Positions 1 to 64,000 of a DNA stretch of 64,000 nt are shown here, piece by piece. The position numbers and the translations under genes were made by a program. How positions within the stretch are numbered: the stretch's first letter is position 1; each line of letters starts with the position of its first letter. The DNA lies in contig JACPAV010000002.1 of assembly GCA_016180645.1 (NCBI GenBank), positions 174,628 to 238,627 of the forward strand. The letters run 5' to 3'. The notes below the pieces were generated by a model that was not told where the DNA came from, searched no databases, and was given only the letters and a program-made list of their open reading frames with translations. Origin of the DNA: Nitrospirota bacterium. Lineage in GTDB: Bacteria; JACPQY01.

Positions 1-258
1 CCCGCGCCTGCGGGCCGCAAGGGAGAAATGGCCGGCATGGCACGCCACGTCAAGGACCGTCATCCTCTCAAGGGATCCCCCACAGATCGTGGTGAGGAGC
101 TCGAAGGCGACGTCCTCGATATAGAGCAGGCGGGCCCCGTCTTCCGCGGCGCGAGGCACGACCATGGTGCCGTCACGCTTGCGATGAACGATGTGATAAT
201 CGCTTTCAACCGTTTGACCGACAGGGGCGTCGGCTAAGTCCAGGTAGGGTAGTCTCAT
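1..258 (-). CDS. putative SAM-dependent methyltransferase, N-terminal fragment; gene continues beyond window start
   Basis: My own minus-strand translation from ATG at 258-256 runs MRLPYLDLADAPVGQTVESDYHIV...LERMTVLDVACHAGHFSLAARRRG with no stop before position 1. VLDVACHAGHFS resembles methyltransferase motif I. Start overlaps the upstream stop (ATGA). Absent from ORF track, probably because no stop lies in the window. Confidence 0.4.
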   Translation of the reverse strand, partial: MRLPYLDLADAPVGQTVESDYHIVHRKRDGTMVVPRAAEDGARLLYIEDVAFELLTTICGGSLERMTVLDVACHAGHFSLAARRRG

Positions 259-1061
259 CTGATTGCAACCTCCTTCGTGGGATCGGCGGCGTCGACGCGC
301 CCAGGCACTCTCAGAGTCGCGCGCGGGACCCTTCTCATCCAGGGAAACGAAATCAGGCCTCCCTTCACAAGAGCCTCGGCCCTCTCGAATTCAGGAAGGG
401 AGTCGATCGACATTGCCCTCTGCTCAGGCGTTTCATAGAGAAGCGTATTCCGGCTGCTCCGCCAGGAGTCCGTCTGCCGCCGAACGAATCCCGCCCGCCA
501 CAAGTAGAGCGACCCGTTGATCCGGTATACCGGCGGGACGTCCTGACGACGCGTGTAACGGGCCGCATCGCCAAAAAGGTTCGCGAGGCGCCCCTTCCTC
601 TCCACCACGCACACCCAGATCGGGTTGAAGTCGGGCTTGGACACGGCAAGGATTCCGTCCGCGTCAGGAGCGGCCTTGAGCTTGGTCAAGGCGCCGGACA
701 CGTCTTCAGGAAGCCGGCCTGGGGATGTGGGATCCAGGAGAAGCACAAACTCGTACGGGGAGCCTTCCTGCCCCTCGACCGTCGCCAAGGCATGGTGGAC
801 CACTTCCCACATGGGAGTATCGTCTTGGGCCAAGGCGGCCGGACGGATGAAGGGCACATCGGCGCCGAATTGCCGGGCCACCTCGGCGATGGCAGGCGAG
901 TCGGTCGAAACGACCAGCCGCTCGACCTCGGGACAAGACCGGCCGAAGAGCACGGAATGGCCGATGAGCGGCACCCCGGCGAGGGGCCTTATGTTTTTCC
1001 CCGGCAACCCTTTGGATCCCCCGCGCGCGGGGATAAGGGCGAGAAGTCTGCCCGGGCTCAC
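255..1061 (-). CDS. CMP-nonulosonate (acylneuraminate-type) cytidylyltransferase, NeuA family
   Basis: N-terminal LALIPARGGSKGLPGKNI motif typical of CMP-NeuAc/Leg/Pse synthetases; 268 aa. Confidence 0.75.
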   Translation of the reverse strand: MSPGRLLALIPARGGSKGLPGKNIRPLAGVPLIGHSVLFGRSCPEVERLVVSTDSPAIAEVARQFGADVPFIRPAALAQDDTPMWEVVHHALATVEGQEGSPYEFVLLLDPTSPGRLPEDVSGALTKLKAAPDADGILAVSKPDFNPIWVCVVERKGRLANLFGDAARYTRRQDVPPVYRINGSLYLWRAGFVRRQTDSWRSSRNTLLYETPEQRAMSIDSLPEFERAEALVKGGLISFPWMRRVPRATLRVPGRVDAADPTKEVAIR

Positions 1062-2086
1062 GGGTACTCAATCCTTTCCTCCCGCCCGGTACGGGAGGAA
1101 CGTCGCGCCGCGTCGCAAACGGCCAGGGCCTTCACCCCTTCGTTCGCCGTCGCCAGTTGCGCCGAGGCCCCAGGGTCCTTGCCGCCGTTCACGAAAGCCC
1201 GGTCTTGTGCCAGGAGCATGTCCTCCTTGGCCTGCGGGAAAGTCGTCACGTGCCGGTCTTCCCCAACTCGGGAAACCGCGGTCGTACCCGTGAGACCGTC
1301 CCACTCGATCGTGCCCTCGGAGCCGTGGGCGCGCATCATGCGCCTCCACGGTCGGGTGACATAGTCCAGCGTGAGCGAGACCATCCAGCCTCCCGGAGCC
1401 TCCCAAAGGAGGTCGGCCGACTCTTCAGACTCTATGCCCAACTGCTTCCCTTTCTTCAACTTCGCCTGAATGTGCGCGGGCCATCCGTACAGCCATCCCG
1501 CGTAGTCGATTTCGTGGATCAGATCCCTCAACACACCGCCTTCCCCTTCACGTGCCGAGTAGGTTGACCGATAAGGCCGCGCCGGCCTCCAATCCGGAAG
1601 ATAGGACTGGCATTCAATCCGTACGCTGTGCAAATCCCCGATTCGAGGGAGGATTCGCCGGAACGCGTTCAGGGAATCACAAAATCGCAAGGTGTTCCCG
1701 ATGAAGAGACTTCGGCCCAAATTCACGGCCCTCCTCCTGAGTGCCTCGGACCGAGGAGCGTCTTCCGCAAGGGGCTTCTCGATGAGCACATCCATCCCGG
1801 TCTCCAAGGCCGTCCAGCCGTCCTCATAGTGACAGCCTGTATCCGTTGCAATGACGGCGATCTTCGCGCCCTCGCGGGCGGCCTCCTGAAGATCCGAAGC
1901 CGTTTCCAGGCCAAGGGCCAGAAGCTCCGTCCGTCTTTCCTTCCTCCGCGGCACCGCAACGGGAACGGCCTCGCCCATCCGTCGGATCACTTCCAAATGC
2001 CGCAGCCCGATGGTGCCCGTTCCGCGAACAGCCACCCTCACGGGGGAGGCCGTCCCGTCTACGCCGCCAGGCTCTTGGGTGCGCAT
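1058..2086 (-). CDS. Gfo/Idh/MocA family NAD(P)-dependent oxidoreductase
   Basis: Rossmann VRVAVRGTGTIG near N-terminus and EKP motif. Track ORF runs to 2188 but that would overlap the upstream gene; internal ATG (MRTQEP) at 2086 chosen, no clear SD. Confidence 0.6.
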   Translation of the reverse strand: MRTQEPGGVDGTASPVRVAVRGTGTIGLRHLEVIRRMGEAVPVAVPRRKERRTELLALGLETASDLQEAAREGAKIAVIATDTGCHYEDGWTALETGMDVLIEKPLAEDAPRSEALRRRAVNLGRSLFIGNTLRFCDSLNAFRRILPRIGDLHSVRIECQSYLPDWRPARPYRSTYSAREGEGGVLRDLIHEIDYAGWLYGWPAHIQAKLKKGKQLGIESEESADLLWEAPGGWMVSLTLDYVTRPWRRMMRAHGSEGTIEWDGLTGTTAVSRVGEDRHVTTFPQAKEDMLLAQDRAFVNGGKDPGASAQLATANEGVKALAVCDAARRSSRTGREERIEYP

Positions 2087-2099
2087 CGCCCCGGAAATA

Positions 2100-3701
2100 T
2101 CAAGCGGCCGGTTTGTCCGCCGGCAGCGGCGGTGGGGAGGGGAAAGCGGACGCGGGAGGACGATCATGGCCGGTTTCGGCAACCCCATTTCCCCTCCCGG
2201 AGCGCCGATCGTTTCCTCTCTGCTCGACTTCGGCCAATCTCTTGAAATCGAACCTCACCATCAGTTCCCGAAGCCCGTAGAGTTCGAGGGCGCTGAACCG
2301 TTCCGAAATGACCGCCGAGATCTTTGTCGCGTCGCCCAAATCCAAAAGGAATGCCTCCAAGTCGCCTCCGTACTGCTCCAGGATTCGATCCTTGTAGACG
2401 GCGTACCACTCCGAGCCCGGATAAGGGGTGGCGAAGAATGGCTTGACCACGAGGCCCAGCTCCTCCCAGGCCTTCACGTTGTCCATCAACGAATCGAAAT
2501 CCTCCGTCGGAAAACCCATCATTTGATTGGGAATGGGCCGGATACCCGCATCGATGGTCCAGTGGAACGAACGGATGTTTGTCTCGGGAGTCGCTCCTTT
2601 ACCGAGCGTCTTGAGTATTCTCTTTGAGAAAGACTCATATCCATAGACCAGATGGGAGCAACCCGACTGCCGCATTTTCCTCAAGATCTCCGGGGTGCAG
2701 AGCGTCGCGTGGCTTGTTCCGCTCCAGTGCATCCCCTCGCAATCGGCGCCGTGCCTGACGCCCTCCCGGACGCATTTCGGTTGCAGCCCTTCGCCGATCC
2801 ACAAGTCGCAAATCGCGCTCAGCCAGGTCCTCCCGGATGTCTGATCCATCGTCATCAAGTTCTCATCAAGAAACCCGATAAAATCGACTTGGTATCGTTC
2901 CCGAAGGTGCCGGGCCAGGTTCACAACATAGCGCGGGCTGTGATACCGAATGTCACGCGTGTAGGAACCCGGCAGGTCAAAACTCACGTCCCGCTCTCCC
3001 TCCTGATTGATCACGTACTTCATGTCCCCGCTGAGCCCCAGATGAAAACAGAATTTGCACACCAACGAGCATCCGTAGGAGGCGTTGATGTCCAATCGCC
3101 GCCGGGCCATCATTCCTTCTTCCGAGAACAGGGCTTGGCTGTTGCGAAAATAAACCTCTTCGAGGGGAAAGAGATCGTAGGCCGGAAAGGGAAGAGTATC
3201 CAGGTCCCTGAGGAGATCTCTCGGACGCGTCATGGCCAGACGTCCATCGCCGGAACGATAGATCAGGCCGTCAATCCCGGAAGGATCGGGTTGGCCGCCG
3301 CCAAGCCGGGAGAGCAACTCCGGAAAGGTCTGAAAGGCTTCCCCCACTACGCCCAGGTCGAATTCAGGCAGGAGCCGCATGATTTCCCTCGGCATCGCCG
3401 TCAGGATCCCCCCGCCGAGCACCCTTAGAGCGCGTGGGGCGAATTCTTTGGATAGCCGGCCGATCTTCCTGACGTAGCCATAGGTCGTCGTGATCCCCCC
3501 GGTCGCCACCACGTCCCAACCATCCGCCTCCAGGACCTGCCTCAATACCTCGTCGCCCAGACGCCAAGCGTTGGCGTCGTACACCTGGACCTGGTGGCCG
3601 TTCCGCATCGCCAGGGCCGCCAGAAGGGCCATGCCGTACGGAACGTGGCGCGGAACGTCTTCCGCCCGCACGATAGGATTGATGAACAAGACTTTGGCCA
3701 T
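2100..3701 (-). CDS. B12-binding domain radical SAM enzyme (probable methyltransferase-type)
   Basis: N-terminal cobalamin-binding-like domain (MAKVLFINP...) followed by CSLVCKFC (CxxxCxxC) radical SAM cluster motif; 533 aa. Confidence 0.8.
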   Translation of the reverse strand: MAKVLFINPIVRAEDVPRHVPYGMALLAALAMRNGHQVQVYDANAWRLGDEVLRQVLEADGWDVVATGGITTTYGYVRKIGRLSKEFAPRALRVLGGGILTAMPREIMRLLPEFDLGVVGEAFQTFPELLSRLGGGQPDPSGIDGLIYRSGDGRLAMTRPRDLLRDLDTLPFPAYDLFPLEEVYFRNSQALFSEEGMMARRRLDINASYGCSLVCKFCFHLGLSGDMKYVINQEGERDVSFDLPGSYTRDIRYHSPRYVVNLARHLRERYQVDFIGFLDENLMTMDQTSGRTWLSAICDLWIGEGLQPKCVREGVRHGADCEGMHWSGTSHATLCTPEILRKMRQSGCSHLVYGYESFSKRILKTLGKGATPETNIRSFHWTIDAGIRPIPNQMMGFPTEDFDSLMDNVKAWEELGLVVKPFFATPYPGSEWYAVYKDRILEQYGGDLEAFLLDLGDATKISAVISERFSALELYGLRELMVRFDFKRLAEVEQRGNDRRSGRGNGVAETGHDRPPASAFPSPPPLPADKPAA

Positions 3702-3784
3702 CTAGTAGGTTCTCATGTCCGCTCCCCGCTCACCTGCGGAACGACAAGCCATGGGGCCGATGTGATCCGACGGCTCTCCGGTGG

Positions 3785-3979
3785 TCAGGAACCGGCCTCC
3801 CCGCTGTTCCCCGTGCCCGCATCCCCCTTGTAGATGAACTTCTTCCTGGAAACGAAGGAAATGCTTCCCCCCAATTTTTTCAGGGCTTCCCTCTCGAACG
3901 TCTCCGTCAAGTCGTCGGATGGTTCGCCGGCCCGCACGGGATTCTTCGGTGTGAAATTTCCTTTCAAGACTTCACGCAT
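3785..3979 (-). CDS. small 64-aa ORF, candidate leader-type peptide or small protein of unknown function
   Basis: ATG at 3979-3977 preceded by AGGAGAGGAGG about 6 nt upstream (strong Shine-Dalgarno). Peptide MREVLKGNFTPKNPVRAGEPSDDLTETFEREALKKLGGSISFVSRKKFIYKGDAGTGNSGEAGS. Track ORF extends to a GTG at 4030 that lacks an RBS. Confidence 0.4.
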   Translation of the reverse strand: MREVLKGNFTPKNPVRAGEPSDDLTETFEREALKKLGGSISFVSRKKFIYKGDAGTGNSGEAGS

Positions 3980-4117
3980 GGCTTTCCTCCTCTCCTGTCC
4001 TTTTCGGATTTCCGCAGCCGGCGGTTGCACAACCCCAGCCTATAGCTCCGCAGTGTCCCGTGCCGGCGCCGCCATCGCATCGGACTACAGCCCATCCTGA
4101 ACCGAACGGGGGAACGT

Positions 4118-4624
4118 TCAGCAGGGCTCGACGGACCGCGGCTCGACTTCAACCGCCACGGATTGACCGAGCAGGTCTATCGAGACGATCAGGACGCCTT
4201 TCTTGTCGCAGTTCCTGACGAACTGACCGGCCAGACCTCTCAGAGGACCCCGCGTTACACAGACCACATCCCCCCCCCTGAGATAGGGGTGGGGCCGGGG
4301 CAGACCGTTGCCTAGAAGTTGCCTGACGGCCCCAATCTGATCTTCCGGAATCGCCTCAGGCCGAGCGGGATCGTACCCGATCAAGTCCACCACTCCATGG
4401 GTTTTCTTTGCGTCAAGCCAGTCCTCATAGCTCTCCTCGCATTGGAGAAAAACGTACCCCGGGAAAAGTGGGCGATTCGTCTCTACCTCACGGGATCGAA
4501 TCCAGCGCGAAGCCCGATAGGTGGGGAAAAAAACCTCGGGGAATCGATTCTTCAGAGCACCGGCGACTGCGGCCTCGTGATTGGAGCGTGTCCTTGCTGC
4601 GTACCATTCCATGGTCACTCGCAA
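4118..4624 (-). CDS. NusG-paralog transcription antiterminator (RfaH/UpxY/LoaP-like)
   Basis: N-terminal NGN domain (WYAARTRSNHE...FPEVFFP) and C-terminal KOW-like segment (GDVVCVTRGPLRGLAGQFV); 168 aa; sits at head of a long polysaccharide-type operon. Confidence 0.75.
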   Translation of the reverse strand: MRVTMEWYAARTRSNHEAAVAGALKNRFPEVFFPTYRASRWIRSREVETNRPLFPGYVFLQCEESYEDWLDAKKTHGVVDLIGYDPARPEAIPEDQIGAVRQLLGNGLPRPHPYLRGGDVVCVTRGPLRGLAGQFVRNCDKKGVLIVSIDLLGQSVAVEVEPRSVEPC

Positions 4625-4674
4625 TTCCCTTTCGAAAACCCTATCTGCCTACAACTTCAAGTACTTTCCAGAGA

Positions 4675-4704
4675 TATTCTACCGTATATTGATCCAACGT
4701 GTCA
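4675..4704 (-). promoter_or_regulatory. sigma70-like promoter upstream of NusG-paralog: TTGACA-N18-TAGAAT
   Basis: Minus-strand reading gives TTGACACGTTGGATCAATATACGGTAGAAT in the AT-richer 170-bp gap between the KdsB-like gene and the NusG-paralog start. Confidence 0.4.
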
Positions 4705-4796
4705 AGTTGAAGGCTCCATTCCATGCCCTTTCCATCGTTCGTTAACTTAATAATAGATCGGCCTCAAATTGCAGAAAGTTTAGCCGCCGGCAGCGA

Positions 4797-5582
4797 TCAG
4801 GCGTATCCAAGAGACATGACCTGCCGCAGAACCTCGCCCTGCCGGATCTGCCCACTCAGGCAGCTCTCGACAAGCTGCGCGTCCTCTGGAATGTTGATCG
4901 ATGGAAAACCGCGCGAGAACTCGACCCCCCACAGAGGCTCGTCATGCTCGACCACCCGCGACTGATCGATGGATTCCAAGCATTCAAGAGGGGTGCGCTC
5001 CATCCGGGTGAATCGTCCCAGGAAGTTTCGATGGTAACCCAGGATTCCCAGGATTTTCCTGACCGGATCGAAGGCGCCGTTCCTGAGAGGGAGGCCCGAG
5101 AAATCTCGAGAGCAATACAGGACACGGCCTTTTCGGGAGACTACGCATTTGACCACCGTCCGGTCGGCCAACTCCTTTTTCTCATCGATCTTGGCCACGG
5201 CGTTCCAAGCCTGGATGTCCGGCCTTTCGCGAATGGCCGCGGTCATCCGAAGCAGGTCCTCGGGCAGGACCAGCGGCTCATCGCCCTGGATGTTGACGAC
5301 GTGGGTGCAACTCAGCCGCTCCGCGGCTTCCGCCACTCGGTCCGAGGCCGCCACGTGCGACGCGGACGTCATGGCGACCTTGGCGCCGAGCGGCTCGATC
5401 GCTTCCCGGATCCGCTCGTCGCACGTCGCCACAACCACCTCGCTGAAGCCGCCGCTCAGGACCGCCCGCCGACGCACATGCTCCACCATGGGCAATCCCC
5501 GAATCTCCAGGAGGGGTTTTCCGGGAAAACGACCGGAGGCCATCCTCGCAGGAATGACGGCGGCAATGCGAATCATCTCCAT
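4797..5582 (-). CDS. KdsB-family cytidylyltransferase (CMP-Kdo synthetase-like)
   Basis: AAVIPARMASGRFPGKPL motif typical of 3-deoxy-manno-octulosonate cytidylyltransferase family; 261 aa. Confidence 0.7.
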   Translation of the reverse strand: MEMIRIAAVIPARMASGRFPGKPLLEIRGLPMVEHVRRRAVLSGGFSEVVVATCDERIREAIEPLGAKVAMTSASHVAASDRVAEAAERLSCTHVVNIQGDEPLVLPEDLLRMTAAIRERPDIQAWNAVAKIDEKKELADRTVVKCVVSRKGRVLYCSRDFSGLPLRNGAFDPVRKILGILGYHRNFLGRFTRMERTPLECLESIDQSRVVEHDEPLWGVEFSRGFPSINIPEDAQLVESCLSGQIRQGEVLRQVMSLGYA

Positions 5583-5589
5583 TCTTCGA

Positions 5590-6345
5590 TTATTGCGGAA
5601 ACGCGCCGCAGTCTACATTGATGCATTGTCCGGTGATGGCGGACGCCGCGGGACTCACCAGAAAATGCACGAGTCGCGCCACCTCTTCGGCGATCGGAAG
5701 CCTTCCCAAGGCGGTTTGCTCCCCGGCAAAAGCCGCCAGGTAGGCTTTCACGGACGACCCCGCGGCCGGGGACGCGGGCTCCTCCAGTGCCCCGAGAAGA
5801 TGCTCGGTCTCGATGTAGACGGGGCACACCGCATTGACCCGTATTCCGCGAGGTCCCAGCTCCTTGGCCAATGCCTGCGTAAGGCCGTTCACCGCGAACT
5901 TGCTCGCGCAGTAAACGCTGTTGTTCGCACTCCCCCTCTTCCCCGCCAGGCTGGAAACGTTTACAATGGATCCTCCCGGGCGGATGAAGTTCGACACCTC
6001 GGCGCACCCCCACAAGGTTCCATAAACATTCGTCTCAAAGATCCCCGCCACAAATTCCGGATCCAGGTCACCCAGACTCCGCCATCGCGATCTCCCGGCG
6101 CAATTGACCCACACATCCACTCCCCCCCACCGCCTGACGATTTCGGACACGAAGCCCCCCACTTCCCCTCTATGTCGCACGTCCGCCTGAACATGCACCA
6201 TGCCGTCGGGGAGAGGGTCCGGCCTTGACGATCGCGAGCAGACTCCCACACGGTACCCTTCGGCCAGGAAAACGTCGGCGATGGCCCTTCCGATGCCGCG
6301 CGTGCCGCCCGTTACGGCCGCGATCCCTCCGGAACCCGCCTTCAT
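5590..6345 (-). CDS. short-chain dehydrogenase/reductase (SDR)
   Basis: TGGTRGIGRAI glycine-rich motif, NVSS and YCASK catalytic region. Start set to internal ATG (MKAGSGG) at 6345, giving a 4-bp overlap with the upstream stop. Confidence 0.7.
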   Translation of the reverse strand: MKAGSGGIAAVTGGTRGIGRAIADVFLAEGYRVGVCSRSSRPDPLPDGMVHVQADVRHRGEVGGFVSEIVRRWGGVDVWVNCAGRSRWRSLGDLDPEFVAGIFETNVYGTLWGCAEVSNFIRPGGSIVNVSSLAGKRGSANNSVYCASKFAVNGLTQALAKELGPRGIRVNAVCPVYIETEHLLGALEEPASPAAGSSVKAYLAAFAGEQTALGRLPIAEEVARLVHFLVSPAASAITGQCINVDCGAFPQ

Positions 6346-7082
6346 AGGGTCATCGCCGTGAAACCGCCATCGACCGAGATGACCGCTCCCGTGACGAATC
6401 GAGCCGCAGCGGAGGACAGCCAAAGGACGGCGCCCACCAACTCCTCGGGCCGGCCGAACCGTCCCATGGGCGTGTGACCCAGGATCCTGGCTTTTCGGTC
6501 GTCGTCGATGAAATGCTCCATGCTCCATGGTGTGGGAAAGAAACCCGGCCTCAGGGCGTTGACCCGGACGTCGTACGGCGCCCATTCTCGGGCGAGATTC
6601 TGCGTCAGATTGGTAATCGCCGCCTTCGCCGCTGAATAGACAAACGCCTTCGACAGAGGAGGGCCGGACGAGACGGAACTGAAATTAATGATGGAGCCGC
6701 CGCGTTGCCGGATCATCGTCTCTCCAAACACCTGGCACGCGTAGAGCGGTCCCACAAGATTGACCCCCATGATCCTCTCGATCTCCGCCGCTGAGATCTC
6801 CATGAACGAGGTCGGAGCATTCGTCCCGGCGGCATTGAGGAGGACATCCACCCGTCCAAACCGCCGAAGGATTTCATCGCGACACCGACCGAGATCGTTC
6901 TTGGAGGTCACGTCACACGGCAGGCACCGGGCATCCTTCGACCCCGCTCCCGCAACGTCAAGGACCACGACTTCCATCCCCGCCCCCCGCATGGCCTCGG
7001 TGAGAGCGGAACCCAGGTGCCCGTGCCCCCCGGCCACCACGGCCACCTTGCCCCTCAGAGCGAAGAGATCCTCCAGATTCAC
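6342..7082 (-). CDS. short-chain dehydrogenase/reductase (SDR)
   Basis: VAVVAGGHGHLGSAL glycine-rich motif and YSAAK catalytic region. GTG codon at 7082-7080 begins VNLEDLFALRGKV and overlaps the upstream TGA (GTGA), so the long N-terminal extension in the track is probably not translated. Confidence 0.65.
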   Translation of the reverse strand: MNLEDLFALRGKVAVVAGGHGHLGSALTEAMRGAGMEVVVLDVAGAGSKDARCLPCDVTSKNDLGRCRDEILRRFGRVDVLLNAAGTNAPTSFMEISAAEIERIMGVNLVGPLYACQVFGETMIRQRGGSIINFSSVSSGPPLSKAFVYSAAKAAITNLTQNLAREWAPYDVRVNALRPGFFPTPWSMEHFIDDDRKARILGHTPMGRFGRPEELVGAVLWLSSAAARFVTGAVISVDGGFTAMTL

Positions 7083-7936
7083 GGACGCGCGGGAAAGGGA
7101 CCGCCTTCGGCAGACCGCCCGGCCGAAGCCCGTCCCTTCTTCACGTGAACGACGGCCCCTTTGCCTCGGCACGCGCAAATGAGAGCCCGCATCCGCTCGC
7201 TCCATTTCCAGAGCACAAAAACGTCGGACGCTAGGACCGCAAAGGTGTATCCCATCTTGAGCACCCGTCCCACGCCCGCACGGGAGGGCGACACCAATTG
7301 CGTGCCGCACGCTTTTCCCCGTCGTCGGCACGCCTGAATGACCCGGGTGCACGCCTGGACGACTCGCCGGTCCTCCAATTGCCCGGGGATCCCCAGGGAT
7401 CCGGACAGGTCGTAGGGTCCCACCATCACGCCGTCCACCTCGGGGCAGGCCAGAAGCTCATCCGCGGCGTCCACTCCCTCGATGGACTCAATCTGAATGA
7501 TGATCGACGAACGCGCGTTCCAGTTCCTAACGTACTCTTCGAAACGGAACCCGTAACCTTGGGCGCGCGCTACGCCGTAGCTCCGTTTTCCCACCGGCGG
7601 GTACTTGCACCACTCGACCAGGCGTTCCACCTGCTCCCGAGTCGAGACTTGCGGCACGATGAGTCCGGCGGCTCCGGAGTCCAGCAGCCGCTTGGCTTGC
7701 TCCGAGTTATGGGAGGAGATTCGAGGAAGACAGGGCACCCCCGCCGCGTGGGCTGCCGCGATGATTCGTTGCGCCTGTTCCTGACCGATCGTACTGTGCT
7801 CAAGGTCAATGCCGAGGAAATCGAAACCCGCCAGGCCGAAGGTTTCCGCGATCGAGGGATGGGCGAGCGACATCCAGGCCCCGAAGACGGGGCTCCGCCG
7901 TTGGAAGATTTTCCCGTTCAGGGGGGGACGGGCCAC
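7079..7936 (-). CDS. HpcH/HpaI family class II (pyruvate) aldolase
   Basis: GLAGFDFLGIDLEHS and LDSGAAGLIVPQV segments characteristic of HpcH/HpaI aldolases; GTG start per my reading; 285 aa. Confidence 0.7.
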   Translation of the reverse strand: MARPPLNGKIFQRRSPVFGAWMSLAHPSIAETFGLAGFDFLGIDLEHSTIGQEQAQRIIAAAHAAGVPCLPRISSHNSEQAKRLLDSGAAGLIVPQVSTREQVERLVEWCKYPPVGKRSYGVARAQGYGFRFEEYVRNWNARSSIIIQIESIEGVDAADELLACPEVDGVMVGPYDLSGSLGIPGQLEDRRVVQACTRVIQACRRRGKACGTQLVSPSRAGVGRVLKMGYTFAVLASDVFVLWKWSERMRALICACRGKGAVVHVKKGRASAGRSAEGGPFPARP

Positions 7937-7942
7937 CGTCGT

Positions 7943-8275
7943 TCAGGCCGGTCGGCCGTTCCGTGTCCAACGCAACTGGAGCAGGCGTTTCCCGCCCGCC
8001 GGCCACTGTCTCAAGGCTTGGTCCAACGTGTAGACGGGATTCGCATCCCGGCGATCTTTCACCGCAACCGTCCCGGGCGCGTTCGTCTTGAGAAACACCC
8101 CGACCGCCGATTCGACGGCGCCCGATTCGGGACAATAGCAATCCTTCGGAAGAAACCGGTTGTGTGGGCCGCCCAGCACCATTCGGTTTCTGTAGATCCA
8201 TATTTCCGGGCCAGGTTGCCTCGGCCCAGGCCGACGCGGAAGTCGAACGCCTCCGCATGCTTCCGGTTCTGCCAC
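7943..8275 (-). CDS. hypothetical protein (about 110 aa)
   Basis: ORF fits the operon gap: 27 nt after the transaldolase stop and 6 nt before the HpcH start. No recognisable motif. An alternative ORF in another frame (8059-8302) overlaps it. Confidence 0.3.
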   Translation of the reverse strand: MAEPEACGGVRLPRRPGPRQPGPEIWIYRNRMVLGGPHNRFLPKDCYCPESGAVESAVGVFLKTNAPGTVAVKDRRDANPVYTLDQALRQWPAGGKRLLQLRWTRNGRPA

Positions 8276-8302
8276 TTTTGATACCAGCGGTGGGGCTCCA
8301 TC

Positions 8303-8998
8303 TCACTTCTTTTGAAGTCGGGTTCCGTCTTCCAGGAATTGCCGGACCGTCTCTTTGCTGTAGGGATGCACCAGGATCGTTTCCACCAGCGAGGGGACCA
8401 CCGTGACGATGTCCGCGCCGGCCTCAAACCACTCGATCACGTTCAACGCCTCCCGCGTGGACCCGGCGATAATTTTCGCCCCGTTCCCGAAGGCATCGAG
8501 CAGACTCCTCGTCCGCCGGATCTCCGTCCGGGAATCATATCCCATGTTGTTGACCCGCCCGCCGAAGATCGAAACATACGTTGCCCCGGCCATCGCGGCG
8601 AGCAGGCACTGTTGCGCGCTCAACATGGCCGTCACATTCACACGAATGTTTCCTTTCGATTCCAGCTCGTGCGCCAGTTTCAGGTATTCCGTTCCCCCGT
8701 TGGGTCCGTGGATGGGAATTTTCACGACCGCATTCTTGCCCCATCCCGCCATGAGGCGGGCCTGCTCCCGCATTTCGGCGGGGTCTCCCGCCGTCACCTC
8801 GAAGGAAACCGGCAAGGGGTCCACAAGGCGGGCCATCTCCCGGCAGTGCGTTTGCATGCCTTCCCAACCGCCCCCGATTCCATCTCTCAGAAGGATCGTG
8901 GGATTCGTCGTCACTCCGCGGATGATTCCCAGTCGATGGTACTTCTCAATTTCCTCCAGTTTGCCGGTATCGAGAAAAAGGCCCGTGAGCCGCGTCAT
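8303..8998 (-). CDS. transaldolase / fructose-6-phosphate aldolase (TalC/FSA) family enzyme
   Basis: GVTTNP motif and VVKIP lysine region. Start set to internal ATG (MTRLTGLFLDTG) at 8998, a 4-bp overlap with the upstream stop. Confidence 0.75.
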   Translation of the reverse strand: MTRLTGLFLDTGKLEEIEKYHRLGIIRGVTTNPTILLRDGIGGGWEGMQTHCREMARLVDPLPVSFEVTAGDPAEMREQARLMAGWGKNAVVKIPIHGPNGGTEYLKLAHELESKGNIRVNVTAMLSAQQCLLAAMAGATYVSIFGGRVNNMGYDSRTEIRRTRSLLDAFGNGAKIIAGSTREALNVIEWFEAGADIVTVVPSLVETILVHPYSKETVRQFLEDGTRLQKK

Positions 8999-9711
8999 GG
9001 CGCCGCTCCCACCGAGGCGCCCCCCGCCTCCCTGGAGGCGGATTTCGACTCGGACTCCCACCTGTTCCCCGCGATCGCGAGGCGCGGATCGCAAACCATG
9101 GCGTGCCACACCACGGACTGGAACGACTCCGTGTAGGGCGTCACGCTCTCAGCGTTGACCGTTGGGACAATCAAAACGATGTCCCCCCGCCTCGACGTGT
9201 GGCCGCCGTCGCGTCCGACGATGCCCAGGACGTCCATCCGGCGTCGCTTGGCCTCCTCGATGGCGTCCACCAGGTTCAAGCTGACTTGAGGTTCCACGCT
9301 CCCTCCCCCCACCGAAAGGACAAAGAGGACATCCCGCGGGCCGGCGTGACTCACGCCCAGCCACGCGGAAAAGACGGTCCGCCACCCCTCGTCATTGGTC
9401 CTCGCCGTCAATTCGGAAACGTTGTCCACGGGCGAATAGGCTTCGATTCCGGCCAACTTTCGGAAATCGTTCACGGCGTGACTGCAGTTTCCCGCACTCC
9501 CGCCGACACCGCACAAGAAAAGGCGTCCACCCGCTTCGCGAAGTCCCACCAGGCGTTCCACCATGCGATCCATCACGGAAACGTCGATTCGGCGGGCCAC
9601 CTGCGCAGCCTCCCGCATATAGCGCCGGAGATATCCGGAATCGCGGACCTTCCCTCGTGCGCCCGCGGCGCGGTTGTTCGTGCCCCGGTTGCGGCCTACG
9701 AGCATGCTCAT
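8995..9711 (-). CDS. SIS-domain sugar-phosphate isomerase (GmhA / phosphoheptose isomerase-like)
   Basis: GGRLFLCGVGGSAGNCSHAVNDF matches the SIS/GmhA nucleotide-sugar isomerase signature; 238 aa. Confidence 0.7.
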   Translation of the reverse strand: MSMLVGRNRGTNNRAAGARGKVRDSGYLRRYMREAAQVARRIDVSVMDRMVERLVGLREAGGRLFLCGVGGSAGNCSHAVNDFRKLAGIEAYSPVDNVSELTARTNDEGWRTVFSAWLGVSHAGPRDVLFVLSVGGGSVEPQVSLNLVDAIEEAKRRRMDVLGIVGRDGGHTSRRGDIVLIVPTVNAESVTPYTESFQSVVWHAMVCDPRLAIAGNRWESESKSASREAGGASVGAAP

Positions 9712-10790
9712 GCCTCGCTTCCCTTTCGCCCATCGGATTTCCTGCCGACCACCCGCGCAAAAGAGCTCATTCGCATCTCCTGGAGGAAGGACTGAAATGC
9801 TTCTTGCACCTCGGAACCGCTCTCCAGAAGCCGGCGCTCGAAGGGAGACAGGGGAATGGCCCCATCTTCTTGTGCGTGAACACGAACCGTCTCGATATCC
9901 AGAGCGCCCGGCGTGCTGACCTCGATCAATTCAAACCCTGTGGCCCGGAGGAGCTGCTCAAGCCCCGCAAGCCCAAAGCAATTCGTCCGATCCGGCGGAT
10001 AGAGATACTTGTTGCGCAATCCCAAGACGGTCATATCGAACCCCGAGCTGACCGCCGCCGTCAGAAAGAGGAGACCACCCTCCACCAAGCGTTCGCGGAC
10101 CCCGCGGAGGAGCCGGGCCGGGTCTCGCGCCCGGTCGAGCGCCTCCAGCAGAACCGCAACCCCCGCCCGCGCGACCGTTCTCCTCCGGGTGCCTTCTTCC
10201 AATTCCCGGACCTCGCTCCCCACGGCCGTTTCGGTCAATCGTGCCTCATCCACCGTTGACACTTCGGAAAACAGCCGCGACCCCCGGAGCAGGGGGGCCA
10301 TGTCGCCCGGCGGTATCCCCACATCCAGCGCGTGAGTTCGGCCCATTCCGTGAAGCCGCAGACTGTTCCGGATCCATTCGATCTTGGGGAGATACACCTT
10401 GTCCTGCCTCGAAGCCGCCAATCCCGGGGAGAATTCCAGGTTCCTCCGTCGTCCCTCTGCGGTGCTCCTCAAGACTTCCGCCCACCGATCGGCGTTGGGA
10501 ATCTCCTGAAGGAAGAATCCTCGGCAGCGGCCGCAGCCGGCGTACGGAAGTTGCTCCACCACCCCGATCGGCGCCAGGTCCAAGTGACACGCCGGACAGG
10601 AGGTTCGGGGTGTCCCCGACACCCGCAAGGCGTTTCTCACCGTGTCGATGCAGAACGACCGGTATCCGCCCAGCCGGTCCAGCGGCTTGACGGAAGACAG
10701 GGGAACCGCAAGACCGGATTGGACCGAGAAAGGGACCGGAGACAACGATTCAGGCGTGGGAGAAGCGGAGCGATATTCTTCACCCCACAT
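9708..10790 (-). CDS. putative SAM-dependent methyltransferase with N-terminal zinc-ribbon
   Basis: CPACHLDL...GCGRC (CxxC-N17-CxxC) followed by HALDVGIPPGD motif-I-like and downstream methyltransferase-like segments; resembles sugar C-methyltransferase architecture. Family assignment tentative. Confidence 0.5.
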   Translation of the reverse strand: MWGEEYRSASPTPESLSPVPFSVQSGLAVPLSSVKPLDRLGGYRSFCIDTVRNALRVSGTPRTSCPACHLDLAPIGVVEQLPYAGCGRCRGFFLQEIPNADRWAEVLRSTAEGRRRNLEFSPGLAASRQDKVYLPKIEWIRNSLRLHGMGRTHALDVGIPPGDMAPLLRGSRLFSEVSTVDEARLTETAVGSEVRELEEGTRRRTVARAGVAVLLEALDRARDPARLLRGVRERLVEGGLLFLTAAVSSGFDMTVLGLRNKYLYPPDRTNCFGLAGLEQLLRATGFELIEVSTPGALDIETVRVHAQEDGAIPLSPFERRLLESGSEVQEAFQSFLQEMRMSSFARVVGRKSDGRKGSEA

Positions 10791-12342
10791 AGGTCAACCT
10801 CCGGGTGACTTCGTCCTCGCCGTACATGATTTGGTAGTACTCGCGAGAAAGCCGCTCAAAGACCTTGTTTCCCAACTCATCGAAACTCTCCGCCCTTCGG
10901 ATATCGCCGGCGCGCGAAATCGGAAGTTTGACATGGAGCGGGAACGTTCGCTGCAGCCCAAGGATCTCCTTGGCCGAGAGGTAGGGGGCGGGCATGTCGA
11001 GAATGGACTCCCCGATGACGGACGTCGTCTGCCGTTCGGGATCCAGCCAACCCGCCCGGACCGCCGCATCTCGGAGCCCCGTGCCATGGTAGGGCACAAA
11101 AATATTGACGCTGACCGAGTCGAACGACCCGATTTCGCGATTCAGCGCGATGGTGTCGAAGAACAGTTCCCGCGTTTCAAACGGAAACCCCACCATGTTG
11201 TTGAGCGTAAACGGGATGCCCACTTTGGCCACGGTGGAACATTTCTCGAGGATTTTCGCGTTCGTCACGTGCCGCTCGATCACCTTCTTCCGAAACGCTT
11301 CATTTCCGTGCTCAAGGCCGAAAGAGATCCGGTAACATCCGACCTCTTGAAGCCAAGTCAGTTTCTCCTCATCGATGTCTTCGAGGCGCGTCTGGAACCA
11401 GAAGGGGATTTTGAAATCACGGTACATACGCGCGAAAGATGCGATTTCCGCCTTGGGGCGGGCCATGAACGCATCGTCCACGAAGTAGAAGAACTCCGGG
11501 GAATAGCGCCGGATCATCTGCTCCATCTCGTTTCGGAGGGTTTCCATGCTCTTCCGGCGGAGGAAGAAGCCCTGCTTCTTCTCCTTGGCGATCACGAGCT
11601 GCGTGGGTGAATTGCAGAAGGAGCAGGTATAGGGGCAGCCCCGGTAGGTCTCGATCGGGATGGTCTTCCATATCTTCTTTCCGAGGGGTCGGAAGAACCG
11701 CTTTTCGGAGAAGAGTGACCAATCGGGAAGGACCCGGTTGATGTCGACCAGCGGTCTCGGGAGGTTCCGCGCGAAGGCGCCGTCGGGCGTTCGAACCCAG
11801 GCGCCCGGCAGGGTCGCGAGATCGGCTCCTTGACGGACGCGCTCGCAGAATTCCACGAGGGTCTCCTCCCCTTCACCGGTTCCCATGACGGAAACTTGGG
11901 GGGCTGCGGCGACGATGTCGGGGGCCATGGTGGCAAATACGCCTCCAACGAGAGTCCGGATGTCCGGGTAGGTGGAGAGGATCTCCAGCATGCGTTTCGC
12001 CTGCGGCCAGGCATCCTCGACCAGTGTGCACAGGACGGCCGCGTGAGGCTTGAACGCGTCGAGCTTGCGGGCGAAATCTCCATCCAGATCTTCGCGGACG
12101 TCCGGGAAGATGTCGCCCGGCTCGAACCGCCGGCTGTTGACCATCTTGTTGGCGCGCGTGATGGGCAAGGCCTCCCCGAGAAACTCGATGGCGGGGCGAT
12201 AGGGCGTGGCATCGAAAAGATCGATTTCGTAGCCCTGATTCTTCAAGAGAGAAGTGAAGAGCGCGACGGCGTACGAAGGGGTAAGCATGAGGCTCAAATT
12301 GGGGTAGACCAGGAGTACGCGGAATCGGGTTTTCTCAATCAC
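10780..12342 (-). CDS. B12-binding domain radical SAM enzyme (second paralog)
   Basis: N-terminal RVLLVYPN B12-binding-like region and CPYTCSFC (CxxxCxxC) motif; 520 aa. Confidence 0.8.
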   Translation of the reverse strand: MIEKTRFRVLLVYPNLSLMLTPSYAVALFTSLLKNQGYEIDLFDATPYRPAIEFLGEALPITRANKMVNSRRFEPGDIFPDVREDLDGDFARKLDAFKPHAAVLCTLVEDAWPQAKRMLEILSTYPDIRTLVGGVFATMAPDIVAAAPQVSVMGTGEGEETLVEFCERVRQGADLATLPGAWVRTPDGAFARNLPRPLVDINRVLPDWSLFSEKRFFRPLGKKIWKTIPIETYRGCPYTCSFCNSPTQLVIAKEKKQGFFLRRKSMETLRNEMEQMIRRYSPEFFYFVDDAFMARPKAEIASFARMYRDFKIPFWFQTRLEDIDEEKLTWLQEVGCYRISFGLEHGNEAFRKKVIERHVTNAKILEKCSTVAKVGIPFTLNNMVGFPFETRELFFDTIALNREIGSFDSVSVNIFVPYHGTGLRDAAVRAGWLDPERQTTSVIGESILDMPAPYLSAKEILGLQRTFPLHVKLPISRAGDIRRAESFDELGNKVFERLSREYYQIMYGEDEVTRRLTYVG

Positions 12343-12381
12343 CGGCCATCGCCTCCGCGCGTCGCGTCCCGTCTCGACCGG

Positions 12382-13470
12382 TCATCGCGATTCGGCAAGG
12401 GTCGCAGACGGGCCCGGGCGCCGATCTCCCCAGATCCTCGGTCGACGGGGCTCTTGGGGTTCGAGGCCCGGCCGGCGTCCCACACAGGCATAGACTTCAC
12501 GCACGAGACTCATGATATGGGCGGCCTCCGGGAGCGTGCCGTGCGTTGGGGATCGCCCTTCGAGGATGGAGTCGACGAATTCAAACGTTTCTTTCTTCCA
12601 TGAATCGTCCCGATCGAAGTAGATGATTTCCTCCCGAGGATTGCCCAGGGCCAGCGCCTCGTCTTCGAATTGGCGCCGACCGACCACCAGTTGTTCCCGC
12701 CCATAACTGCCTGTCTGGGACAGGAGGCCCGAGAGAACCAAGTACCCGTCCCTGCACCCGACCTCGACTCGAAAGGTATGCTTCCAGAGGGTCGCGGACG
12801 AGTGCAGGAAAGCCGGGACTCCCCGTTCCGATTCGAGAAGCACGAAGGCATTGTCCTCCACCCCGCATCCCCAGAATGAATCGCGGAGAACGGCCTGAAC
12901 CACCCTCATCGGGCCGCAGAAAAATTGAAAGAGATCCAGCATGTGGACTCCCTGGTCCAGCAGGATTCCCCCCCCCGACACCTCGTATCGATTCCGCCAA
13001 TTTTCCCGATAGTTCAATCCGCCGGACTTGCCGTAGGTGGCCTTAAGGTGAATGACCTCCCCCAACCCGCCTTCTCCCAGAAATGCCTTCGCCGCCTGGA
13101 CGGATGGGTGGAGCCTGTGGTTGAACCCGAAGACGATCCTCCGACGGGTCTTCCCCGACACGGCCTCTGCGATCCGAGAAAAATCCTCCCAGTTCCGGCC
13201 CGGCGGTTTCTCACAAAAGACATTTCCGCACCGTTCCAACGCTTCCACGCAGAGGTCTACGGTCACATCGTTCGGTGTGCAGACAAACGCCGCGCCTACG
13301 TCGCTCCAGTCTACCTCCTCCGAGGACGTCACCCAGGCCACATCCCCGCCGGTCACCGGGACAGGACCGGCAGGCTCCACGATCCAGATCCTGCCGACGC
13401 GCGGATGTTCCCGGAGAACCCGATGGCGAATTTTCCCCATGTATCCGAATCCGAAAATGACGCAGTTCAC
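12382..13470 (-). CDS. Gfo/Idh/MocA family oxidoreductase (second paralog)
   Basis: MNCVIFGFGYMGKIRH Rossmann start, VCTPND and EKPPG motifs; 362 aa. Confidence 0.7.
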   Translation of the reverse strand: MNCVIFGFGYMGKIRHRVLREHPRVGRIWIVEPAGPVPVTGGDVAWVTSSEEVDWSDVGAAFVCTPNDVTVDLCVEALERCGNVFCEKPPGRNWEDFSRIAEAVSGKTRRRIVFGFNHRLHPSVQAAKAFLGEGGLGEVIHLKATYGKSGGLNYRENWRNRYEVSGGGILLDQGVHMLDLFQFFCGPMRVVQAVLRDSFWGCGVEDNAFVLLESERGVPAFLHSSATLWKHTFRVEVGCRDGYLVLSGLLSQTGSYGREQLVVGRRQFEDEALALGNPREEIIYFDRDDSWKKETFEFVDSILEGRSPTHGTLPEAAHIMSLVREVYACVGRRPGLEPQEPRRPRIWGDRRPGPSATLAESR

Positions 13471-15170
13471 GCCGCTCCTCCACGGTGCGTGAATCCCGCC
13501 GCCTCGAGAAAGGTCGAAATCGAACGCTCCGTCACGAGCCCCAAGTAGGTTTCAACATATTTCAGGGCATTCTCCCAAGCCCCGGGATCGGGCCTGTAGT
13601 CCGGCTGGAAGGCGGTGTCCAACACCTCGGCCAGCGCGCCGGGTGACTCCGTCCAAAGCCGCCATTCGTTCATGCCCGCAAGGGGATCGCCGGAATGGGC
13701 GGATTGGCCCCTCAGATAGACCGGCCGCAATCCCTGGAGCACCGCATGGAGCGCCGCGGAGGAGCCTCGATAGATGACGAAGGAAGACCGCGCAAAGTCC
13801 TCCTCGACCGGTCTCTCGGAGATCTCCAGATTGGGCCATTTCCGGGCGGACTCTCGTACGCTCGCCAAGACCCGGCGGTCTGGAAGCATGGGGTGTGCCC
13901 TGAGAATAAATTCGCGGTCCGGGAATCGGCGGGCGCACTCCTCCGCCGCGCGATAGAAATCGTCCACTTCCGTCTCCAATCCCTCCGGAACGAAGAGGAC
14001 CGCGCCGAGGTTGGACCGTGGCTGAGACGCTCCCGATCGGAGCCGCCGCCGACAACTTCCGAACCGAATCAGGTCAATTCCGTGGACGTCGTGTCCGGAA
14101 CGCATCGCGGCCAGGGTCTCTTCCCCCAGGCACAAGACCAAGTCGGGTGTGGAACCGGGCCCCAGTTCCTTCGTGGGTCGGATCAACGACAAGGACTCGG
14201 GAAAAAGCATCGTGTGCGCGTAGCCGGCAATTCGCGTGGCCGGCGAGATCTCCTTGATTCCCCGGCCCGCGCACTTCTCCCAACCGTGCCCTTCATAGAG
14301 GGTCAGGAACACGCGGGGACTCCATCGACGGGCGACCTCCCGGCCGATCCAGTAGAACAGGCCGTTGCGATGGGGAAGAAGCCCCAGGCAATCCTGACTC
14401 GCTTGGCGGCAGAGTCCGCGTTCCACGGGGTCGGTCGCGCGCGAGGCTTCCCGCGCCAATCGCCAGGACCATTTCGTTTGGAGGATGGCCATTTGAATCG
14501 GCGCCGACGGCGGCACGAGGGCCACTTCCGCCATCGCGTGCTTCTCCTTCGTCGACAGACGGGATCGGGCAAAAGCGTGAGGATCTCCGCTTGATCCGTC
14601 TCCGCATATCATCAGCGTCCGCACGCCCTTCCGCTCGAGCCTCCCTTGGAGATCACCAAAATAAAAATCGCTGCCGTCCTCCGCCCGGGCCGGGCCATAA
14701 CACCAAGTCTTGATTACAACGTCGAAGTTTCTTCGCGTAAGCTCTTGAATCTCGCGCCTCTGCGAGGCCCGGATTGTCCGAACGGTTTTCCCCGTGCGGA
14801 GCGCGAACCGCCACAGGGTCCGGGTTGAAGACCAAATGCTCCGGAGGGAAAAGGAACCGGCCTTCCCCGCGGCTTGGAGGACTGCATCCGGCCCGCCCTC
14901 CTGCGTCAGAACGGATTCCTGAACGGCGTGGACGGGATGTTTGAGATACAACCAGGGGATAGCCATGACGGGTAGGACCGGAAACCTTCGCCTGATCCGT
15001 TCAAGGACGAGACCCAATTGATGCAGGTCGGGGGACACCGCCGGACCCGATTCCCACCGTCCTGAAAGCTCGCGCCCGGCGCGATTCGGGACGGCCCCGC
15101 CCAACCCCCGCCCAACGGCGTCGGCCATGGCGGTGGGTGTTGAGAGTGGAGCTAGGTCCACCATCCCCAT
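13467..15170 (-). CDS. hypothetical protein, possibly TagF-like transferase (HP motif)
   Basis: 567 aa; contains FILRAHPMLPD resembling the HP motif seen in the two TagF-like paralogs at 34212-37046 and 38749-40122. No clear RBS; start uncertain. Confidence 0.35.
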   Translation of the reverse strand: MGMVDLAPLSTPTAMADAVGRGLGGAVPNRAGRELSGRWESGPAVSPDLHQLGLVLERIRRRFPVLPVMAIPWLYLKHPVHAVQESVLTQEGGPDAVLQAAGKAGSFSLRSIWSSTRTLWRFALRTGKTVRTIRASQRREIQELTRRNFDVVIKTWCYGPARAEDGSDFYFGDLQGRLERKGVRTLMICGDGSSGDPHAFARSRLSTKEKHAMAEVALVPPSAPIQMAILQTKWSWRLAREASRATDPVERGLCRQASQDCLGLLPHRNGLFYWIGREVARRWSPRVFLTLYEGHGWEKCAGRGIKEISPATRIAGYAHTMLFPESLSLIRPTKELGPGSTPDLVLCLGEETLAAMRSGHDVHGIDLIRFGSCRRRLRSGASQPRSNLGAVLFVPEGLETEVDDFYRAAEECARRFPDREFILRAHPMLPDRRVLASVRESARKWPNLEISERPVEEDFARSSFVIYRGSSAALHAVLQGLRPVYLRGQSAHSGDPLAGMNEWRLWTESPGALAEVLDTAFQPDYRPDPGAWENALKYVETYLGLVTERSISTFLEAAGFTHRGGAA

Positions 15171-15264
15171 GCGGTCGGGTGTGTGGATGGGATGGGAGAC
15201 GGAAGGCGTGCTCCGCGTCCCTGGCGCACTTTGTATCTTCGCATCATCCTTGAGCTTATCCTAG

Positions 15265-15293
15265 ATTATAGTTTCAGGTTGAGAGCCTGTCAA
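15265..15293 (-). promoter_or_regulatory. consensus sigma70-type promoter for the leftward operon: TTGACA-N17-TATAAT
   Basis: Minus-strand reading gives TTGACAGGCTCTCAACCTGAAACTATAAT, about 90 nt upstream of the ATG at 15170. Confidence 0.5.
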
Positions 15294-15357
15294 GGCGCGA
15301 TCCTTGTTTCCAAGCACCCCTAAAGTCGCGGCCCCAGCGTCCGAACATCCCCCTATA

Positions 15358-15378
15358 TGTTCGTTCATCAAACGAACA
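15358..15378. promoter_or_regulatory. perfect inverted repeat TGTTCGTT-CATCA-AACGAACA between divergent promoters (candidate operator)
   Basis: 8-bp arms are exact reverse complements with a 5-bp spacer; located between the two consensus promoters. Confidence 0.4.
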
Positions 15379-15398
15379 AACTTTAGGCTCGGGCCGGC

Positions 15399-15426
15399 TT
15401 GACACCGCGACATGCATCACTATAAT
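15399..15426 (+). promoter_or_regulatory. consensus sigma70-type promoter for rightward genes: TTGACA-N16-TATAAT
   Basis: TTGACACCGCGACATGCATCACTATAAT about 24 nt upstream of the GTG start at 15450, with GAAGG/AGGGAAG as possible SD. Confidence 0.5.
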
Positions 15427-15449
15427 TTTCCCCCTGAAGGCACAGGGAA

Positions 15450-16211
15450 GTGGCGCCGCTAGGAAAGAAGTCCGTACTGGTCCTCATACCCGCCCGAGGC
15501 GGGTCCAAAGGCATTCCCCACAAAAACATCGTTGATCTTTGCGGGTACCCCCTTCTGGCCTACGCGATCGCCGCCGCGCGAAAGAGCGCTTTCAACCCGC
15601 GGATCCTCGTCACCACGGACGACGAGGAAATCGCGAGAGTCGCGAGGTCGTTCGGCGCCGATGCGCCCTTTCTTAGACCCGCCGAACTGGGCCAAGACAC
15701 AAGTCCTCTCACGGTGGCCCAACTCCACGCCCTCCATTGGCTTCGCGAGCACGAAGGCTACAGGCCGGCGGCCACCGCCACCGTGCTTCCGACGTATCCG
15801 TTCGTTCGCGCGAAGACGATCGATCAGGTGATCGGGCATGCGTTGAAAGGTATGTCGGCCCGAACGGTGATTCGCACTCCGGCATCGAGTCGCCTCTTTT
15901 TTCTCGAGGATGAAGGAGTATTGAGCCGCGTCCAATTCCGAACGCGATCCAAGCGGTGGTATCTGGGTACGGCCGCCGCGGGGGCCGTGCGGTACTTCCC
16001 CTCCTTTGATCCCGCGGCCATGAACGAGCGCGAGATCCTCCGTCTCATGAAACGATATGCGACCCGTCTCCGGAACTTGGGGATCAACACCCGAGGGCAT
16101 GCCACCATCGAGGTGACTTGGGTTGAAGCCGTGGACATCGATACGCCTCGTGAGCTGACCCTGGCCCGAAAACTGATCGCCTCGGGCGTAAGGCCTGCCC
16201 TTCTTCAATGA
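15450..16211 (+). CDS. CMP-nonulosonate cytidylyltransferase, NeuA family (second copy)
   Basis: VLIPARGGSKGIPHKNI motif; GTG start; 253 aa. Confidence 0.75.
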   Translation: MAPLGKKSVLVLIPARGGSKGIPHKNIVDLCGYPLLAYAIAAARKSAFNPRILVTTDDEEIARVARSFGADAPFLRPAELGQDTSPLTVAQLHALHWLREHEGYRPAATATVLPTYPFVRAKTIDQVIGHALKGMSARTVIRTPASSRLFFLEDEGVLSRVQFRTRSKRWYLGTAAAGAVRYFPSFDPAAMNEREILRLMKRYATRLRNLGINTRGHATIEVTWVEAVDIDTPRELTLARKLIASGVRPALLQ

Positions 16212-16945
16212 GTGCGATCGATTCCACCCTGGTCTTTTGCGCCGTGGTTCGACCCGGCACGTTCTGGAGCGTAGGCCCCCACTGGCGGTCGGCCCTGGCC
16301 AACGTTACGGGCCGGGCCTTGGAAGTTCACCACACTCTCCACCCCTTCCGCACGAATTTCGTCAGCGACTCAATGGACATGCTCCGGGAAGCGGCCGGGC
16401 TCCTATCCGGCCATGGGGTCCGCTTTTGCCGTTCGAACTCGCCGGCCAAGGCCCTCCGACGGCTGGCGCCGAAGAAGACCGAGGGGACGCTGATGGTCGT
16501 AAACCCCTTCTTCTGCTTTATCGAGCCGGGGGCCCTCTTGACGGCCCTGCGGCGACAAGGGGAGGCCCAGCAAATCCATGCGACCGTCCGCCGGCCGGAT
16601 CCTCATCCCCTTCATTTCTGCCATGAACGACGGATTCCCCAGGGGCGGGGCAAGTACGTTTGCGCGATCCACACCAATCAGTGGTACAACTACAGCCTCT
16701 ACTTCTCTCACAAGGGCAAGAATTTCGAATTCCGCCGGCAGAACTACCCGACGGTGCATGAAGCATGCAGCGCCATGACCGTCTTTCCATACTCGCTCGT
16801 AAATTCGTGGGAGCGATCCCTGAGGTCCGGACGATTCCGCGCCCTTCGACTCGAGGAGCCCGCCAGTCTGGATGCCTCCTACGAGCGGGATTTCTTCCTG
16901 GCCCAAGTCCTGCTGGAGGGCCGCCGGGAGGGGACGGCGGCCTGA
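16208..16945 (+). CDS. hypothetical protein
   Basis: 245-aa ORF whose ATG overlaps the upstream stop (ATGA); no motif recognised. Confidence 0.35.
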   Translation: MSAIDSTLVFCAVVRPGTFWSVGPHWRSALANVTGRALEVHHTLHPFRTNFVSDSMDMLREAAGLLSGHGVRFCRSNSPAKALRRLAPKKTEGTLMVVNPFFCFIEPGALLTALRRQGEAQQIHATVRRPDPHPLHFCHERRIPQGRGKYVCAIHTNQWYNYSLYFSHKGKNFEFRRQNYPTVHEACSAMTVFPYSLVNSWERSLRSGRFRALRLEEPASLDASYERDFFLAQVLLEGRREGTAA

Positions 16946-16946
16946 A

Positions 16947-18119
16947 TCAGCCGGGTGCGTGGCGGCTTCCCGTCCGCTCGGACACCAGACGATCCAGCGC
17001 GCGAGCCAGGTCCGGGAAGCCGATTTTCGACATCCGATCCCGCGCCCTTTCACGGCCCTTCTTGCCCATGCGCTTCCGCGCGGCGGAATCGGTTAGGAGG
17101 AACCGCAGCCGGTCCGCCAACGCGTTTACCTCGCCTACGGGGAAGAGAAGTCCGTTCAGCCCTTCGATCACCCACTCACGGACGGATGGGATGTCGGCCG
17201 ATATCACCGGCAGACCGCAGCTCATGGCCTCCAGCATCGAAACGCCCGTGGCCTCCGACTCCACGCACTTGAGGTAGACGTCCGCCGCATTGTACAGGCC
17301 GGCCATCTCCTCGTGAGCGAGATGGCCCATGAAATCCACCCGATCGAGCGCGCCCAGGTCGGCGGCCAATCGCCGGAGTGAGGGCCTCAGGCTTCCATCC
17401 CCGCAGAAGACGAGCCGGCATCCAGGCACCCGCTTCGAGAGGAGGGCGAAGGCCCGGACGGCGTCCGCCGGGCGATAGAGCGGTTCCAGATGCCGCGCCA
17501 TCAGGATCACTTTCTGATTTCCCCAACGGTACCTTTTTCTCACGGCGTTGCGGAGGGAGAGGGAGGGTCGGAAACGAGTCACATCCACCAACGCGGCGAA
17601 TACCTGGGATCGATCGGCGGCCCCGCCCAGTCGGACGACCTCGCTCAGCACGTACTCATTGTCGGCAAGAATCAGTGAAGACCGGGCCAAGGTGAACCTC
17701 CCTAGACGTCGCACCCAGGCGCGGTCCTTGGCGCGAATCAGAATGTCGCTGCCGAACACCCAGAGAGAAACCGGCCGGTAGCCGGTGAGCGCGGGCCAGG
17801 AGCCGACCGCAGGGAACCAGCCGGTGTGGATCAAATCGGGTCCGAATTGTCGCGCGATCCGAAGATACCTCAACAGCGCAGGCAGCTTGCCCGCAAAGCG
17901 ACGCCCGGAGCGCCATACCCCTTCACCGCGGATGGCGTGGTACCCCAGCCAGGTTCGGGGCACGGCGGGAGGGCAGTGCTCCTTTCCCTCCTCCTGCAAG
18001 TAGACATAGTGGAGATCGAAGCCCTCTCCGAGAAGACCTTGCAGAAAGAACCGGTCGAACGGCACCCCCATCGAGAGGTACAGAATGCGCGCGCGGGCCT
18101 GCCGCTCCTCGCCGATCAA
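16947..18119 (-). CDS. glycosyltransferase, GT4-like (GT-B fold)
   Basis: C-terminal EAMSCGLPVI (E-x7-E type) region and GDGSLR segment; 390 aa. Confidence 0.7.
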   Translation of the reverse strand: MIGEERQARARILYLSMGVPFDRFFLQGLLGEGFDLHYVYLQEEGKEHCPPAVPRTWLGYHAIRGEGVWRSGRRFAGKLPALLRYLRIARQFGPDLIHTGWFPAVGSWPALTGYRPVSLWVFGSDILIRAKDRAWVRRLGRFTLARSSLILADNEYVLSEVVRLGGAADRSQVFAALVDVTRFRPSLSLRNAVRKRYRWGNQKVILMARHLEPLYRPADAVRAFALLSKRVPGCRLVFCGDGSLRPSLRRLAADLGALDRVDFMGHLAHEEMAGLYNAADVYLKCVESEATGVSMLEAMSCGLPVISADIPSVREWVIEGLNGLLFPVGEVNALADRLRFLLTDSAARKRMGKKGRERARDRMSKIGFPDLARALDRLVSERTGSRHAPG

Positions 18120-19324
18120 CCGATGGTCTGGAATTGGCGCACCAGTCTGCCCGCGTCGTCCGCCCAGGCGTATTGTTTTTCGACGGCCTCACGCCCACGG
18201 GAACCGAATTCCCGGAGGACCTTGGGCTCCGACAACAGGCTGAAGGCCTCGGCGAAGGAAGGTCCATCGAAGGAACACGACAGGCCGCACTCCGTCGATC
18301 GGAGGAGGGTCGAAACATGCCGCATGGCGGAGGAGAGGACGGGACGCGAAAAATACATGTACTCGAAAACCTTGCTGGGGGAGGTCTGATGCGTGAACGG
18401 ATTGACACGGAAGGGGATGAGGCACACTTTGCACGCCTCAATCAGCTCGCCGAACCGTTGCTTCTGAACCCAACCCAACGGGGTCACCGCCTCGTCCAGT
18501 TGCAAATGGGCGACAAGGGATCGAACCTCGGTCTCCTGCTCACCCGCGCCGGCCAGGAGGAGTTTCGGCCGCCTCGCTTTGGGAATGCCCGCGACGGCGC
18601 GAATCAGGCCCGGGATGTCCTTCATGAGATCGTAAGAACCGAGGTAGCCCAGATCGAAACTGAACGGAGCAAACTCGCGGCGGCCATTCGGGCGGGGCAG
18701 GTCTCCGGGTCGAGGGGTATTGCGCACCACCGCAAGCTTGTCCTTTGCGCAACCCCGGTCTGAAAAAACCGCGATGAGCGCTTCGTCAACCATCAGAATG
18801 CGGGTCGCGCCGAAAAAACATGATTGCTCGATTTCCTCCCACAGTCGGAAAACCTCTTCTCGCTGAGACCACCAAGGTGTCGTGGCCCCCCGGATCTCCG
18901 CCAAGGCCCTGACCATCTCCGGCCAGCCCTCATGATGATAGTCCACCACGACCGGGAGGGATCGTTCCACGGCAATGCGGCACACGACGGCGCTGAGGGG
19001 GAGATCGTTCACATGCAGCACATCCGGCTTCACCTCCCGCAAGAACCGCTCGATTTCCGGGACCCAGGGGGAACGGGGCGAAAGATACGTTTCGCTGAGA
19101 AATTCCAGTGTCCAGACCTTGGAGAAGCCCGCCGGAATCGGCAGCTCCGAATAGGCGGTCCCATCGGGCGAGACACCCGCGGACGCCGCCTCCCCTCCTC
19201 CGCACAAGACGAAAATGGAGTGCCCGGATTGTTTCAGTTCATCGAGGAGCTTCCGCAACCGGATATCCGAGGCCCATGGACGCTCAGATATGACACCGAT
19301 CCGCACGGCGGTTTCCTCTCTCAA
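18116..19324 (-). CDS. glycosyltransferase, GT4-like (GT-B fold)
   Basis: SPSKVFEYMYFSRPVLSS resembles the GT4 sugar-donor binding motif; 402 aa; 4-bp overlap with downstream gene. Confidence 0.6.
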   Translation of the reverse strand: MREETAVRIGVISERPWASDIRLRKLLDELKQSGHSIFVLCGGGEAASAGVSPDGTAYSELPIPAGFSKVWTLEFLSETYLSPRSPWVPEIERFLREVKPDVLHVNDLPLSAVVCRIAVERSLPVVVDYHHEGWPEMVRALAEIRGATTPWWSQREEVFRLWEEIEQSCFFGATRILMVDEALIAVFSDRGCAKDKLAVVRNTPRPGDLPRPNGRREFAPFSFDLGYLGSYDLMKDIPGLIRAVAGIPKARRPKLLLAGAGEQETEVRSLVAHLQLDEAVTPLGWVQKQRFGELIEACKVCLIPFRVNPFTHQTSPSKVFEYMYFSRPVLSSAMRHVSTLLRSTECGLSCSFDGPSFAEAFSLLSEPKVLREFGSRGREAVEKQYAWADDAGRLVRQFQTIG

Positions 19325-19371
19325 GTTTCATCCGACCGGAGGATACCCTCGATCGTGCCGGGACCGGCCGG

Positions 19372-20469
19372 CTAGTTTCCACGTGGGAAGCCCGGCGACT
19401 CCGCAAAAATATTGCGGTTGAGCGCCTCGCCCACGTAACCCGTGTACTCTCCCAACGATCCCAATCTCCTTGCGCCGGTATCGTCCCGGATGCCGTATCC
19501 AAGGCCGGTCAAGGCGTCCCATACTCGCTCAAGATTGTTTCGATACCGGCTCACTTCGATGTAGAGCCGCGGCCGGAATCGGGACAGGACCTGCGCGGCC
19601 CCTTCAAGAACATCCGCCTCGCCCCCATCGACATCGATCTTGATGAAATCGAGCCGATCCATCCCCCGTTCGGACACGAACGAGTCCAAAGTAATCTGGG
19701 GTACGATCTCCACGGGCCCCAGCGTTGCAATCTGCAGATAGTCCTGACCGGGAATCATCCCGTGTTCCCTGACCCATCGTTCGATCTCCCATCGGAACAT
19801 CCCCGTGATCAGGACGGTTGAGCCGGGACGGGGGCGGAAACCGTCCAGAAGATTGTAGACCGGCAGTCCCTCCAACGTCCCACCGGACTTCGCGTAGGTG
19901 TCCATGAACCCGAGAATGTTGTGAGACGGATCCGAGCGGAGAAACTGGAAAAGCTCGCGCGCAGATCCACCCGTGGAATAGATGTAGACGCCCGTCTTCA
20001 GCCGATCCGCAAGCAGACGGTTGACTTGCGGATCCCAGTGGGTCTCCGGCGAGCCATCGGTGTAGAAGCCTGCCGTCGATCCGGTCCACCCGGAGTGGAC
20101 CAACGTGGCCGACCCTTTCCTGGCCCCGACCGCCCCGCGCACCAACTGGACGCGAGGTCCGGCATCGTTGGCTTGAACATTCTGTATCAGAAGTCGGGAG
20201 TATGTGGAGGAAGGCTCGAAACTGTAGACCCGCCCCGCCGCGCCCACCCGCAGGGCGGCCGCTACGGTGAACCACCCGATGTTGGCCCCGATATCCACGA
20301 AGACCTCTCCGGATCTCAGTCTGGAGATGCACCCCCCCACGTCATCCGGGAGCGGACATTCCTGGACCAGGGGCGTTCCCGGACGGATGCACATGGATAG
20401 CCGGACCGACTCCAGCGCGACAGAATCCATATCAGACGGCCTCTCTCCGCCGACCACCCCATGGGTCAC
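19372..20469 (-). CDS. FkbM-family methyltransferase with an inserted Rossmann-like domain
   Basis: FVDIGANIGWFTV and DFIKIDVDGGE FkbM-type motifs, split by about 110 aa (VYIYSTGGSARELF...ILGFMD...VLITG) resembling a PglD/NeuD-type N-terminal nucleotide-binding domain. Confidence 0.6.
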   Translation of the reverse strand: MTHGVVGGERPSDMDSVALESVRLSMCIRPGTPLVQECPLPDDVGGCISRLRSGEVFVDIGANIGWFTVAAALRVGAAGRVYSFEPSSTYSRLLIQNVQANDAGPRVQLVRGAVGARKGSATLVHSGWTGSTAGFYTDGSPETHWDPQVNRLLADRLKTGVYIYSTGGSARELFQFLRSDPSHNILGFMDTYAKSGGTLEGLPVYNLLDGFRPRPGSTVLITGMFRWEIERWVREHGMIPGQDYLQIATLGPVEIVPQITLDSFVSERGMDRLDFIKIDVDGGEADVLEGAAQVLSRFRPRLYIEVSRYRNNLERVWDALTGLGYGIRDDTGARRLGSLGEYTGYVGEALNRNIFAESPGFPRGN

Positions 20470-20478
20470 GATTCACAT

Positions 20479-21297
20479 TCACCCCGCGAAGGAATCCCCG
20501 TCACGCTTCAAGAAAGCCGCGGAGTGCGGGCGAATTCCATGTCCACTCCGACCCGCGGGAAGTCCCGCCTCCGGGGCCAAGGCCGATGGGCCGAGAGCCT
20601 TTTCCACGAAGAACAGGAACCTTCGCGGATGCACGAGCGAAGGTACCTGCGAAGCCCGCAGCGAACGCTCGTTTTTCAGCGCAGGGTACTTTCGGATATG
20701 GTCGCGATGGACAAACAGCAAGATGTTCTGCGCATACCACCATTCCACGCGCGGATCCGACCAGATACGCGGCCGGATACAATCCAGTGCCGAGAATCCG
20801 GCGCGATCAAACAGCCTGGCCCACCACATCGGCCACCGTTCGTGCACGTGCTCCGGCCCACCCTGAAAGGGCGAGGCTGCCGAGAAGAGCACCACTGGCG
20901 CGTGCCGTGTCAGGCTCCGCACGAGATTCGCGCCTCCCTTTGGCGCCAAGTGCTCGCCGACCTCCACGGAGACGGCCAGATCGAACCGCTCATGAAGGCG
21001 GATGGGCTCCGCCAAGTTCCCCGGGCGAAAGAACTCGTAAGGCAGGTGGAATGTTTCAGCCGTGACATAGGGACCGTCCACCCCCACCAGCCGCTCCGCT
21101 CCGTATTTCCTGAAGGCATGGAGCCACTTGCCGTCGTTGCAGCCCAGATCGAGGACGGATTTGGGTGCTATCCATTTCATCACCATGGGAACGACAACGT
21201 CCTGAGAGCCCAGCCGGGGAGGGCCGCATAACTTGGGCGCTGTCAGGAACTCCTGCGTGTAGTAGGGCGAAACGGATCCGCTCGCCGATCTCGTCAT
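20479..21297 (-). CDS. class I SAM-dependent methyltransferase
   Basis: VLDLGCNDGKWL motif I and downstream acidic motif; 272 aa. Confidence 0.6.
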   Translation of the reverse strand: MTRSASGSVSPYYTQEFLTAPKLCGPPRLGSQDVVVPMVMKWIAPKSVLDLGCNDGKWLHAFRKYGAERLVGVDGPYVTAETFHLPYEFFRPGNLAEPIRLHERFDLAVSVEVGEHLAPKGGANLVRSLTRHAPVVLFSAASPFQGGPEHVHERWPMWWARLFDRAGFSALDCIRPRIWSDPRVEWWYAQNILLFVHRDHIRKYPALKNERSLRASQVPSLVHPRRFLFFVEKALGPSALAPEAGLPAGRSGHGIRPHSAAFLKRDGDSFAG

Positions 21298-21331
21298 GGC
21301 AGCCCCCCTCCCGGAATATGCTTCTGCGCGC

Positions 21332-22762
21332 TCATAATGCAGCCTCCTCCGCTAAATGATCCTCCGTGGGGAGAGACCTCTCCCAATCCGTCTCCGCGGG
21401 CATCGGCTCGGCGGAACCCAATCCCAGGGCGAAGTACTCCAGCCCCGCTCGGCCTTCGAGTTGCCGCCGGAGAACTCTCCAAGCGTCCACGACAACGCTC
21501 GGAAACCCCGGGGTCCCCCATGACTTCAGGTCCATGCTCATGAACTCGTCCATCGGGTGACACACCACCACCCCTCGCGCTCCCCGCACCGCCTGCTCCA
21601 GTGAGTCGGCGTACGTCACCGCAGTGCCCAGGAGACCCCGGGCGGATTCGATGGCCAGAGCGTCATAGACCACGACGCGCCGACCCGAAGAGGCCAGGCG
21701 CCGGGCAATCGCCAGCCCCTGCGACTCCTCCACCACCATCGTGTTCGGTTTGTAGGCCAAGCCCAGAACCGCCACCGTGTCCTCCGGAGCAAGTTTCGAC
21801 TGCACCAGAGCCACGATTCTCTCCACCTGGCGCCGATTGAATCGATCCGTGGCCAGCGGCAGGCTGTCCGGACACCCGAGCTTCTTCTGAAGAAAACTTA
21901 TCGCCAGGTTGTCGCGAGGAAAACACGGGCCTCCGTACCCCATCCCCCCTTTCAGGAACCGCGGACCGATGCGCGAATCGCGGCCCAGGGCCTGTGTGAC
22001 GGTATCCACGTCCCCTCCCGGCAATTTCTCGCAGATTTCAGTCAACATGTTGGCAAAGCTGATCTTCATCGTGACGTACGTGTTCACCGCCAATTTCGCC
22101 AGCTCGGCATTCTCGAAATTCATCCGCACGACCGGAGGATCATTCTGGAGCCGGCGCCGGTACAAATCCTCGAGCCACCGGCCAGCGCGCTCGTCCCCCT
22201 GACCGATCAGAACGAAATCGGGGTTCAGAAAATCGTGGATCACGCTCCCCAACGCGATGAATTCCGGGCTGTAGCACAGGCCGAAATCGGAACCGCAGAT
22301 CCGGCCTGAACTGCGCTCCAGGAGCCGACGTATCGGCCCCCGGGTGGCGCCCGGCAGAACCGTGCTGCTGATGACAAACAGGTGGTAGCCCCGCTTCCGG
22401 GAGAGGGCCTCCCCCGCTTTCTCCAGCGCCGGCTCCAGGAATCTCAAAGAGAACCCCCCATCCGCGTCGGAGGGCGTCGGGAGAACAAAGAACGTGACCT
22501 GGGTCCCGCGGACCGCTTCGGCCAGATCGGCGGTGGCGGTCAGGCGGCTCCTGGAATCCGCGATTGCCTCTCCAAGTCGGGGCTCGTACAGAGGGGCTTT
22601 CCCTTCCCGAATCGATTGCACAACATCGGGACGGATGTCCACGCCCACCACGGTCGATCCTCGCCAGGCCATGCAGGCCGCCATACACGCCCCCAATTTC
22701 CCAAGACCGACCACGGATACGGGATCGAGGCATTCCGCGGGGGGGACCCCTTCGTCACGCAT
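21332..22762 (-). CDS. nucleotide-sugar dehydrogenase (UDP-glucose/GDP-mannose dehydrogenase family)
   Basis: N-terminal VVGLGKLG Rossmann motif, GGPCFPRD catalytic-cysteine region, C-terminal UDP-binding domain. Start set to ATG (MRDEG) at 22762. Confidence 0.75.
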   Translation of the reverse strand: MRDEGVPPAECLDPVSVVGLGKLGACMAACMAWRGSTVVGVDIRPDVVQSIREGKAPLYEPRLGEAIADSRSRLTATADLAEAVRGTQVTFFVLPTPSDADGGFSLRFLEPALEKAGEALSRKRGYHLFVISSTVLPGATRGPIRRLLERSSGRICGSDFGLCYSPEFIALGSVIHDFLNPDFVLIGQGDERAGRWLEDLYRRRLQNDPPVVRMNFENAELAKLAVNTYVTMKISFANMLTEICEKLPGGDVDTVTQALGRDSRIGPRFLKGGMGYGGPCFPRDNLAISFLQKKLGCPDSLPLATDRFNRRQVERIVALVQSKLAPEDTVAVLGLAYKPNTMVVEESQGLAIARRLASSGRRVVVYDALAIESARGLLGTAVTYADSLEQAVRGARGVVVCHPMDEFMSMDLKSWGTPGFPSVVVDAWRVLRRQLEGRAGLEYFALGLGSAEPMPAETDWERSLPTEDHLAEEAAL

Positions 22763-23888
22763 CGTTGACCCCCTCCGCGAACGGTTCGAGAGGCACGGCG
22801 CCCGCGAAAGGAACTTTTCCACCTGCCGTTTCAACCTGCGCGGAATGGGCCACCCGTCGCCTCGCGCCGACGGATTTCACCTCCCGCCACCGGGCCACAA
22901 GATCCCGCGCGCGTTCGAGATACGTGTGGTCCGCTCTCACTCGCCTGCAACCCGAACGCGCTATCTTCTCACGCTCCGAATCCCGCTCCAGATAGTGACG
23001 GACGAGAGAGGGGATCTCCGCAGGATCCCGGTAGGTCACCACGTCCCTTCCGGCGTCGAAGAAGCGCGCCAATTCCTCTTTGTGCGGGGTGACCACCATG
23101 CACCCGTTCCCCATCGCCTGGAAAACCCGATCCGAAATCACGCCATCCTCATCGTTGGCGTCCACGCAGATCCGGGTTTCGCCGTACATCCCATAGACGG
23201 CCCGAGTGTCTTCCAGACGCCCCCGGTAGGATTGGCGCAGGCCTGAGCGGTCGATCGCGGGCTGCCCCGCGGACCCAAACAGATCCAGCCCCAGCGATTG
23301 AAGATTCAACAGCGCCCGCTGCCTCCATCCCCCCTCCTCGCGCACGTTTCCCACGAAGGCCACCTTTCTGACCCGGCCCTCTCCGGGCGGAACGGAAATG
23401 AGGCTGTCGAACGCGTTTGGAAGATAGAAGGCCCGGCCCGCGAGCGCGCGAACCCGCGTCGCATCCTGCTCCCGGTGCATCGCGAAACAGTTCCGTTCGG
23501 ACCCCACCAACACCTGGAATATTCGACTCCGAATCGAGCCGTCCCCTCGAAGATACCCCGACACGAGATCGTCCACGTAGGTCACGCTCCGGAACCCCCA
23601 GGCGTCAAAGAGCGAGCAGAGCCTTCCGCGATTCTCGGCGACGAGGCATGCGTTCAGATTGCACCCCAGAACAAAGTCGACCTCGGCTCGTTCAAGATAC
23701 CGCCTGAGCGCGCCCAGAAGGGACTCACGATGCGCGGCCAGAAGCGAGAGAAGCTTCGAACGATCGAACAGGTGGACCCGGTGTCCTCCCACGCCCAGGG
23801 CGCGCGCCAACCCCCCGATGATTCCCGCCTCCGCGTACCAACTCGACGGATCCGTGATGACCGCGACGGAAAGTTTCCTATGAGGCAT
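22755..23888 (-). CDS. CgeB-family glycosyltransferase-like protein
   Basis: C-terminal DRVFQAMGNGCMVVT segment typical of CgeB/DUF3880-type GT1-like proteins. Start set to ATG (MPHRKLSVAVI) at 23888; the track's 5-prime extension is less plausible. Confidence 0.5.
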   Translation of the reverse strand: MPHRKLSVAVITDPSSWYAEAGIIGGLARALGVGGHRVHLFDRSKLLSLLAAHRESLLGALRRYLERAEVDFVLGCNLNACLVAENRGRLCSLFDAWGFRSVTYVDDLVSGYLRGDGSIRSRIFQVLVGSERNCFAMHREQDATRVRALAGRAFYLPNAFDSLISVPPGEGRVRKVAFVGNVREEGGWRQRALLNLQSLGLDLFGSAGQPAIDRSGLRQSYRGRLEDTRAVYGMYGETRICVDANDEDGVISDRVFQAMGNGCMVVTPHKEELARFFDAGRDVVTYRDPAEIPSLVRHYLERDSEREKIARSGCRRVRADHTYLERARDLVARWREVKSVGARRRVAHSAQVETAGGKVPFAGAVPLEPFAEGVNDA

Positions 23889-24110
23889 AGATCCGAAAAA
23901 AGCTTGGAAAACAGAAATCCCAGGTCTCGGATCCAAGCCGGACCGTGAAGGGAGGAATGGGCCGCGTTTCACCCGCCTTCCCCCCCATGATGCCCCGCTC
24001 CTTCAAGGACCGGGCCAGTTCCGCGGAGGCATCCGCGACGGGCGATCCTCCTTTCCGCCGTAAAGGTTCCCCCCGAGCCGCACTTGGTCTGGAACGGAAG
24101 ATCCGGCGTT

Positions 24111-25148
24111 TCATAGCCGGCGATACTCGACCATGAGGGCATCCACGATCTTGCGGGGGTGCCAGTGCTGAACCATGAACTCCCGCGAGTTCCTTCCGGT
24201 TTCCATGCGATGGTCCCCATCCGAGATCAGCCGCCCGAGCACGGTTTCAAGCTCGGCCGAATCCCCCGCGGCCAGCCAAGGCAGTGCATCGGTTCCCGCA
24301 AACCGCGCCGCCTCCGAGCGGGTCCTCTCCGCCAGACGGGCAATGGTGGGGGTGCCTTGGCTCAAAGCTTCGAGCGACGACACGCCGAAGTATCCCTGCA
24401 AATGATCGAAAAAGATGTGGCAGTTTCGCTTCCGCTCCAGGCACTCGGAGTGGGGGACGTTTTCAATGAGGTCGAGGTCCAGGAAACCGTTGTATCGGGC
24501 CTTGAGACCCGCGTAGACGCGCACCAGGAGTTCGGTGTCCTTGATCTCCTTCTTGGTCGGCGACTGACCGATTCTTACTCGTGACTCGTGAGTCGCGACT
24601 CGTGACTCGTGGGGAAGGTAGAGTGGATCGTCGATGGGAACGAGATTGGGTATCCACGTGGCCTCCGGAAGAAAATCCAAGAGGTCCGGCGTGCTGACCA
24701 GAAATGTTCTTCGAGAACTCTGCGCGCGGAATCGAGCCGGATCGGATCGAAGGGGCTCGCCATGTTGATGGTAGATCGCCCTTTTCCCCTTCATGAAATC
24801 CTTGGCCCTGAAAGGACCCAGAGGCGTTTCCTCATCGGCAAAGGCGTGAAAGTGAAAGAGATCGGCATCGCGGAGAACCTGTTCGATCTCCTCCACGTTC
24901 GAGGTTCGATGACCTCCACGAAGGGGGAAATGCCGCGGGAGGGCAGGAGCCCGGAGCGGCCGTTCGACATCCGACGATTCCGGAACATGGATGTCCTTCC
25001 TGTAGTTGAAGTTGTATTTGACGGCCGTGGTCACCAGACGGCAGGAATGTTCGGTGTGACGGTTGATCGCATCGGTGAAGGCGATCCCCATCCCGGCGGG
25101 ATCATTGGTGCAAATCATGAGGATGCGCATCCCAATTCCCCTCGGCAC
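24111..25148 (-). CDS. glycosyltransferase-like protein carrying an in-frame heptanucleotide repeat
   Basis: C-terminal SSLEALSQGTPTIA region resembles a GT-B donor-binding motif; contains HESRVATHESRV encoded by the tandem heptamer array. Confidence 0.5.
   Translation of the reverse strand: MPRGIGMRILMICTNDPAGMGIAFTDAINRHTEHSCRLVTTAVKYNFNYRKDIHVPESSDVERPLRAPALPRHFPLRGGHRTSNVEEIEQVLRDADLFHFHAFADEETPLGPFRAKDFMKGKRAIYHQHGEPLRSDPARFRAQSSRRTFLVSTPDLLDFLPEATWIPNLVPIDDPLYLPHESRVATHESRVRIGQSPTKKEIKDTELLVRVYAGLKARYNGFLDLDLIENVPHSECLERKRNCHIFFDHLQGYFGVSSLEALSQGTPTIARLAERTRSEAARFAGTDALPWLAAGDSAELETVLGRLISDGDHRMETGRNSREFMVQHWHPRKIVDALMVEYRRL
24577..24611. repeat. tandem heptanucleotide array (ACTCGTG x2, AGTCGCG, ACTCGTG x2) inside a coding region
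   Basis: Five adjacent 7-nt units read directly; central GAGTCGCGACTC is palindromic; encodes HESRVATHESRV in frame. Confidence 0.7.
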
Positions 25149-25152
25149 GTCC

Positions 25153-27099
25153 TCAGAGAAAGCGGCTCAGGCGGCTGAGGGCCTCCAGCGCCCGTTTCCC
25201 TTTCCACTGGTGGCCGCGCCAGATCTCGGGGACGAACCCCTCGTCGTAGTCTTTCAATTCGCCGAATACGGCTTCGAAGGGAATCTCACCCTCGCCGATT
25301 TGGACTCCCTCCCCATGCACGCCATGGGCGTCCGCCACGTGCAAGTGGCGAATGTAGGGCCTCACCGCGCGGACGAAAGAAACAATGTCCTTGCCGACGT
25401 GCTTGCAGTAGAGCTGGGCATGCGACGTATCCAAACAGATGTTGAACTTCGTTTCCGCGCAAAACGCGGCGATCTCTTCGGGATTCAGAAAAAGGTAGCC
25501 CGTCCATTGGCCCCCGAAATACCACGGAAAGGGCGGCAGGTTCTCGAGGAGGACTTCCACTCCGGTCGTGTCAAGCCGGCGGAGGGAGTCGATGAATCGG
25601 CCCGACATTCCATTCGCGCCGGGATATCCATTCAGACTCATCCCCCCCGGATGGAGGATCACTTTGGGCTTCGACCCGTGATTGAAGGAAGGACCCATCT
25701 TCCGAGCCATGTTGATCACGCGCTGAGCCACGGAAATCGAGCACTGGCGGGTGGCCATGTCTTTCGATGCCAGATCGAGAATGACGTCTCCGTCGTACTC
25801 GGGGGCATGAACGACAAGGTTCTGGGGAAATCGACCCGGGGGCGGCTCGATCTCCAAGTCGCGGTCCGTCATGTGGAATTCGAAGAGGTCGGGCTTGTAT
25901 TCGACAAACTTGTCCACGTCCGTCACCCGGACGATCAAGCCCCACTTCTTGGAGCTGACGGGGCGGGCCATCGGCGCCTCCGGCTCCCTCAGATCGTCCT
26001 CCACAAAAAGCTCACCCGCCATCATGTCCCGATGTGCGGTTCTCCCGATGAGCTGGTCGGCCAGATGGGGCGAGAGGCCTTTCCCCGGCCCCATGACGGT
26101 GATTTTGTCCTGCGTGATGACCTCGCCGATCTTGATATCGGCGGCGGCCACGAGGCTCTTGGCGAACAGCTCCCGATTGAGCTGTTCTCCCTGAGTCATT
26201 CGCTTGACGCCGGTGCCCAAGCACTCCTCCACAACGCGTATCCCATGAACCAAGCGGGCAAATTCATCTTTCTCGAGACTGACTTTGTGGTCGGGCCCCC
26301 ACGCCGTCCGATCATGCGTGAAATGTTTTTCGACAATCCGCGCGCCGCGCGCGACGGCGGCGAGTGAAACTTCGATCCCGCGGTCGTGCCCCGAGTAGCC
26401 TACGGTGACCCCGAACTTCTGGAGTTCATCCATGACTTTCAGATTCACTTCCCGGTAGAGGGCCGGATACAGGCTTACGCAATGGAGAATGGCGAATTCG
26501 GCTCTTTTCGATTTGAGGAAGTTCACCGTGCCTTCGATTTCCGGCATGAGCGACATCCCGGTGGAGAGAAGAAGCGGTTTCCCATGGGCGGACATTCTCG
26601 CCAGCAGCGGCCAATTGGTGAGATCCGCCGACGAGACCTTGAAGGCCTGCACCCCCAGTTGGGCGACAAAGTCCACGCTGGGCGGATCGAAGGCCGTGCA
26701 CAGAAGTTCGATTTCCAGCTCCCGACAGCGTTCGGCCAGCCGCGAGTAGGCTTCTTCATCCAGCTCCACCCGGCGGAGGATCGGGATCATGTACTGAAAG
26801 TGTCTCTCGTGCTGGATCACCTGCTCCAGCACGTCGGAGGTGTAAAGGGATTTCAGATCGCGCTTTTGGAACTTGACGGCATCGGCGCCTGCCGCCTTGG
26901 CGTCCTCAATCAGGCGAAGAGCAAGGTCCTCGCTCCCATTATGATTGATTCCTATTTCGGCGATGACGAAGGTTCGCTGCCCTTCGCCGATGAGCCGCCG
27001 GCCTATCCTAAGAGGATCCGGCACGCTCCGCTCCAGCCAAGGAAGGCGCGGTCCCTCACGCCATGGGGCCACGACGGCCCCGCGCCGACAGGCGCACAT
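25153..27099 (-). CDS. NeuB-family nonulosonate synthase fused to a C-terminal xylose-isomerase-like TIM-barrel domain
   Basis: N-terminal FVIAEIGINHNGS and SAF-like IKIGEVITQDKITVMGPGKG of NeuB-type synthases; C-terminal about 300 aa with LLENLP, DTSHA, HLHVAD, GEGEIPF resembling sugar-phosphate isomerase/epimerase TIM barrels; 648 aa. Confidence 0.65.
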   Translation of the reverse strand: MCACRRGAVVAPWREGPRLPWLERSVPDPLRIGRRLIGEGQRTFVIAEIGINHNGSEDLALRLIEDAKAAGADAVKFQKRDLKSLYTSDVLEQVIQHERHFQYMIPILRRVELDEEAYSRLAERCRELEIELLCTAFDPPSVDFVAQLGVQAFKVSSADLTNWPLLARMSAHGKPLLLSTGMSLMPEIEGTVNFLKSKRAEFAILHCVSLYPALYREVNLKVMDELQKFGVTVGYSGHDRGIEVSLAAVARGARIVEKHFTHDRTAWGPDHKVSLEKDEFARLVHGIRVVEECLGTGVKRMTQGEQLNRELFAKSLVAAADIKIGEVITQDKITVMGPGKGLSPHLADQLIGRTAHRDMMAGELFVEDDLREPEAPMARPVSSKKWGLIVRVTDVDKFVEYKPDLFEFHMTDRDLEIEPPPGRFPQNLVVHAPEYDGDVILDLASKDMATRQCSISVAQRVINMARKMGPSFNHGSKPKVILHPGGMSLNGYPGANGMSGRFIDSLRRLDTTGVEVLLENLPPFPWYFGGQWTGYLFLNPEEIAAFCAETKFNICLDTSHAQLYCKHVGKDIVSFVRAVRPYIRHLHVADAHGVHGEGVQIGEGEIPFEAVFGELKDYDEGFVPEIWRGHQWKGKRALEALSRLSRFL

Positions 27100-27144
27100 T
27101 TGTCTCCCAGCGTGAGGGGCCGACTTTGCATCGGCGTATTCGCG

Positions 27145-27759
27145 CTACAGCTGAATGACACAAATCCCTCCCTGTTCCAGCCCCTTGACCTGTTCCAGGA
27201 TCTCGTTCTTGCGCGCGAAGGAGGTGATGATCACGCCGTCCGGGCTCAGCTCCCTGATGGAATCCGGACGCGAGACCTTCCATTGCCCGAAGGATTGCCC
27301 CCATTTGCGTTCATCGTTGTCCACCACGCCAACAATCTCCACCGGAACGTTGCGAAGGGCCGCGCTGACCACTTCTCCCGTTTCCGAGGCCCCAAACAGA
27401 ACCACTCGGCGGATATGCCCGTTCAGATGTTTCTGTACCGCCCGCTGGATGGCGCCCTTGATGTACGAATAAGCCCGCACCAGCTCGACGGACGACTCCA
27501 TCAGAAAATTCATCCTGGCTTCGTTCCCCAGTGGAGTGACTTGGTACGTCATCCTCTTTCTTGAGAGTTCCTCCTTGGCAATCCACCCCTTCCGGATGCC
27601 TTCGTCGATGTAGTAATTGACTTGGGCGCTGGAGACGCCGACCAGTCCGGACAACTTGTGTTGGCTCAAGTTCGGATTCTCGCTGAGAAAATTCAGGAGA
27701 TAGAGCAACTTAAACTTGTGTGTGGGTTTCCAGCATGAGAAGCTGGAGAATTCTTTCAT
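27145..27759 (-). CDS. winged-helix transcriptional regulator with C-terminal Rossmann/CoA-binding-like domain (Rex-like architecture)
   Basis: N-terminal wHTH-like segment (LSQHKLSGLVGVSSAQVNYYI) and C-terminal RVVLFGASETGEVV...VGVVDNDERKWG. Start set to ATG (MKEFSSF) at 27759; first gene after the AT-rich gap. Confidence 0.45.
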   Translation of the reverse strand: MKEFSSFSCWKPTHKFKLLYLLNFLSENPNLSQHKLSGLVGVSSAQVNYYIDEGIRKGWIAKEELSRKRMTYQVTPLGNEARMNFLMESSVELVRAYSYIKGAIQRAVQKHLNGHIRRVVLFGASETGEVVSAALRNVPVEIVGVVDNDERKWGQSFGQWKVSRPDSIRELSPDGVIITSFARKNEILEQVKGLEQGGICVIQL

Positions 27760-27842
27760 GTCTATTCGCAATCCTTCCTTAGTTGCGGCCCTTTCGGCAC
27801 CGGGGATTATCCCCCGGATGCTATCCTTAGCAATTCCTTTGA

Positions 27843-27871
27843 GTCTATTACAACATATGGTGGTTTGTCAA
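27843..27871 (-). promoter_or_regulatory. possible promoter for the regulator gene: TTGACA with weak -10 (TAATAG)
   Basis: Minus-strand TTGACAAACCACCATATGTTGTAATAG; overlaps the 10-mer AACGAACAAA shared with the 15371 operator region. Confidence 0.25.
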
Positions 27872-28120
27872 GCGAACGAACAAAGGAACAAGCCCCCTGC
27901 CAGGTTTCGGCAGGGGGCCCAAGGATCAACACCAACCATCCACAGATTCTCTTTCAAGTTTCGTTTGTTAACTTACTGAACAATATCGGACAGAGCTGCA
28001 ATAACTTTAGGGAGAAGTGAGGACGCGATTGTTCATGAAACAATACCAATATTGTATTGAAATTAAATATATATCTAATCGATTGGCGGAGCCTCAAGGT
28101 TCCGCAATTGAACGATTTCT

Positions 28121-29983
28121 CTACGCGCGAGAGGAGCGCATGCTCTGCTGCAGTTCAAACAGGGCATGCTCAACCAGCCTTCCCATCAACGGGATGTCTC
28201 CCACAAGATTCACAAGGAATGCCTGCCCCGATTCCAGGTGCCGCGCAAGCTGCTCCGAGCCCGACGTTGATTCGCGCCAGGGCCGAAGAACCCGCCGGAC
28301 CAAGGGTTTCGCCACCGCTGAAATCAGCCTGGAGGGAGCCGCCCGATCGGCCACATCGCTGACGAAACTGCCGATCCGCAGCCTTCGTTCCTCCAAGATC
28401 GAGGCGGCGTCTCCATCCGCGGGCCGGCGCCCTATCTCCCCCCACCTCTCGAAGAGATCTCCCATCCGGGCTGAAAATGAGTGGAGTGCTGTTCTTTCTT
28501 CCACAAGGGAGTCGTACAGCCGGCACAGGCTCTCGCGATCCACGGGGGCATCCGCGAGAAAATTCCCGGAAAGATCTCCTCCATTCCAAGCGCTGTCCCG
28601 CGGCAATGCGGCGACCTCGGACCGCAATTCGTCCAGCGTCATCCGCACCGATCCTCCGGTCTCACCACCCGCCACATCACTCAACACGACTTTGAATCCC
28701 CCCCCCTGCCGGTAGCCCGCCCCCATCTCCAAAAGGAAGCGCCTATCCGCCAATCGGTCGTACGCGCTGGGATCGGAAGCATCGGCCGGGTCGAGGTCGA
28801 CCCAGAACGTGCGGTCAAACCATGCCCCGCAAAGAACCGCGGCATCCACGGGGGCGGAGAGACCGAGAGGAAGGTGGAGAGCAGTCGAATCACCCGACAC
28901 CACCCTCTCCATCCATGCGCCAAGATCATCCTGCGCGCGCGCATACACCACCGGTCGCTCAGGGGAATCTTTGAAGGCCAGGGGATCGGCGTCCAAGGGG
29001 AGCACGGCCAGCGCCGGGTCACGAGGGGAACGGGCATCCGCCCCGAAGCGCAAGCGCGGTTGGATTCCCGATGCCGTGCCGGACGTCGCCGTCCCCTCCG
29101 CTCCGCTCCACGGACGGCGAAATGAATTTTCATAGGGTCCTGTCGCCGCGACCACGGTTCGCGCTTCGATCGCTCCCATCAGATCCGCCGGAAGACGACC
29201 GGCGCAGCCGCTGTTCAACACCACCGCGTTCAGCCAGACCTGCCGATCGGGCCGGGGCTGGACCCCGCGGCCTTTCCACAGCCACGGCAGATTCTCGAGC
29301 GAGCGGAGCAGGATCCGACGGGATTCGGTTGCCGGGATTTCCACCTGTCGCCTGAACAGGGACAACCGGCAAGCCGCTCTGCCTTGGATTCTCGCCACCC
29401 TGTCGGTGAACGATTTTGCATAGCCGGGAAGAATCAACCACGAGACCCGGAGGCCGATCCGAAGTGAAGCGTCCATCGCCTTGTTGAAGTGGGGTTCATC
29501 GTGAACGAGTACCAACCGATCTGGCACAAAGAGGCTTCCGTAGTCAATCCGGCCCATGAGGTCGGCCAGCAGGGCTCGGTCCGGCTCATACAGGATGACC
29601 TTCGCGGAGGTCCGGTCCAGAAGTTCGCGCACGTGGTAGCCCAAGCCAAGACCCACCACGAGGACCAACTCCGCACCGGTATCCACCGCCGTCTGGACAA
29701 GTCCCTTGGCCTCGAGCACAGGATGGAAGGGGCTGTGGAGGAATTCGCTCTTGTACTTGAGCGTCGGCGGTCCGGCGCGGGAGGGCAGGATGTCAACCGC
29801 CCCGACTTCACCATCGCCAAGCTCCGGGATCGAACCTCGGACAACTCGGCGGAACGCTTCGGAGTTGCTCGCCCAGCGGAGCCGGCGACGCGGGGATCCG
29901 GTCGCCGTTCCGTTGACCGTCTCCGGCGCGGAGCCGCCGGGGAGGCGTTCAGCGAGCGGCAGGTTGCCGGCCGAGCGGCTCAT
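28121..29983 (-). CDS. Maf-like (motility-associated-factor / DUF115 type) putative nonulosonate transferase, paralog 2
   Basis: ELVLVVGLGLGYHVREL aligns with VDVVVMMGVGLGYDLKE of the adjacent paralog. Start uncertain: track start 30052 overlaps the upstream gene; ATG at about 29983 chosen. Confidence 0.4.
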   Translation of the reverse strand: MSRSAGNLPLAERLPGGSAPETVNGTATGSPRRRLRWASNSEAFRRVVRGSIPELGDGEVGAVDILPSRAGPPTLKYKSEFLHSPFHPVLEAKGLVQTAVDTGAELVLVVGLGLGYHVRELLDRTSAKVILYEPDRALLADLMGRIDYGSLFVPDRLVLVHDEPHFNKAMDASLRIGLRVSWLILPGYAKSFTDRVARIQGRAACRLSLFRRQVEIPATESRRILLRSLENLPWLWKGRGVQPRPDRQVWLNAVVLNSGCAGRLPADLMGAIEARTVVAATGPYENSFRRPWSGAEGTATSGTASGIQPRLRFGADARSPRDPALAVLPLDADPLAFKDSPERPVVYARAQDDLGAWMERVVSGDSTALHLPLGLSAPVDAAVLCGAWFDRTFWVDLDPADASDPSAYDRLADRRFLLEMGAGYRQGGGFKVVLSDVAGGETGGSVRMTLDELRSEVAALPRDSAWNGGDLSGNFLADAPVDRESLCRLYDSLVEERTALHSFSARMGDLFERWGEIGRRPADGDAASILEERRLRIGSFVSDVADRAAPSRLISAVAKPLVRRVLRPWRESTSGSEQLARHLESGQAFLVNLVGDIPLMGRLVEHALFELQQSMRSSRA

Positions 29984-31817
29984 TTTCCAGCGGGGTGTCC
30001 TCAATATCGGAAAGCGCCTCCTCGATTCGGGGCGCCAGGATCTCGCAGCCATCCACAGCCTGGGAGACCCACTCCTCCAGTCGTTTGAGCGTATCCTCGT
30101 AATGAACCGTCCGCCCTCCGGCGCATCCCCTGACGCACCACTCGGCCACCAGAGATTCTCCCATGACGTGGTAGTTGAGTAGGAAGCTGGACGAAACGTA
30201 GTCGGAGATGTCGTCCAAGAGCGCCTCCACGAGGGCCTGCTCGCCGAACATCCCCGCCAATCGATGAATCGTGGTCTCGCCGCTCCGGTACCGCTGGACG
30301 CGTTCCATCTGTTCTTCCAGCAGCGGCCTGAGTTCCCGCACCCGAAACGCTTCGGCGCGCAACAGCTCCCTCAGCGCTCTCAGCTTGTCTCCATGCAACA
30401 GCGGCGACATCGTCCGACGGAAAAAGGATTTGTCCACCTTCCGCCCGAGATATCGGGGAGCGGCCTCTTCGAGCGGAACGTGCTGGAACCCCTCAATCCA
30501 GACGCCGTCGCCGGTGGCGTTGACAAGTGTAATGCCCCGGGCCGACGTCCGGGCGGCCAATTCGAACCAGTTGACCGTTTTCTCGAACTGCCTCCACGTG
30601 AGCACTTCGCCGCCCTTGTATCCCTTCACGGTGGTGAACTGGGGATCATCCTTCAGCGCCTTCGGGGGGGGCAAGGCATGCTCTCTCGAAACGCCCCGGG
30701 CGTGGGTCCGCCCGCCGGGAAAGGAGAGATCCTGCCCGGCCATGAGAATCCGATCGCATCCGAGCCGCATGGCAAAGCTGAAAGCCGTGGTGGACACGGA
30801 ATAGGCATGCGGCAACACGGCGTTGAATCCCGTCAGGTTGAAAAGCGGACGCTCGAAGGGGCTGGAGGATTCGACGTACAACCAGATCCGCGTGAGCGGG
30901 AGGTCGAACAACTTGGGGCACACCTTGAGGGGGAAGATCGCGGAAAGGGTTTCCGGAAGGTCCACCTCATCGAAGAAATCCGTCACATCGATCGCCTCAT
31001 CGCTGAAGACAAAGTCCGGGACCACTCCAGACCGTAGGAGGGGTTTGAGAGACGCATCCGTGGCCAGGAGGATCGCGCGTTCCTGCACCTCCTTCAAAAG
31101 CGGCAGATGACCGGCGAGGGACGGTCCCGCACCGATGATGATGGCCGGCAACCCCATCCCGCTCCCCTCCAATGCGGCCGCCATCGGGTATTCGACGACC
31201 CGATGGAGATTCAGGAGGTTGGTCCCCACCCATTCCCGTGCGCGGTTCTTCCAAATGCCGAGGCACATCCTCGAATTCTCGATGTCCACCGTGAAATTGG
31301 CGACAAGTTCCCGCACCTGCTCGGGGAAGAGGATCTCGTGCGCGGCGCCCACGAAAATTCTTCCCTCCAGCCCCAGCCGGAACCAGACGCGGAACGCCAG
31401 GGCCAATTCCTCCGATTTGCGGGTCAGGAACACGCGGTCCTGACGGAAGAGGTCCGAAAAGTCGTGGATCATCAGCGCGACTTTCAACAGGGGGAGTTCC
31501 GGTTCGAGAATGAGCAGGTCCTTTCCGGTCTCCCTCGATGCCTCCTTCAAATCGTAGCCGAGGCCGACTCCCATCATGACCACAACATCCACTCCCTCGC
31601 TCCTGAAGGCCATCCAGCGGGCCCGGGCCTCGGCCCCCGGATGTTCACGGCTGTGGAGAAGCACTCCCTTCCACGAGAGCGTCCACTGCCCGTTCGCGCT
31701 CTCCTCCAGGAGATGCAGCGGTGCTTCAGCTTCCTCAAGCTCCGCGGCCAGCTCCGGAAAGCGGGGCCGGAGGGCCGCCAGGTTCTTGTGAAGGCGCTCG
31801 AGGCTGGGCTTAAGCAT
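29949..31817 (-). CDS. Maf-like (motility-associated-factor / DUF115 type) putative nonulosonate transferase, paralog 1
   Basis: LPAIIIGAGPSLAGHL (GxGPSL) motif characteristic of Maf/MptE-like glycosyltransferases. Start set to ATG (MLKPSLERL) at 31817. Confidence 0.55.
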   Translation of the reverse strand: MLKPSLERLHKNLAALRPRFPELAAELEEAEAPLHLLEESANGQWTLSWKGVLLHSREHPGAEARARWMAFRSEGVDVVVMMGVGLGYDLKEASRETGKDLLILEPELPLLKVALMIHDFSDLFRQDRVFLTRKSEELALAFRVWFRLGLEGRIFVGAAHEILFPEQVRELVANFTVDIENSRMCLGIWKNRAREWVGTNLLNLHRVVEYPMAAALEGSGMGLPAIIIGAGPSLAGHLPLLKEVQERAILLATDASLKPLLRSGVVPDFVFSDEAIDVTDFFDEVDLPETLSAIFPLKVCPKLFDLPLTRIWLYVESSSPFERPLFNLTGFNAVLPHAYSVSTTAFSFAMRLGCDRILMAGQDLSFPGGRTHARGVSREHALPPPKALKDDPQFTTVKGYKGGEVLTWRQFEKTVNWFELAARTSARGITLVNATGDGVWIEGFQHVPLEEAAPRYLGRKVDKSFFRRTMSPLLHGDKLRALRELLRAEAFRVRELRPLLEEQMERVQRYRSGETTIHRLAGMFGEQALVEALLDDISDYVSSSFLLNYHVMGESLVAEWCVRGCAGGRTVHYEDTLKRLEEWVSQAVDGCEILAPRIEEALSDIEDTPLENEPLGRQPAAR

Positions 31818-32877
31818 ATCCGCCGCCCCTGAAGAGGGAGGCCTCCTTGAGAACGTCGCGCCATTGGGCGACGAAGCGGTCCATGGAAAACTGACTCTCA
31901 ACCGTCCGGCGCGCCTCCCCTCCCATCCTCGCCGCCTCTTCGGAAGAGTCGAGCAACTCGCGGAGGCGAGATCGTAGCGCGCCGACGTCCGACGTAATGT
32001 ATCCATTCACGCCGTTCCTGATCGGCGAGGACGTATTCCACGTCGAGAGGACCGGCGTGCCCGCGGCCATGGCCTCCAACATGCAAAGCGTGTACCCGTC
32101 CTCCAGCCCCTCCACGGTCGTGTTCACGAACAGACGCGCGCTTCGATAAATATCCTTCAGTTCATCGAACGACGAGGCCGATTCACTTTTCACGCCCTGG
32201 TCGTTATCCCCCACCACGCGGAGCGGAAATCCGTCGCAAATGGCCAGGAGGTCCCGCAGGCCCTCTTTCGCGCGGGAAAGGCCGTTGCACACCCTCAGCG
32301 CGCTCGCCACTTCGCCCGTGTGGTCGGGAAAATCGGAAATGTCGATGCCGTGCACAATCACGCGCGAGGGGCATCGCAGCCCCCAGTTCTTCCGCTTGAA
32401 CTCCGAGATAAAAACAAAGAAGACATTTCCGGATTTCAGGAAAAGCCTCTGCAGAGATCTCAGGAATTCCCGCTTCCGGAGGGCCTGGCCGAGAAGGTCC
32501 GTTTCGGAATAGGGGAACGCATTATGGAACACGAGCACTTTCCCGGAAGGGCTCGCGATGCACGCCAGGAGATCCTCCACATCGTGGCAAACGATCGCAT
32601 CATAGTAGGCGTCTCGGCTCCGTTCCTTCATGTCGCTCTCGGAGATCAGCCGGGCGTTGGGAGGAAGCGGGCGAAGTCGGGGATTCCACGCGCGCACGTA
32701 GCCCAAGCTGGGAATGTGCCGTTCGCAGATATCGAATTCGTGTCCCGTCCTTGCGAGGTTGCACAGATACGGTTCGTGCCGGCAGAAGGTCAGTATCCGG
32801 AGGGTTCGACGCGAGGCCCCGATGACGTTTCCATTCGTCGTCCCGGAAGCGAAGCGGAGGGGGCGCGTCGTACCCAT
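31810..32877 (-). CDS. glycosyltransferase, GT4-like
   Basis: CMLEAMAAGTPVLST motif. Start set to ATG (MGTTRPL) at 32877, adjacent to the upstream stop. Confidence 0.6.
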   Translation of the reverse strand: MGTTRPLRFASGTTNGNVIGASRRTLRILTFCRHEPYLCNLARTGHEFDICERHIPSLGYVRAWNPRLRPLPPNARLISESDMKERSRDAYYDAIVCHDVEDLLACIASPSGKVLVFHNAFPYSETDLLGQALRKREFLRSLQRLFLKSGNVFFVFISEFKRKNWGLRCPSRVIVHGIDISDFPDHTGEVASALRVCNGLSRAKEGLRDLLAICDGFPLRVVGDNDQGVKSESASSFDELKDIYRSARLFVNTTVEGLEDGYTLCMLEAMAAGTPVLSTWNTSSPIRNGVNGYITSDVGALRSRLRELLDSSEEAARMGGEARRTVESQFSMDRFVAQWRDVLKEASLFRGGGYA

Positions 32878-34190
32878 CAGACCGGAGCGCGGAGTTTGTC
32901 CCCGAGGATGAACGAGGCCATTTGGAAACACTCAAGCTGCTCCGGGGAGACGGGCGGTCCGGACATCAGGTCCGTGACGACGGCCTGGTAGTAGGCCTCC
33001 GCCCGCCCCGGGTCCTGTCCCGAGAGGAGCAAGGCCAGAATCCAGGCCGCGATCGGGCGATCACCGGGCTGCCCCATCGCTTCCGTGAGATGTTGAATGG
33101 CCGCGGCGGGCTGCCGCTTCAAGATTGAAAGGAGCGCCAGGTAGGGAGACACACCTGCCTTGCCGCCGGCCTGCGCGGCCTTCGTCAGCAGTCCGGCCGC
33201 CAGATCCATGCGCTCTGCGAAAACGGGCGAGTCCGGGTAGACCAGCATGAGGCAGGTTTTTCCCAGAAGAGAGTATTCCCGCGCGGACCAGACACGAGGC
33301 ACATGATCGAGGAGGGCGCGTTGCAGCACCTCCGCCGCCTCCCGCGCGCGGTGATCAGACGTGTGCCGCTCCATGACCTTGCGCCGGCCGGCCTCCGCGA
33401 TGGCCGCCCGGTCCGTCTCATGTTCGAGGTAGTAGCGGATGAGCTCCGCTACCTGGTCCGCATCACCGTGACGGTAAATCACTAGATCCCGGCCTGGCTC
33501 GAACAGGTCCGCTTGGCCGTTCTCCAATTCTTCGGCGAGCAGCATTCCTCCGCATGCCATCGCCTCGAAGGTCCGCTGATTCAAGTCTCGATTGACCGAT
33601 TCGTTCAGGATGATCTTCGATCGATTGTAGGTCTCCGCATAGGCTCCGCTGTCGACCACGAATCGAATGCTGCCGTTCAACCGGACTTTGAGCCGATCGA
33701 GGAAAGCAACCCGATGGGGATGGATCCGCGGATCCAGCTTTCCCACGAAGCAGGCGTCGATGTCGCGCGGGAGGCCAAGATCCTTGTCGGTGCCTGCCGA
33801 GCAGGCCAGTGGAAGCCAGGAGGCCGATACCGCGCCCCATTGCCTGAACGGTTCCACGTAGTCCTTCTGGGCCACGAACAGCACATCGAAAAGCGGGGCA
33901 TAGTTCCTCTGCCACGCGAAATTGAGATGGGAATCCACCGCGTAGTACGCTTTCAATTGCGGAACGCGGTCCATGTCCCGCCATAGATGCTTGACGCCCC
34001 TCTCAATGAACAGGAGGACCTCCGGCTCGAAGAAATCCTTCCGACAGCGGGCGACCACCGTTTCCAATGAAGGATGGAGCTCGTTGCAGATAATTTGGAA
34101 CCGATCCTCCCATCGGCCGCAGGTCACCACCTCATGCTCCCGGCGCAGTTCATCCACGAGAGCGGGATTGTCCAGGACCAGAATCTTCAA
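32877..34190 (-). CDS. CgeB-family glycosyltransferase-like protein
   Basis: NQRTFEAMACGGMLL segment typical of CgeB-type proteins; TTG start preceded by GGGGAGG SD per my reading; 437 aa. Confidence 0.55.
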   Translation of the reverse strand: MKILVLDNPALVDELRREHEVVTCGRWEDRFQIICNELHPSLETVVARCRKDFFEPEVLLFIERGVKHLWRDMDRVPQLKAYYAVDSHLNFAWQRNYAPLFDVLFVAQKDYVEPFRQWGAVSASWLPLACSAGTDKDLGLPRDIDACFVGKLDPRIHPHRVAFLDRLKVRLNGSIRFVVDSGAYAETYNRSKIILNESVNRDLNQRTFEAMACGGMLLAEELENGQADLFEPGRDLVIYRHGDADQVAELIRYYLEHETDRAAIAEAGRRKVMERHTSDHRAREAAEVLQRALLDHVPRVWSAREYSLLGKTCLMLVYPDSPVFAERMDLAAGLLTKAAQAGGKAGVSPYLALLSILKRQPAAAIQHLTEAMGQPGDRPIAAWILALLLSGQDPGRAEAYYQAVVTDLMSGPPVSPEQLECFQMASFILGDKLRAPV

Positions 34191-34204
34191 TCGACCTCCC
34201 CGTT

Positions 34205-34225
34205 CCCCTCCTTACGAAGGAGGGG
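34205..34225 (-). other. intercistronic stem-loop CCCCTCCTT-ACG-AAGGAGGGG spanning the upstream stop codon
   Basis: Perfect 9-bp inverted repeat with 3-nt loop; contains the TAA stop of the 944-aa gene and lies about 15 nt upstream of the SD of the next gene; one arm is itself SD-like. Confidence 0.4.
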
Positions 34226-37046
34226 AACCTCCTTCGTCCAGCCGGCGAGGAAAGACATCTGCCCCCTCCTCCCCTTTGTGCGGGGAGGCCGGGGGGGGTG
34301 GAGCTTCCGAGACTCGAACCAAGAGCCTCCGCGCGCCCCCGTGCCCCGGGTTCAGGGCCAGGAGCCGCTTGATTTCATCCATGCAGTCGGTTTCCTGCCC
34401 CGTTTCGGAAAGGAAAAGGATCAGGAGGTACCGGACCTCGTAGTCGGCGGCATGGAGGGCCAGGTAGTTCCTCAGGTGGCGAAGGGCCTCGCGCTTGTGT
34501 TCCATGGAAGCGGCACACGAGGCGAGGCCGATGACCGCCCGGCGATGATCACCGTTCCCGTCGATGAGGCCGCAGAAAATATCGCGGGCTCGGGCGTGGT
34601 CTTTCAGTTGAACCCGGAGCGCTGCAATTTCAACCAGCCGATCCGGGTCGCTCCCGGCTTCGCGGGCCAACTCGTCGACTTCGTGAGATACCTTGCCGGC
34701 GCCTTCCGACACGATCCTCACCTGAAGCAGCCCCACGCGACCGGCGAAGGATTCAGGGTCCACCGCGAGGAGGGATTCGAAGGCCCGCGCCGCTTCGTCC
34801 ATCCTCGCCGCCGCCAGCTTGCCCTCTCCGAGCAGCAAGTAGTACTCGCATAGCCGTCGCTCATGCAGCGAGAAGCGGGAGGAGACATGGGAAAGCACCT
34901 GAAAGGCCTTCGCAAGTTTCTTGGAACCCAGCAGGGCTCGCACCAGGGCCAGGTGGGATTCCGGCTTAGTTTCGTCGAGTCGAACGGCTTCCTCGAACTT
35001 CTTGGCCGCCTCATCCCACTGGGCCGAGTCCAGATGGGCTCGGCCTTCCGAGAGCAGGCGGGCAATGACCTGCTGCCTCGGGCGCGCCCGGAGGAGGTAC
35101 TGGAACGTCCTCATTTCATCGGCTGCGTTTTCCGCGTCGCTCCGCAGCTCCGCGGCAACCTTCTGAAGGCCCGGCAGGATGGCGTGCGGCGGCGTGGTAC
35201 GCGCGCCCATTTCCTCGATCACCCAGCCGGTGGTTTCGAACAGGCTCCGAATTTCCTGGAGCGTGAAAAATCGCACGTGGTCCCGATCCAGAATCCCCTC
35301 CTCCGCGTAGGACCATCGTCCGGACAGGAGTTGGCCGATCACGGACCAGTGGCCGACGTTCGGGACACTGGATACGACGCACCCCTGGGGCGTGAGCCGG
35401 GCCTGAAGGCCTTCGAGCAGGCCCCACGGGTCGTCAAGGTGCTCCAACACGTCGGACAGAACGATACAATCGAAGGTCTCGTCGCCCAGCGTCTTCGGGT
35501 CCCGCGCGTCCCCCGTGATCACCCGGTCCAATCGGCGCGCGGCCTCTGCCGCTGCTTCTTCCACCATCTCCACTCCCGTGATATGGACCCACGGTCGTCG
35601 GGTTTTCAGGTACGCACCGAAGCCGCCGGTGGCGCATCCGACATCGAGGATCCGTTCGGCCTCCCGCGGGATGAGCGGCTCGACTTCTTCCCTCGAATGC
35701 GAGTAGTAAACGAATGACCTCCCGCGAAAACTGCGGGTCTCCATCATCCCCATGGCCAGATGGGCCGTCCGCTCCGCCGCCTTGCCGTCGTCCATGTAAT
35801 TCAGTTCGTAGATGGAACGAGGACGCTTCAGCTCGAACTCCTGCGCGAGGGCGGCATCGTACAGTACGCGCCGTATCGCCTCGGCCAGGCCCGGAGCGTC
35901 CGTCACCTGGAGCACCGGATCGTGCGGCTGAAAAAGGGGATCGTGATAGCGCACGACCGGGAGGTTGATCACCGGTTTGCCGCACAAGATGCCGGCGACC
36001 CCCAGGAGGGAGTCCGCGCACACGACGGCATCCGAAACGTAGACGATGGGCTCGGGGTTCGCATCTCTTTCCACGATGCGGACGCGGGCCACTCCGGCCG
36101 AATCCGCCTTCCGGCGATACCACTCCTTTCCCTTCTGATCCGAGGGATGCAGCTTCACCAACCAGTCGCAGGATTCCGACTCCAAAGCCCGCGCCGCCTG
36201 GAGGAAGAGATCGTAGGCGCGCTCGACGAGAGCCGGGTCCGAGTGCGTGGACAGGCCGTGGGTCCAGGTCGAACAGTAGAGAACGATTTTCCGATCCGGC
36301 TGGAGATCGAACTTCTGCCGGAGAGCCGCCGCCCGTCCGCTGTTCCGTAGAGAATGATAGACGTCCCAGTAGGGGGCGCCGGTCACCACGATATTCTTAG
36401 GATCGTTTCCCCACCGAAGATACCACTGCCGGGTCCGCTCCCCCTGCACGGCGATCCGGTCCGCCCAGATCCGATCGTGGGCGTTGTGGAAAAGCGCCCC
36501 CATGCCGTGGAGCATGTGGAGCACGGGGATACCCCGTTTCCTGAAGAAGAGCGCGAGGGTCTTTCCATCGAGTAGGACGTCTTCCCAAAGGAGGGCGAGT
36601 TGGGGGCGATATCGCTGGACGGCCTGGTCGAGCATTTCAACCAGCAGAATTTGCTCCCGGATGCGTTCCCGCTTGAAGTGTTCCGCCGCCAATTGGGCGG
36701 CCACAACCCACGGTTCGGGCCAACCGAGATTCGTGGGCCAGAATCCGGGGAGTGGACGTTTCTCGTAGTCGTCCAAGATGCCCGCCATGGAAGGATTGAG
36801 CGACGCCTCGCGCACGTCCTTTTCCAGCTCGGGGACAACGGACACGCAATCCACTCCCACCTTCGTGAGCGTGGAAAAGATGTTTTCGCCGTAGACGAGA
36901 TAGGTGCTCGGACGGATCCGCTCGATTTCCTGGATCACCGGCAGGTACGCCGTGCCCACATAGGTGAAGATGGCGGGCTTGTCAACCACGGGTCGCCTCG
37001 CGTGGGGGGGGGGAAGAAATGGGAACAAGCTTGGAAAAGACGGCAA
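34212..37046 (-). CDS. multidomain protein: TagF-like (HP motif) transferase domain + class I SAM methyltransferase + TPR repeats
   Basis: CSTWTHG and LVKLHPSDQ resemble CDP-glycerol glycerophosphotransferase motifs; RILDVGCATGGFGAYL methyltransferase motif I; C-terminal TPR-like helical repeats; 944 aa. Start uncertain; G10 tract near 5-prime end. Confidence 0.5.
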   Translation of the reverse strand: MPSFPSLFPFLPPPHARRPVVDKPAIFTYVGTAYLPVIQEIERIRPSTYLVYGENIFSTLTKVGVDCVSVVPELEKDVREASLNPSMAGILDDYEKRPLPGFWPTNLGWPEPWVVAAQLAAEHFKRERIREQILLVEMLDQAVQRYRPQLALLWEDVLLDGKTLALFFRKRGIPVLHMLHGMGALFHNAHDRIWADRIAVQGERTRQWYLRWGNDPKNIVVTGAPYWDVYHSLRNSGRAAALRQKFDLQPDRKIVLYCSTWTHGLSTHSDPALVERAYDLFLQAARALESESCDWLVKLHPSDQKGKEWYRRKADSAGVARVRIVERDANPEPIVYVSDAVVCADSLLGVAGILCGKPVINLPVVRYHDPLFQPHDPVLQVTDAPGLAEAIRRVLYDAALAQEFELKRPRSIYELNYMDDGKAAERTAHLAMGMMETRSFRGRSFVYYSHSREEVEPLIPREAERILDVGCATGGFGAYLKTRRPWVHITGVEMVEEAAAEAARRLDRVITGDARDPKTLGDETFDCIVLSDVLEHLDDPWGLLEGLQARLTPQGCVVSSVPNVGHWSVIGQLLSGRWSYAEEGILDRDHVRFFTLQEIRSLFETTGWVIEEMGARTTPPHAILPGLQKVAAELRSDAENAADEMRTFQYLLRARPRQQVIARLLSEGRAHLDSAQWDEAAKKFEEAVRLDETKPESHLALVRALLGSKKLAKAFQVLSHVSSRFSLHERRLCEYYLLLGEGKLAAARMDEAARAFESLLAVDPESFAGRVGLLQVRIVSEGAGKVSHEVDELAREAGSDPDRLVEIAALRVQLKDHARARDIFCGLIDGNGDHRRAVIGLASCAASMEHKREALRHLRNYLALHAADYEVRYLLILFLSETGQETDCMDEIKRLLALNPGHGGARRLLVRVSEAPPPPASPHKGEEGADVFPRRLDEGGSPPS

Positions 37047-37209
37047 TCAATTCCTGTAGCAGGTCGTATTCAAGCGTGGCGGCCAGCGGGACGCCCTTGT
37101 ACGTAAGCGAACGCGCCACCGCGGGGTCCGTGCTCCACGCCAGGAGGTACTCATCCACCGTGAGGTCCAGCCGGCACCCCGTGCAGAGCGGCATCTCCTT
37201 CCACATCAT
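36982..37209 (-). CDS. small zinc-ribbon-like protein, paralog B (5-prime end possibly disrupted)
   Basis: Homologous by eye to the 40109-40351 ORF (shared CxxC...CxxC, W, LEY, KL positions). Only the second CxxC lies after the first ATG at 37209; the first knuckle is upstream with no canonical start and abuts the heptamer arrays. Confidence 0.3.
   Translation of the reverse strand: MMWKEMPLCTGCRLDLTVDEYLLAWSTDPAVARSLTYKGVPLAATLEYDLLQELIAVFSKLVPISSPPPREATRG
37004..37013. repeat. homopolymeric G10 tract (C10 on coding strand) in the 5-prime region of the TagF-like/MTase/TPR gene
   Basis: Read directly; encodes the PPP of FPFLPPPHARR. Confidence 0.6.
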
Positions 37210-37250
37210 TTCCGCGGTCCGGTGGTGACACCAGCCACAGGAAGGGCTGA

Positions 37251-37313
37251 GTGCCGAGTGCCGAGTGCCGAGTTTCTCGGACTCAGGACTCGGGACTCGG
37301 GACTCGGGACTTT
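37251..37313. repeat. twin heptanucleotide tandem arrays: (GTGCCGA)x3 and (GGACTCG)x4 flanking GTTTCTC
   Basis: Read directly; immediately downstream of the PIG-L stop. The two arrays are imperfect inverted copies of each other. Confidence 0.7.
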
Positions 37314-37319
37314 CGTTGC

Positions 37320-38003
37320 TCACTGTTCGATGCTCCTCACCAGCACGAATGCCTCTGCCGCGCCCAGCCCACAGTGGATGCCCCACTTCTTCGCATAAAC
37401 ACGCAACGATTCCGGCGACCGGGGATGGCCGTTGGCGCCGACCTCGCCCCGGTACTGCAAGAAGGCGTGAATCTTGGTTTCCAAAGTCCGGGAAATATCG
37501 CTGAAGGCGTTCGGCGTGAACGTGTTCTGCGCCCCGTAGATGTTCCACTCGGTCGAAGAGGGCGTTTCAAACGCGAAGATCCTTCTTACGGTTTCCCCGT
37601 GAATCGGCCGGAAGGCGGTCAACACAGCCTGATAGGTAATGCGGTGGTCCACGTTCAGGTCTCCCCAGAAATGGGTGTAGACGACTTCAGGGCGAAACTG
37701 TTTCTTGATCCGTTCAATGGTCTTGACCATGTCGAGGAGAGACATCGTATCGAAACGATTGTCGGGCAGGCCGAGGAAATGCACCCGCTCCACCCCCAGA
37801 ATGTCCGCGCTCCGGCGGCAGTACGTTCGAAGCGCCGAGACCAGCCGCTTGGGTGCGTGTTCCCGTCGTTCGAATCGCGCCGTGGCGCCTTCTCCCAGGA
37901 TGACCGTGTGGATCCGGTGCCCCTTGCGGGCCAGGCGGGCCATGGTGCCGCCGCAGCCAAGCACTTCATCATCCGGATGGGCGGCAACGACCAATACATT
38001 CAT
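37320..38003 (-). CDS. PIG-L/LmbE family N-acetyl-sugar deacetylase
   Basis: MNVLVVAAHPDDEVLGCGGT with the HPDDE zinc-binding motif; ATGA overlap with upstream gene; 227 aa. Confidence 0.7.
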   Translation of the reverse strand: MNVLVVAAHPDDEVLGCGGTMARLARKGHRIHTVILGEGATARFERREHAPKRLVSALRTYCRRSADILGVERVHFLGLPDNRFDTMSLLDMVKTIERIKKQFRPEVVYTHFWGDLNVDHRITYQAVLTAFRPIHGETVRRIFAFETPSSTEWNIYGAQNTFTPNAFSDISRTLETKIHAFLQYRGEVGANGHPRSPESLRVYAKKWGIHCGLGAAEAFVLVRSIEQ

Positions 38004-38752
38004 GCGGACACTCCCGATCGGATGATTTCCAGCGCCCGCGGACCCTCGTTGAGCATCAGATCGATGACAGACATGTTCGGAATGAAGGGATCGAAGCCTT
38101 GCCGATACGTAGGGTGCTGATAGTCTTGAAAAATAACCGCAATTTTCTCCCTATTGAAGGCCTCAAGGTCCATGTAGAGCCGTCCATGGGTACCCGCGTA
38201 GTATGTATCAGCTTGGAAATGCTTGCAGATCGAGACAAGCCGATGTGTGGCTAGTTCCTTTACATTCAATCGGTCGGTTGGACCGATTGAATCGGTCGAT
38301 CGGACCGATTCGATCGATCGATCGGTCAGTCTCAAGTCTGAACTCCTATACGTTCGAGGGGTAAGATTCATGCATCGAGAGACAACCTCGATAGACTTGA
38401 GACAGAGCAGGGACAGGTTCGAGCCTGACTCGGCGTAGATCGAACCGATGGGGGCTTCATACTCGGAGTAGAACGGGGCCTTCCTGTAGTTTGACTCGAT
38501 CGCTTTCAGGTGCTTCCGCCGCCAGGGCGAGCGCTCGTCCGTTTGGGTTTCGTTGATGGTTTGTCCGAAGTGGTGCTGGACCGGCACGGTGAGCCATTGC
38601 CATCCCTCGGCCGTGCGGATCTTGTTCCGGTTCTGCCAATCGTTCTTCGTGTATTGCACATCGTCGAGAAACACGAACACATCGGCACGGTCCATCTTCT
38701 CGAAATACCCGAGCCACGGGAGGTACTGCGGCTGGTGGATGGAGACGATCAT
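38000..38752 (-). CDS. WbqC-like family protein, paralog 1
   Basis: MIVSIHQPQYLPWLGYFEKMDRADVFVFLDDVQY matches the WbqC-like N-terminus. Start set to ATG at 38752 (ATGA overlap); carries an about 19-aa in-frame insertion relative to paralog 2. Confidence 0.65.
   Translation of the reverse strand: MIVSIHQPQYLPWLGYFEKMDRADVFVFLDDVQYTKNDWQNRNKIRTAEGWQWLTVPVQHHFGQTINETQTDERSPWRRKHLKAIESNYRKAPFYSEYEAPIGSIYAESGSNLSLLCLKSIEVVSRCMNLTPRTYRSSDLRLTDRSIESVRSTDSIGPTDRLNVKELATHRLVSICKHFQADTYYAGTHGRLYMDLEAFNREKIAVIFQDYQHPTYRQGFDPFIPNMSVIDLMLNEGPRALEIIRSGVSA
38265..38330. repeat. array of alternating-orientation 8-mers GACCGATT/AATCGGTC forming overlapping perfect palindromes, in frame inside WbqC-like paralog 1
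   Basis: CAATCGGTC-GGTTG-GACCGATTG, GACCGATT-G-AATCGGTC, AATCGGTC-GATCG-GACCGATT and GACCGA-TCGATCGATCGA-TCGGTC read directly; encodes TDRSIESVRSTDSIGPTDR. Confidence 0.7.
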
Positions 38753-40122
38753 GGGAGTGGCAAGTGGTGAGTGGCGAACGGCGAGTCGAGGGGGCCACGG
38801 CTCGGTTCTTTTGGCCCTTCGCTCGTCGCTCCTCGCTCGCTCCTCGTTGCTCGTTGCTCGTTGCTCGTTGCTGTCATGGCGTCCACCAACGCGCACACCC
38901 GGTCCGTGGCGCGTCCGTCGTTCAAGGCATTGAGGGTCAGGAGATCCGCCTCTCTCAACATCTCCTCCTCCATCGTCCTCGGTGCGCGAAGGGCCTCCAT
39001 GGTTTTCCGAAAGACCTCTTCCTCAGTGCGCGCTTTGAGGATCGAGGCCGCATCATTGAAGATCGTCTCCGGCACATGGAGCGAGAGCGACATAACCCGG
39101 GCGCCGTAGATCAGCGCCTCGACGGCCATCGTCGATTGAAAGCAAATCACCACGTCCGACGCCCTGAGCAGCGGCGCCAGCGCGGGCGCCAAGGAAAGGT
39201 GTCGCGGGTAGGTCGAGTGGACCCGGAGACCCTCGGCTTGAGCCAGCGCCTCATACTCTTTGTCCGCATAGGGATCGGAGGGATGGGGTTTCAAAACCAA
39301 CTGGAAGGCCCGGGCCTTTTGGGCCCGAGCGAGCGCGCGGAACGTATCGGCCATGACGTCTCCCGGCCGATAGGAATGCTCCCGGAGGTACAGACCGCTC
39401 CGCCACGTGGTGGCCAGACACACCACGGGGAGACCGCTCTGCAGCCCGATCTCGCGCAACGCCCTCGACTTCTCCCATTCGCCGCGGAGGCGGTAGTGCA
39501 GGTCCATGACGACCGATCCCGTGACGGCCAATCGATCTTCCGCCACGCCCGCCCGCCGGTACCAATTCCGGCAGCGCTCCCCGAACACAGACATGATGTC
39601 CGCATACACACGGTCATGCAGATTGGCCAGTCCGGGCAGCCCATGCGCGAGGCAGAGGCTGGGAACGCCATAGGCCCTCGCCAATTGAATCGCCACCCGC
39701 TGGAGGGGCCGGACGTCGTTGTCCACCATCAGCAGGCCCAATCCGCCCTCGACCGCCATTCTCTTGACGGCCACCGCAATGCCCAGCATCTGGCGGCTCA
39801 GGTTGGAGAACCGTGGCGCGAGACTCTCGTAGATTTTCACATCGGCGTATCCCCGCTCGGACAAGGCCGCCTCGAAGCCCATCGCCAAGCGGGCGCAGTC
39901 CTCCGGACTCTTCTCCAGGACGTAGCGGTCGATCGCCGCCAAGTCGCCCGGATCGAACAACGTCTCCAGGGAGGCCACGCTCCCCCCCCCCGATTTCCGG
40001 ATGAAATCGTAGGTCGTCGGGTTCACCACGAGGTCGTGCCGGGATGCCAATCTCCGGCAGAGGTGCTCATACCTCTGGTTCAGCAGCGCGAGAATTCGGA
40101 CCGGCACGTCAGGACCCTCCAT
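38749..40122 (-). CDS. TagF-like (CDP-glycerol glycerophosphotransferase-type, HP motif) putative transferase, paralog 1
   Basis: VVCLATTWRSG (PTWR-like) and QLVLKPHPSDP motifs; 457 aa. The C-terminal about 45 aa is encoded by heptamer arrays and may not be native; G10 tract near 5-prime end. Confidence 0.5.
   Translation of the reverse strand: MEGPDVPVRILALLNQRYEHLCRRLASRHDLVVNPTTYDFIRKSGGGSVASLETLFDPGDLAAIDRYVLEKSPEDCARLAMGFEAALSERGYADVKIYESLAPRFSNLSRQMLGIAVAVKRMAVEGGLGLLMVDNDVRPLQRVAIQLARAYGVPSLCLAHGLPGLANLHDRVYADIMSVFGERCRNWYRRAGVAEDRLAVTGSVVMDLHYRLRGEWEKSRALREIGLQSGLPVVCLATTWRSGLYLREHSYRPGDVMADTFRALARAQKARAFQLVLKPHPSDPYADKEYEALAQAEGLRVHSTYPRHLSLAPALAPLLRASDVVICFQSTMAVEALIYGARVMSLSLHVPETIFNDAASILKARTEEEVFRKTMEALRAPRTMEEEMLREADLLTLNALNDGRATDRVCALVDAMTATSNEQRATRSERGATSEGPKEPSRGPLDSPFATHHLPLP
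38755..38873. repeat. two heptanucleotide arrays (GAGTGGC-like x3-4 and GCTCGTT x4 exact plus degenerate copies) at the TagF-like/WbqC junction
   Basis: GCTCGTTGCTCGTTGCTCGTTGCTCGTT read directly at about 38847-38873; degenerate units extend upstream to about 38821; second array at about 38755-38790 directly upstream of the WbqC ATG. Confidence 0.7.
39982..39991. repeat. homopolymeric C10 tract (G10 on coding strand) in the 5-prime region of TagF-like paralog 1
   Basis: Read directly; encodes the GGG of IRKSGGGSVAS. Confidence 0.6.
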
Positions 40123-40351
40123 CCGGCGGGGAGAAGCGCGCCCCCAACTTCTCCATCGTCAACATGAAGATCTCGTACTCCAAGGCCCCCGCGAAGCTCT
40201 CCCCATCCCAGCGAAGGATGTCTTCCGCGGCTTCGCTCGCGCTCCATTCCGACAGCGCCGCGAGGACCTCCTGGTCGGTATGGCAGAGTTCACACACGGT
40301 GCCGTTCAGGCGCGACCCTCCAAGACCGCAGCGTTCGCACCTATCCTGCAT
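40109..40351 (-). CDS. small zinc-ribbon protein, paralog A
   Basis: MQDRCERCGLGGSRLNGTVCELC with two CxxC knuckles; 80 aa; lies between WbqC-like paralog 2 and TagF-like paralog 1. Confidence 0.4.
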   Translation of the reverse strand: MQDRCERCGLGGSRLNGTVCELCHTDQEVLAALSEWSASEAAEDILRWDGESFAGALEYEIFMLTMEKLGARFSPPDGGS

Positions 40352-41117
40352 GGCCTGCCGCCTCCCATGCGCTCTGCGTCGGGGCCCGACGCGCCTCAGA
40401 AGCCCGAAATGCGGGCCTCCGACCGGAACGAAGGATCTCCAGGCTCGCGGGACCGCAGTTCAGGAGCAGGTCCACCGCCGAGAGGTGTGAAACGAAGCCC
40501 TCGAATCGTTGGGGATAGACGGGGTGATCGTAGTGGTGGAAGCGCAATCGGACCCCCGAGTCCGAAAAGATTTCGGAATGTTGAAGATACGCTCGCGCGC
40601 CAAGCGGGGAGAGGTACTCATCCGCCCCCAGGCTCTCGCAAATGGAGACAAGGTAGTCCACCCGGTCCACTTGCTCCACGTCCAACTCGGAAGCCCGGAT
40701 GAACGGCGTGCGAATTCCCAACCGCGCCGCCAGCGCTTCCACAAGCGGAATCGTCACCTCCACCAAGCGGTCTTCCTCCGACCGTGCAAGCAGCGTGGAG
40801 AGAAGGGCATCGCCATGATCCCTCCACGACTCCGCGCGGCGATAGGCAACTTCGATCGATCGCGCGTGCCGGCGGATCCATTTCCCCTGAACGATCCTCG
40901 CCTCGCGGAGGGATTGGCCCAGCGGGTCCTTCCGCGTGAGCGGCAGCGTCAGCCAGCACCAGCCTTGGTCGGTTCGGATGCGGTTCCGGTGATGCCACGA
41001 ATGCCGCACGCGCTGCACCGTGTCCAGAAACACGAAGGTGTCGACCTGGTCGATCATGTCGAAATATCCAAGCCAGGGCAGGTAGTGCGGTTGGATGATG
41101 GCCACCGTCTTTCTCAT
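40341..41117 (-). CDS. WbqC-like family protein, paralog 2
   Basis: MRKTVAIIQPHYLPWLGYFDMIDQVDTFVFLDTVQ; start set to ATG at 41117. Confidence 0.65.
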   Translation of the reverse strand: MRKTVAIIQPHYLPWLGYFDMIDQVDTFVFLDTVQRVRHSWHHRNRIRTDQGWCWLTLPLTRKDPLGQSLREARIVQGKWIRRHARSIEVAYRRAESWRDHGDALLSTLLARSEEDRLVEVTIPLVEALAARLGIRTPFIRASELDVEQVDRVDYLVSICESLGADEYLSPLGARAYLQHSEIFSDSGVRLRFHHYDHPVYPQRFEGFVSHLSAVDLLLNCGPASLEILRSGRRPAFRASEARRAPTQSAWEAAGHAG

Positions 41118-41154
41118 CACCCGGCTCCCCTGTCGCATGACACCTGACGCATGA

Positions 41155-41844
41155 CTATTTTCGCCCCTCCACCAGCCAGTCCGAATCGGTCCGACCCGGC
41201 GCGCTTCCCACCTTCGCATATCCGATAAACCGCTGACGAAACCCGGCCGTCAGCGCATCGACGGCCGCCGCGTCGACAAACGTCACCGACATCCCCTCCT
41301 CACCGGTCTCGTTCGAATTCATGAGAAAGCAATGGGGAGCCAGCTCCCGCCCCCGCCCGTATCGGGAGTCATCCGTTCCCCGCAACGAGAAGAAGGCCCA
41401 CCCCCCCGGTTTCAAGAGTCGACGAATTTCCATGATGCCCGCGGCGGTCTCCTCGGGCCTGCCGTAGTAGAGGACGCCATAGCAGATGACCGCATCGAAG
41501 GCGTCCGACTTGAGAGGCACGTCCAGGAAGGTGCCCACGGCCAGCCGCCCGGGACTCCTCTCCGTTCGGATGCATCGGCGCAGGGAACGTCTCGCTCCAT
41601 CGATCCCGACGACGTCGAATCCTTCTCTTTTCAGCATCACGAGGTGCCGTCCTCCGCCGCATCCGAGGTCCAGAACGCGCTTCGGCCGCCGACGATTCCA
41701 AGAGCGAACGAGCCTCCGAGATACGAACCGGACGACATGATCGACAGGGTAGCGGGGGACCTTGTCGAGATTCTCCCGCGCGTAGAAGATTTCCCAGGGA
41801 GTGCCGGTGTTGTTCCTCTCTTGAACCGGTGTGGCGATCCCCAT
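41155..41844 (-). CDS. class I SAM-dependent methyltransferase
   Basis: RVLDLGCGGGRH motif I and DAVICYGVLYY; start set to ATG (MGIATPV) at 41844. Confidence 0.6.
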   Translation of the reverse strand: MGIATPVQERNNTGTPWEIFYARENLDKVPRYPVDHVVRFVSRRLVRSWNRRRPKRVLDLGCGGGRHLVMLKREGFDVVGIDGARRSLRRCIRTERSPGRLAVGTFLDVPLKSDAFDAVICYGVLYYGRPEETAAGIMEIRRLLKPGGWAFFSLRGTDDSRYGRGRELAPHCFLMNSNETGEEGMSVTFVDAAAVDALTAGFRQRFIGYAKVGSAPGRTDSDWLVEGRK

Positions 41845-41855
41845 GGTGGACACTT

Positions 41856-42941
41856 TCAGCGGGCGGAATTCGGTCCCGTCATGCGGAGCCCTATCCGGAG
41901 CAGCCCGCTGATCCTCGCCACCGACTTGGGCGGGAGGGCAGGATAAACGGGGATCGAAAGCGTCGTCTCGACCACCTTCTCGGCTTGGGAAAAACCTGCC
42001 GGATCCTGGCCAAGATATCGGTGGAGGAGTTCGAACCTCCGAATGGGAACCACGGTTTTCACGCCGCGGGTCTCGAGCCATTTTCTCAGGCGGTCCACCC
42101 GCCGGGACGGCGCGCGCAGCACGTACCGATAGAAGGTGGAACGGGTCCCGGCCGTTTCGAAGGGTCCGTGGGTATCGCTTCCCAACGGCAATGCCCGCAA
42201 GTAGAGGGAAGCGGCGCGGCGCCGGCGGCGGATCATCTCGGGGAGCTTGCGAAGCTGCACGCGCCCCACGGCCGCCGCGACGTCTGTCATCGCATAGTTG
42301 TATCTTACCTTGTAGGTCGGCCGCTGGTCGTAATCCCGAAGGTCTCGCGCCTGCTCAGCCCATTCCTTTCTTCGGGTAACCAGCATCCCGCCGTGACCCG
42401 TGGTCATCATCTTGGTGGCATGGAAGGAGAAGATGGAGATGTCGCCCGTAATCCCGACCCGGCGACCGCCGATCTCCGCCCCGATGGCCTGGGCACAATC
42501 TTCGATGACCGGAACGCCGAGCCGACGCACGGCATGAATGCCGGCGGGGAATCCAAACAGGTGCGGTACCACCACGACTTTCGTCCGGCGACGCAGCTTC
42601 TTCTCCACGTGATCGGCGGTCAGGTTGAAATCGCGGTCATTCACGTCGACCAGGACCGGCTTCGCGCCCACGTAGAACGCCGCGTTGAGGAGAGCTGAAC
42701 ACACGTAGGTGGGCATGATGACTTCGTCCCCACGGCCCACCCCCAGAATCTGCAACGCCAAGTGAAGCGCAGCGCTCCCACTGCTCAGAGCGACACCGTG
42801 ACAGCCCTTCCCAATCCAAGACGCAAGCTCCCGTTCAAAGGCCGCCACCTCCGGCCCGGGGGCGGGCCAGCGACGCAGAATGACCCGTCGGACGGCGTCG
42901 GCCTCTTCCTTCCCGATCCAAGGTTGATTGTGGGGAATCAT
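41856..42941 (-). CDS. pseC: DegT/DnrJ/EryC1/StrS-family PLP-dependent sugar aminotransferase (PseC-like)
   Basis: FSFHATKMMTTGHGGM contains the PLP-lysine region; context with PseB/PseI/PseG-like genes supports PseC; 361 aa. Confidence 0.7.
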   Translation of the reverse strand: MIPHNQPWIGKEEADAVRRVILRRWPAPGPEVAAFERELASWIGKGCHGVALSSGSAALHLALQILGVGRGDEVIMPTYVCSALLNAAFYVGAKPVLVDVNDRDFNLTADHVEKKLRRRTKVVVVPHLFGFPAGIHAVRRLGVPVIEDCAQAIGAEIGGRRVGITGDISIFSFHATKMMTTGHGGMLVTRRKEWAEQARDLRDYDQRPTYKVRYNYAMTDVAAAVGRVQLRKLPEMIRRRRRAASLYLRALPLGSDTHGPFETAGTRSTFYRYVLRAPSRRVDRLRKWLETRGVKTVVPIRRFELLHRYLGQDPAGFSQAEKVVETTLSIPVYPALPPKSVARISGLLRIGLRMTGPNSAR

Positions 42942-43005
42942 CCTGCGTATAACAGGTAACAGTATACTTTATGAGGATCAACCCGTAGGCTAATAAAGTA
43001 TACTG

Positions 43006-43704
43006 TCACCTGTTATACTCCTCGTAGACTTCGAGCCGCAGGTAGTAACGCTTTCCGTTCACCTCGACGAATGCATTGTCATACGGCGGAAACGTGAGGG
43101 CCCGGAGCCGATTGATGAGATCGGCGCCCCGATACGTTCGATCCAAATCAATTCGCATCAGCTCCCAGAACTCCTGATCCCGATGGTAGGTGCCCTCGCC
43201 GGAAGAAACGTCCAGCGGATTCCCCTCCCCGGATCGAATCAAGGGCCAGTGCTCCCGGAAGAGGTCGAATCCGGCGGCCTCAAGTTTCTCGTAGAGAGAT
43301 TTCCCCGTGTCGCTGAATTCAACCGCCACGCGACGTCGAGCGAAGATCGGCCCGCTGTCCACGCGACGGACCATCTTGTGAATGGAAACGCCCGCCGGCG
43401 TATTGTCGAGGATGCTCCACGCGTTGGTGTAAGTCCCCCGATTATGCGGCAGGTAGGACGTGTGCACATTGATGCATCCCAGCGGTGGCATCTCCAGATA
43501 CTTGGGCGGCACGAGAAATCGGAATCCGCAACTCACCACCAGGTCGGGCCTGAGTCGGCGGAGAAGAGGCAGTTGTTCCCGGCGCGTCAATACACAGGCA
43601 ATCTGCTCCCCTTGCTCCGCCAGCCAGCCGAGAATTCGGCTCCCGAGCCCGTTCAGGCCCAGAAAAACAAGAGTGGGGCCGGATTTGGGAGACGGACTAC
43701 GCAT
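43006..43704 (-). CDS. formyltransferase (Fmt/ArnA N-domain family)
   Basis: VVSCGFRFLVPPKYLEMPPLGCINVHTSYLPHNRG matches the formyl-transferase HxSLLPxxRG region; start set to ATG (MRSPSPK) at 43704. Confidence 0.6.
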   Translation of the reverse strand: MRSPSPKSGPTLVFLGLNGLGSRILGWLAEQGEQIACVLTRREQLPLLRRLRPDLVVSCGFRFLVPPKYLEMPPLGCINVHTSYLPHNRGTYTNAWSILDNTPAGVSIHKMVRRVDSGPIFARRRVAVEFSDTGKSLYEKLEAAGFDLFREHWPLIRSGEGNPLDVSSGEGTYHRDQEFWELMRIDLDRTYRGADLINRLRALTFPPYDNAFVEVNGKRYYLRLEVYEEYNR

Positions 43705-44716
43705 GACCGGCCACCCCGGAGGAAGTCTCCAGATGTTCGGCCACCCGTTCGACCCCACGGCCGTCCAGCCGGAACCGACCTGTCTCGCTGATCCTTCTTC
43801 GCAGCGTCGCCGATCGAACAAGTTCATCCAGCCGTTCCGGCACCGAGTTTTCATTGCCGGCGCGAAGCGCCAGACCTTGCTTGTCCATCGCATCCAGGAA
43901 AATGGAATGGCCCGGCGTGGGATCGACCAATACGGCGGGCACGCCCATGGTAGCCAGCTCGTACATCGTTACGCCGACTGCTCCCACGGCCGCGTCTGCC
44001 CGCAGGACGAGAGGAACGATGGAGACCACATTTCGGATCGTCTTCACATTTCCGGGAAGGCTCCGATCCCGATTCAGAGTCCCGCGATAACCGGGGCCCA
44101 GGAGGGATACAAATCGGACGCGCGCAAAGCGCCGGGCCAGTACCGGCACGAGCCGGCCTGCCATGTCCTGCGGGTCGCTCCCCCCGAAGGTCACCAGCAC
44201 CTGCCGCACGTTTTTTCGCAGACGATAACGAGGTCGAGCCCGCGCCCACTGGGGCTTCAGCAGGGCATATCGAAGACCCATCAATCGAACTTGACGGCGT
44301 TTGCGCACGATTTCATCGCGCCAGAGCACGTGGCCGTTTACCAGAACATCGGCCGGCGTACAGTCCGCGTCCCAGTCGTCGATCACCACCAATCGCCCGA
44401 CCTTCTCGCCCCACGCACTCAGGAGCCTCTCGTCCCTCCGGGGAATGTCAACGACCAAAGTCTCCACCCGGTCCCGTCGGATCGCGGCGCCCAGCGAGGT
44501 CTGGTTCCTCAGCCGGGTGAAGCGCGGAGCGGCCGCGGCAAAGAACCGTGCGGCCAGAAGGTCATGCTCCGAATAGAAACGAACCCCTCGGCCCCGCCGG
44601 ACACACACCTCCGCAAGGGCCAGCGCGCGCGAAACGTGTCCGAATCCTATGCGCGGCCCGGCCTGGACGTAGAAGCCCAGGGTCCCTCCGCGCGCGTCAT
44701 CGGCTGAGAATCGCAT
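43697..44716 (-). CDS. PseG-like UDP-sugar hydrolase (MurG-like GT-B fold)
   Basis: N-terminal GFGHVSRALALAE (GxGHxxR) typical of PseG; C-terminal GT28-like domain; 339 aa. Confidence 0.6.
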   Translation of the reverse strand: MRFSADDARGGTLGFYVQAGPRIGFGHVSRALALAEVCVRRGRGVRFYSEHDLLAARFFAAAAPRFTRLRNQTSLGAAIRRDRVETLVVDIPRRDERLLSAWGEKVGRLVVIDDWDADCTPADVLVNGHVLWRDEIVRKRRQVRLMGLRYALLKPQWARARPRYRLRKNVRQVLVTFGGSDPQDMAGRLVPVLARRFARVRFVSLLGPGYRGTLNRDRSLPGNVKTIRNVVSIVPLVLRADAAVGAVGVTMYELATMGVPAVLVDPTPGHSIFLDAMDKQGLALRAGNENSVPERLDELVRSATLRRRISETGRFRLDGRGVERVAEHLETSSGVAGHA

Positions 44717-45389
44717 CGAACATGTATGGGGTTTGCCAGGGGGAACCGCTCAGTTTCTGAACGTGGACGGTGAAGCCGGCGCTCTGGCCCGCCTCCGTGA
44801 ACTCCTGCCGGTGGAACCACAGCGCCCGTCGATTTCGATCCCGGATGTGTTCCTTCGTGGAGTCATCGGCGCCCAGCCGGTCGATGCCTTCGAAGTAGGC
44901 GTCCCTCTTTTCGGCGTCGAGAATCCATCCCGCCCAAAGCGCCCCGCCCCGCCGGATGACCTGCGCCAGTCCAAGGAAAACCCGGCGTACGTCGTCGAAT
45001 CCGTCCAGACATTGGAGCACACCCACGAGGAGCACCTTTGTGAACATGGGCTGCCGGAGAGGAAGTTGTCGCACATCGGCGGCAAAAAGATGAACATTGC
45101 GCGACCCGTTCTGCATGGCACGGGCCTGTGACAACATCGAGGGGATGAGGTCACAGGCCCATATCTCCCTAACCCACGGGGCAAGCGCGAGAGCGATGAG
45201 CCCATTCGCGCACCCTGCATCTAGAACGACATCCTGGCGATCAACCTTCAGTCCGCGGGCAATGCCCGCAACCATGTGCAAGAATTCCGATGGCCTGTTC
45301 GACGGCCGGCCGCCGACCGCCAGCTCACTGGGCAGCGCCGATCGCTCCGTCCAGTGCTCTTTCCAGAAGTGATTCTCCATCCCCCCCAT
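44697..45389 (-). CDS. class I SAM-dependent methyltransferase
   Basis: VVLDAGCANGLI motif I; begins ATG-GGGGGGG-ATG, a G7 tract immediately after the start codon. Confidence 0.6.
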   Translation of the reverse strand: MGGMENHFWKEHWTERSALPSELAVGGRPSNRPSEFLHMVAGIARGLKVDRQDVVLDAGCANGLIALALAPWVREIWACDLIPSMLSQARAMQNGSRNVHLFAADVRQLPLRQPMFTKVLLVGVLQCLDGFDDVRRVFLGLAQVIRRGGALWAGWILDAEKRDAYFEGIDRLGADDSTKEHIRDRNRRALWFHRQEFTEAGQSAGFTVHVQKLSGSPWQTPYMFDAILSR

Positions 45390-45398
45390 TGCGATAGC

Positions 45399-46220
45399 CT
45401 ACGCCCGCGCTTCCTCGAACGGGCTCCCCACGGTCCGACCCGCCGGCGTCACCTTGTACACCATCTTCAACCGCGTATGTCGGACATCCCGGTTCAAGTC
45501 CCGCACCTCGGGGTGTGCATCCAGCCATCGGATCGCCTCGACCGCATCCACCGGCCGACCTGGCTCGTAGAGGGCATCGAACACCCCGCGCAGAACCTCG
45601 TAGTCCTGGCCTCGATCCAGCGTCAGTCTCACATCGCCGCGGGCCAGTTCCGGCGTCCGTGCCGGCAAATTCGTCACGCTGAACGTTTCGGGATTCTCCA
45701 GGATCAAGCTGGTCACATGCTCCCGATGCTGGGGCTGGAGGTCGAACTTTTCCTGAGCCAGCAAGGCCTCCCGGCGGATGACTTCCCCTCCCAAACCGAG
45801 GGCCGCCCCGCGGGAAAGCGTTTCGTACCCCGTGTCACCGCAATTATGGGTGTAGTCCGCTCCCGACTTGAGGTGATGCTCCACACAGAGGTCCAGACCG
45901 GGTACGTCGATCAATGGGCAATCGCTCGTAACCCGCACGATGTGGTCTGCCGCAAATCTTTCCGCCGCGCGCGTGTATCGCCCAAGCACGTTGAGCTCTC
46001 CCCCCATCACAATCGGCCAGCCGCGCAGACCGGCGAGCGCGCGAAGGGGTCTGTCGCGATCGACACCGGTGGTCGCCAAGACCGCCGCATCGAGGGTCCG
46101 CGAAGCCGCAAGCCGCTCAAAAATGTGTTCGACGACGGACTTCCTCGCCAGGGGCAAAATCACCTTTCCCGGCAGACGGGTGCTCCCCATCCGCGCTTGT
46201 ACCACCGCCACCACCTTCAT
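45399..46220 (-). CDS. cytidylyltransferase-domain protein (SpsF/PseF-like)
   Basis: MKVVAVVQARMGSTRLPGKVI N-terminal motif of the SpsF-type CTP-transferase family; 273 aa. Confidence 0.6.
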   Translation of the reverse strand: MKVVAVVQARMGSTRLPGKVILPLARKSVVEHIFERLAASRTLDAAVLATTGVDRDRPLRALAGLRGWPIVMGGELNVLGRYTRAAERFAADHIVRVTSDCPLIDVPGLDLCVEHHLKSGADYTHNCGDTGYETLSRGAALGLGGEVIRREALLAQEKFDLQPQHREHVTSLILENPETFSVTNLPARTPELARGDVRLTLDRGQDYEVLRGVFDALYEPGRPVDAVEAIRWLDAHPEVRDLNRDVRHTRLKMVYKVTPAGRTVGSPFEEARA

Positions 46221-46224
46221 TCCG

Positions 46225-47277
46225 TCACTCCAAATCCGAGAGATGAACCAAGTCGTCCGGAAGAATGGCGCGTCTCGATCGTCGCCCGATCACCTTGCCC
46301 ACCTCCGAGGGGGAAAGTCCCGTTCCCGGACGCTTCAACGCGATCATGTCGCGGCCGATGACCATCCCCGGATCGATGGCCACGCGAGCGACAATGCTTC
46401 GCCGGCAGAGTTTCTTCATGTCCTGCTCCTCCGGACCGGGAGCGATGCGGCCTCCGCCGAGCATAAGTTCGGTTTGGCGTACCGCCTTGACCAAGGCCCG
46501 CAGCTCCGACGGATCGCAGGAGAAGGCGTGGTCCGGCCCGGCGAGCGACTTGTCCAGTGTGAAATGCTTCTCGATCATCACCGCGCCCAGGGCCGTGGCG
46601 AGGCGCGCCGCCTCGATGCCTTCCGTATGGTCCGAATAACCGACCGGGTAGGGAAAGAGCCGTCGCAGGCCGGAGATCCTTCGCATGTTGCAGGCCAGGT
46701 CGGGCGTGGGGTAGAGGGACACGCAGTGAAGGAGGACGATCTGCGAATTGCGGCTCGAACGCACGGCGCGGATGGCGTCGCGGATCTCCGCTTCGGAAGC
46801 CATGCCCGTCGAAAGGATCATGGGCAGCCTGAACCGGGCCAGATCCTTGAGGAGGGGGAGATTCGTCAGATCGTCCGATCCGACTTTGACGCACGGAACC
46901 TCCGTTTCAATCAGGGCTTCGACGGCATCCACGCTCGAAGGCGTGGAGAAAAACAGGACCCCCGCATGATCCGCCTCCGCCTTCAGGTCCGCCAGAAGCG
47001 GCAATGGAAGCTCATACCGGCGGAACATCTCGCGCATGGATTCAGTGATGGTGTTTCCCTTGGACACATACGTGTAGGTCGTGCCGCCATCCCCCACGAA
47101 ATCGTCCGCAAAAAAAGTCTGAAACTTTACCGCATCGACTCCACACTCCGCAGCTGTGCGGATCATCGCTTTGGCGGTTTCGGGGTCACCGTTGTGGTTG
47201 ATGCCGACCTCGGCCACGATGAGCGTCGGCTGCCCGCGGCCGATCAGCCGGTTCCCCAGCGCCACAGTGGTCTTCAT
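46225..47277 (-). CDS. pseI: NeuB-family nonulosonate (pseudaminic-acid-type) synthase
   Basis: LIVAEVGINHNGD and SAF-like domain; start set to ATG (MKTTVALG) at 47277 overlapping the PseB stop (ATGA). Confidence 0.7.
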   Translation of the reverse strand: MKTTVALGNRLIGRGQPTLIVAEVGINHNGDPETAKAMIRTAAECGVDAVKFQTFFADDFVGDGGTTYTYVSKGNTITESMREMFRRYELPLPLLADLKAEADHAGVLFFSTPSSVDAVEALIETEVPCVKVGSDDLTNLPLLKDLARFRLPMILSTGMASEAEIRDAIRAVRSSRNSQIVLLHCVSLYPTPDLACNMRRISGLRRLFPYPVGYSDHTEGIEAARLATALGAVMIEKHFTLDKSLAGPDHAFSCDPSELRALVKAVRQTELMLGGGRIAPGPEEQDMKKLCRRSIVARVAIDPGMVIGRDMIALKRPGTGLSPSEVGKVIGRRSRRAILPDDLVHLSDLE

Positions 47278-48290
47278 GTCACCCGTGCCTCCATTTCCAC
47301 GTTCTGACTCTTCCCGTTTGCGCGGGAGGCCACGAAAGTTTTCATCTCCTCCGCCTTCAGCCACCACTCATTGGTGTTGCTCGCATAACGGAAATCGTCG
47401 GGCAGCAGCCGCCCCTCGCGGGTTCGCTCCGGGTTCCACCATGGGAACTCCGGCTCTACCACGAAGTAGGAATCAAACTCGCGGGCGTGGCGGGCTTCAT
47501 CCTCGGTGAGAAGCACTTCGTGAAGTTTCTCGCCGGGGCGGACCCCCACTTCGGAAATTTGGGCTTCGGGCGCCACGCTGCGCGCCAGGTCAAGCACCTG
47601 CATGCTTGGAATTTTCGGCACAAAGATTTCCCCGCCCTTCATCCGTTCCAGGCATTCAAGGACGAATTGCGCGGCGCGGTCCAACGTGATCCAGAACCGC
47701 GTCATGCGCCGGTCCGTGATCGTCAAGACCCCCTTCATCCTTTGCAGTAGGAATAACGGGAGAACGCTTCCACGACTGCCAACCACGTTCCCATACCGGA
47801 CAACGGAAAACCGCGTTCCCCCCTGCCCGCCGTACGAGTTCCCTTGGATGAAGATTTTCTCCAGACAAAGTTTCGTCGCGCCGTAGAGATTCACCGGGTT
47901 GACCGCCTTGTCCGTGCTCAGGGCCACCACTTTCTTTACGCCACAATCGATGGCGGCCTCCATGACGTTCTCGGCGCCGAGGATGTTCGTCTTGACGGCC
48001 TCGAAAGGGTTGTATTCGCAAGCGGGGACCTGCTTGAGGGCGGCGGCGTGAATCACGAAGTCCACCCCCTCCATGGCGCGACGCAGCCGGTCCACGTCGC
48101 GGACATCTCCGAGCAGGAACCGCAGGGCCGGATGAGCCAGCTGCCGTCCCATGTCGTGTTGTTTGAGCTCGTCCCGGCTGAGGATGCGAACGGCCTTGGG
48201 AGGACCCGCCCTCAGGAGGAGTTGGGCAAACTCCCTTCCGAAGGAACCCGTTCCCCCGGTCACGAGAAAAGTGGTGTCATCCAGATTCAT
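47274..48290 (-). CDS. pseB: UDP-N-acetylglucosamine 4,6-dehydratase (inverting), PseB/FlaA1 family
   Basis: FLVTGGTGSFG, SRDELKQ, HAAALKQVPACEYNP, YGATKLC, TDRRMTRFWITLD, GGEIFVPKIPSM all match the PseB/FlaA1 family; 338 aa. Confidence 0.85.
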   Translation of the reverse strand: MNLDDTTFLVTGGTGSFGREFAQLLLRAGPPKAVRILSRDELKQHDMGRQLAHPALRFLLGDVRDVDRLRRAMEGVDFVIHAAALKQVPACEYNPFEAVKTNILGAENVMEAAIDCGVKKVVALSTDKAVNPVNLYGATKLCLEKIFIQGNSYGGQGGTRFSVVRYGNVVGSRGSVLPLFLLQRMKGVLTITDRRMTRFWITLDRAAQFVLECLERMKGGEIFVPKIPSMQVLDLARSVAPEAQISEVGVRPGEKLHEVLLTEDEARHAREFDSYFVVEPEFPWWNPERTREGRLLPDDFRYASNTNEWWLKAEEMKTFVASRANGKSQNVEMEARVT

Positions 48291-48393
48291 CCGCTCTTCC
48301 CCTTTCGCGAGGTTACGCCCCTCGTAGGCAACGAACGCACCTCTCCGTCAGGCGATATGCGCCCAATGGTTGATGATGGCGGTTGGACGGAGG

Positions 48394-48861
48394 CTACTTG
48401 CCGGCGGCAGCCGCCAAAGGAACGGGATCGATCATCACATCTGAGTGCCCGTTTCCCGTGGCCGGTTCCGGCTCGCGAATCATGTCCGCCACCCGGCGGG
48501 CGACGGCGGCGGCGATCCGGTCCACCAACGACTCGGGCAGTCCCGTCGTATCCACATGACCGTTGCCGTTCCCGTTGGACTTGCCGTTGGAGTGGCCGTT
48601 CCCGTTCATCCCGGCTGCGACTTCTTGCGAAGCTTCCACCGTGAGAGTATCGAGGAACCGCTTCGCGCCCTGAATGCTGTAGCCGTCTTCCTTGAGCAGC
48701 TTCTTGATCAGGGCCACGCGCGAAACATCCTCATCCGAGTAGAACCGGTGTTTCCCCTGGGAACGGGAGGGGGCGAGCAGCTCGCCGAACTCCTTCTCCC
48801 AGTACCTCAGCGTGTGGGAGAGAACTCCCGTGCGCTGGCTTACTTCTTTGATTCTGTACAT
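48394..48861 (-). CDS. MerR-family transcriptional regulator (HspR-like) with C-terminal Asn-Gly repeat
   Basis: MYRIKEVSQRTGVLSHTLRYWEKEFG HTH; strong AAGGAGG SD upstream; C-terminal NGNGHSNGKSNGNGNGH low-complexity region. Confidence 0.7.
   Translation of the reverse strand: MYRIKEVSQRTGVLSHTLRYWEKEFGELLAPSRSQGKHRFYSDEDVSRVALIKKLLKEDGYSIQGAKRFLDTLTVEASQEVAAGMNGNGHSNGKSNGNGNGHVDTTGLPESLVDRIAAAVARRVADMIREPEPATGNGHSDVMIDPVPLAAAAGK
48560..48607. repeat. hexanucleotide tandem repeat (CCGTTG/CCGTTC units) encoding the Asn-Gly repeat
   Basis: About eight 6-nt units read directly; in frame, so copy-number change would alter repeat length without frameshift. Confidence 0.6.
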
Positions 48862-49371
48862 GCAAACACCTCCTTGTGTTGCGTCAAAATTGATCGCCGC
48901 GAGATGCTCCCAAGCACCACGGATCCCTGTAGTTCATATTCGCCCTTCCATAGTAGAACGGACTTCATGCCCCTTCTTGGATTTACTATCGGATAGTTTC
49001 ATAAAACACTTTAGTGTGAGCAAGTGGCGTTCCAACTGGACCGAGCGAAAAAGCTTGTAAGTTCATTGCGATAGAGGTCGGATAGGCGGAGCGGCGCGAA
49101 GGTCGGCAATTCCTGCCAACCTCCAGTGAAAATTCGCCCTGGGCTTGAATGTCCGATAGCACACTCAGAGTCACCCTCCTCACCCGCCAACCTGACGCCT
49201 CTTCGCCCCTTCCCCACCTTCGGGCCACGTCAACCTGACGCAGGCTTCAGGCCGCGCGCTGATTCCCCAGTCATGACATGCCCTCATTCGCCGCTGCGAT
49301 GGCATCAGCGTTGCGCTCATGAGGAGCAGAAAAGAATCTAGAACGGAAAGCCAAAAGAAAGGAGCACAAAC

Positions 49372-49803
49372 ATGTTGGTACGATGGATCCCCGCTGCGGA
49401 GGGGTCGGATTTGAATCGGGCGATGGACCGATTTTTCGGCCGCCCCTTGTTCAACCTCTTTGACGGCGCGGACACCGAATTGCCGCGAGCGGACGTTTCG
49501 GAAACCGAGGACGCGTATCAGTTTGAGATCGACGTTCCGGGATTGGACAAGAACGACCTCAAAGTGGAGTTGAAGGAGAGCGTCCTCACCGTCTCCGGCG
49601 AGTACAAAGAGGAGAAGGACGAAAAGAACAAGGCCTATCTGTCGCGCGAGCGGCTGCTGGGTCGATTCGCCCGGTCCTTCGTGGTCCCCGGCGATATTGA
49701 CGACAAGAAACTGAAGGCCGAATTCAAATCCGGCATTCTCCGCATCCTTCTCCCCAAGACGGAACGTGCGCGGAGCCGCGAAATCCCAATCCAGGTATCG
49801 TAG
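49372..49803 (+). CDS. Hsp20/alpha-crystallin family small heat-shock protein
   Basis: YQFEIDVPGLDKNDLKVELKESVLTVSGE and GILRILLPK are alpha-crystallin-domain signatures; AAGGAG SD 7 nt upstream; 143 aa. Confidence 0.85.
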   Translation: MLVRWIPAAEGSDLNRAMDRFFGRPLFNLFDGADTELPRADVSETEDAYQFEIDVPGLDKNDLKVELKESVLTVSGEYKEEKDEKNKAYLSRERLLGRFARSFVVPGDIDDKKLKAEFKSGILRILLPKTERARSREIPIQVS

Positions 49804-49824
49804 TCTTCCTGGCGTTCACACCGT

Positions 49825-49905
49825 AGGGGGCGGGGCTTCGGCCTTCGAAGCCGCTTCGGCGAAGCAGGCCCGACCCGCCCCCTCCGCCTTCCTTCGCACT
49901 TTTTC
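49825..49905 (+). terminator. GC-rich stem-loop (AGGGGGCGGG ... CCCGCCCCCT) followed by a T-rich stretch; possible bidirectional terminator
   Basis: Perfect 10-bp inverted repeat with nested smaller hairpins, then CTTTTTCT about 15 nt downstream; lies between convergent hsp20 and higA. Confidence 0.3.
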
Positions 49906-50039
49906 TGGGGACACCATGCCAATTCTTGCGAAATGAGTGAGGTGCTCCCCGGATTCGTCCCGGATTCCCCGATGGCCGGCCCGCTGTCAAGTTATGGTCA
50001 GGTTTACTGACCTAAACAATATCGTAAGTGGGTGGGCGA

Positions 50040-50351
50040 TCAGGCGGCTACCGCCTCCGACCGGCTCAGCACCCGTGCCCGCCGCCAGGATCTCGATTCT
50101 CGGCAGGCGTGCCAGAGATCGTAATTGCGCTGTAGGTTGAGCCAGAGCTCCGGCGAGGTGCCGAAGGCCCTGGACAGGCGCAATGCCATGTCCGTGGTCA
50201 CGGGCGCGTGCTCATTAATGATCTTGGAAAGCGTCTTGCGCGAAACCCCCAATGCCGAGGCGGCCCCGGAGACCGTCAAGGAAAGAGGCTCGAGATAATC
50301 TCTCTTGAGGATCCCACCGGGGTGCGTGGGCGGTCGCTTTCTCGGAATCAT
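50040..50351 (-). CDS. higA: HigA-type antitoxin (XRE-family HTH)
   Basis: LSLTVSGAASALGVSRKTLSKIINEHAPVTTDMALRLSRAFGTSPELWLNLQ is a typical HigA HTH; 103 aa; directly downstream of the toxin gene. Confidence 0.75.
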   Translation of the reverse strand: MIPRKRPPTHPGGILKRDYLEPLSLTVSGAASALGVSRKTLSKIINEHAPVTTDMALRLSRAFGTSPELWLNLQRNYDLWHACRESRSWRRARVLSRSEAVAA

Positions 50352-50366
50352 GGGGTCTCGCTCAGT

Positions 50367-50645
50367 TCAGTGGTAGTCGACATAGTCCACCTCGGAGGCG
50401 CCGCCGTCCTCCCAGCGGAAGGTGACGCGCCAGTTGCCGGAAACTTTCAGCGACCAATGCCCCTTCAAGTCACCCTTCAACGGGTGGAGATTGGAGCCGG
50501 GGTAATCCATGTCCTGGGGCCTCACGGCGGCGTTGAGCCGGTCCAGGATGTCCGCCAGCTTGCCCGCGTGAGCGGGTTGGATGCCCTTTTTCGATCCATC
50601 ATAGAAGAATGTTTCCAAGCCCTTGTGCCGGAAGCTCTTGATCAA
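50367..50645 (-). CDS. higB: HigB-type toxin (RelE/ParE superfamily)
   Basis: MIKSFRHKGLETFFYDGSKKGI...LKGDLKGHWSLKVSGNWRVTF matches HigB killer proteins; TTG start per my reading; 92 aa. Confidence 0.75.
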   Translation of the reverse strand: MIKSFRHKGLETFFYDGSKKGIQPAHAGKLADILDRLNAAVRPQDMDYPGSNLHPLKGDLKGHWSLKVSGNWRVTFRWEDGGASEVDYVDYH

Positions 50646-50651
50646 TGTCCA

Positions 50652-50680
50652 CAGTGTAACCTATAGGGTTACGTTGTCAA
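50652..50680 (-). promoter_or_regulatory. candidate higBA promoter (TTGACA-N16-TACACT) with operator palindrome GTAACC-TATAG-GGTTAC
   Basis: Read directly, immediately upstream of higB; palindrome overlaps the spacer and -10. Confidence 0.35.
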
Positions 50681-50835
50681 GCGCGGGGCGAGCCGGATCG
50701 GGCTGTGAAGTATGGTGTTCTACGGGGGATCGCCGGCACCGTATGCTCGCGTTTAGAGATATTAACCCGTTCATGGCCTACACCCCCCCGTCTTGTGATG
50801 CTCTCCATCTTGGGAACGACAGGTCTCCATTTCCA

Positions 50836-51540
50836 TCATTCTCCTGCATCAGATCGAAAAACATAGTGGACTCCCAACCCCACTAGCCAGGACTTTGAGT
50901 AGACGTCCCCGTCCACGAGAATCAAGCGGTAGGTGACTGGCAAACTCATCCTAACCAGCTTGTGGGCCTCGTACTCGAAGCCACCGGTCATCGAGACAGA
51001 CATTCCCATACGCTGGGAGTATCCCGTGCCAAGAACAATACCACCTCCCGCGGCCAACTCGCCTGCGAACCCGGGCAACCCGCCCCCCCATGGACTCACT
51101 GGTCCATTGATAGAAGATGGATCCGACGTGAAACCAATCAAAGACGCCGGATTCGATTCTTCCAAGAAAAGGAGGGCGGGCCCTGCGCCGGCACGAAGGA
51201 ACGGCAGGATCTCCACTGTTCTGTAGCTCAGTTGGACGCCGAGGTTTGAGTCCAGAGCATGGATATCGCTTCCGCGTACCACAACGGGCGCCACTGGATG
51301 TAAGATACGCATCCCACCAGCGAGATGAGTGTACCCGAGGTCGATAAAGCCACCGAGCAGCGCCGCCTTGCTTGGTTGTACCGAGAGGCCCGCTCGGAGG
51401 GTCATCACCTTCTCAATCCCGGGGGGAGTCTCGGCGTCCCCAATACCATATTCGTGCACCCCTCCACTAACAACCAGTGAGTTCGCTGCGCGAGGCGTCG
51501 CAATCAACATCATGAGGAAAAGGGGTGTGCCGAACTTCAA
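50836..51540 (-). CDS. putative outer-membrane beta-barrel-like protein (low confidence)
   Basis: Gly/aromatic-rich alternating pattern and C-terminal aromatic-rich end (VHYVFRS); signal-like PLFLMMLIATPRAANS; start ambiguous (TTG at about 51540 or ATG at about 51513); lower-GC region. Confidence 0.3.
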   Translation of the reverse strand: MKFGTPLFLMMLIATPRAANSLVVSGGVHEYGIGDAETPPGIEKVMTLRAGLSVQPSKAALLGGFIDLGYTHLAGGMRILHPVAPVVVRGSDIHALDSNLGVQLSYRTVEILPFLRAGAGPALLFLEESNPASLIGFTSDPSSINGPVSPWGGGLPGFAGELAAGGGIVLGTGYSQRMGMSVSMTGGFEYEAHKLVRMSLPVTYRLILVDGDVYSKSWLVGLGVHYVFRSDAGE

Positions 51541-52250
51541 GGGTTTGAACTCCCAACCGTCCACAGCAAACCAATCCCGATGTCGAACATCTCGATATCC
51601 CTCCCACCAGCCATGACACGTCGGTATACCATCGGTAGTCTGGCATGCCATTGATTGGAACAGTTGACCTGGATTCCGGTAGTGAGTTCGGCCACGGGGT
51701 GGAATCCCGCTTCCTGTACCTCTGAGGCTGCACCCGCCGATAGAGGCATCACCAGCTTCGCCGATGTATTGACGTAGGACAGGCCCCCCCCAAGAGCAAG
51801 AAAGGGCGCGATCCTTGCTTCAGTCGGGTGGTACCAGATCCCAATAGTTGAAGGCAGTTCAAGTGTATGCTGGCTGGCAGAGAGTTGCACCTGAGAGTTT
51901 TCTCCACTAGTAGCAGAGGCGCCTAGTGAGAGCCCAAGGGCAGCAGTGCCGAGCAATCTCCGTTCCACGTGAATCCGGAATGCGTAGCCCACGCCTGCAA
52001 CTGAGTCATAAGAACCGATCGGTACTGCCAAGCCAGCGTACCCAATGCCTAGGCTGGTGGCAGGGGAATCGCCTACCGCAATTCTCGGCAATCCGTGATA
52101 GAGCAGGGCTAGGAGGAATAACAATACTGTGTTTCTAATCAAGTCTCTCTCGATGGATGGATTTGGAAAGTGCAGCCTAATGTTTCCTGACCATGGTCCC
52201 ATCCAAAATAGTCCGTGCATATCGTAGTTGGTCAGTGGCCTATTGCGCAA
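51537..52250 (-). CDS. putative outer-membrane beta-barrel-like protein (low confidence), tandem paralog or frameshifted partner of the downstream ORF
   Basis: Signal-like TVLLFLLALLYHGLPRIAVG followed by a Gly/Ala/Ser-rich region; stop overlaps the putative start of the next ORF; lower-GC region. Confidence 0.3.
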   Translation of the reverse strand: MRNRPLTNYDMHGLFWMGPWSGNIRLHFPNPSIERDLIRNTVLLFLLALLYHGLPRIAVGDSPATSLGIGYAGLAVPIGSYDSVAGVGYAFRIHVERRLLGTAALGLSLGASATSGENSQVQLSASQHTLELPSTIGIWYHPTEARIAPFLALGGGLSYVNTSAKLVMPLSAGAASEVQEAGFHPVAELTTGIQVNCSNQWHARLPMVYRRVMAGGRDIEMFDIGIGLLWTVGSSNP

Positions 52251-52378
52251 GCCCGTACTGATCTAGTATGCGGAGGTGCAAGTCCAATGGTATTGGGGTC
52301 TGGCTTGCTATATTGACTTATTCGAGAAGGACAGAAGGGGAATCGGAAGGAAAAACATATAGGCTGCGTGTTCCACTA

Positions 52379-54037
52379 CTACACTTTGACGTCCCGGTCT
52401 TTCCAGTAGCGGTCGCGGAGCTCTCGCTTGAGGACCTTGCCGGAGGGATTGCGCGGAAGATCGTCGACGAACTCGACTGTTTTCGGCTTCTTGTAGCCGG
52501 CGAGCTTCGCCTTGCAGAATTGGATGAGAGCCTCGGCCGTTGGTTTTGACCCGCTGCGGGGGACCACGAACGCCTTGAGCGCCTCGCCCCACTCCTCGTC
52601 CGGCACTCCGATCACGGCGACGTCGTCCACGTCGGGATGCTCGCGGAGCGCCACTTCAATTTCCGCCGGATAGATGTTCACTCCCGCGGAGAGCACCATG
52701 TCGCTCTTGCGGTCCACGATGGTGAGGAACCCCTCCTCATCCATGACGCCCACGTCCCCCACGCTGAAATACTTCCCGCGGAAGCATTTCTTGGTTTCCT
52801 CCGGGAGTTCGTTGTATCCGTCGATCAGGGCCGAGCTGTAGGCGAATATTTCCCCTCGCTCTCCCGGTCCCACTTCGCGGCCCTCGTCGTCGTACAGCTT
52901 GACTTTGTTTCCCGGCGCAATCCGGCCGACGGACCTTGATTTCCTGCGGACATCCTGCGGGTAGAGGATCGTATTGATCCCCGCCTCGGTCGACCCGTAG
53001 AACTCATAGAGCACCTCACCGAACCGGTCGAGGGTCTTCAGCTTCGCATCGGCGGGAAGCGGAGCCGCCGACGAGATGATCGCGCGCAGGCTGGAGGTGT
53101 CATATTTCTTGAAGACCTCCTCGGGCAGCTTGAGGATGGCTTGGAGCATGTAGGGAACCAGGAACACGCTGGTCACTTTCTCCCGATGGATGGTCGCCAG
53201 CACTTCTTCGGGATCAAACTTCTTCATGATGACGAGAGGAACGCCCACGATAAGATTCATCGAGGCCAGCGCGATGGGAGCCCCGTGGTAGAGCGGGCAG
53301 ACTACAAGATGGACGTCATCCGCGTTGAATCCAAATTCGCTGATCATGACCATTCCCATGGTCACGGCCTTCTTCACGTTTCGCACGGCCCCCTTGGGCC
53401 GGCCCGTCGTCCCGGATGTGTAGAGGAGCCCTTTCGGTTCCACCTTGTGCGCCTTCTTCGTGGCTTCGGGTGGAAGCGCCGGTTCCTTGTCGATCATCAA
53501 CGCCGCATAGCTGGGGTCGTCGAGGTCCATTTCCTCGGAGGAATACCAGTGCTTGACCTCCGGCAGGCGCTTCTTGAGTTCCCGGACCGTCTCTGTCAGG
53601 TCCTCACTGTAGAAAACGATCCGGCTCTTGGAATCCTTGAGGATGTATTCGGCTTCCGCGGTCTTCAGACGGTAGTTGATGAGCACGCCGTCCGCCTGGA
53701 TAGAGTTGAAGGCCGCGATGAGTTGCGGGTACGAAAACGTGTTTCGGCTGAAAATCGCCATGGGCACCTGCGCCCGGATGCCGATGTCCCACAGGCCCCG
53801 CGAAAGGCACCCAACCCGCTCGGCGAATTCCGAAAAGCGCAACCGCCGGTCGCCGCACACCAAAACAATCCGGTCCGGCTCGATGCCCGCGCGCGCCTGG
53901 ATCAGATCCAGCAGGCTCCCCCGGCCCATCATTCGCTGCGCGAGGAGGCGCAAGAATTCCCCATGACCCAGACGGCCTCGGAACTGCTTCGCTCCGCGGC
54001 GGACGCTCCGCGCTAGATTCACGTAATAGTCAAGCAT
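52379..54037 (-). CDS. acyl-CoA synthetase / AMP-dependent ligase (ANL superfamily)
   Basis: LLYTSGTTGRPKG AMP-binding motif, YGSTE, and C-terminal PRNPSGKVLKREL; 552 aa. Confidence 0.8.
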   Translation of the reverse strand: MLDYYVNLARSVRRGAKQFRGRLGHGEFLRLLAQRMMGRGSLLDLIQARAGIEPDRIVLVCGDRRLRFSEFAERVGCLSRGLWDIGIRAQVPMAIFSRNTFSYPQLIAAFNSIQADGVLINYRLKTAEAEYILKDSKSRIVFYSEDLTETVRELKKRLPEVKHWYSSEEMDLDDPSYAALMIDKEPALPPEATKKAHKVEPKGLLYTSGTTGRPKGAVRNVKKAVTMGMVMISEFGFNADDVHLVVCPLYHGAPIALASMNLIVGVPLVIMKKFDPEEVLATIHREKVTSVFLVPYMLQAILKLPEEVFKKYDTSSLRAIISSAAPLPADAKLKTLDRFGEVLYEFYGSTEAGINTILYPQDVRRKSRSVGRIAPGNKVKLYDDEGREVGPGERGEIFAYSSALIDGYNELPEETKKCFRGKYFSVGDVGVMDEEGFLTIVDRKSDMVLSAGVNIYPAEIEVALREHPDVDDVAVIGVPDEEWGEALKAFVVPRSGSKPTAEALIQFCKAKLAGYKKPKTVEFVDDLPRNPSGKVLKRELRDRYWKDRDVKV

Positions 54038-54049
54038 GTGACTGGAGTG

Positions 54050-55150
54050 CTACCTTGCGTAGGAAGTGGAATCAAGTGAATCGCGACGGCGGGCCGACGA
54101 TGAGCGGAATTCCCTCAGGTGTCGTTGCACTTCCTCCAACACTTTTTGAAGATTCGGTTTGCCATCCACGAATTTCCTCTGGAAGTCTTCCGATACACGC
54201 CTGAACTCCTCCTCGGCCGGGCCGTCGAGCTGCAATACTTGCACACCCCTCTTGCTGATGCCCTTGAGCGCCGTCTCTTCGTCCCTCCGCATGATTTCGA
54301 ACAGCTTGGGAAGTGCCACTTCCACTTCGGCCAGGATCAATTTGCGCACGCCCTCCGGGGCTTGGTCCCATTGCTTCCTCCCCGTCACCAACACGGCCTG
54401 CGCAAACACGCCGCCGAGCCTCGTCACGTACCCGACATCGCGATACCAGCCCAGAACCACCGCACCCAGGGCGTTGGCGAAAACGACTTCCAGACGATCC
54501 GCGCGTAGGGCCTCCTGCACCTGGGCCAGAGGGAGTGGAACGGTCTGAATGCCAAGATACTCCGCGAAGGCCGGGAGAATCCGTTCGCCCGGCCATACCC
54601 AGATCTTCCGCTTCTTGAACTCTTCGAACGTGGGAACGGGAACACGGGTAAACAACAAACCCGATCCGATGTCCGCCCACACGATCAGACGGAAACCTAC
54701 ACGGCTGAACGCCTCAGCAATGGTGTCGTTCATCTTGTTTCGGACGTACTCGATCTCCCTCTCGTTGCGGAAAAGATAGGGAAGGAGGAGGACCGTGAAC
54801 TCCGGAGAGATCTCCCCGATGCCGGAGAGGGTGAACACGCCCGCGGACAAATCGCCCTTCCGGACCATTTCCACCATGGCAGGTTCGTCGCCAAGCACGC
54901 CGCTCGCATGAAGTTTGAAACGGACCTGCCCCTTGCTCAGCGCCTCCACGTGATCCGTCGCTTCCTTGAGGATCTTCATGTAAGGGGAGTTGCCGGGGGC
55001 GATGGTGCCGAGTGAAAACTCCCAGGACTTTTGGGCTTGGCCGTAGGCGGAGAGGGGTAAAAGGAGCGTGGCGGCCGCGAACAGCAGACACAGGACTGAG
55101 GGCCGAGGGCTGAGGACTGAGCGGTGGAGATCCGCCAGTCTGCAACTCAT
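54050..55150 (-). CDS. TRAP-transporter solute-binding protein (DctP/TatP-like) with signal peptide
   Basis: N-terminal hydrophobic signal (VLCLLFAAATLLLPLSAYG) and DctP-family fold features; 366 aa; heptamer-like repeat lies in the signal-peptide n-region. Confidence 0.65.
   Translation of the reverse strand: MSCRLADLHRSVLSPRPSVLCLLFAAATLLLPLSAYGQAQKSWEFSLGTIAPGNSPYMKILKEATDHVEALSKGQVRFKLHASGVLGDEPAMVEMVRKGDLSAGVFTLSGIGEISPEFTVLLLPYLFRNEREIEYVRNKMNDTIAEAFSRVGFRLIVWADIGSGLLFTRVPVPTFEEFKKRKIWVWPGERILPAFAEYLGIQTVPLPLAQVQEALRADRLEVVFANALGAVVLGWYRDVGYVTRLGGVFAQAVLVTGRKQWDQAPEGVRKLILAEVEVALPKLFEIMRRDEETALKGISKRGVQVLQLDGPAEEEFRRVSEDFQRKFVDGKPNLQKVLEEVQRHLREFRSSSARRRDSLDSTSYAR
55091..55125. repeat. 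degenerate heptanucleotide array (AGGACTG, AGGGCCG, AGGGCTG, AGGACTG, AGCGGTG)
   Basis: Read directly at the 5-prime end of the TRAP binding-protein gene. Confidence 0.5.
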
Positions 55151-55159
55151 CGCTCAATC

Positions 55160-56053
55160 CTAGAAGATCTCATCCTTCCTCTTCTGGAGATCCGCCGCCA
55201 TTTGCTTGGCCAGTTGATTCAGGACGCCCGCCTCGGGCAGAAGTTCGTCCGGCGCCTCGAGAACGGCCCTCAGGTCCTCGTCGAACTGCTTTTCGTCGTT
55301 CATCAGCGTGTCGTAGTATTGCGCCCGGAGCACACGGATCATGAGAAATCGACCCTGAGTCGCCTTGAGCGCTTCCTCGAATTGCAACCGCGCCTGATCG
55401 GCCCCCCCCCCGGCCACGGCGGGAAGCGTCGCGTAAAAGACACCAAGGAAAACCCGCGGGCTGCTGAAGAAGTAGTCCGGATCCACCTGATTCACGCGGA
55501 ACAGGAGCGCCCGCACATCCGGAAGGTCGAACAGGGAGTCCACATCCATGAGATGGAGATTCACGTACGCGGCCCATGCCGTGAGCGTCCAGAACATGGC
55601 GTCCATGTCCTCCTTGTCAAGTCGCCTGACCGCAAGATCGAACGCCTCGCCTTTCTCGAGCGCTTTCGCGAACCCACGATGGGTCTTGAGCGCGCGCAAG
55701 CCGAAATCCCTCGCCTTGATGTACATGGCCGAGGCCCGCGATGGATCCGTTCTCTCAAGAAACGCCTGCGCGTAGCCTGCGAACGACCGGCAGGCCAGAA
55801 CGAGGAGGTCCCGGTGCTCCGGGTTCTGTTCCACCATCGCTTCGAGGAGCAGGAGGCTCGTAGGGGCGGCATCCCGTAGGAGAGCCAGATCAGTCTGCCG
55901 CTCGGCCACAGCCGAGAGGGCCTGGAGCTGACCGATGATCTGGTTCGCAGCCATCCGGCGGACGGCGCCGCACGAAGACGTAAAGAGTGATGAGTAAAGG
56001 GTGATGAGGAGGAGCAGAGGCCGTACGACTTGCCGGGGCTTCACATCACTCAT
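55160..56053 (-). CDS. TatT-like TPR lipoprotein associated with TRAP transporters
   Basis: Lipoprotein-like signal (LLLLITLYSSLFTSSC) and helical TPR-like body; adjacent to the TRAP binding protein; contains a G10 tract encoding AGGGA. Confidence 0.5.
   Translation of the reverse strand: MSDVKPRQVVRPLLLLITLYSSLFTSSCGAVRRMAANQIIGQLQALSAVAERQTDLALLRDAAPTSLLLLEAMVEQNPEHRDLLVLACRSFAGYAQAFLERTDPSRASAMYIKARDFGLRALKTHRGFAKALEKGEAFDLAVRRLDKEDMDAMFWTLTAWAAYVNLHLMDVDSLFDLPDVRALLFRVNQVDPDYFFSSPRVFLGVFYATLPAVAGGGADQARLQFEEALKATQGRFLMIRVLRAQYYDTLMNDEKQFDEDLRAVLEAPDELLPEAGVLNQLAKQMAADLQKRKDEIF
55402..55411. repeat. homopolymeric C10 tract (G10 on coding strand) inside the TatT-like gene
   Basis: Read directly; encodes GGG in AVAGGGADQ. 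Confidence 0.6.
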
Positions 56054-56060
56054 CACGCTT
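55981..56060. repeat. 14-mer direct repeat (TAAAGAGTGATGAG / TAAAGGGTGATGAG) plus inverted GTGATGAG/CTCATCAC copies at the TatT start
   Basis: Read directly; spans the start codon and signal-peptide region of the TatT-like gene and the gap before purS. Confidence 0.5.
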
Positions 56061-56075
56061 CACCCATCTCGCCGC

Positions 56076-56321
56076 TCAGTCCTGGATATCAAATGTGTAG
56101 TCCTCGATCACCTGATTCGCGAGGAGCTTGCGGCACATCTCGTCCACCTTCGAACGGGCATCCTCCCGGCCCAACGAATTCTCGAGGTCGATCAGGAAAA
56201 TCTTTCCCTGACGGCAATCTTCCACCATCCCGAATCCAATCGATTGGAGAACCCCCTTGATGGCCTCGCCCTGCGGATCGTACAGCCCGGGTTTGAGAAA
56301 GACTTGAACGCGCGCTTTCAT
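56076..56321 (-). CDS. purS: phosphoribosylformylglycinamidine synthase subunit PurS
   Basis: 81-aa protein MKARVQVFLKPGLYDPQGEAIKGVLQSIGFGMVEDCRQGKIFLIDLE matches PurS. Confidence 0.75.
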   Translation of the reverse strand: MKARVQVFLKPGLYDPQGEAIKGVLQSIGFGMVEDCRQGKIFLIDLENSLGREDARSKVDEMCRKLLANQVIEDYTFDIQD

Positions 56322-56330
56322 GGTCAGGTT

Positions 56331-56942
56331 TCAGGCCGGGGTGGCAGGCTTTTCCTTCGGAGAGCCGAACTTTCCTTCGGTCCCCTCGATCAGTTTTCGA
56401 ATGTTCTCCCGGTGGCGCAGGTAGATGATGAGGGCGATCAGGAGCGCGAGGACGGTCAGAAACTTGTCATCGCGGATGATCCACAGTGCAACCGGGAAAG
56501 CCGTCGCCGCCGAGAGGGAACCCACCGACGAATATCGAAAGATCGCAAACATGACGAGCCACACACCCGCGGCGATCAGGGCGACGCTGGGCTGTATGCC
56601 GAGGAAGACGCCGAACGCCGTCGCCACCCCCTTGCCGCCCTTAAGCTTGAGAAAAACAGTGAACACATGACCGCAAAAGGCCGCCAGAGCCGCCGCCGCG
56701 ATCCACAAGGAACTGAAATCCATAATGCGCGCGAGGACCACCGGCAGCACGCCCTTGAGGAGGTCGCCGATCAAGGTCACCGCCCCCAAAGCTTTCCCGA
56801 GATTGCGCGTGACGTTGGTGGCTCCGATGTTCCCGCTCCCCACGGTCCGGATATCGATGCCTTTCGCCTTCGCAAGAAGCAAACCGGTGGGAATGGATCC
56901 CAACAGATAGGCCAGAAGTACGACGGCGATCTCCTTCGCCAT
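56331..56942 (-). CDS. plsY: glycerol-3-phosphate acyltransferase PlsY (acyl-phosphate dependent)
   Basis: IRTVGSGNIGATNVTRNLGK signature and multi-pass hydrophobic profile; 203 aa. Confidence 0.85.
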   Translation of the reverse strand: MAKEIAVVLLAYLLGSIPTGLLLAKAKGIDIRTVGSGNIGATNVTRNLGKALGAVTLIGDLLKGVLPVVLARIMDFSSLWIAAAALAAFCGHVFTVFLKLKGGKGVATAFGVFLGIQPSVALIAAGVWLVMFAIFRYSSVGSLSAATAFPVALWIIRDDKFLTVLALLIALIIYLRHRENIRKLIEGTEGKFGSPKEKPATPA

Positions 56943-57187
56943 GCGGCTGCTATATCACTACTCCGGACGGCGGAGCAAATGGGAGGAAGTATCCGACACC
57001 CCGGCGCCGATCTGTTTGAGGAGGATCGGACTGCGCGCGAACGGCGATTTCGTTTCACTGGACGACCGCACGACGAGCGCCCCGATCAACTCCTCTCTGA
57101 TTCAGTCGCAGGCTTGCGGCAACACCGGCTTGTGAGGTAGACAATCACCCGGAACCTCGGCACAGATGGCCGGGGCCGTTTTTCCTC

Positions 57188-58777
57188 ATGCCGACGAAAC
57201 TGCTGCTACGAATGTTCTGCGCCCTCACGGTTGCCGCGGGTTCCTGCGGCGATCCCACCTCCTCGAAGGGCCCCGGCTGGGACGCTTTGGAACGCTGGGA
57301 TGCGCTGCCGGTTCTGGGAAACGGCGCCTACCGCCAGTTCTCCAGCTACGATCGGCTCAAACGGACGGACTATCCCGTCGCCGATCCAGGCAATAAGGAC
57401 GCAAACAATTTTCTCGCCGTATGTGCTAGGCAGGAGACCCCCCCTCTCACCGAACAGGACGACCCGGGTCTATGCGACGCAGGCCTGGAGGGATTCCTCA
57501 TCGCCCGTGTCTCCGGGCAAAGCGGATTCGTTTCCCGCCTCTGGCTGACCGCCGCGCCGTTCTATTCGAATGAAACCATCCGCATCTACGCCGATGATCT
57601 CACGCGGCCCGCCTATGAGGGTCGTCCGGCCGATTGGGCAAACCGAACGGATCCGATCTTCACCGAGCCCCTGGCCGGACCGCGCTCGGGCGCCGTGGTC
57701 AGTTATAGGCCCATTCCCTTCAAGCACGATCTGCGGGTCTACCTCGACAAGCTGCTCCCGGTCGGGCTTTACTTTTACCAGGTCGACACCCAACTCGATC
57801 TCCCGGTGGAGGACACGTTCGCGGCGGTGCCCCTCGCGCCCGCCAATCTCGCCCGGTACGACGTTCTCCTCAACAGTCCGGGTTCCGGAACGGAGTCGCG
57901 ACGTGCCGGCGAGACGAACTCCCGAAGCGCGTCCCTCGAGCCGTCCGAGGGTACGACGGTCTTTGACCTCAAGGGCCCGGGCACGATACGCAAACTCAGC
58001 TTTTCGCTCGATGCAACCACACTCAGCCAACTCCGATCCCTGACTTTGGGCATCCGGTGGGATGAAGAAACCGAATACTCGGTTCAACTCCCCCTTTCAG
58101 CTTTCTTCGGCAACCATCTTTCGATCCAGCCCTATTCAACCCTGCCCATGGAAATTCAACGGCAGAGCAACACGCTCACTCTCTCGACCTATTTCCCAAT
58201 GCCATTCCAGAAGGCGGCCGAGATTCGGTTGATGAATGCAAGTGGCTCGCCGGTATCCTTCGCGGCATTGGCCCGCGTCGAGCCGCGAACGCCGACAGCC
58301 GAGTGGGGCTATTTCGGCACCGAATTCAATGAAACGGTCGGACCCTTCCAACCAAACCTGAAACATCCGATTGTTTCGCTTGATGGACGGGGCAAATACG
58401 TGGGGACGTTCATGTTCATGGAAGGCCACAAAGACGTCCAAACGGTGATCGCCGACGCCTTCAACTTCCTCGAGGGCGACGAATTCGGAACGATCGACGG
58501 CGAGCTGCGGATTCCCGGAACAGGCACGGAGGACTATTTCAACGCCGGCTTCTATTATCTCAAGGGTCTGTTTGATTCTCCCTTCGCCGGGTTGAATCAC
58601 AAGCAGACGACGGAAGACGGCCGGTCAGGCGCCATCTCCACCTATCGCTGGCACGTGTTGTCGGATGAAATCAATTTCTCCCGCTCCTTCGACCTCAACA
58701 TCGAGTATGGCGCCAACCGCCCCGACCTCGCCGATCGCTACGCGTCGGTCGCCTACTACTACCTGAGTCGCCCTTGA
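57188..58777 (+). CDS. secreted lipoprotein, possibly DUF2961/glycoside-hydrolase-like
   Basis: Signal peptide with lipobox-like VAAGSC; 529 aa; weak resemblance to DUF2961-type proteins; family call tentative. Confidence 0.35.
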   Translation: MPTKLLLRMFCALTVAAGSCGDPTSSKGPGWDALERWDALPVLGNGAYRQFSSYDRLKRTDYPVADPGNKDANNFLAVCARQETPPLTEQDDPGLCDAGLEGFLIARVSGQSGFVSRLWLTAAPFYSNETIRIYADDLTRPAYEGRPADWANRTDPIFTEPLAGPRSGAVVSYRPIPFKHDLRVYLDKLLPVGLYFYQVDTQLDLPVEDTFAAVPLAPANLARYDVLLNSPGSGTESRRAGETNSRSASLEPSEGTTVFDLKGPGTIRKLSFSLDATTLSQLRSLTLGIRWDEETEYSVQLPLSAFFGNHLSIQPYSTLPMEIQRQSNTLTLSTYFPMPFQKAAEIRLMNASGSPVSFAALARVEPRTPTAEWGYFGTEFNETVGPFQPNLKHPIVSLDGRGKYVGTFMFMEGHKDVQTVIADAFNFLEGDEFGTIDGELRIPGTGTEDYFNAGFYYLKGLFDSPFAGLNHKQTTEDGRSGAISTYRWHVLSDEINFSRSFDLNIEYGANRPDLADRYASVAYYYLSRP

Positions 58778-58848
58778 ATCCCTCCGGCCTCGGATTCGCG
58801 GCCGTTTCCCGGATTGTCGAATTGTATTCTTTAGGATACAATTACTCC

Positions 58849-59322
58849 ATGCGTCCATGGCACTTGACGCTTCGCCGTCTACGACTTGAGCTGGGCCTCA
58901 CTCAGGAGCAATTGGCCCGGCGGGCGGGCATGGCCAGACCTTCGCTCACAAGGGTTGAACGGGGGCAGAAGGACCTGACGGTCTCTTCGCTCTTGCGGCT
59001 TTCCCAGGCGTTGGGAATGGATCCCGCGCGATTTTTCGAGGAGGCGCCCGCGCCGAAACCCCTGGGGCGGCATGGCATCGACCGGATCGCAAGAGCGGTT
59101 GTGGCGGGGCATGGCGGAGACCGCAAAGAGGAATCTCACTTGATTCAAGGCCTTGCCTATCAACTTCGCCCCTCCCTTGAGGCTTCAAAGGCCCCCGGGG
59201 CGGCCGCCGCCCGGCGAGCGGCCCGACGAAACTACGAGGCGATCCGCCAGGAGTATCGGCCGGAGGACCTCGAGAAACTCATGCGGCGGGTCCACGCTCT
59301 CCTCGCCGCGCTGCCGGCATGA
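58849..59322 (+). CDS. XRE-family helix-turn-helix transcriptional regulator
   Basis: LRRLRLELGLTQEQLARRAGMARPSLTRVERGQKDLTVSSLLRLSQALGMD is a classic XRE HTH; start set to internal ATG (MRPWHLT). Confidence 0.6.
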   Translation: MRPWHLTLRRLRLELGLTQEQLARRAGMARPSLTRVERGQKDLTVSSLLRLSQALGMDPARFFEEAPAPKPLGRHGIDRIARAVVAGHGGDRKEESHLIQGLAYQLRPSLEASKAPGAAAARRAARRNYEAIRQEYRPEDLEKLMRRVHALLAALPA

Positions 59323-59939
59323 CACGCCGTCAGCTCGACCGATTCCTCCGGGCCCTGTCAGAACGAGTTCCCTTCCATGCCTCGCTGATTCTGACGGGTG
59401 GAGTCGCAGCCGGAATCCTCGGTCGGGTACGTCCAACGGAAGATATCGATTTCGAGGCGCGATCAAGGGACCGGAGGCGGCAGGAGGAACTGGAGCGGCA
59501 GATTCAAGCCACCGCCCGGGAGACCGGTACGGCCGTGCAGTACTCGGAGGATATCGACCGTTGGTCTTCGATCACCTTGCCGGACCACCGCAGCACGGCG
59601 CGTCGATGGAAGGCCTACGGCCGATTGCGGGTCGACGTGCTCCATCCTCTTGTCCTTGCCGTGCCGAAACTCGCCCGTGGCACGGAAGACGACCTGCGGG
59701 ACGTCGTCGCGTGTTTCAAGAAGCAAAGAGTGTCCTGGCGTTCGGCCGCTTGCACCTTCGGTCTTGCCGCCCGGCGCAGTCCGCGATCCACCGCTCTGAC
59801 ACTCTACGCCCGCCGCGTGGAGTACTTCTTTGATCGATTCGGTTCCAGAATCTGGGGATCTCGTTTCAGAAGTCCGGACGCGCAATCGCTTTTCCGCCGC
59901 CACGCCCGGCGCAGGAGTCGGATCAATCGGAGGGCGTAA
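59319..59939 (+). CDS. hypothetical protein with nucleotidyltransferase-like motif
   Basis: LILTGGVAAGILGRVRPTEDIDFE resembles the GG...D.D nucleotidyltransferase-fold signature; ATG overlaps the stop of the XRE gene. Confidence 0.35.
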   Translation: MTRRQLDRFLRALSERVPFHASLILTGGVAAGILGRVRPTEDIDFEARSRDRRRQEELERQIQATARETGTAVQYSEDIDRWSSITLPDHRSTARRWKAYGRLRVDVLHPLVLAVPKLARGTEDDLRDVVACFKKQRVSWRSAACTFGLAARRSPRSTALTLYARRVEYFFDRFGSRIWGSRFRSPDAQSLFRRHARRRSRINRRA

Positions 59940-61503
59940 ACCGCCGTTCGACCGTCTTCCCATCCAGCACGGATCGCACCTCACCCTCGGCTGCCTTGTC
60001 CGAGAAGGTCAAATCCACCGTCAACGTGCCCGAGTGCTTTCCTGACAACTCCACCTTCTCGTTGAATCGAGCGTCGGTAAGAAGGGTGCGAAATTGTTGT
60101 GTCCCGTTGAGCACCTCATCTCCGTTCTCGCTGTAATCCCCGTACTCAATGGTCATTTGTCCTGCAGGGAGAGAGCCGGAGAAAACGATCTTGACCGTGC
60201 CGCCGCGGGCGCCGGAGAGAGTCGTTTCAAGCGGTGGAGGATTCGGCGCGTAGTCGCTCAAGAAGGGAGCCCAATCGAGACTGGGCGATCGAATCCCAAT
60301 CGGGACCGCAGCGTGGGAGGAGCGGAGCGTAATGAGACGGATTCGCGTTTGGTCGTCACTCCTCGGGATGAACTCGCCGACCACCAACCGCCGCCCGTCA
60401 GGTGCCCAACGAGGTGCATCGCCGACAAACCATTCATCTCCGGGATCGTCGAGAGGAATACCCGCGGAACCGTTCGCGTCCCCCTCCGCCGAAAAAAGGA
60501 CGGCGGAGCGTCTTGCCGAACGGCGACTGGTCCCACTCCCGGCCAGTTGATAAGCAACAACAGGCAGCGTCTGTAGAAAATCGCCAAACGGTGGCAACGG
60601 AAGCGTCGCAAATGCCTCCAGCACATTCCGTCCCCGGCTCGTGGCGGTAACAAAGGATGAGCCGTCCGGGGACCAGTGCCCGTCCTCGTCCCAATCCGGA
60701 TGGAAGGTGTGACGGGTCACCTCGCCGGTCTCAAGATCCATCAGATAGTCGTCCAGATTCATCGACTGATCCCGCGTTGCGGAGAAGGCCAGGGCAGTAC
60801 CCCCATGCGAAATGTCCTTCGTCTCGTAGAAGGCGCCCCGCACGCGAATGTCGTCGGCCGAATTCTTGGTTATTCCCCTCGGTGCGCCTACCACACGCGG
60901 CCCGCTCACCCGGAATCGTCCATCTACTCTGATCAAATCACCGATCAGCATCAGAAAACCGTCCGTGCGGACCTTGGTCCACGCAATCCTTCCGCCATCG
61001 GGGGAGATGGACGGCCAGCGATCCTGGAGTGTCCCTTCCCCCTCGCTCAAACCATCCAGCAGGTACTCCCCGGTCATCGAGGGACTCTCCTCCAGCAAGG
61101 GTCGGTCGCCACCGAGCACATACGTTTGCAACTCCCAGGCGGTGCCTTTGCCGGGATTGGAATGGATGAAGACATCTCTCCCATTCGGATGGGGCACGGG
61201 CCGCTCCCGATTCCGCGCCGGCAACGCGCACGTGAGGCATCGAAACTGTGAGGAGGCCAGGTTCAGGATCGCCAGATCCTGCCGGGACGGGTTGTCATCG
61301 GGCAGGAACACAACAAGGAGATGGTCATCGTCCAGCCACACGGGATCGCGCCACCCGGCCACCCCTTCCGGTCGGGCCAAGACGACGCTGGATTCCACCT
61401 CGCGGGACGTTTGGGGTTTTGCGCACCCCATCGCCGCGCATCCGAGGATCCAGGCAAAAGGCAATGCCAGTGAGAACAGAGTCCCGGTCCCCCGTGGCCG
61501 CAT
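59923..61503 (-). CDS. TolB-like beta-propeller lipoprotein (PD40 repeats)
   Basis: Lipoprotein-type signal (LFSLALPFAWILGC) and repeated SPDG/WSPDGS/WAPDGRRL motifs; 526 aa. Confidence 0.55.
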   Translation of the reverse strand: MRPRGTGTLFSLALPFAWILGCAAMGCAKPQTSREVESSVVLARPEGVAGWRDPVWLDDDHLLVVFLPDDNPSRQDLAILNLASSQFRCLTCALPARNRERPVPHPNGRDVFIHSNPGKGTAWELQTYVLGGDRPLLEESPSMTGEYLLDGLSEGEGTLQDRWPSISPDGGRIAWTKVRTDGFLMLIGDLIRVDGRFRVSGPRVVGAPRGITKNSADDIRVRGAFYETKDISHGGTALAFSATRDQSMNLDDYLMDLETGEVTRHTFHPDWDEDGHWSPDGSSFVTATSRGRNVLEAFATLPLPPFGDFLQTLPVVAYQLAGSGTSRRSARRSAVLFSAEGDANGSAGIPLDDPGDEWFVGDAPRWAPDGRRLVVGEFIPRSDDQTRIRLITLRSSHAAVPIGIRSPSLDWAPFLSDYAPNPPPLETTLSGARGGTVKIVFSGSLPAGQMTIEYGDYSENGDEVLNGTQQFRTLLTDARFNEKVELSGKHSGTLTVDLTFSDKAAEGEVRSVLDGKTVERRFTPSD

Positions 61504-61512
61504 GGTGCGGAC

Positions 61513-63015
61513 TTACTTTTTCTTCTTCTTGCGTTCGCGGGGGGATACGTAGCGCGGTTCACCGTCGCCGTCGTACAGCGAGCCCGCCACGTAGGACATG
61601 AGGATCTGGTGCAGGTTCACACTCGCCTTGAGGCGTGTGAGGTAGGACCAGAAACCGACCACGGTGCGGTCGATGAACACAAATTCGGGTTGGTACTGGG
61701 GGAGGAACTTGTTGCGGAGGATGTGCTTCGCCCCCTCCGTGCCCATCTTGAGCACGTCGAGTGAGGCGACCTGATAAGGGCGGTCCTCCAAAACCGGCGT
61801 GAGGTACATCCGGCTCATCGGCCAGAGAAGTTCGGGATCCTCGCCCTCCTTCAGGAAGCCCACCTTCACGTAGTATTCCGCGGCAGACTCCCGATCCTCC
61901 TCCATAACGGCCCGAAGCAGACCTGCCAGATCTTTCACAAAAGCTCCGGGATAGCGCCGCACACACCCAAAATCGAGTACACCGAAGCGTGGCAGGCCGC
62001 TGCGCTCTCCGGGCTTCGCCGGAAGAATGAGGTAGTTCCCTGGGTGGGGGTCGCCGTGAAGCAACCCGAAATGGAAGAATTGGCGCCAGAAGAAGTGGGC
62101 TAGTTTTTCGGCCAGCCACGCATTGCAGGCCTGCGCGTCCGCACCGATCCGGATCGGAAGACCATCGCGGGAGGGATTCATCACCCACGTGATGAAATCC
62201 GCGATCGGCATGCCTTCCAGAAGCTCCATCGTGAGGACGCGTTCCGTTGAGTATTCTTCGTACATCCGGGGAACGACAATTTCTTCATCGTCCTTGAACA
62301 GCTTCTTGAACTCCCTGGCGTTCTTCAACTCCAGCTCGTAATCGATCTCACGGTAAAGATTTTCGGCGATTTCTTCGTACACGTTCGAAAGGTCGAGTTT
62401 GCGCTCGCGCAGGAGATCCGCCGCGATTCCCTTGAGCATGCCGATGCCGGACTTGAGGACGCCCAGATCGGACTCCACGAGCTTGAGAGCGCCGGGGTAC
62501 TGGATTTTCACGGCCACTTCCGTGCCGTCTTTCAATACGGCCTTGTGAACCTGTCCCAAAGATGCGGCGGCGAACGCATGGGTCTCGAAGTGCTTGAAGA
62601 CTTTTTCAGGAGGCGCTTTGAATTCCTTCTGAATCTGTTTCTTGATCTGCGCGTAAGGCATGGGCGGAACGCTGCTGTGCAGCCCCGCCAGGGCGCGCAG
62701 GTATTCCCCCGGGAGAAATTCCTGTTGCGACAGCATTTGTCCCACCTTGAGCAGGGGACCCTTGAGTTGCTTGAATACTCCCAGAATGCGCTCGGCGTTC
62801 TTCAGGTGCTTGGCGAGAAGTGCGGTCTCGCGTTTGTCCGGGTCGATGAACCGCGACGTGGCCTTGTGCAGGAGATAGCTGGCGGAGACCTGCGTGGAAA
62901 GCGCACCCAGACGCAACATCCGGCCGAGACCGGATCGGGGCCCACTCGATCGGGTTTCTTTCTCGTCAGAATCGGGCATCGTGGAATGGTATCCTCGATT
63001 GTCCACGAATTCCAC
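61513..63015 (-). CDS. ABC1/UbiB-family atypical protein kinase
   Basis: AAASLGQVHKAVLKDGTEVAVKIQYPG and HGDPHPGN motifs typical of the UbiB/ABC1 family; poly-Lys C-terminus; 500 aa. Confidence 0.8.
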   Translation of the reverse strand: MEFVDNRGYHSTMPDSDEKETRSSGPRSGLGRMLRLGALSTQVSASYLLHKATSRFIDPDKRETALLAKHLKNAERILGVFKQLKGPLLKVGQMLSQQEFLPGEYLRALAGLHSSVPPMPYAQIKKQIQKEFKAPPEKVFKHFETHAFAAASLGQVHKAVLKDGTEVAVKIQYPGALKLVESDLGVLKSGIGMLKGIAADLLRERKLDLSNVYEEIAENLYREIDYELELKNAREFKKLFKDDEEIVVPRMYEEYSTERVLTMELLEGMPIADFITWVMNPSRDGLPIRIGADAQACNAWLAEKLAHFFWRQFFHFGLLHGDPHPGNYLILPAKPGERSGLPRFGVLDFGCVRRYPGAFVKDLAGLLRAVMEEDRESAAEYYVKVGFLKEGEDPELLWPMSRMYLTPVLEDRPYQVASLDVLKMGTEGAKHILRNKFLPQYQPEFVFIDRTVVGFWSYLTRLKASVNLHQILMSYVAGSLYDGDGEPRYVSPRERKKKKK

Positions 63016-63088
63016 AGCGCCGCCTCCAAGCCGTTCCAGTCCGCGAACTGATTTTGAGGCCCCCCGCCCTCGCGGGGGGCTTCTCGTC

Positions 63089-64000
63089 TCAGAGCTTTCT
63101 GGAGCGGAAATCCTTCAGCCGATGAAGAACCGCCTCGAGGATGCTTTTCGGATACAGCTTGCCCGCATAGTCGTTCCATCCCTTGCGGCCAAGGGATTCG
63201 AATTCAGCCATCGCCTCGGGCGAGGGCATCACCACCTGAATGCCCGAGCGGATCAATCCCCTCAAAGCGGTGTCATCGTCGGCCCGTGCGCGGGCGACCA
63301 TCTTGGGAGTGTACTTGCGCAAGGTGTCCGTCAGGATCCCTTGAAGATCGGCGGGCAATTCGTCCCACATTTTCTTCGAGCCGACCAGGGCCACGGGAAC
63401 ATACGAGAAGTTCAGGCGCGTCATGTATCGCACGTTTTTCTGGAGTTGAAATACGAGCAGGAAAAGCGGATTGATGAAAGCGGAATCCACCATCCCCGTC
63501 TGGAAGGCCTGGACCAGGTTCGTGACATCGATGGGGACACCCTTCATGGGAAACACGCGGAGAAACTCGTTGGCCAGGGGGATCTCCGACCACATCCAGA
63601 CCTTTCGAGAGGCCATATCCGAGACGGAAGCCACCGGCTGACTGGAGAAGAATTGGGTGAACCCGCCTACGTCGAACCAAAGCAAGAGCACCATTCCCTG
63701 TTTCTCAAACGCTCCGGCGAACGCTTCGAAAAGTCCCTCTCGCGCGTAGTCCACCTCTTCGTACGAGCGAAAGAGGAAGGGGAGAGACAGAACGGCCGTA
63801 TCCGGAACCACCGTTCCCATACCGCCGCTGAGGGCCACCGCGTCCACTTGGCCGATCCGGAGTTTCCGGATCATGTCGGTCTCTCCCCCAAGGACCCCGC
63901 CCGTGTAGAGAAGAAACTTCAGTCGCCCGCGGCTCTTCTCTTCGGCTTCCTGAAACCCCCCTCGTGCTTCATGAACGAGGGAAGATCCCTCGGGGGCCAA
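63089..64000 (-). CDS. TRAP-transporter solute-binding protein (DctP family), 5-prime end beyond window
   Basis: DctP-like fold features; no signal peptide in window and the ORF reaches the window edge, so the gene is truncated by the window. Confidence 0.55.
   Translation of the reverse strand: MAPEGSSLVHEARGGFQEAEEKSRGRLKFLLYTGGVLGGETDMIRKLRIGQVDAVALSGGMGTVVPDTAVLSLPFLFRSYEEVDYAREGLFEAFAGAFEKQGMVLLLWFDVGGFTQFFSSQPVASVSDMASRKVWMWSEIPLANEFLRVFPMKGVPIDVTNLVQAFQTGMVDSAFINPLFLLVFQLQKNVRYMTRLNFSYVPVALVGSKKMWDELPADLQGILTDTLRKYTPKMVARARADDDTALRGLIRSGIQVVMPSPEAMAEFESLGRKGWNDYAGKLYPKSILEAVLHRLKDFRSRKL

What the first reader, a model, noticed from the sequence alone, without database searches (positions are those of the whole stretch)
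3785..4624. NusG-paralog antiterminator followed by a strongly RBS-backed 64-aa ORF immediately upstream of a B12-radical SAM enzyme
The 64-aa ORF has a near-ideal Shine-Dalgarno (AGGAGAGGAGG, about 6 nt before ATG), so it is probably translated. Its sequence has a segment EREALKKLGG followed by a 26-residue Ser/Lys/Gly-rich tail, loosely resembling a double-glycine leader plus core. B12-dependent radical SAM enzymes are frequent peptide C-methyltransferases, so a peptide substrate is possible. The sugar context makes a glycan role for the radical SAM enzyme equally plausible, in which case the ORF could be a leader peptide or regulatory peptide for antitermination. No peptidase or exporter was seen in the window.
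Basis: partly seen in the sequence, partly recalled or inferred. Interest (0 to 1): 0.6.

Follow-up and report, generated by a model that had tools for sequence, protein, structure and literature searches.

The report
Small partner protein of sugar-modifying radical enzyme
The 64-residue reading frame is a real, widely conserved and so far undescribed small protein that in about a hundred environmental genomes sits just upstream of the same vitamin-B12 radical enzyme inside gene clusters for sialic-acid-like sugars, so it belongs to a sugar-tailoring module and is neither an antibiotic-like peptide nor a regulatory leader.

Summary
Observation confirmed. On the minus strand lie a consensus promoter, a NusG paralog (4118-4612), a 64-aa ORF (3785-3979) with AGGAGG 6 nt before its ATG, and a B12-binding radical SAM (rSAM) gene (2100-3701).

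The ORF is under protein-level selection: invariant residues use all synonymous codons. Homologs occur in at least seven bacterial phyla or classes. No Pfam, NCBIfam or PDB family matches it.

In 86 of 88 non-redundant loci the order is small ORF, then a short Maf/MptE-like gene (~350 aa), then this rSAM. In 2 loci, and in this window, the small ORF directly precedes the rSAM. Here the MptE-like gene lies about 10 kb downstream in the same operon. All loci of 8 kb or more carry legionaminic/pseudaminic-type nonulosonic acid (NulO) genes.

A NusG paralog is nearby in only 2 of 40 other loci. It is the operon's antiterminator, not a partner of the ORF.

Best reading (inferred): a largely disordered docking or adaptor subunit of a three-part NulO-tailoring module. 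Main rival: a peptide substrate or carrier using the invariant Ser39. A classical double-glycine RiPP and an antitermination leader peptide are not supported. The biochemical function remains untested.

The parts
4676..4705 (-). Sigma-70-type promoter-like site, TTGACA-18 nt-TAGAAT, upstream of the NusG paralog, in an AT-rich gap
   Evidence: 11 of 12 consensus matches; it is the only such site in 3500-5000. GC falls to 0.43-0.46 at 4600-4824, against 0.61 for the whole window.
4118..4612 (-). Specialised NusG paralog (NGN plus KOW), the first gene of a long sugar operon
   Evidence: Pfam NusG 61.8 bits. UpxY 83.2, LoaP 66.9, RfaH 59.2 and NusG 54.6 bits, all below their curated cut-offs. NusG and RfaH structures matched by sequence; called as 164 aa in three other assemblies.
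3980..4117 (-). 138-nt spacer between the NusG paralog and the small ORF, with no recognisable RNA element
   Evidence: no Rfam match at E<=1; folding z-score +0.83, no better than shuffled sequence; no terminator-like site.
3986..3996 (-). Shine-Dalgarno sequence AGGAGAGGAGG; the GGAGG ends 6 nt before the ATG
3785..3979 (-). 64-aa small protein, member of an uncharacterised conserved family (motifs KGNF and FE.EALK.LGGSIAFV.KK..W; invariant G7, N8, F28, G38, S39)
   Evidence: conservation and codon usage. AF2 pLDDT 60.6, with only helix 24-36; no known family.
2100..3701 (-). B12-binding radical SAM enzyme (class B fold, CxxxCxxC at C211/C215/C218); orthologs 64-77% identical across phyla
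   Evidence: AF2 pLDDT 83; nearest folds are OxsB, AprD4, TsrM, MgmA, TokK and CysS at about 15% identity.
1058..2086 (-). GFO/IDH/MocA-family sugar oxidoreductase, the next gene in the operon
255..1061 (-). PseF-like CMP-nonulosonic-acid cytidylyltransferase
   Evidence: CTP_transf_3. PseF 129.6 bits, below the 205.7 cut-off. A cytidylyltransferase lies in 37 of 40 long loci.

Best explanation
The 64-aa ORF encodes a genuine small protein. It forms one evolutionary and functional unit with the adjacent B12-binding radical SAM enzyme and with a short, TPR-less Maf/MptE-like protein (~350 aa).

Shown:
- The three genes form a cassette, small ORF then MptE-like then rSAM. The cassette sits inside legionaminic/pseudaminic-type nonulosonic acid (NulO) clusters in many phyla.
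- The cassette co-evolves as a block, independently of the surrounding NulO synthase.
- When the MptE-like gene is displaced, the small ORF stays directly upstream of the rSAM.

Inferred:
- The module tailors a NulO. The rSAM most plausibly performs radical chemistry, such as C-methylation, on the CMP-activated sugar or a late precursor. The MptE-like domain, which is the presumed CMP-NulO-binding domain of Maf transferases (own knowledge), would hold the nucleotide sugar.
- The small protein is largely disordered on its own. It would act as a non-catalytic docking or adaptor subunit that binds through two conserved short motifs: the N-terminal KGNF, and an amphipathic helix followed by the GGSIAFV strand. 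It would stabilise or bridge the rSAM and the MptE-like protein.

The NusG paralog is a separate feature. It is an UpxY/RfaH-like, operon-specific antiterminator, expressed from its own consensus promoter as the first gene of an operon of at least 12 sugar genes.
For: - Protein-level selection and a conserved start codon and Shine-Dalgarno sequence.
- Gene order: 86 of 88 loci have small ORF then MptE-like. The rSAM is within 3 kb in 57 of 57 loci. NulO genes are present in 40 of 40 long loci.
- The reciprocal test starting from the rSAM gave 5 of 5.
- Gene junctions are tight or overlapping, for example 4-nt, 8-nt and 20-nt overlaps, which fits co-translated subunits.
- Pairwise-distance matrices correlate at r=0.89 (small vs rSAM), 0.86 (small vs MptE-like) and 0.91 (MptE-like vs rSAM), but only 0.26 for small vs NeuB.
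- In the three exceptions (this window, L051, L109) the small ORF directly precedes the rSAM. In this organism a 367-aa MptE-like gene lies about 10 kb downstream in the same operon.
- The AF2 model shows one helix (24-36) and is otherwise low-confidence. The conserved motifs are separated by a variable acidic linker and followed by a variable tail.
- There are no Cys or His residues to bind a cofactor (sequence).
- The cassette occurs in both flagellar and non-flagellar (Wzx/glycosyltransferase) contexts.
- Precedent for a small cis-encoded adaptor of a TPR-less Maf: GlfM with Maf-2 (bioRxiv 10.1101/2023.12.03.569772).
- NusG paralog.
Against: - No physical interaction has been shown, and complex prediction could not be run.
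- The invariant polar residues (N8, S39, with Ser encoded by six codons) are more typical of a catalytic, ligand-contacting or modified residue than of a mere docking motif.
- Disordered small ORFs next to radical SAM genes are very often substrates.
- The rSAM's structural neighbours include both small-molecule enzymes (AprD4, OxsB, TokK) and a protein-modifying enzyme (MgmA), so its substrate class cannot be inferred.
- Not every B12-domain rSAM is a methyltransferase.
- No glycan chemistry is known for any organism carrying the cassette.
Confidence: 0.45

Rival explanations
1. Peptide substrate or carrier. The small protein is itself the target of the module. The Maf/MptE-like enzyme O-links a nonulosonic acid to the invariant Ser39, or the rSAM alkylates a residue of the conserved KGNF or GSIAFV motifs. 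The amphipathic helix would serve as the enzyme-recognition element, as in PqqA/PqqE or MftA/MftC, where the precursor gene also comes first.
For: - The gene order, with a small disordered ORF first and the rSAM last, resembles peptide-derived cofactor and RiPP operons (own knowledge).
- There is exactly one invariant hydroxyl residue, S39, encoded by both AGY and TCN codons.
- Maf-type enzymes O-glycosylate Ser/Thr.
- AF2 predicts disorder apart from one helix.
- The small ORF stays next to the rSAM when the MptE-like gene moves.
- The weak NCBIfam hits of the rSAM include RiPP methyltransferases and the MCR glutamine methylase. MgmA is also among the fold neighbours.
Against: - The cassette is always embedded in NulO clusters whose obvious end product is a glycan or glycosylated flagellin.
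- There is no protease, exporter or immunity gene, and the gene is single-copy.
- Thr10 of the N-F-T sequon-like motif is not conserved.
- A sugar tethered to a peptide could not easily be passed on to a glycan.
- The tight translational coupling suggests stoichiometric amounts rather than excess substrate.
Confidence: 0.3
2. GlfM-like acceptor-specificity adaptor. The small protein binds the short TPR-less Maf-like transferase and directs it to its protein acceptor (flagellin), as GlfM does for Maf-2. The rSAM would be only a neighbouring tailoring enzyme.
For: - In 86 of 88 loci the small ORF lies immediately upstream of the short MptE-like gene, often overlapping it.
- Some loci are flanked by flagellin genes and a long TPR-containing Maf.
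- GlfM provides a precedent.
Against: - The protein is 55-65 aa with one predicted helix, whereas GlfM is 89 aa and a four-helix bundle.
- Flagellin genes were detected in only 3 of 40 long loci. Some clusters look like polysaccharide loci, with Wzx and glycosyltransferases.
- When the MptE-like gene is displaced, the small ORF follows the rSAM and not the MptE-like gene.
- The partial correlation is stronger with the rSAM (0.49) than with the MptE-like protein (0.30).
Confidence: 0.13
3. Classical double-glycine RiPP or bacteriocin precursor. EREALKKLGG is a leader that is cleaved after GG, and the Ser/Lys/Gly-rich tail is a core peptide methylated by the rSAM and then exported.
For: A GG motif preceded by a helix with Glu at position -8 (sequence). 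The rSAM has weak NCBIfam hits to RiPP C-methyltransferases, 71-82 bits against cut-offs of 282-750.
Against: - The 12 residues after GG are as conserved as the putative leader, and only the distal tail varies in length and composition.
- The first Gly is Ala in distant members.
- The hydrophobic register (-3, -6, -11) is shifted by one relative to the canonical -4, -7, -12 (own knowledge of the motif).
- No C39 peptidase or ABC exporter is present in the window or in any locus with gene calls.
- The gene is single-copy and always lies in a sugar context.
Confidence: 0.03
4. Leader or regulatory peptide for NusG-paralog antitermination. Translation of the ORF, or its RNA, would control read-through into the rSAM operon.
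For: The ORF lies between the NusG paralog and the rSAM in this window.
Against: - The family is conserved at the amino-acid level with synonymous codon turnover.
- In other organisms a NusG paralog is near it in only 2 of 40 loci and never adjacent.
- The flanking spacers contain no terminator, no Rfam element and no above-chance RNA structure.
Confidence: 0.02

Closest known systems
GlfM with Maf-2 (Shewanella oneidensis flagellin sialylation; bioRxiv 10.1101/2023.12.03.569772)
   Same: Both are small cis-encoded proteins flanking a TPR-less Maf-type (MptE-like domain) protein in a pseudaminic/legionaminic acid locus. In GlfM the small protein acts as a non-catalytic adaptor.
   Different: GlfM is 89 aa and a predicted four-helix bundle related to FliS/FliT. 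This family is 55-65 aa with one predicted helix and is otherwise disordered. This family is obligately linked to a B12 radical SAM enzyme and also occurs in apparently non-flagellar clusters. Sequence homology could not be tested because no GlfM sequence was available.
Precursor-peptide/radical-SAM operons for peptide-derived cofactors (PqqA with PqqD/E; MftA with MftB/C)
   Same: In both, a small conserved single-copy ORF is the first gene, followed by a partner protein and a radical SAM enzyme. Neither has a protease/exporter pair of the bacteriocin type.
   Different: Those peptides are 20-30 aa, and their conserved reactive residues lie at the C-terminus. Their partner is a PqqD-like RRE and their rSAM is a SPASM-type enzyme. 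Here the partner is a Maf/MptE-like domain, the rSAM is class B (B12 domain), the C-terminus is variable, and the context is a sugar pathway. This comparison rests on own knowledge, not on a test.
Class B (cobalamin-dependent) radical SAM enzymes acting on activated small molecules or sugars, such as Fom3 on CMP-hydroxyethylphosphonate, GenK, AprD4 and OxsB
   Same: The same domain architecture, an N-terminal B12-binding domain plus a radical SAM core with CxxxCxxC. AprD4, OxsB, TsrM and TokK are the nearest folds. Fom3's CMP-activated substrate (own knowledge) is a precedent for acting on a cytidylylated intermediate.
   Different: The rSAM is only about 15% identical to any solved member and far below every NCBIfam cut-off. 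As far as I know, none of those enzymes needs a dedicated small protein. No NulO-modifying B12 rSAM appears in the literature searched.
Operon-specific NusG paralogs (UpxY of Bacteroides capsule loci, RfaH, LoaP)
   Same: An NGN plus KOW protein of 164 aa, encoded as the first gene of a long surface-glycan operon behind its own promoter.
   Different: It scores below the curated cut-offs of UpxY (83 vs 100), LoaP (67 vs 125) and RfaH (59 vs 144.5). No ops-like recruitment element was identified. It is not part of the conserved small-ORF cassette.
Double-glycine leader peptides of class II bacteriocins and lanthipeptides
   Same: A helix ending in GG at residues 37-38.
   Different: There is no C39 peptidase or ABC exporter. 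The sequence after GG is conserved, the first Gly is replaceable by Ala, and the hydrophobic register is shifted.

Membership tests
Double-glycine-leader RiPP/bacteriocin precursor | A conserved leader ending in GG (or GA/GS), followed by a divergent core peptide | tested here: not met
   GG is present, but the 12 residues after it (SIAFV.KK..W) are as conserved as those before it. Only a distal disordered tail varies. The first G is A in distant members.
Double-glycine-leader RiPP/bacteriocin precursor | A cognate C39 peptidase-domain ABC exporter or other leader peptidase in the cluster | tested here: not met
   None was found among about 45 window ORFs or in the Pfam-annotated gene calls of the other loci.
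Radical-SAM-modified peptide (RiPP or peptide-derived cofactor) in the broad sense | The peptide is covalently modified by the adjacent radical SAM enzyme | not testable with these tools
   This needs mass spectrometry of the co-expressed peptide. Co-occurrence (57/57 and 5/5) is compatible with it but does not prove it.
Class B (B12-binding) radical SAM enzymes | An N-terminal cobalamin-binding domain plus a radical SAM core with a CxxxCxxC cluster motif | tested here: met
   Pfam B12-binding 56.7 bits (cut-off 32.1) and Radical_SAM 51.3 bits (cut-off 29.5). C211, C215 and C218 are invariant in 32 orthologs. Fold matches to OxsB, TsrM, TokK and CysS have probability 1.0.
Class B (B12-binding) radical SAM enzymes | Methyl transfer to an unactivated carbon or phosphorus | not testable with these tools
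   The family also contains non-methylases (AprD4, OxsB, BchE). The rSAM is below the cut-off of every NCBIfam equivalog.
Specialised NusG paralogs (UpxY/RfaH/LoaP) | NGN and KOW domains; a paralog distinct from housekeeping NusG | tested here: met
   Pfam NusG 61.8 bits. The alignment covers nearly the whole length (residues 3-159 to 3-162) for UpxY, LoaP, RfaH and NusG, with the best score to UpxY. At 164 aa it is shorter than NusG (about 181 aa).
Specialised NusG paralogs (UpxY/RfaH/LoaP) | Membership of one named subfamily by curated score | tested here: not met
   UpxY 83.2 vs 100, LoaP 66.9 vs 125, RfaH 59.2 vs 144.5.
Specialised NusG paralogs (UpxY/RfaH/LoaP) | Encoded at the head of, or acting on, a long surface-polysaccharide or secondary-metabolite operon | tested here: met
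   A consensus promoter lies upstream. At least 12 co-directional sugar genes follow downstream.
GlfM adaptors of Maf-2 | A four-helix-bundle protein of about 89 aa flanking a TPR-less maf gene | tested here: not met
   The genomic position is analogous in 86 of 88 loci. However, the length is 55-65 aa and AF2 gives a single helix (GlfM description). Sequence comparison was not possible.
Acyl/peptidyl carrier proteins | A helical bundle of about 80 aa with a (D/H)S(L/I) phosphopantetheine site | tested here: not met
   LGGSI only superficially resembles GG(H/D)S(L/I). There is no PP-binding hit in Pfam or NCBIfam, only about 20 residues follow the Ser, and AF2 shows one helix.
Small-ORF / MptE-like / B12-rSAM cassette (defined here) | A small ORF with KGNF and GGS(I/M/V)x(F/Y)V motifs upstream of an orthologous rSAM in a NulO cluster, with a short MptE-like gene in the operon | tested here: met
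   The window protein keeps all five invariant residues. Its rSAM is 64-77% identical to cassette rSAMs. A 367-aa MptE-like gene is in the same operon, outside the window.

The most novel reading that the evidence does not exclude
The small protein is a ribosomally made scaffold or carrier. The Maf-like enzyme attaches a nonulosonic acid to its invariant Ser39, and the B12 radical SAM enzyme then alkylates the peptide-tethered sugar or the peptide itself. That would be either a sialic-acid-type glycopeptide product or a peptide-templated route to a modified sugar. Neither has been described.
Probability: 0.2. Interest if true: 0.85.

Novelty: new variant of a known kind. Interest (0 to 1): 0.62.

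Why it matters
Nonulosonic acids (legionaminic, pseudaminic and related sugars) decorate flagella, capsules and LPS, and they govern motility, phage recognition and immune evasion. Their tailoring chemistry is only partly known.

This analysis defines a compact, mobile three-gene module: a small protein, a short Maf-like protein and a B12 radical SAM enzyme. It is spread across at least seven bacterial phyla or classes and always lies inside such clusters. It has no family model in Pfam or NCBIfam, and the literature searches found no paper on it.

The module predicts a radical modification of these sugars, possibly C-methylation, that has not been reported. It also predicts a class B radical SAM enzyme that depends on a dedicated small protein, as a subunit or as a substrate. 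The cassette occurs in cultured strains (Colwellia chukchiensis, Thalassotalea spp., Cognaticolwellia aestuarii), so the prediction can be tested directly.

Tried and rejected
- **Known-family searches for the small protein.** Pfam, NCBIfam and PHROGs scans and a PDB profile search found nothing. The only hit was a chance VLKGNF match in 4ic1.
- **RNA alternatives.** There is no Rfam hit. Folding of both spacers is no better than shuffled sequence. There is no terminator.
- **Split-off Maf N-terminal domain.** Profile comparison with two long Maf proteins gave probability of 0.1% or less.
- **MptE-like gene inside the window.** A relaxed tblastn found only the unrelated long Maf at 29949-32006 and noise. 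The missing partner was found beyond the window's left end through another assembly.
- **Natural fusions.** None of the 47 family representatives is a fusion of the small protein to an rSAM or a Maf domain. The longer hits are miscalled starts or repeat proteins.
- **N-glycosylation sequon N-F-T.** Rejected because Thr10 is variable.
- **Decaying gene.** One assembly (L035) has a 1-nt deletion. Three other samples of the same organism have the intact ORF, and all invariant residues are kept.
- **Literature.** Searches for radical SAM combined with flagellin glycosylation/Maf, nonulosonic/cobalamin, legionaminic acid, pseudaminic acid and DUF115, plus one for nonulosonic/C-methyl/B12-dependent, found nothing relevant. 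A 2026 B12-rSAM review has no mention of sialic or legionaminic acid, flagella, cytidylyl groups or nucleotide sugars.
- **Plasmids.** A plasmid search with the rSAM gave no match.
- **Complex prediction.** Modelling the small protein with its partners was not possible with the structure tool.
Full report
**1. What is in the sequence**

All the genes in question are on the minus strand. Reading 5' to 3' on that strand:

- A KdsB-like cytidylyltransferase gene ends at 4797.
- An AT-rich gap follows, with GC of 0.43-0.46 against a window mean of 0.61. It holds the only consensus promoter match in the region, TTGACA-18-TAGAAT at 4705-4676, with 11 of 12 positions matching.
- The NusG paralog follows. 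Three other assemblies of the same organism call it as 164 aa from ATG 4612 to 4118. It has a Pfam NusG hit of 61.8 bits. Its NCBIfam hits to UpxY (83 bits), LoaP (67), RfaH (59) and NusG (55) cover almost its whole length but all fall below their curated cut-offs.
- A 138-nt spacer follows, with no terminator, no Rfam match and folding no better than shuffled sequence.
- AGGAGAGGAGG lies at 3996-3986, 6 nt before ATG 3979.
- The 64-aa ORF runs to 3785.
- After 83 nt, the B12-binding radical SAM gene runs from 3701 to 2100.
- A GFO/IDH/MocA oxidoreductase (2086-1058) and a PseF-like cytidylyltransferase (1061-255) follow.

**2. Is the ORF a gene?**

Yes. The evidence is as follows.

- A word-indexed search found 28 homologs of 55-87 aa.
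- A full HMMER scan of 1.84 billion cluster representatives found 47 hits, almost all 54-96 aa.
- Back-translated pattern scans found 30 loci in species-representative genomes. These span Nitrospirota, Chloroflexota, Acidobacteriota, Myxococcota and Alpha-, Beta- and Gammaproteobacteria, and include cultured Colwellia, Cognaticolwellia and Thalassotalea.
- The same kind of scan confirmed 140 metagenome loci, of which 80 were kept.
- A codon-level alignment of 34 genome copies shows that the invariant residues are encoded by every synonymous codon: Gly by 4, Ala by 4, Val by 4, and Ser by 6 including both AGY and TCN. This is the signature of selection on the protein, not on DNA or RNA.
- The start codon aligns across the family, and 84 of 91 distinct homologs have a Shine-Dalgarno match of at least 4 nt at proper spacing.
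- In a 63-sequence alignment, G7, N8, F28, G38 and S39 are invariant. L5, F9, V15, E29, A32, L33, L36, G37, I40, F42 and V43 are at least 90% conserved. The window protein keeps all of them.
- The family has no hit in Pfam, NCBIfam, PHROGs or PDB. Sources annotate it only as a hypothetical protein.

**3. Genomic company**

Flanks were examined in 39 loci fetched by protein identity or genome scan and in 80 metagenome loci. A tally of non-redundant loci gave the following:

| Measure | Result |
|---|---|
| Next gene is a short MptE-like (Maf/PseD-type, no TPR, ~350 aa) gene | 86 of 88 loci |
| Next gene is the rSAM itself | 2 of 88 (L051, L109) |
| Orthologous B12 rSAM within 3 kb (loci with at least 1.7 kb downstream) | 57 of 57 |
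| Legionaminic/pseudaminic-type NulO genes (NeuB, LegB/C/G/H, PtmE, cytidylyltransferase), loci of 8 kb or more | 40 of 40 |
| Cytidylyltransferase, same loci | 37 of 40 |
| Long Maf, same loci | 14 of 40 |
| Flagellin, same loci | 3 of 40 |
| NusG paralog, same loci | 2 of 40 |

- The reverse test started from five rSAM homologs that were chosen without reference to the small ORF. It found the same small ORF, MptE-like, rSAM order in 5 of 5 loci.
- Gene junctions are tight or overlapping.
- Pairwise-distance matrices from 26 loci correlate strongly among the three cassette proteins (r = 0.86-0.91). They correlate only weakly with NeuB from the same locus (r = 0.26-0.45).
- So the cassette evolves, and probably moves, as one unit among different NulO clusters. 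One caveat is that NeuB paralogy may contribute to the low correlation.

**4. The window is an informative exception**

- Here the small ORF directly precedes the rSAM, and no MptE-like gene lies between them or elsewhere in the window apart from an unrelated 685-aa Maf.
- Another assembly of the same organism extends the operon past the window's left end. After the cytidylyltransferase come a methyltransferase, an SDR, a LegG-like epimerase, a second methyltransferase, a LegB-like dehydratase, a LegC-like aminotransferase and then a 367-aa MptE-like gene.
- So all three partners are still in one operon of at least 12 genes.
- In L051 the MptE-like gene has moved upstream, and in L109 the small ORF again directly precedes the rSAM. 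In every such case the small ORF stays with the rSAM.
- The partial correlations point the same way: small vs rSAM given MptE-like is 0.49, and small vs MptE-like given rSAM is 0.30.

**5. What the parts look like**

- AF2 with a 28-sequence alignment gives the small protein a mean pLDDT of 60.6. It predicts one helix (residues 24-36, the FEREALKKL segment) and no other structure. The protein is therefore likely disordered until bound.
- Its architecture is two conserved short motifs (KGNF, and the helix followed by GGSIAFV.KK..W). A variable acidic linker separates them, and a tail variable in length and composition follows.
- It has no Cys or His.
- The rSAM is unusually conserved, at 64-77% identity across phyla, with C211/C215/C218 invariant. 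It models confidently (pLDDT 83).
- Its nearest solved folds are OxsB, AprD4, TsrM, MgmA, TokK and CysS, all at about 15% identity. This confirms the class B architecture but says nothing about the substrate.
- The short MptE-like protein matches PseD/Maf only distantly, and it matches the nucleotide-binding part of archaeal MptE.

**6. Interpretation**

The following points are shown:

- The gene is real.
- It is bound evolutionarily to the rSAM and the MptE-like protein.
- The module lives in NulO clusters.
- The NusG paralog is not part of it.

The rest is inferred. The module probably tailors a nonulosonic acid. The most economical scheme has three parts:

- The MptE-like domain is the presumed CMP-NulO-binding domain of Maf transferases (own knowledge). 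It would hold the cytidylylated sugar.
- The class B rSAM would perform radical chemistry on that sugar. Fom3, which methylates a CMP-activated substrate, is a precedent (own knowledge).
- The small protein would dock onto one or both enzymes as an adaptor.

GlfM, a small cis-encoded adaptor needed by the TPR-less Maf-2, is a functional precedent. It is not a demonstrable relative, because its size and predicted fold differ.

The main rival is that the small protein is itself a substrate or carrier. The invariant Ser39 and Asn8, the disorder, and the gene order with the peptide first and the rSAM last all fit that reading, and nothing computed here excludes it.

I put the adaptor/subunit reading at about 0.45, with a further 0.13 for a specifically GlfM-like acceptor adaptor. 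The substrate/carrier reading is at about 0.30.

**7. Readings not supported**

- **Classical double-glycine RiPP precursor.** The post-GG segment is conserved. The first Gly is replaceable. No C39 peptidase or exporter is present anywhere. The gene is single-copy and always in a sugar context.
- **Leader or regulatory peptide for antitermination.** Selection acts on the protein, the family is independent of NusG paralogs, and there is no RNA element.

**8. The NusG paralog**

It is an UpxY/RfaH/LoaP-type specialised paralog by domain content, and it sits as the first gene of a long glycan operon behind a strong promoter. It does not reach any subfamily cut-off, and no recruitment (ops-like) site was identified. 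NusG paralogs also head two alphaproteobacterial NulO operons that contain the cassette (L032, L099). This fits the general use of such factors in long sugar operons.

**9. Novelty and value**

No Pfam, NCBIfam or PDB family covers the small protein, and no paper found describes it. The literature library holds nothing on a B12 radical SAM enzyme in nonulosonic acid pathways. The kind of system resembles known ones: sugar tailoring by a radical SAM enzyme, and a small partner of a Maf-like protein. The three-part composition is new, so I rate it a new variant of a known kind with moderate-to-good interest. The biochemical function remains untested. The experiments listed under next steps would settle it, and cultured carriers exist.

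Noticed in passing
window 4270-4278 (also 12968-12976, 28698-28706, 37004-37013, 39982-39991, 55402-55411): A G9 homopolymer (minus strand) lies inside the NusG-paralog coding sequence (codons L-R-G-G-D). The window has six G/C runs of 9 or more, against about 2.4 expected, and five of them lie in the glycan cluster. In Campylobacter, such tracts drive phase variation of flagellar glycosylation genes (own knowledge). The tract length was identical in four other assemblies of this organism.
   Followed up: partly
L035:1641-1889 (equivalent to window 3785-3979): One other metagenome assembly of the same organism has a 1-nt deletion (TTTCCTTCG to TTTCC-TCG) that frameshifts the small ORF after GGSIS. 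Three further samples have the intact ORF. It may be an assembly error or a rare population variant.
   Followed up: partly
window 1-48300: About 48 kb of the window is one very large glycan cluster, almost entirely on the minus strand. It carries two NeuB genes, three or four cytidylyltransferases, a second unrelated B12 radical SAM (10780-12342), a 685-aa Maf-like protein (29949-32006), several GT4-type glycosyltransferases (Glycos_transf_1 and Glyco_transf_4 domains), FkbM-type and other methyltransferases, a formyltransferase and a WbqC-like protein. No flagellin gene was detected.
   Followed up: partly
window 25153-27099 (-): A 648-aa protein fuses a NeuB synthase (NeuB plus SAF) to a C-terminal xylose-isomerase-like TIM barrel (AP_endonuc_2). 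This is an unusual architecture for a nonulosonic acid synthase.
   Followed up: no
window 34212-37046 (-): A 944-aa multidomain protein combines Capsule_synth/Glyphos_transf-like, SAM-methyltransferase and TPR regions. It may be a polymerising or tailoring enzyme of the glycan.
   Followed up: no
window 7943-8182 (-): A 79-aa ORF with no Pfam hit, just upstream of the HpcH/HpaI aldolase gene, was called in three assemblies of this organism. Whether it is a real gene was not examined.
   Followed up: no
window 13467-15170, 24111-25148, 28121-30052 (-), 16208-16945 (+): Four sizeable ORFs inside the glycan cluster have no Pfam or NCBIfam match. The only exception is a weak TIGR04326 (surface carbohydrate biosynthesis) hit for 13467-15170.
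   Followed up: no
L125:3501-6103: In one long contig, the NeuB gene next to the cassette is split by an IS (DDE transposase) insertion. A second radical SAM/SPASM gene downstream is split by another transposase. These NulO clusters appear to be hot spots of rearrangement.
   Followed up: no
L126:1584-2696: In one cassette locus, a LegH-like hexapeptide acetyltransferase is fused to a biotin/lipoyl-attachment domain and preceded by E1 dehydrogenase/transketolase-like genes. This hints at an unusual acyl donor for the NulO N-acyl group.
   Followed up: no

What the first reader, a model, noticed from the sequence alone, without database searches (positions are those of the whole stretch)
4797..15170. 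Operon combining SIS isomerase, transaldolase, HpcH pyruvate aldolase, SDRs, KdsB-like cytidylyltransferase and B12-radical SAM: candidate non-canonical route to a methylated CMP-activated higher-carbon keto-sugar
Canonical ulosonic acid pathways use a PEP-dependent KdsA/NeuB-type synthase. This tightly coupled operon (4-bp start/stop overlaps) instead pairs a GmhA-like SIS isomerase, a transaldolase/FSA-type enzyme and an HpcH/HpaI class II aldolase with a KdsB-family cytidylyltransferase, two SDRs, two Gfo/Idh/MocA oxidoreductases, a B12-binding radical SAM enzyme and a zinc-ribbon methyltransferase. By analogy, transaldolase-plus-isomerase pairs build octose phosphates in lincosamide biosynthesis, and HpcH-type aldolases condense pyruvate with aldehydes to 3-deoxy-2-ulosonic acids. 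The gene content is therefore consistent with assembling, activating and C-methylating an unusual 3-deoxy-ulosonic sugar by an undescribed route. This is inference from domain content only.
Basis: inference. Interest (0 to 1): 0.75.

Follow-up and report, generated by a model that had tools for sequence, protein, structure and literature searches.

The report
Aldolase-based CMP-ulosonic-acid sugar cassette
An eleven-gene operon in an uncultured Nitrospirae bacterium is one copy of a widespread, undescribed gene cassette that appears to build, decorate and CMP-activate a Kdo-like acidic sugar for the cell surface, in this copy without the usual PEP-dependent synthase.

Summary
The operon is real. 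It is a minus-strand unit (15,293 to 4,797) with a perfect sigma-70 consensus promoter and five 4-bp gene overlaps. Corrections: there is one GFO gene in range, not two. The first gene is a GT-B-fold protein. The 'zinc-ribbon methyltransferase' lacks a canonical SAM motif. The one large gap holds a methyltransferase pseudogene.

The gene set is strongly co-conserved, in about 75 species-level genomes from more than 12 phyla. The shared core is HpcH aldolase, SDR, SDR and a KdsB-like cytidylyltransferase, often with the GT-B protein. Two front ends are mutually exclusive. Type II, as here, has GFO, an MT-fold protein, a GmhA-like SIS and a transaldolase. Type I has a KdsA paralog whose A5P motif KANRS is replaced by KDCRS, plus a CBS protein.

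Contigs chosen only for that KdsA motif often lack HpcH. HpcH is therefore optional beside KdsA, but it was present in every KdsA-less cassette seen.

The best reading is a cassette for a CMP-activated Kdo-like ulosonic acid, with HpcH as the likely skeleton-forming enzyme in this copy (about 0.5). Product identity and chain length are unknown. I found no literature on it. It is a new variant of a known kind.

The parts
15265..15293 (-). Promoter of the operon: TTGACA, 17-nt spacer, TATAAT (12 of 12 matches). It is divergent from an equally perfect plus-strand promoter at 15399-15426.
   Evidence: Four promoter-like sites were found, against 2.1 expected in shuffles; two of the four are perfect consensus.
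13467..15170 (-). First gene: 553-567 aa (NCBI calls the start at 15128). GT-B-fold protein with an N-terminal helical extension. Putative transferase for the CMP-sugar.
12382..13470 (-). GFO/IDH/MocA NAD(P) oxidoreductase. It is the hallmark of the type II front end.
   Evidence: Pfam PF22725, PF02894 and PF01408. Orthologs of 41-69% identity in about 28 loci.
10780..12342 (-). B12-binding radical SAM enzyme (class B), an optional tailoring gene. C-methylation is inferred.
   Evidence: PF04055 plus PF02310, and a CxxxCxxC motif. No NCBIfam equivalog is reached. Orthologs of 60-63% identity at the same position only in L005, L010, L014 and L065.
9708..10790 (-). Four-Cys motif plus a class I methyltransferase-fold protein. 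It always accompanies GFO. SAM motif I is not canonical, so catalytic status is uncertain.
   Evidence: Methyltransf_23 at E 1.4e-7 here, and in 15 of 16 family members. Conserved C-terminal motifs, but no conserved GxGxG or cysteines. Only weak PDB matches, to the methyltransferase core.
8995..9711 (-). GmhA-like SIS_2 sugar-phosphate isomerase, without CBS domains.
   Evidence: PF13580. TIGR00441 gmhA scores 60.8 bits against a cutoff of 209. The best solved relatives are all phosphoheptose isomerases. The equivalent of His64 is kept and Glu68 is replaced by Asp.
8303..8998 (-). Small (subfamily 5) transaldolase with transaldolase-type catalytic residues. It is an accessory supply enzyme.
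   Evidence: PF00923. 114 bits to the T. acidophilum transaldolase 3s0c. Equivalents of Asp6, Asn28, Glu60, Lys86, Thr110 and Phe132 are kept; Glu and Phe are the residues that differ in FSA. Present in 21 of about 38 type II loci.
7973..8289 (-). Pseudogene remnant of a class I methyltransferase that is intact in related cassettes. This explains the only large intergenic gap.
   Evidence: tblastn of the L005 286-aa methyltransferase: residues 11-40 map to 8289-8200 and residues 205-282 map to 8215-7973, in different frames, and the core is missing. The 79-aa ORF called in public assemblies is its tail.
7079..7936 (-). HpcH/HpaI-family class II (metal-dependent) 2-oxoacid aldolase. It is the invariant heart of the cassette.
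   Evidence: PF03328 at E 3e-33. The GarL His50, Arg75, Glu153 and Asp179 equivalents are conserved and invariant in the clade. Scores are far below the GarL, HpaI and RhmA equivalog cutoffs. 75 genome loci.
6342..7082 (-). Classical SDR 'a'. Closest to sugar-acid (omega-1) dehydrogenases.
   Evidence: PF13561 and PF00106. The best NCBIfam hit is D-mannonate oxidoreductase (226 bits against a cutoff of 281), followed by gluconate 5-DH and KduD. The best PDB hit is gluconate 5-dehydrogenase 1vl8.
5590..6345 (-). Classical SDR 'b'. Closest to polyol/acetoin reductases.
   Evidence: PF13561 and PF00106. The best PDB hits are acetoin reductase and sorbitol dehydrogenases. It is always paired with SDR 'a'.
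4797..5582 (-). KdsB-family cytidylyltransferase. It is the only KdsB-type enzyme among four CTP_transf_3 genes in the window.
   Evidence: PF02348 at E 1.5e-39. NF003952 scores 209 bits against a cutoff of 193; the TIGR00466 kdsB equivalog scores 139 against 155. Solved KdsB structures match at E 1e-35, against NeuA at 1e-8. The other three cytidylyltransferases are PseF-like or unassigned.

Best explanation
The operon is a KdsA-less ('type II') copy of a modular, horizontally spread cassette. The cassette makes a Kdo-like 2-ulosonic acid, tailors it, activates it as a CMP-sugar and hands it to a GT-B-fold transferase for a surface glycan.

Proposed steps in this window:
1. The transaldolase keeps up the pool of a ketose phosphate.
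2. The GmhA-like SIS isomerase converts that ketose phosphate into an aldose phosphate.
3. The HpcH class II aldolase condenses the aldose phosphate with pyruvate, or another 2-oxoacid, into a 2-keto-3-deoxy-ulosonate phosphate. This aldolase replaces the PEP-dependent KdsA or NeuB step.
4. A phosphatase removes the phosphate. It is encoded next to HpcH in most relatives but not here.
5. The two SDRs oxidise and re-reduce one carbinol, giving a net epimerisation, most plausibly next to the freed terminal CH2OH.
6. GFO, the MT-fold protein and the B12-radical SAM enzyme add further redox or methyl tailoring.
7. The KdsB-like enzyme makes the CMP-sugar.
8. The GT-B protein transfers it.

What is shown: gene content, conserved catalytic residues, operon structure, co-conservation and modularity.

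What is inferred: every substrate, the order of the steps, the chain length (C8 from a pentose-P, C9 from a hexose-P or C10 from a heptose-P) and the acceptor.

In KdsA-containing relatives the same reversible aldolase would act on the KdsA product, scrambling C4 or tailoring it, rather than building the skeleton.
For: 1. Domain and residue evidence for each enzyme.
2. The operon is one transcription unit with a consensus promoter and translational coupling.
3. The cassette is conserved in order in about 75 species-level genomes of Omnitrophota, Uhrbacteria, Chloroflexi, Aminicenantes, Elusimicrobiota, Marinimicrobia, Deltaproteobacteria, Nitrospirae, Leptospira, Legionella, SAR11, Prochlorococcus, Flavobacteriia and a Methanomicrobiaceae MAG.
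4. Loci chosen through the KdsB-like gene all carry HpcH.
5. In KdsA-less cassettes HpcH was present in all loci seen (38 found through HpcH itself and 3 through KdsB). HpcH plus KdsB is the irreducible pair when SDRs, TAL, SIS or GFO are missing (L020, L069, L070, L082).
6. A HAD-IA phosphatase gene directly follows HpcH in 19 of the HpcH-selected loci and in all three KdsB-selected loci. This fits a phosphorylated aldol product.
7. HpcH is the only enzyme in the operon that can form a C-C bond yielding a 2-oxoacid. No KdsA lies in the 64-kb window.
8. Type II cassettes occur in lineages not expected to have a Kdo pathway (CPR, Chloroflexi, a methanogen MAG). That expectation rests on established knowledge of these groups.
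9. The flanking genes are glycan genes: GT, Maf/PseD-like, PseB, NeuB and a UpxY antiterminator.
Against: - The same HpcH-SDR-SDR-KdsB core sits directly behind a KdsA-family synthase in 37 loci.
- In contigs chosen only for the KdsA* motif, HpcH is absent from 11 of 29, and five of these read KdsA*-CBS-KdsB-GT-B. HpcH can therefore be dispensable for making a substrate of the KdsB-like enzyme.
- The host is a diderm that probably has a housekeeping KdsA.
- No phosphatase and no 2-hydroxyacid dehydrogenase are in this copy, although both are usual in type II cassettes.
- HpcH enzymes characterised so far act on small, unphosphorylated aldehydes.
- The roles of GFO and the MT-fold protein are unexplained.
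- MAG taxonomy can be wrong.
- There are no biochemical data and I found no literature.
Confidence: 0.5

Rival explanations
1. HpcH is a tailoring enzyme here too. The skeleton is ordinary Kdo, or Kdo-8-P, made by the host's housekeeping KdsA, with SIS and the transaldolase merely raising arabinose-5-P supply. HpcH scrambles C4 by retro-aldol and re-addition, or adds a branch. The SDR pair epimerises another centre. The KdsB-like enzyme activates the resulting Kdo isomer.
For: HpcH-SDR-SDR behaves as an optional trio inserted between CBS and KdsB in KdsA* cassettes (18 with, 11 without). HpcH coexists with KdsA in 37 loci. HpcH-family aldolases are known for weak C4 stereocontrol (established knowledge of GarL and YfaU). 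The operon encodes no phosphatase. Nitrospirae are diderms.
Against: Type II cassettes never carry KdsA, and they occur in CPR, Chloroflexi and methanogen MAGs. The SIS protein is GmhA-like, not KdsD-like. HpcH is retained even where the SDRs are lost.
Confidence: 0.27
2. The 2-oxoacid is made by oxidation rather than aldol chemistry. The steps would be: ketose-P (transaldolase), aldose-P (SIS), aldonate (GFO as aldose 1-dehydrogenase), then 2-keto-aldonate (2-hydroxyacid dehydrogenase). The product would be a Ko-like 3-hydroxy-2-ulosonic acid, and HpcH would act afterwards.
For: GFO, SIS, TAL and a PGDH-like 2-hydroxyacid dehydrogenase are the type II-specific genes. They occupy the place that KdsA* takes in type I.
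Against: This window and L070 lack the 2-hydroxyacid dehydrogenase. L082 lacks GFO, SIS and TAL, yet keeps HpcH and KdsB. The scheme leaves the invariant HpcH without a role.
Confidence: 0.08
3. The KdsB-like enzyme simply supplies ordinary CMP-Kdo, or activates a NeuB-made nonulosonic acid from the same island. The other genes make an unrelated sugar or an acyl side chain, for example a reduced and methylated 2-keto-3-deoxy-hexonate.
For: The window holds two NeuB genes, PseB and Maf/PseD-like genes. NF003952 would name the protein CMP-Kdo synthetase. From memory only, and not verifiable here, a deoxy-hexonoyl decoration was reported on a spirochaete flagellin nonulosonic acid.
Against: HpcH and the KdsB-like gene are linked in nearly all of about 80 loci, most of them without NeuB nearby. 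The other three cytidylyltransferases in the window are the PseF-like partners expected for NeuB. No ligase or acyltransferase is conserved in the cassette.
Confidence: 0.1
4. This is a catabolic or central-metabolism cluster, or a chance adjacency of common enzyme families.
For: Each family also has catabolic or central-metabolism members.
Against: Gene order is conserved across phyla. The cluster is embedded in glycan loci with a GT-B protein, flippases and GTs. No transporter, regulator, kinase or dehydratase typical of sugar-acid catabolism is present.
Confidence: 0.02

Closest known systems
Canonical CMP-Kdo pathway (KdsD, KdsA, KdsC, KdsB) and its capsule paralogs KpsF/KpsU
   Same: The logic is the same: sugar-phosphate isomerase, C3 addition giving a 2-keto-3-deoxy acid phosphate, phosphatase, then a KdsB-family cytidylyltransferase. 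The cytidylyltransferase is a true KdsB-family member. Type I relatives carry KdsA- and KdsC-family genes.
   Different: This operon has no KdsA and no KdsC. The isomerase is GmhA-like (SIS_2, no CBS) rather than KdsD-like. An HpcH class II pyruvate aldolase sits where KdsA would be. There are two SDRs, GFO, an MT-fold protein and a B12-radical SAM enzyme in addition. The KdsA paralogs of type I relatives carry KDCRS in place of the KANRS arabinose-5-P motif.
LmbR/LmbN octose-8-phosphate module of lincosamide biosynthesis
   Same: A dedicated transaldolase is paired with a GmhA-like isomerase to turn a ketose phosphate into a higher aldose phosphate.
   Different: The downstream steps differ: an aldolase and CMP activation here, against a kinase, a phosphatase and GDP activation there. 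The transaldolase is optional in the cassette. The substrates are unknown.
HpcH/HpaI class II pyruvate aldolases (GarL, HpaI/HpcH, YfaU/RhmA, hydroxyketoacid aldolases)
   Same: The fold is shared. The metal ligands and the catalytic His and Arg are conserved. A reversible reaction between a 2-oxoacid donor and an aldehyde is expected.
   Different: This is a distinct clade (about 30-37% identity; about 140 bits against equivalog cutoffs of 370-440). It is encoded in glycan-biosynthesis operons next to a cytidylyltransferase, not in catabolic operons. The acceptor is probably a phosphorylated sugar.
NeuB-type nonulosonic acid pathways (Pse, Leg, Neu5Ac, Kdn) with CMP activation and Maf transferases
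   Same: They produce CMP-activated alpha-keto acid sugars for surface or flagellin glycans. Such genes lie in the same island.
   Different: The synthase family, the cytidylyltransferase subfamily and the precursor supply are all different. The cassette has no aminotransferase or acetyltransferase.
Pyruvate-dependent class I lyases that can run in reverse (NanA, Kdo aldolase)
   Same: They make ulosonic acids from pyruvate plus an aldose.
   Different: Their fold and mechanism are unrelated (Schiff base rather than metal). They are known as catabolic enzymes, not as parts of CMP-sugar operons.

Membership tests
Canonical Kdo pathway | KdsB-family CMP-Kdo synthetase | tested here: met
   PF02348. 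NF003952 scores 209 against a cutoff of 193. E 1e-35 to solved KdsB structures. The TIGR00466 equivalog is not reached (139 against 155).
Canonical Kdo pathway | PEP-dependent Kdo-8-P synthase KdsA | tested here: not met
   No DAHP_synth_1 gene in the operon. No tblastn hit to cassette KdsA in the whole 64-kb window.
Canonical Kdo pathway | KdsD/KpsF-type arabinose-5-P isomerase (SIS plus two CBS domains) | tested here: not met
   The SIS protein matches SIS_2/GmhA, has no CBS domain and gets no KpsF/KdsD hit.
Canonical Kdo pathway | KdsC HAD-IIIA phosphatase | tested here: not met
   No HAD gene in the operon. No tblastn hit to KdsC or to the cassette HAD-IA in the window.
HpcH/HpaI class II aldolases | HpcH_HpaI TIM-barrel domain with the catalytic His and Arg and the Glu and Asp metal ligands | tested here: met
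   PF03328 at E 3e-33. Equivalents of GarL His50, Arg75, Glu153 and Asp179 are aligned and conserved and invariant in 20 orthologs.
HpcH/HpaI class II aldolases | Membership of a characterised equivalog (GarL, HpaI, RhmA) | tested here: not met
   143 against 407, 141 against 369 and 115 against 441 bits.
LmbR/LmbN-like higher-sugar phosphate module | Transaldolase with transaldolase-type (Glu/Phe) rather than FSA-type (Gln/Tyr) residues | tested here: met
   Alignment to 3s0c and to its E60Q/F132Y variant 4xz9.
LmbR/LmbN-like higher-sugar phosphate module | GmhA-family isomerase acting on the transaldolase product | tested here: inconclusive
   Family-level match only (42-61 bits). The His is kept, Glu is replaced by Asp, and the phosphate loop is partly kept. 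The substrate cannot be tested.
LmbR/LmbN-like higher-sugar phosphate module | Anomeric kinase plus NDP-sugar pyrophosphorylase downstream | tested here: not met
   No kinase or NTP_transferase in the operon.
ADP-heptose pathway | GmhA equivalog together with HldE, GmhB and HldD | tested here: not met
   gmhA scores 60.8 against a cutoff of 209. No HldE, GmhB or HldD in the operon.
NeuB-type nonulosonic acid pathway | NeuB-family synthase and a NeuA/PseF/LegF-type cytidylyltransferase in the unit | tested here: not met
   No NeuB in the operon. PseF scores 37 against a cutoff of 206. NeuB genes lie elsewhere in the island, with their own PseF-like cytidylyltransferases.
Class B (cobalamin) radical SAM methylases | N-terminal B12-binding domain, a radical SAM core and CxxxCxxC | tested here: met
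   PF02310 and PF04055, plus the motif in the translation. No equivalog is reached, so the reaction is unknown.
Class I SAM methyltransferases (the 'zinc-ribbon MT') | Glycine-rich SAM-binding motif I | tested here: not met
   The family consensus at that position is LEVvTPPSdF; the window has LDVGIPPGD. The fold-level match to Methyltransf_23 is retained.
TIGR04326 surface carbohydrate biosynthesis protein / GT-B transferases | Score above the family cutoff; GT-B two-Rossmann fold | tested here: inconclusive

The most novel reading that the evidence does not exclude
The HpcH clade would be a third, pyruvate-dependent class of ulosonic-acid synthase, after the KdsA/DAHPS and NeuB families. Together with a GmhA-like isomerase it would build a so far undescribed Kdo-like sugar. 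That sugar may be C9-C10 and C-methylated. It would be CMP-activated and displayed by many uncultured bacteria, CPR organisms and some archaea. The KDCRS KdsA paralogs of SAR11, Prochlorococcus, Leptospira and Legionella would make a related non-Kdo ulosonic acid.
Probability: 0.35. Interest if true: 0.85.

Novelty: new variant of a known kind. Interest (0 to 1): 0.68.

Why it matters
Alpha-keto acid sugars such as Kdo, sialic acids, Pse and Leg shape bacterial surfaces, phage receptors and immune recognition. All known routes use a PEP-dependent KdsA- or NeuB-type synthase.

This cassette is uncharacterised and widespread. It occurs in groundwater Omnitrophota and CPR bacteria, in marine SAR11 and Prochlorococcus islands, in Leptospira and Legionella, and in a methanogen MAG. 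It pairs a class II pyruvate aldolase with a KdsB-like activating enzyme.

If the aldolase is the synthase, three things follow:
- It defines a new biosynthetic logic and probably a new family of surface sugars.
- It gives a marker for annotating thousands of 'CMP-Kdo synthetase' and '2-dehydro-3-deoxyglucarate aldolase' genes that are misnamed today.
- It offers a PEP-free biocatalyst for ulosonic acids.

The modular structure provides natural experiments for assigning each step. That structure comprises type 0 (KdsA*-CBS-KdsB-GT-B), type I (the same plus HpcH-SDR-SDR) and type II (KdsA* replaced by GFO, the MT-fold protein, SIS and TAL).

Tried and rejected
- **Literature.** Seven full-text searches combined HpcH, aldolase, KdsB/CMP-Kdo, ulosonic, O-antigen and capsule terms. 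None described the cassette. A remembered lead, a deoxy-hexonoyl decoration on Treponema denticola flagellin sugar, could not be checked because the paper is not held.
- **Plasmids and phages.** tblastn of HpcH found only relatives of 33-38% identity on haloarchaeal plasmids and nothing in phages.
- **Rfam.** No match over 3600-16300, so there is no riboswitch or leader RNA.
- **SDRs.** Solved-structure searches gave only generic neighbours and no specific function.
- **MT-fold protein.** Pfam and PDB profile searches place it only at fold level.
- **HpcH sequence differences between cassette types.** I looked for type I versus type II differences that might reveal different substrates. Few positions are fixed and the catalytic residues are identical, so this was not decisive.
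- **The 7806-8306 and 7943-8275 ORFs.** I considered them as real small genes and rejected this. The region is a methyltransferase remnant.
- **Catabolic reading.** Rejected on genomic context.

Full report
**1. The observation**

Eleven minus-strand genes fill window positions 15170-4797. Pfam and NCBIfam confirm the following:
- a GFO/IDH/MocA oxidoreductase (12382-13470);
- a B12-binding radical SAM enzyme (10780-12342; CxxxCxxC present);
- a four-Cys, Methyltransf_23-like protein (9708-10790);
- a GmhA-like SIS_2 protein (8995-9711);
- a TAL_FSA protein (8303-8998);
- an HpcH_HpaI aldolase (7079-7936);
- two classical SDRs (6342-7082 and 5590-6345);
- a KdsB-family cytidylyltransferase (4797-5582).

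Five junctions overlap by 4 bp.

- Only one GFO gene lies in range. The second is at 1058-2188.
- The 366-bp gap between the transaldolase and HpcH genes is the remnant of a 286-aa methyltransferase that is intact in relatives. Its N- and C-terminal pieces are in different frames and its core is deleted.
- HpcH starts at GTG 7936.

The source is a Nitrospirae MAG: the HpcH protein is identical to an NCBI 'MAG: Nitrospirae bacterium' protein on a 369,728-bp contig, and the same DNA is assembled from three public sequencing runs.

**2. The individual enzymes**

- **HpcH.** It keeps the GarL His50, Arg75, Glu153 and Asp179 equivalents, and these are invariant in 20 orthologs. It scores far below the GarL, HpaI and RhmA equivalog cutoffs and reaches only about 110 bits to any solved aldolase. 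Cassette orthologs from other phyla score 373-408 bits at 63-72% identity. It is therefore a distinct clade and not a catabolic enzyme that has strayed here.
- **Transaldolase.** It aligns to the Thermoplasma acidophilum transaldolase with equivalents of Asp6, Asn28, Glu60, Lys86, Thr110 and Phe132. Glu60 and Phe132 are exactly the two positions changed in the FSA-mimicking variant 4xz9. This is a transaldolase, not a fructose-6-phosphate aldolase.
- **SIS protein.** It matches only phosphoheptose isomerases among solved structures, and weakly (about 42 bits). The catalytic His is kept and Glu is replaced by Asp.
- **Cytidylyltransferase.** It is clearly KdsB-type (E 1e-35) rather than NeuA- or PseF-type.
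- **SDRs.** Their nearest neighbours are sugar-acid and polyol dehydrogenases such as gluconate 5-DH, mannonate oxidoreductase, KduD and sorbitol DH. No assignment is specific.
- **MT-fold protein.** It keeps the central and C-terminal methyltransferase motifs. Family-wide it has neither a glycine-rich motif I nor conserved zinc-ribbon cysteines, so its activity is uncertain.

**3. Co-conservation**

Neighbourhoods of three HpcH orthologs showed the same gene order straight away. A scan of one genome per species returned 75 loci. The lineages include Omnitrophota, Uhrbacteria, Chloroflexi, Aminicenantes, Marinimicrobia, Deltaproteobacteria, Thermodesulfovibrionia, Flavobacteriia, Legionella, Leptospira noguchii, SAR11, Prochlorococcus, several alphaproteobacteria and a Methanomicrobiaceae MAG.

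tblastn with the window proteins, and an all-against-all clustering of the ORFs, gave a clear picture. HpcH-SDR-SDR-KdsB, in this order and often followed or preceded by the GT-B protein, is the shared core. It comes with two mutually exclusive front ends.

- **Type II** (38 loci, including the window): GT-B, GFO, MT-fold protein, SIS, (TAL), HpcH, (HAD-IA), SDR, SDR, KdsB, (PGDH-like 2-hydroxyacid dehydrogenase).
- **Type I** (37 loci): KdsA-family synthase, stand-alone CBS pair, (NanM-like O-methyltransferase), HpcH, SDR, SDR, KdsB, GT-B, (KdsC).

Three contigs chosen through the KdsB-like protein instead (an Elusimicrobiota MAG and two others) all carry the full type II cassette with HpcH. 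The B12-radical SAM ortholog is present in only four other loci, at the same position. Various methyltransferases are inserted between SIS/TAL and HpcH, which is where the window has its pseudogene.

**4. The KdsA complication**

The type I synthases pass the KDO8PS equivalog cutoffs (328-356 bits against 242). However, all 31 carry K-D-C-R-S where every solved KDO8PS has the arabinose-5-phosphate-binding K-A-N-R-S/T motif. They are therefore a neofunctionalised paralog, here called KdsA*, that probably uses another aldose phosphate. That the motif governs A5P binding is my recollection of published KDO8PS work and was not tested here.

Of the 29 contigs with at least 1.8 kb downstream of KdsA*:
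- 18 carry HpcH-SDR-SDR-KdsB;
- 11 lack HpcH;
- in five of those 11, the order is simply KdsA*-CBS-KdsB-GT-B.

So next to KdsA*, the HpcH-SDR-SDR trio is an optional and therefore tailoring insertion. In KdsA-less cassettes, by contrast, HpcH was present in every case seen. HpcH plus KdsB is what remains when SDRs, TAL, SIS or GFO are lost (L020, L069, L070, L082).

**5. Mechanism**

All four core families are known to bind 2-keto-3-deoxy sugar acids. The most economical model is that HpcH catalyses the reversible reaction between pyruvate plus an aldose(-phosphate) and a 2-keto-3-deoxy-ulosonate(-phosphate) in all versions.
- In type II it would be the net synthase. It would be fed by the SIS isomerase, with the transaldolase as an accessory supplier, and followed by the HAD-IA phosphatase that is usually encoded right after it.
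- In type I it would work on the KdsA* product, scrambling C4 or tailoring it in some other way.
- The SDR pair would then epimerise one carbinol, and the KdsB-like enzyme would make the CMP-sugar for the GT-B protein.

For this window, the synthase role is favoured by four points:
- SIS and TAL are present.
- No KdsA lies in 64 kb.
- No other enzyme in the operon can make a 2-oxoacid.
- Type II cassettes occur in lineages that should lack Kdo genes.

It is weakened by four points:
- The type I and type 0 data of section 4.
- The operon has no phosphatase.
- The host probably has a housekeeping KdsA.
- The roles of GFO and the MT-fold protein are unexplained.

I put the synthase model at about 0.5 and the tailoring rival at about 0.27. 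An oxidation route (GFO plus 2-hydroxyacid dehydrogenase) gets about 0.08; this window lacks the second enzyme. 'Ordinary CMP-Kdo or a NeuB product' gets about 0.1. Chain length (C8, C9 or C10), stereochemistry, methylation sites and the acceptor are all unknown.

**6. Context**

Positions 1 to about 48,300 form one minus-strand glycan island. It contains:
- PseB (474 bits against a cutoff of 408);
- two NeuB genes, one fused to a xylose-isomerase-like TIM barrel;
- three further CTP_transf_3 genes, two of them PseF-like;
- DegT, a formyltransferase and two WbqC genes;
- two Maf/PseD-like flagellin-modification proteins;
- several GT-B glycosyltransferases;
- a 944-aa protein combining Capsule_synth/TagF-like, methyltransferase and TPR parts;
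- a UpxY-family NusG paralog immediately downstream of the operon.

The KdsB-like gene is the only KdsB-type cytidylyltransferase in the window, which fits a pattern of one synthase per cytidylyltransferase. In other genomes the cassette sits among flippases, ABC transporters, GT2 genes and dTDP-sugar genes. The acceptor glycan therefore varies.

**7. Novelty**

None of the searchable literature describes an HpcH-KdsB cassette. Public annotations call these proteins '4-hydroxy-2-oxovalerate aldolase', '2-dehydro-3-deoxyglucarate aldolase' and 'CMP-KDO synthetase'. No curated NCBIfam model captures the HpcH, SIS, TAL, SDR or GT-B members.

The kind of system, biosynthesis and CMP activation of an alpha-keto acid sugar, is well known. 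The enzyme set, the modular swap of KdsA* for GFO, the MT-fold protein, SIS and TAL, and the KDCRS KdsA paralog are not. I rate this a new variant of a known kind, with interest of about 0.68.

Noticed in passing
window 7973-8289 (minus strand): A methyltransferase pseudogene. The N-terminal (aa 11-40) and C-terminal (aa 205-282) pieces of a 286-aa class I methyltransferase, intact in L005 and L006, lie in different frames with the SAM-binding core deleted. Public gene calls list the tail as a 79-aa ORF.
   Followed up: yes
window 15265-15293 (-), 15399-15426 (+), 4676-4705 (-): Two perfect 12/12 sigma-70 consensus promoters lie back to back in the 280-bp divergent region. A third, 11/12, lies ahead of the NusG paralog. 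This is striking in DNA of 62% G+C.
   Followed up: partly
window 4118-4624 (minus strand): A UpxY/LoaP/RfaH-like NusG paralog (UpxY family, 83 bits against a cutoff of 100) sits between this operon and the next glycan operon. It is probably a processive antiterminator for the island. No target (ops-like) site was sought.
   Followed up: no
window 255-3701 (minus strand), continuing beyond the left end (L002): A second tailoring set: another B12-radical SAM enzyme (2100-3701), a second GFO (1058-2188) and a PseF-like cytidylyltransferase (255-1061). In L002 these are followed by a methyltransferase-TPR protein, an SDR, a NeuC-like epimerase, a PseB-like enzyme and DegT. The GFO plus B12-radical SAM pairing therefore recurs next to a nonulosonic-acid pathway.
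   Followed up: partly
window 25153-27099 (minus strand): A NeuB-SAF protein fused to a C-terminal AP_endonuc_2 (xylose-isomerase-like TIM barrel) domain, 648 aa. This is an unusual architecture for a nonulosonic acid synthase.
   Followed up: no
window 28121-32006 and 34212-37046 (minus strand): Two Maf/PseD-like flagellin-modification proteins, and a 944-aa protein that combines Capsule_synth/TagF-like, methyltransferase and TPR parts. No flagellin gene lies in the window, so the modified protein is unknown.
   Followed up: no
L045 7715-8593 and 30 other loci; L086-L165: The KdsA paralogs linked to the cassette all carry K-D-C-R-S in place of the KDO8PS K-A-N-R-S motif, together with the metal-type GPC motif.
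   Followed up: partly
L045 11774-13428 (Leptospira noguchii serovar Panama): An IS element (rve integrase, 12043-12858) and a PhyH fragment lie between the two SDR genes. The cassette may be inactivated in the only well-known cultured carrier.
   Followed up: no
L101, L094, L158, L097, L089: A minimal 'type 0' cassette, KdsA*-CBS-KdsB-like-GT-B, without HpcH or SDRs. Other contigs (L092, L146, L115) have different genes inserted between CBS and KdsB, for example two proteins of about 310 aa or a 663-aa acyltransferase-like protein.
   Followed up: partly
window 48394-50645: At the right border of the island lie a MerR-like regulator with a Gly/Asn-rich tail (48394-48861), an Hsp20 gene (49372-49803) and a HigB/HigA-like toxin-antitoxin pair (50367-50645 and 50040-50351). 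These assignments rest on reading the translations only. G+C drops to 0.58-0.59 here.
   Followed up: no
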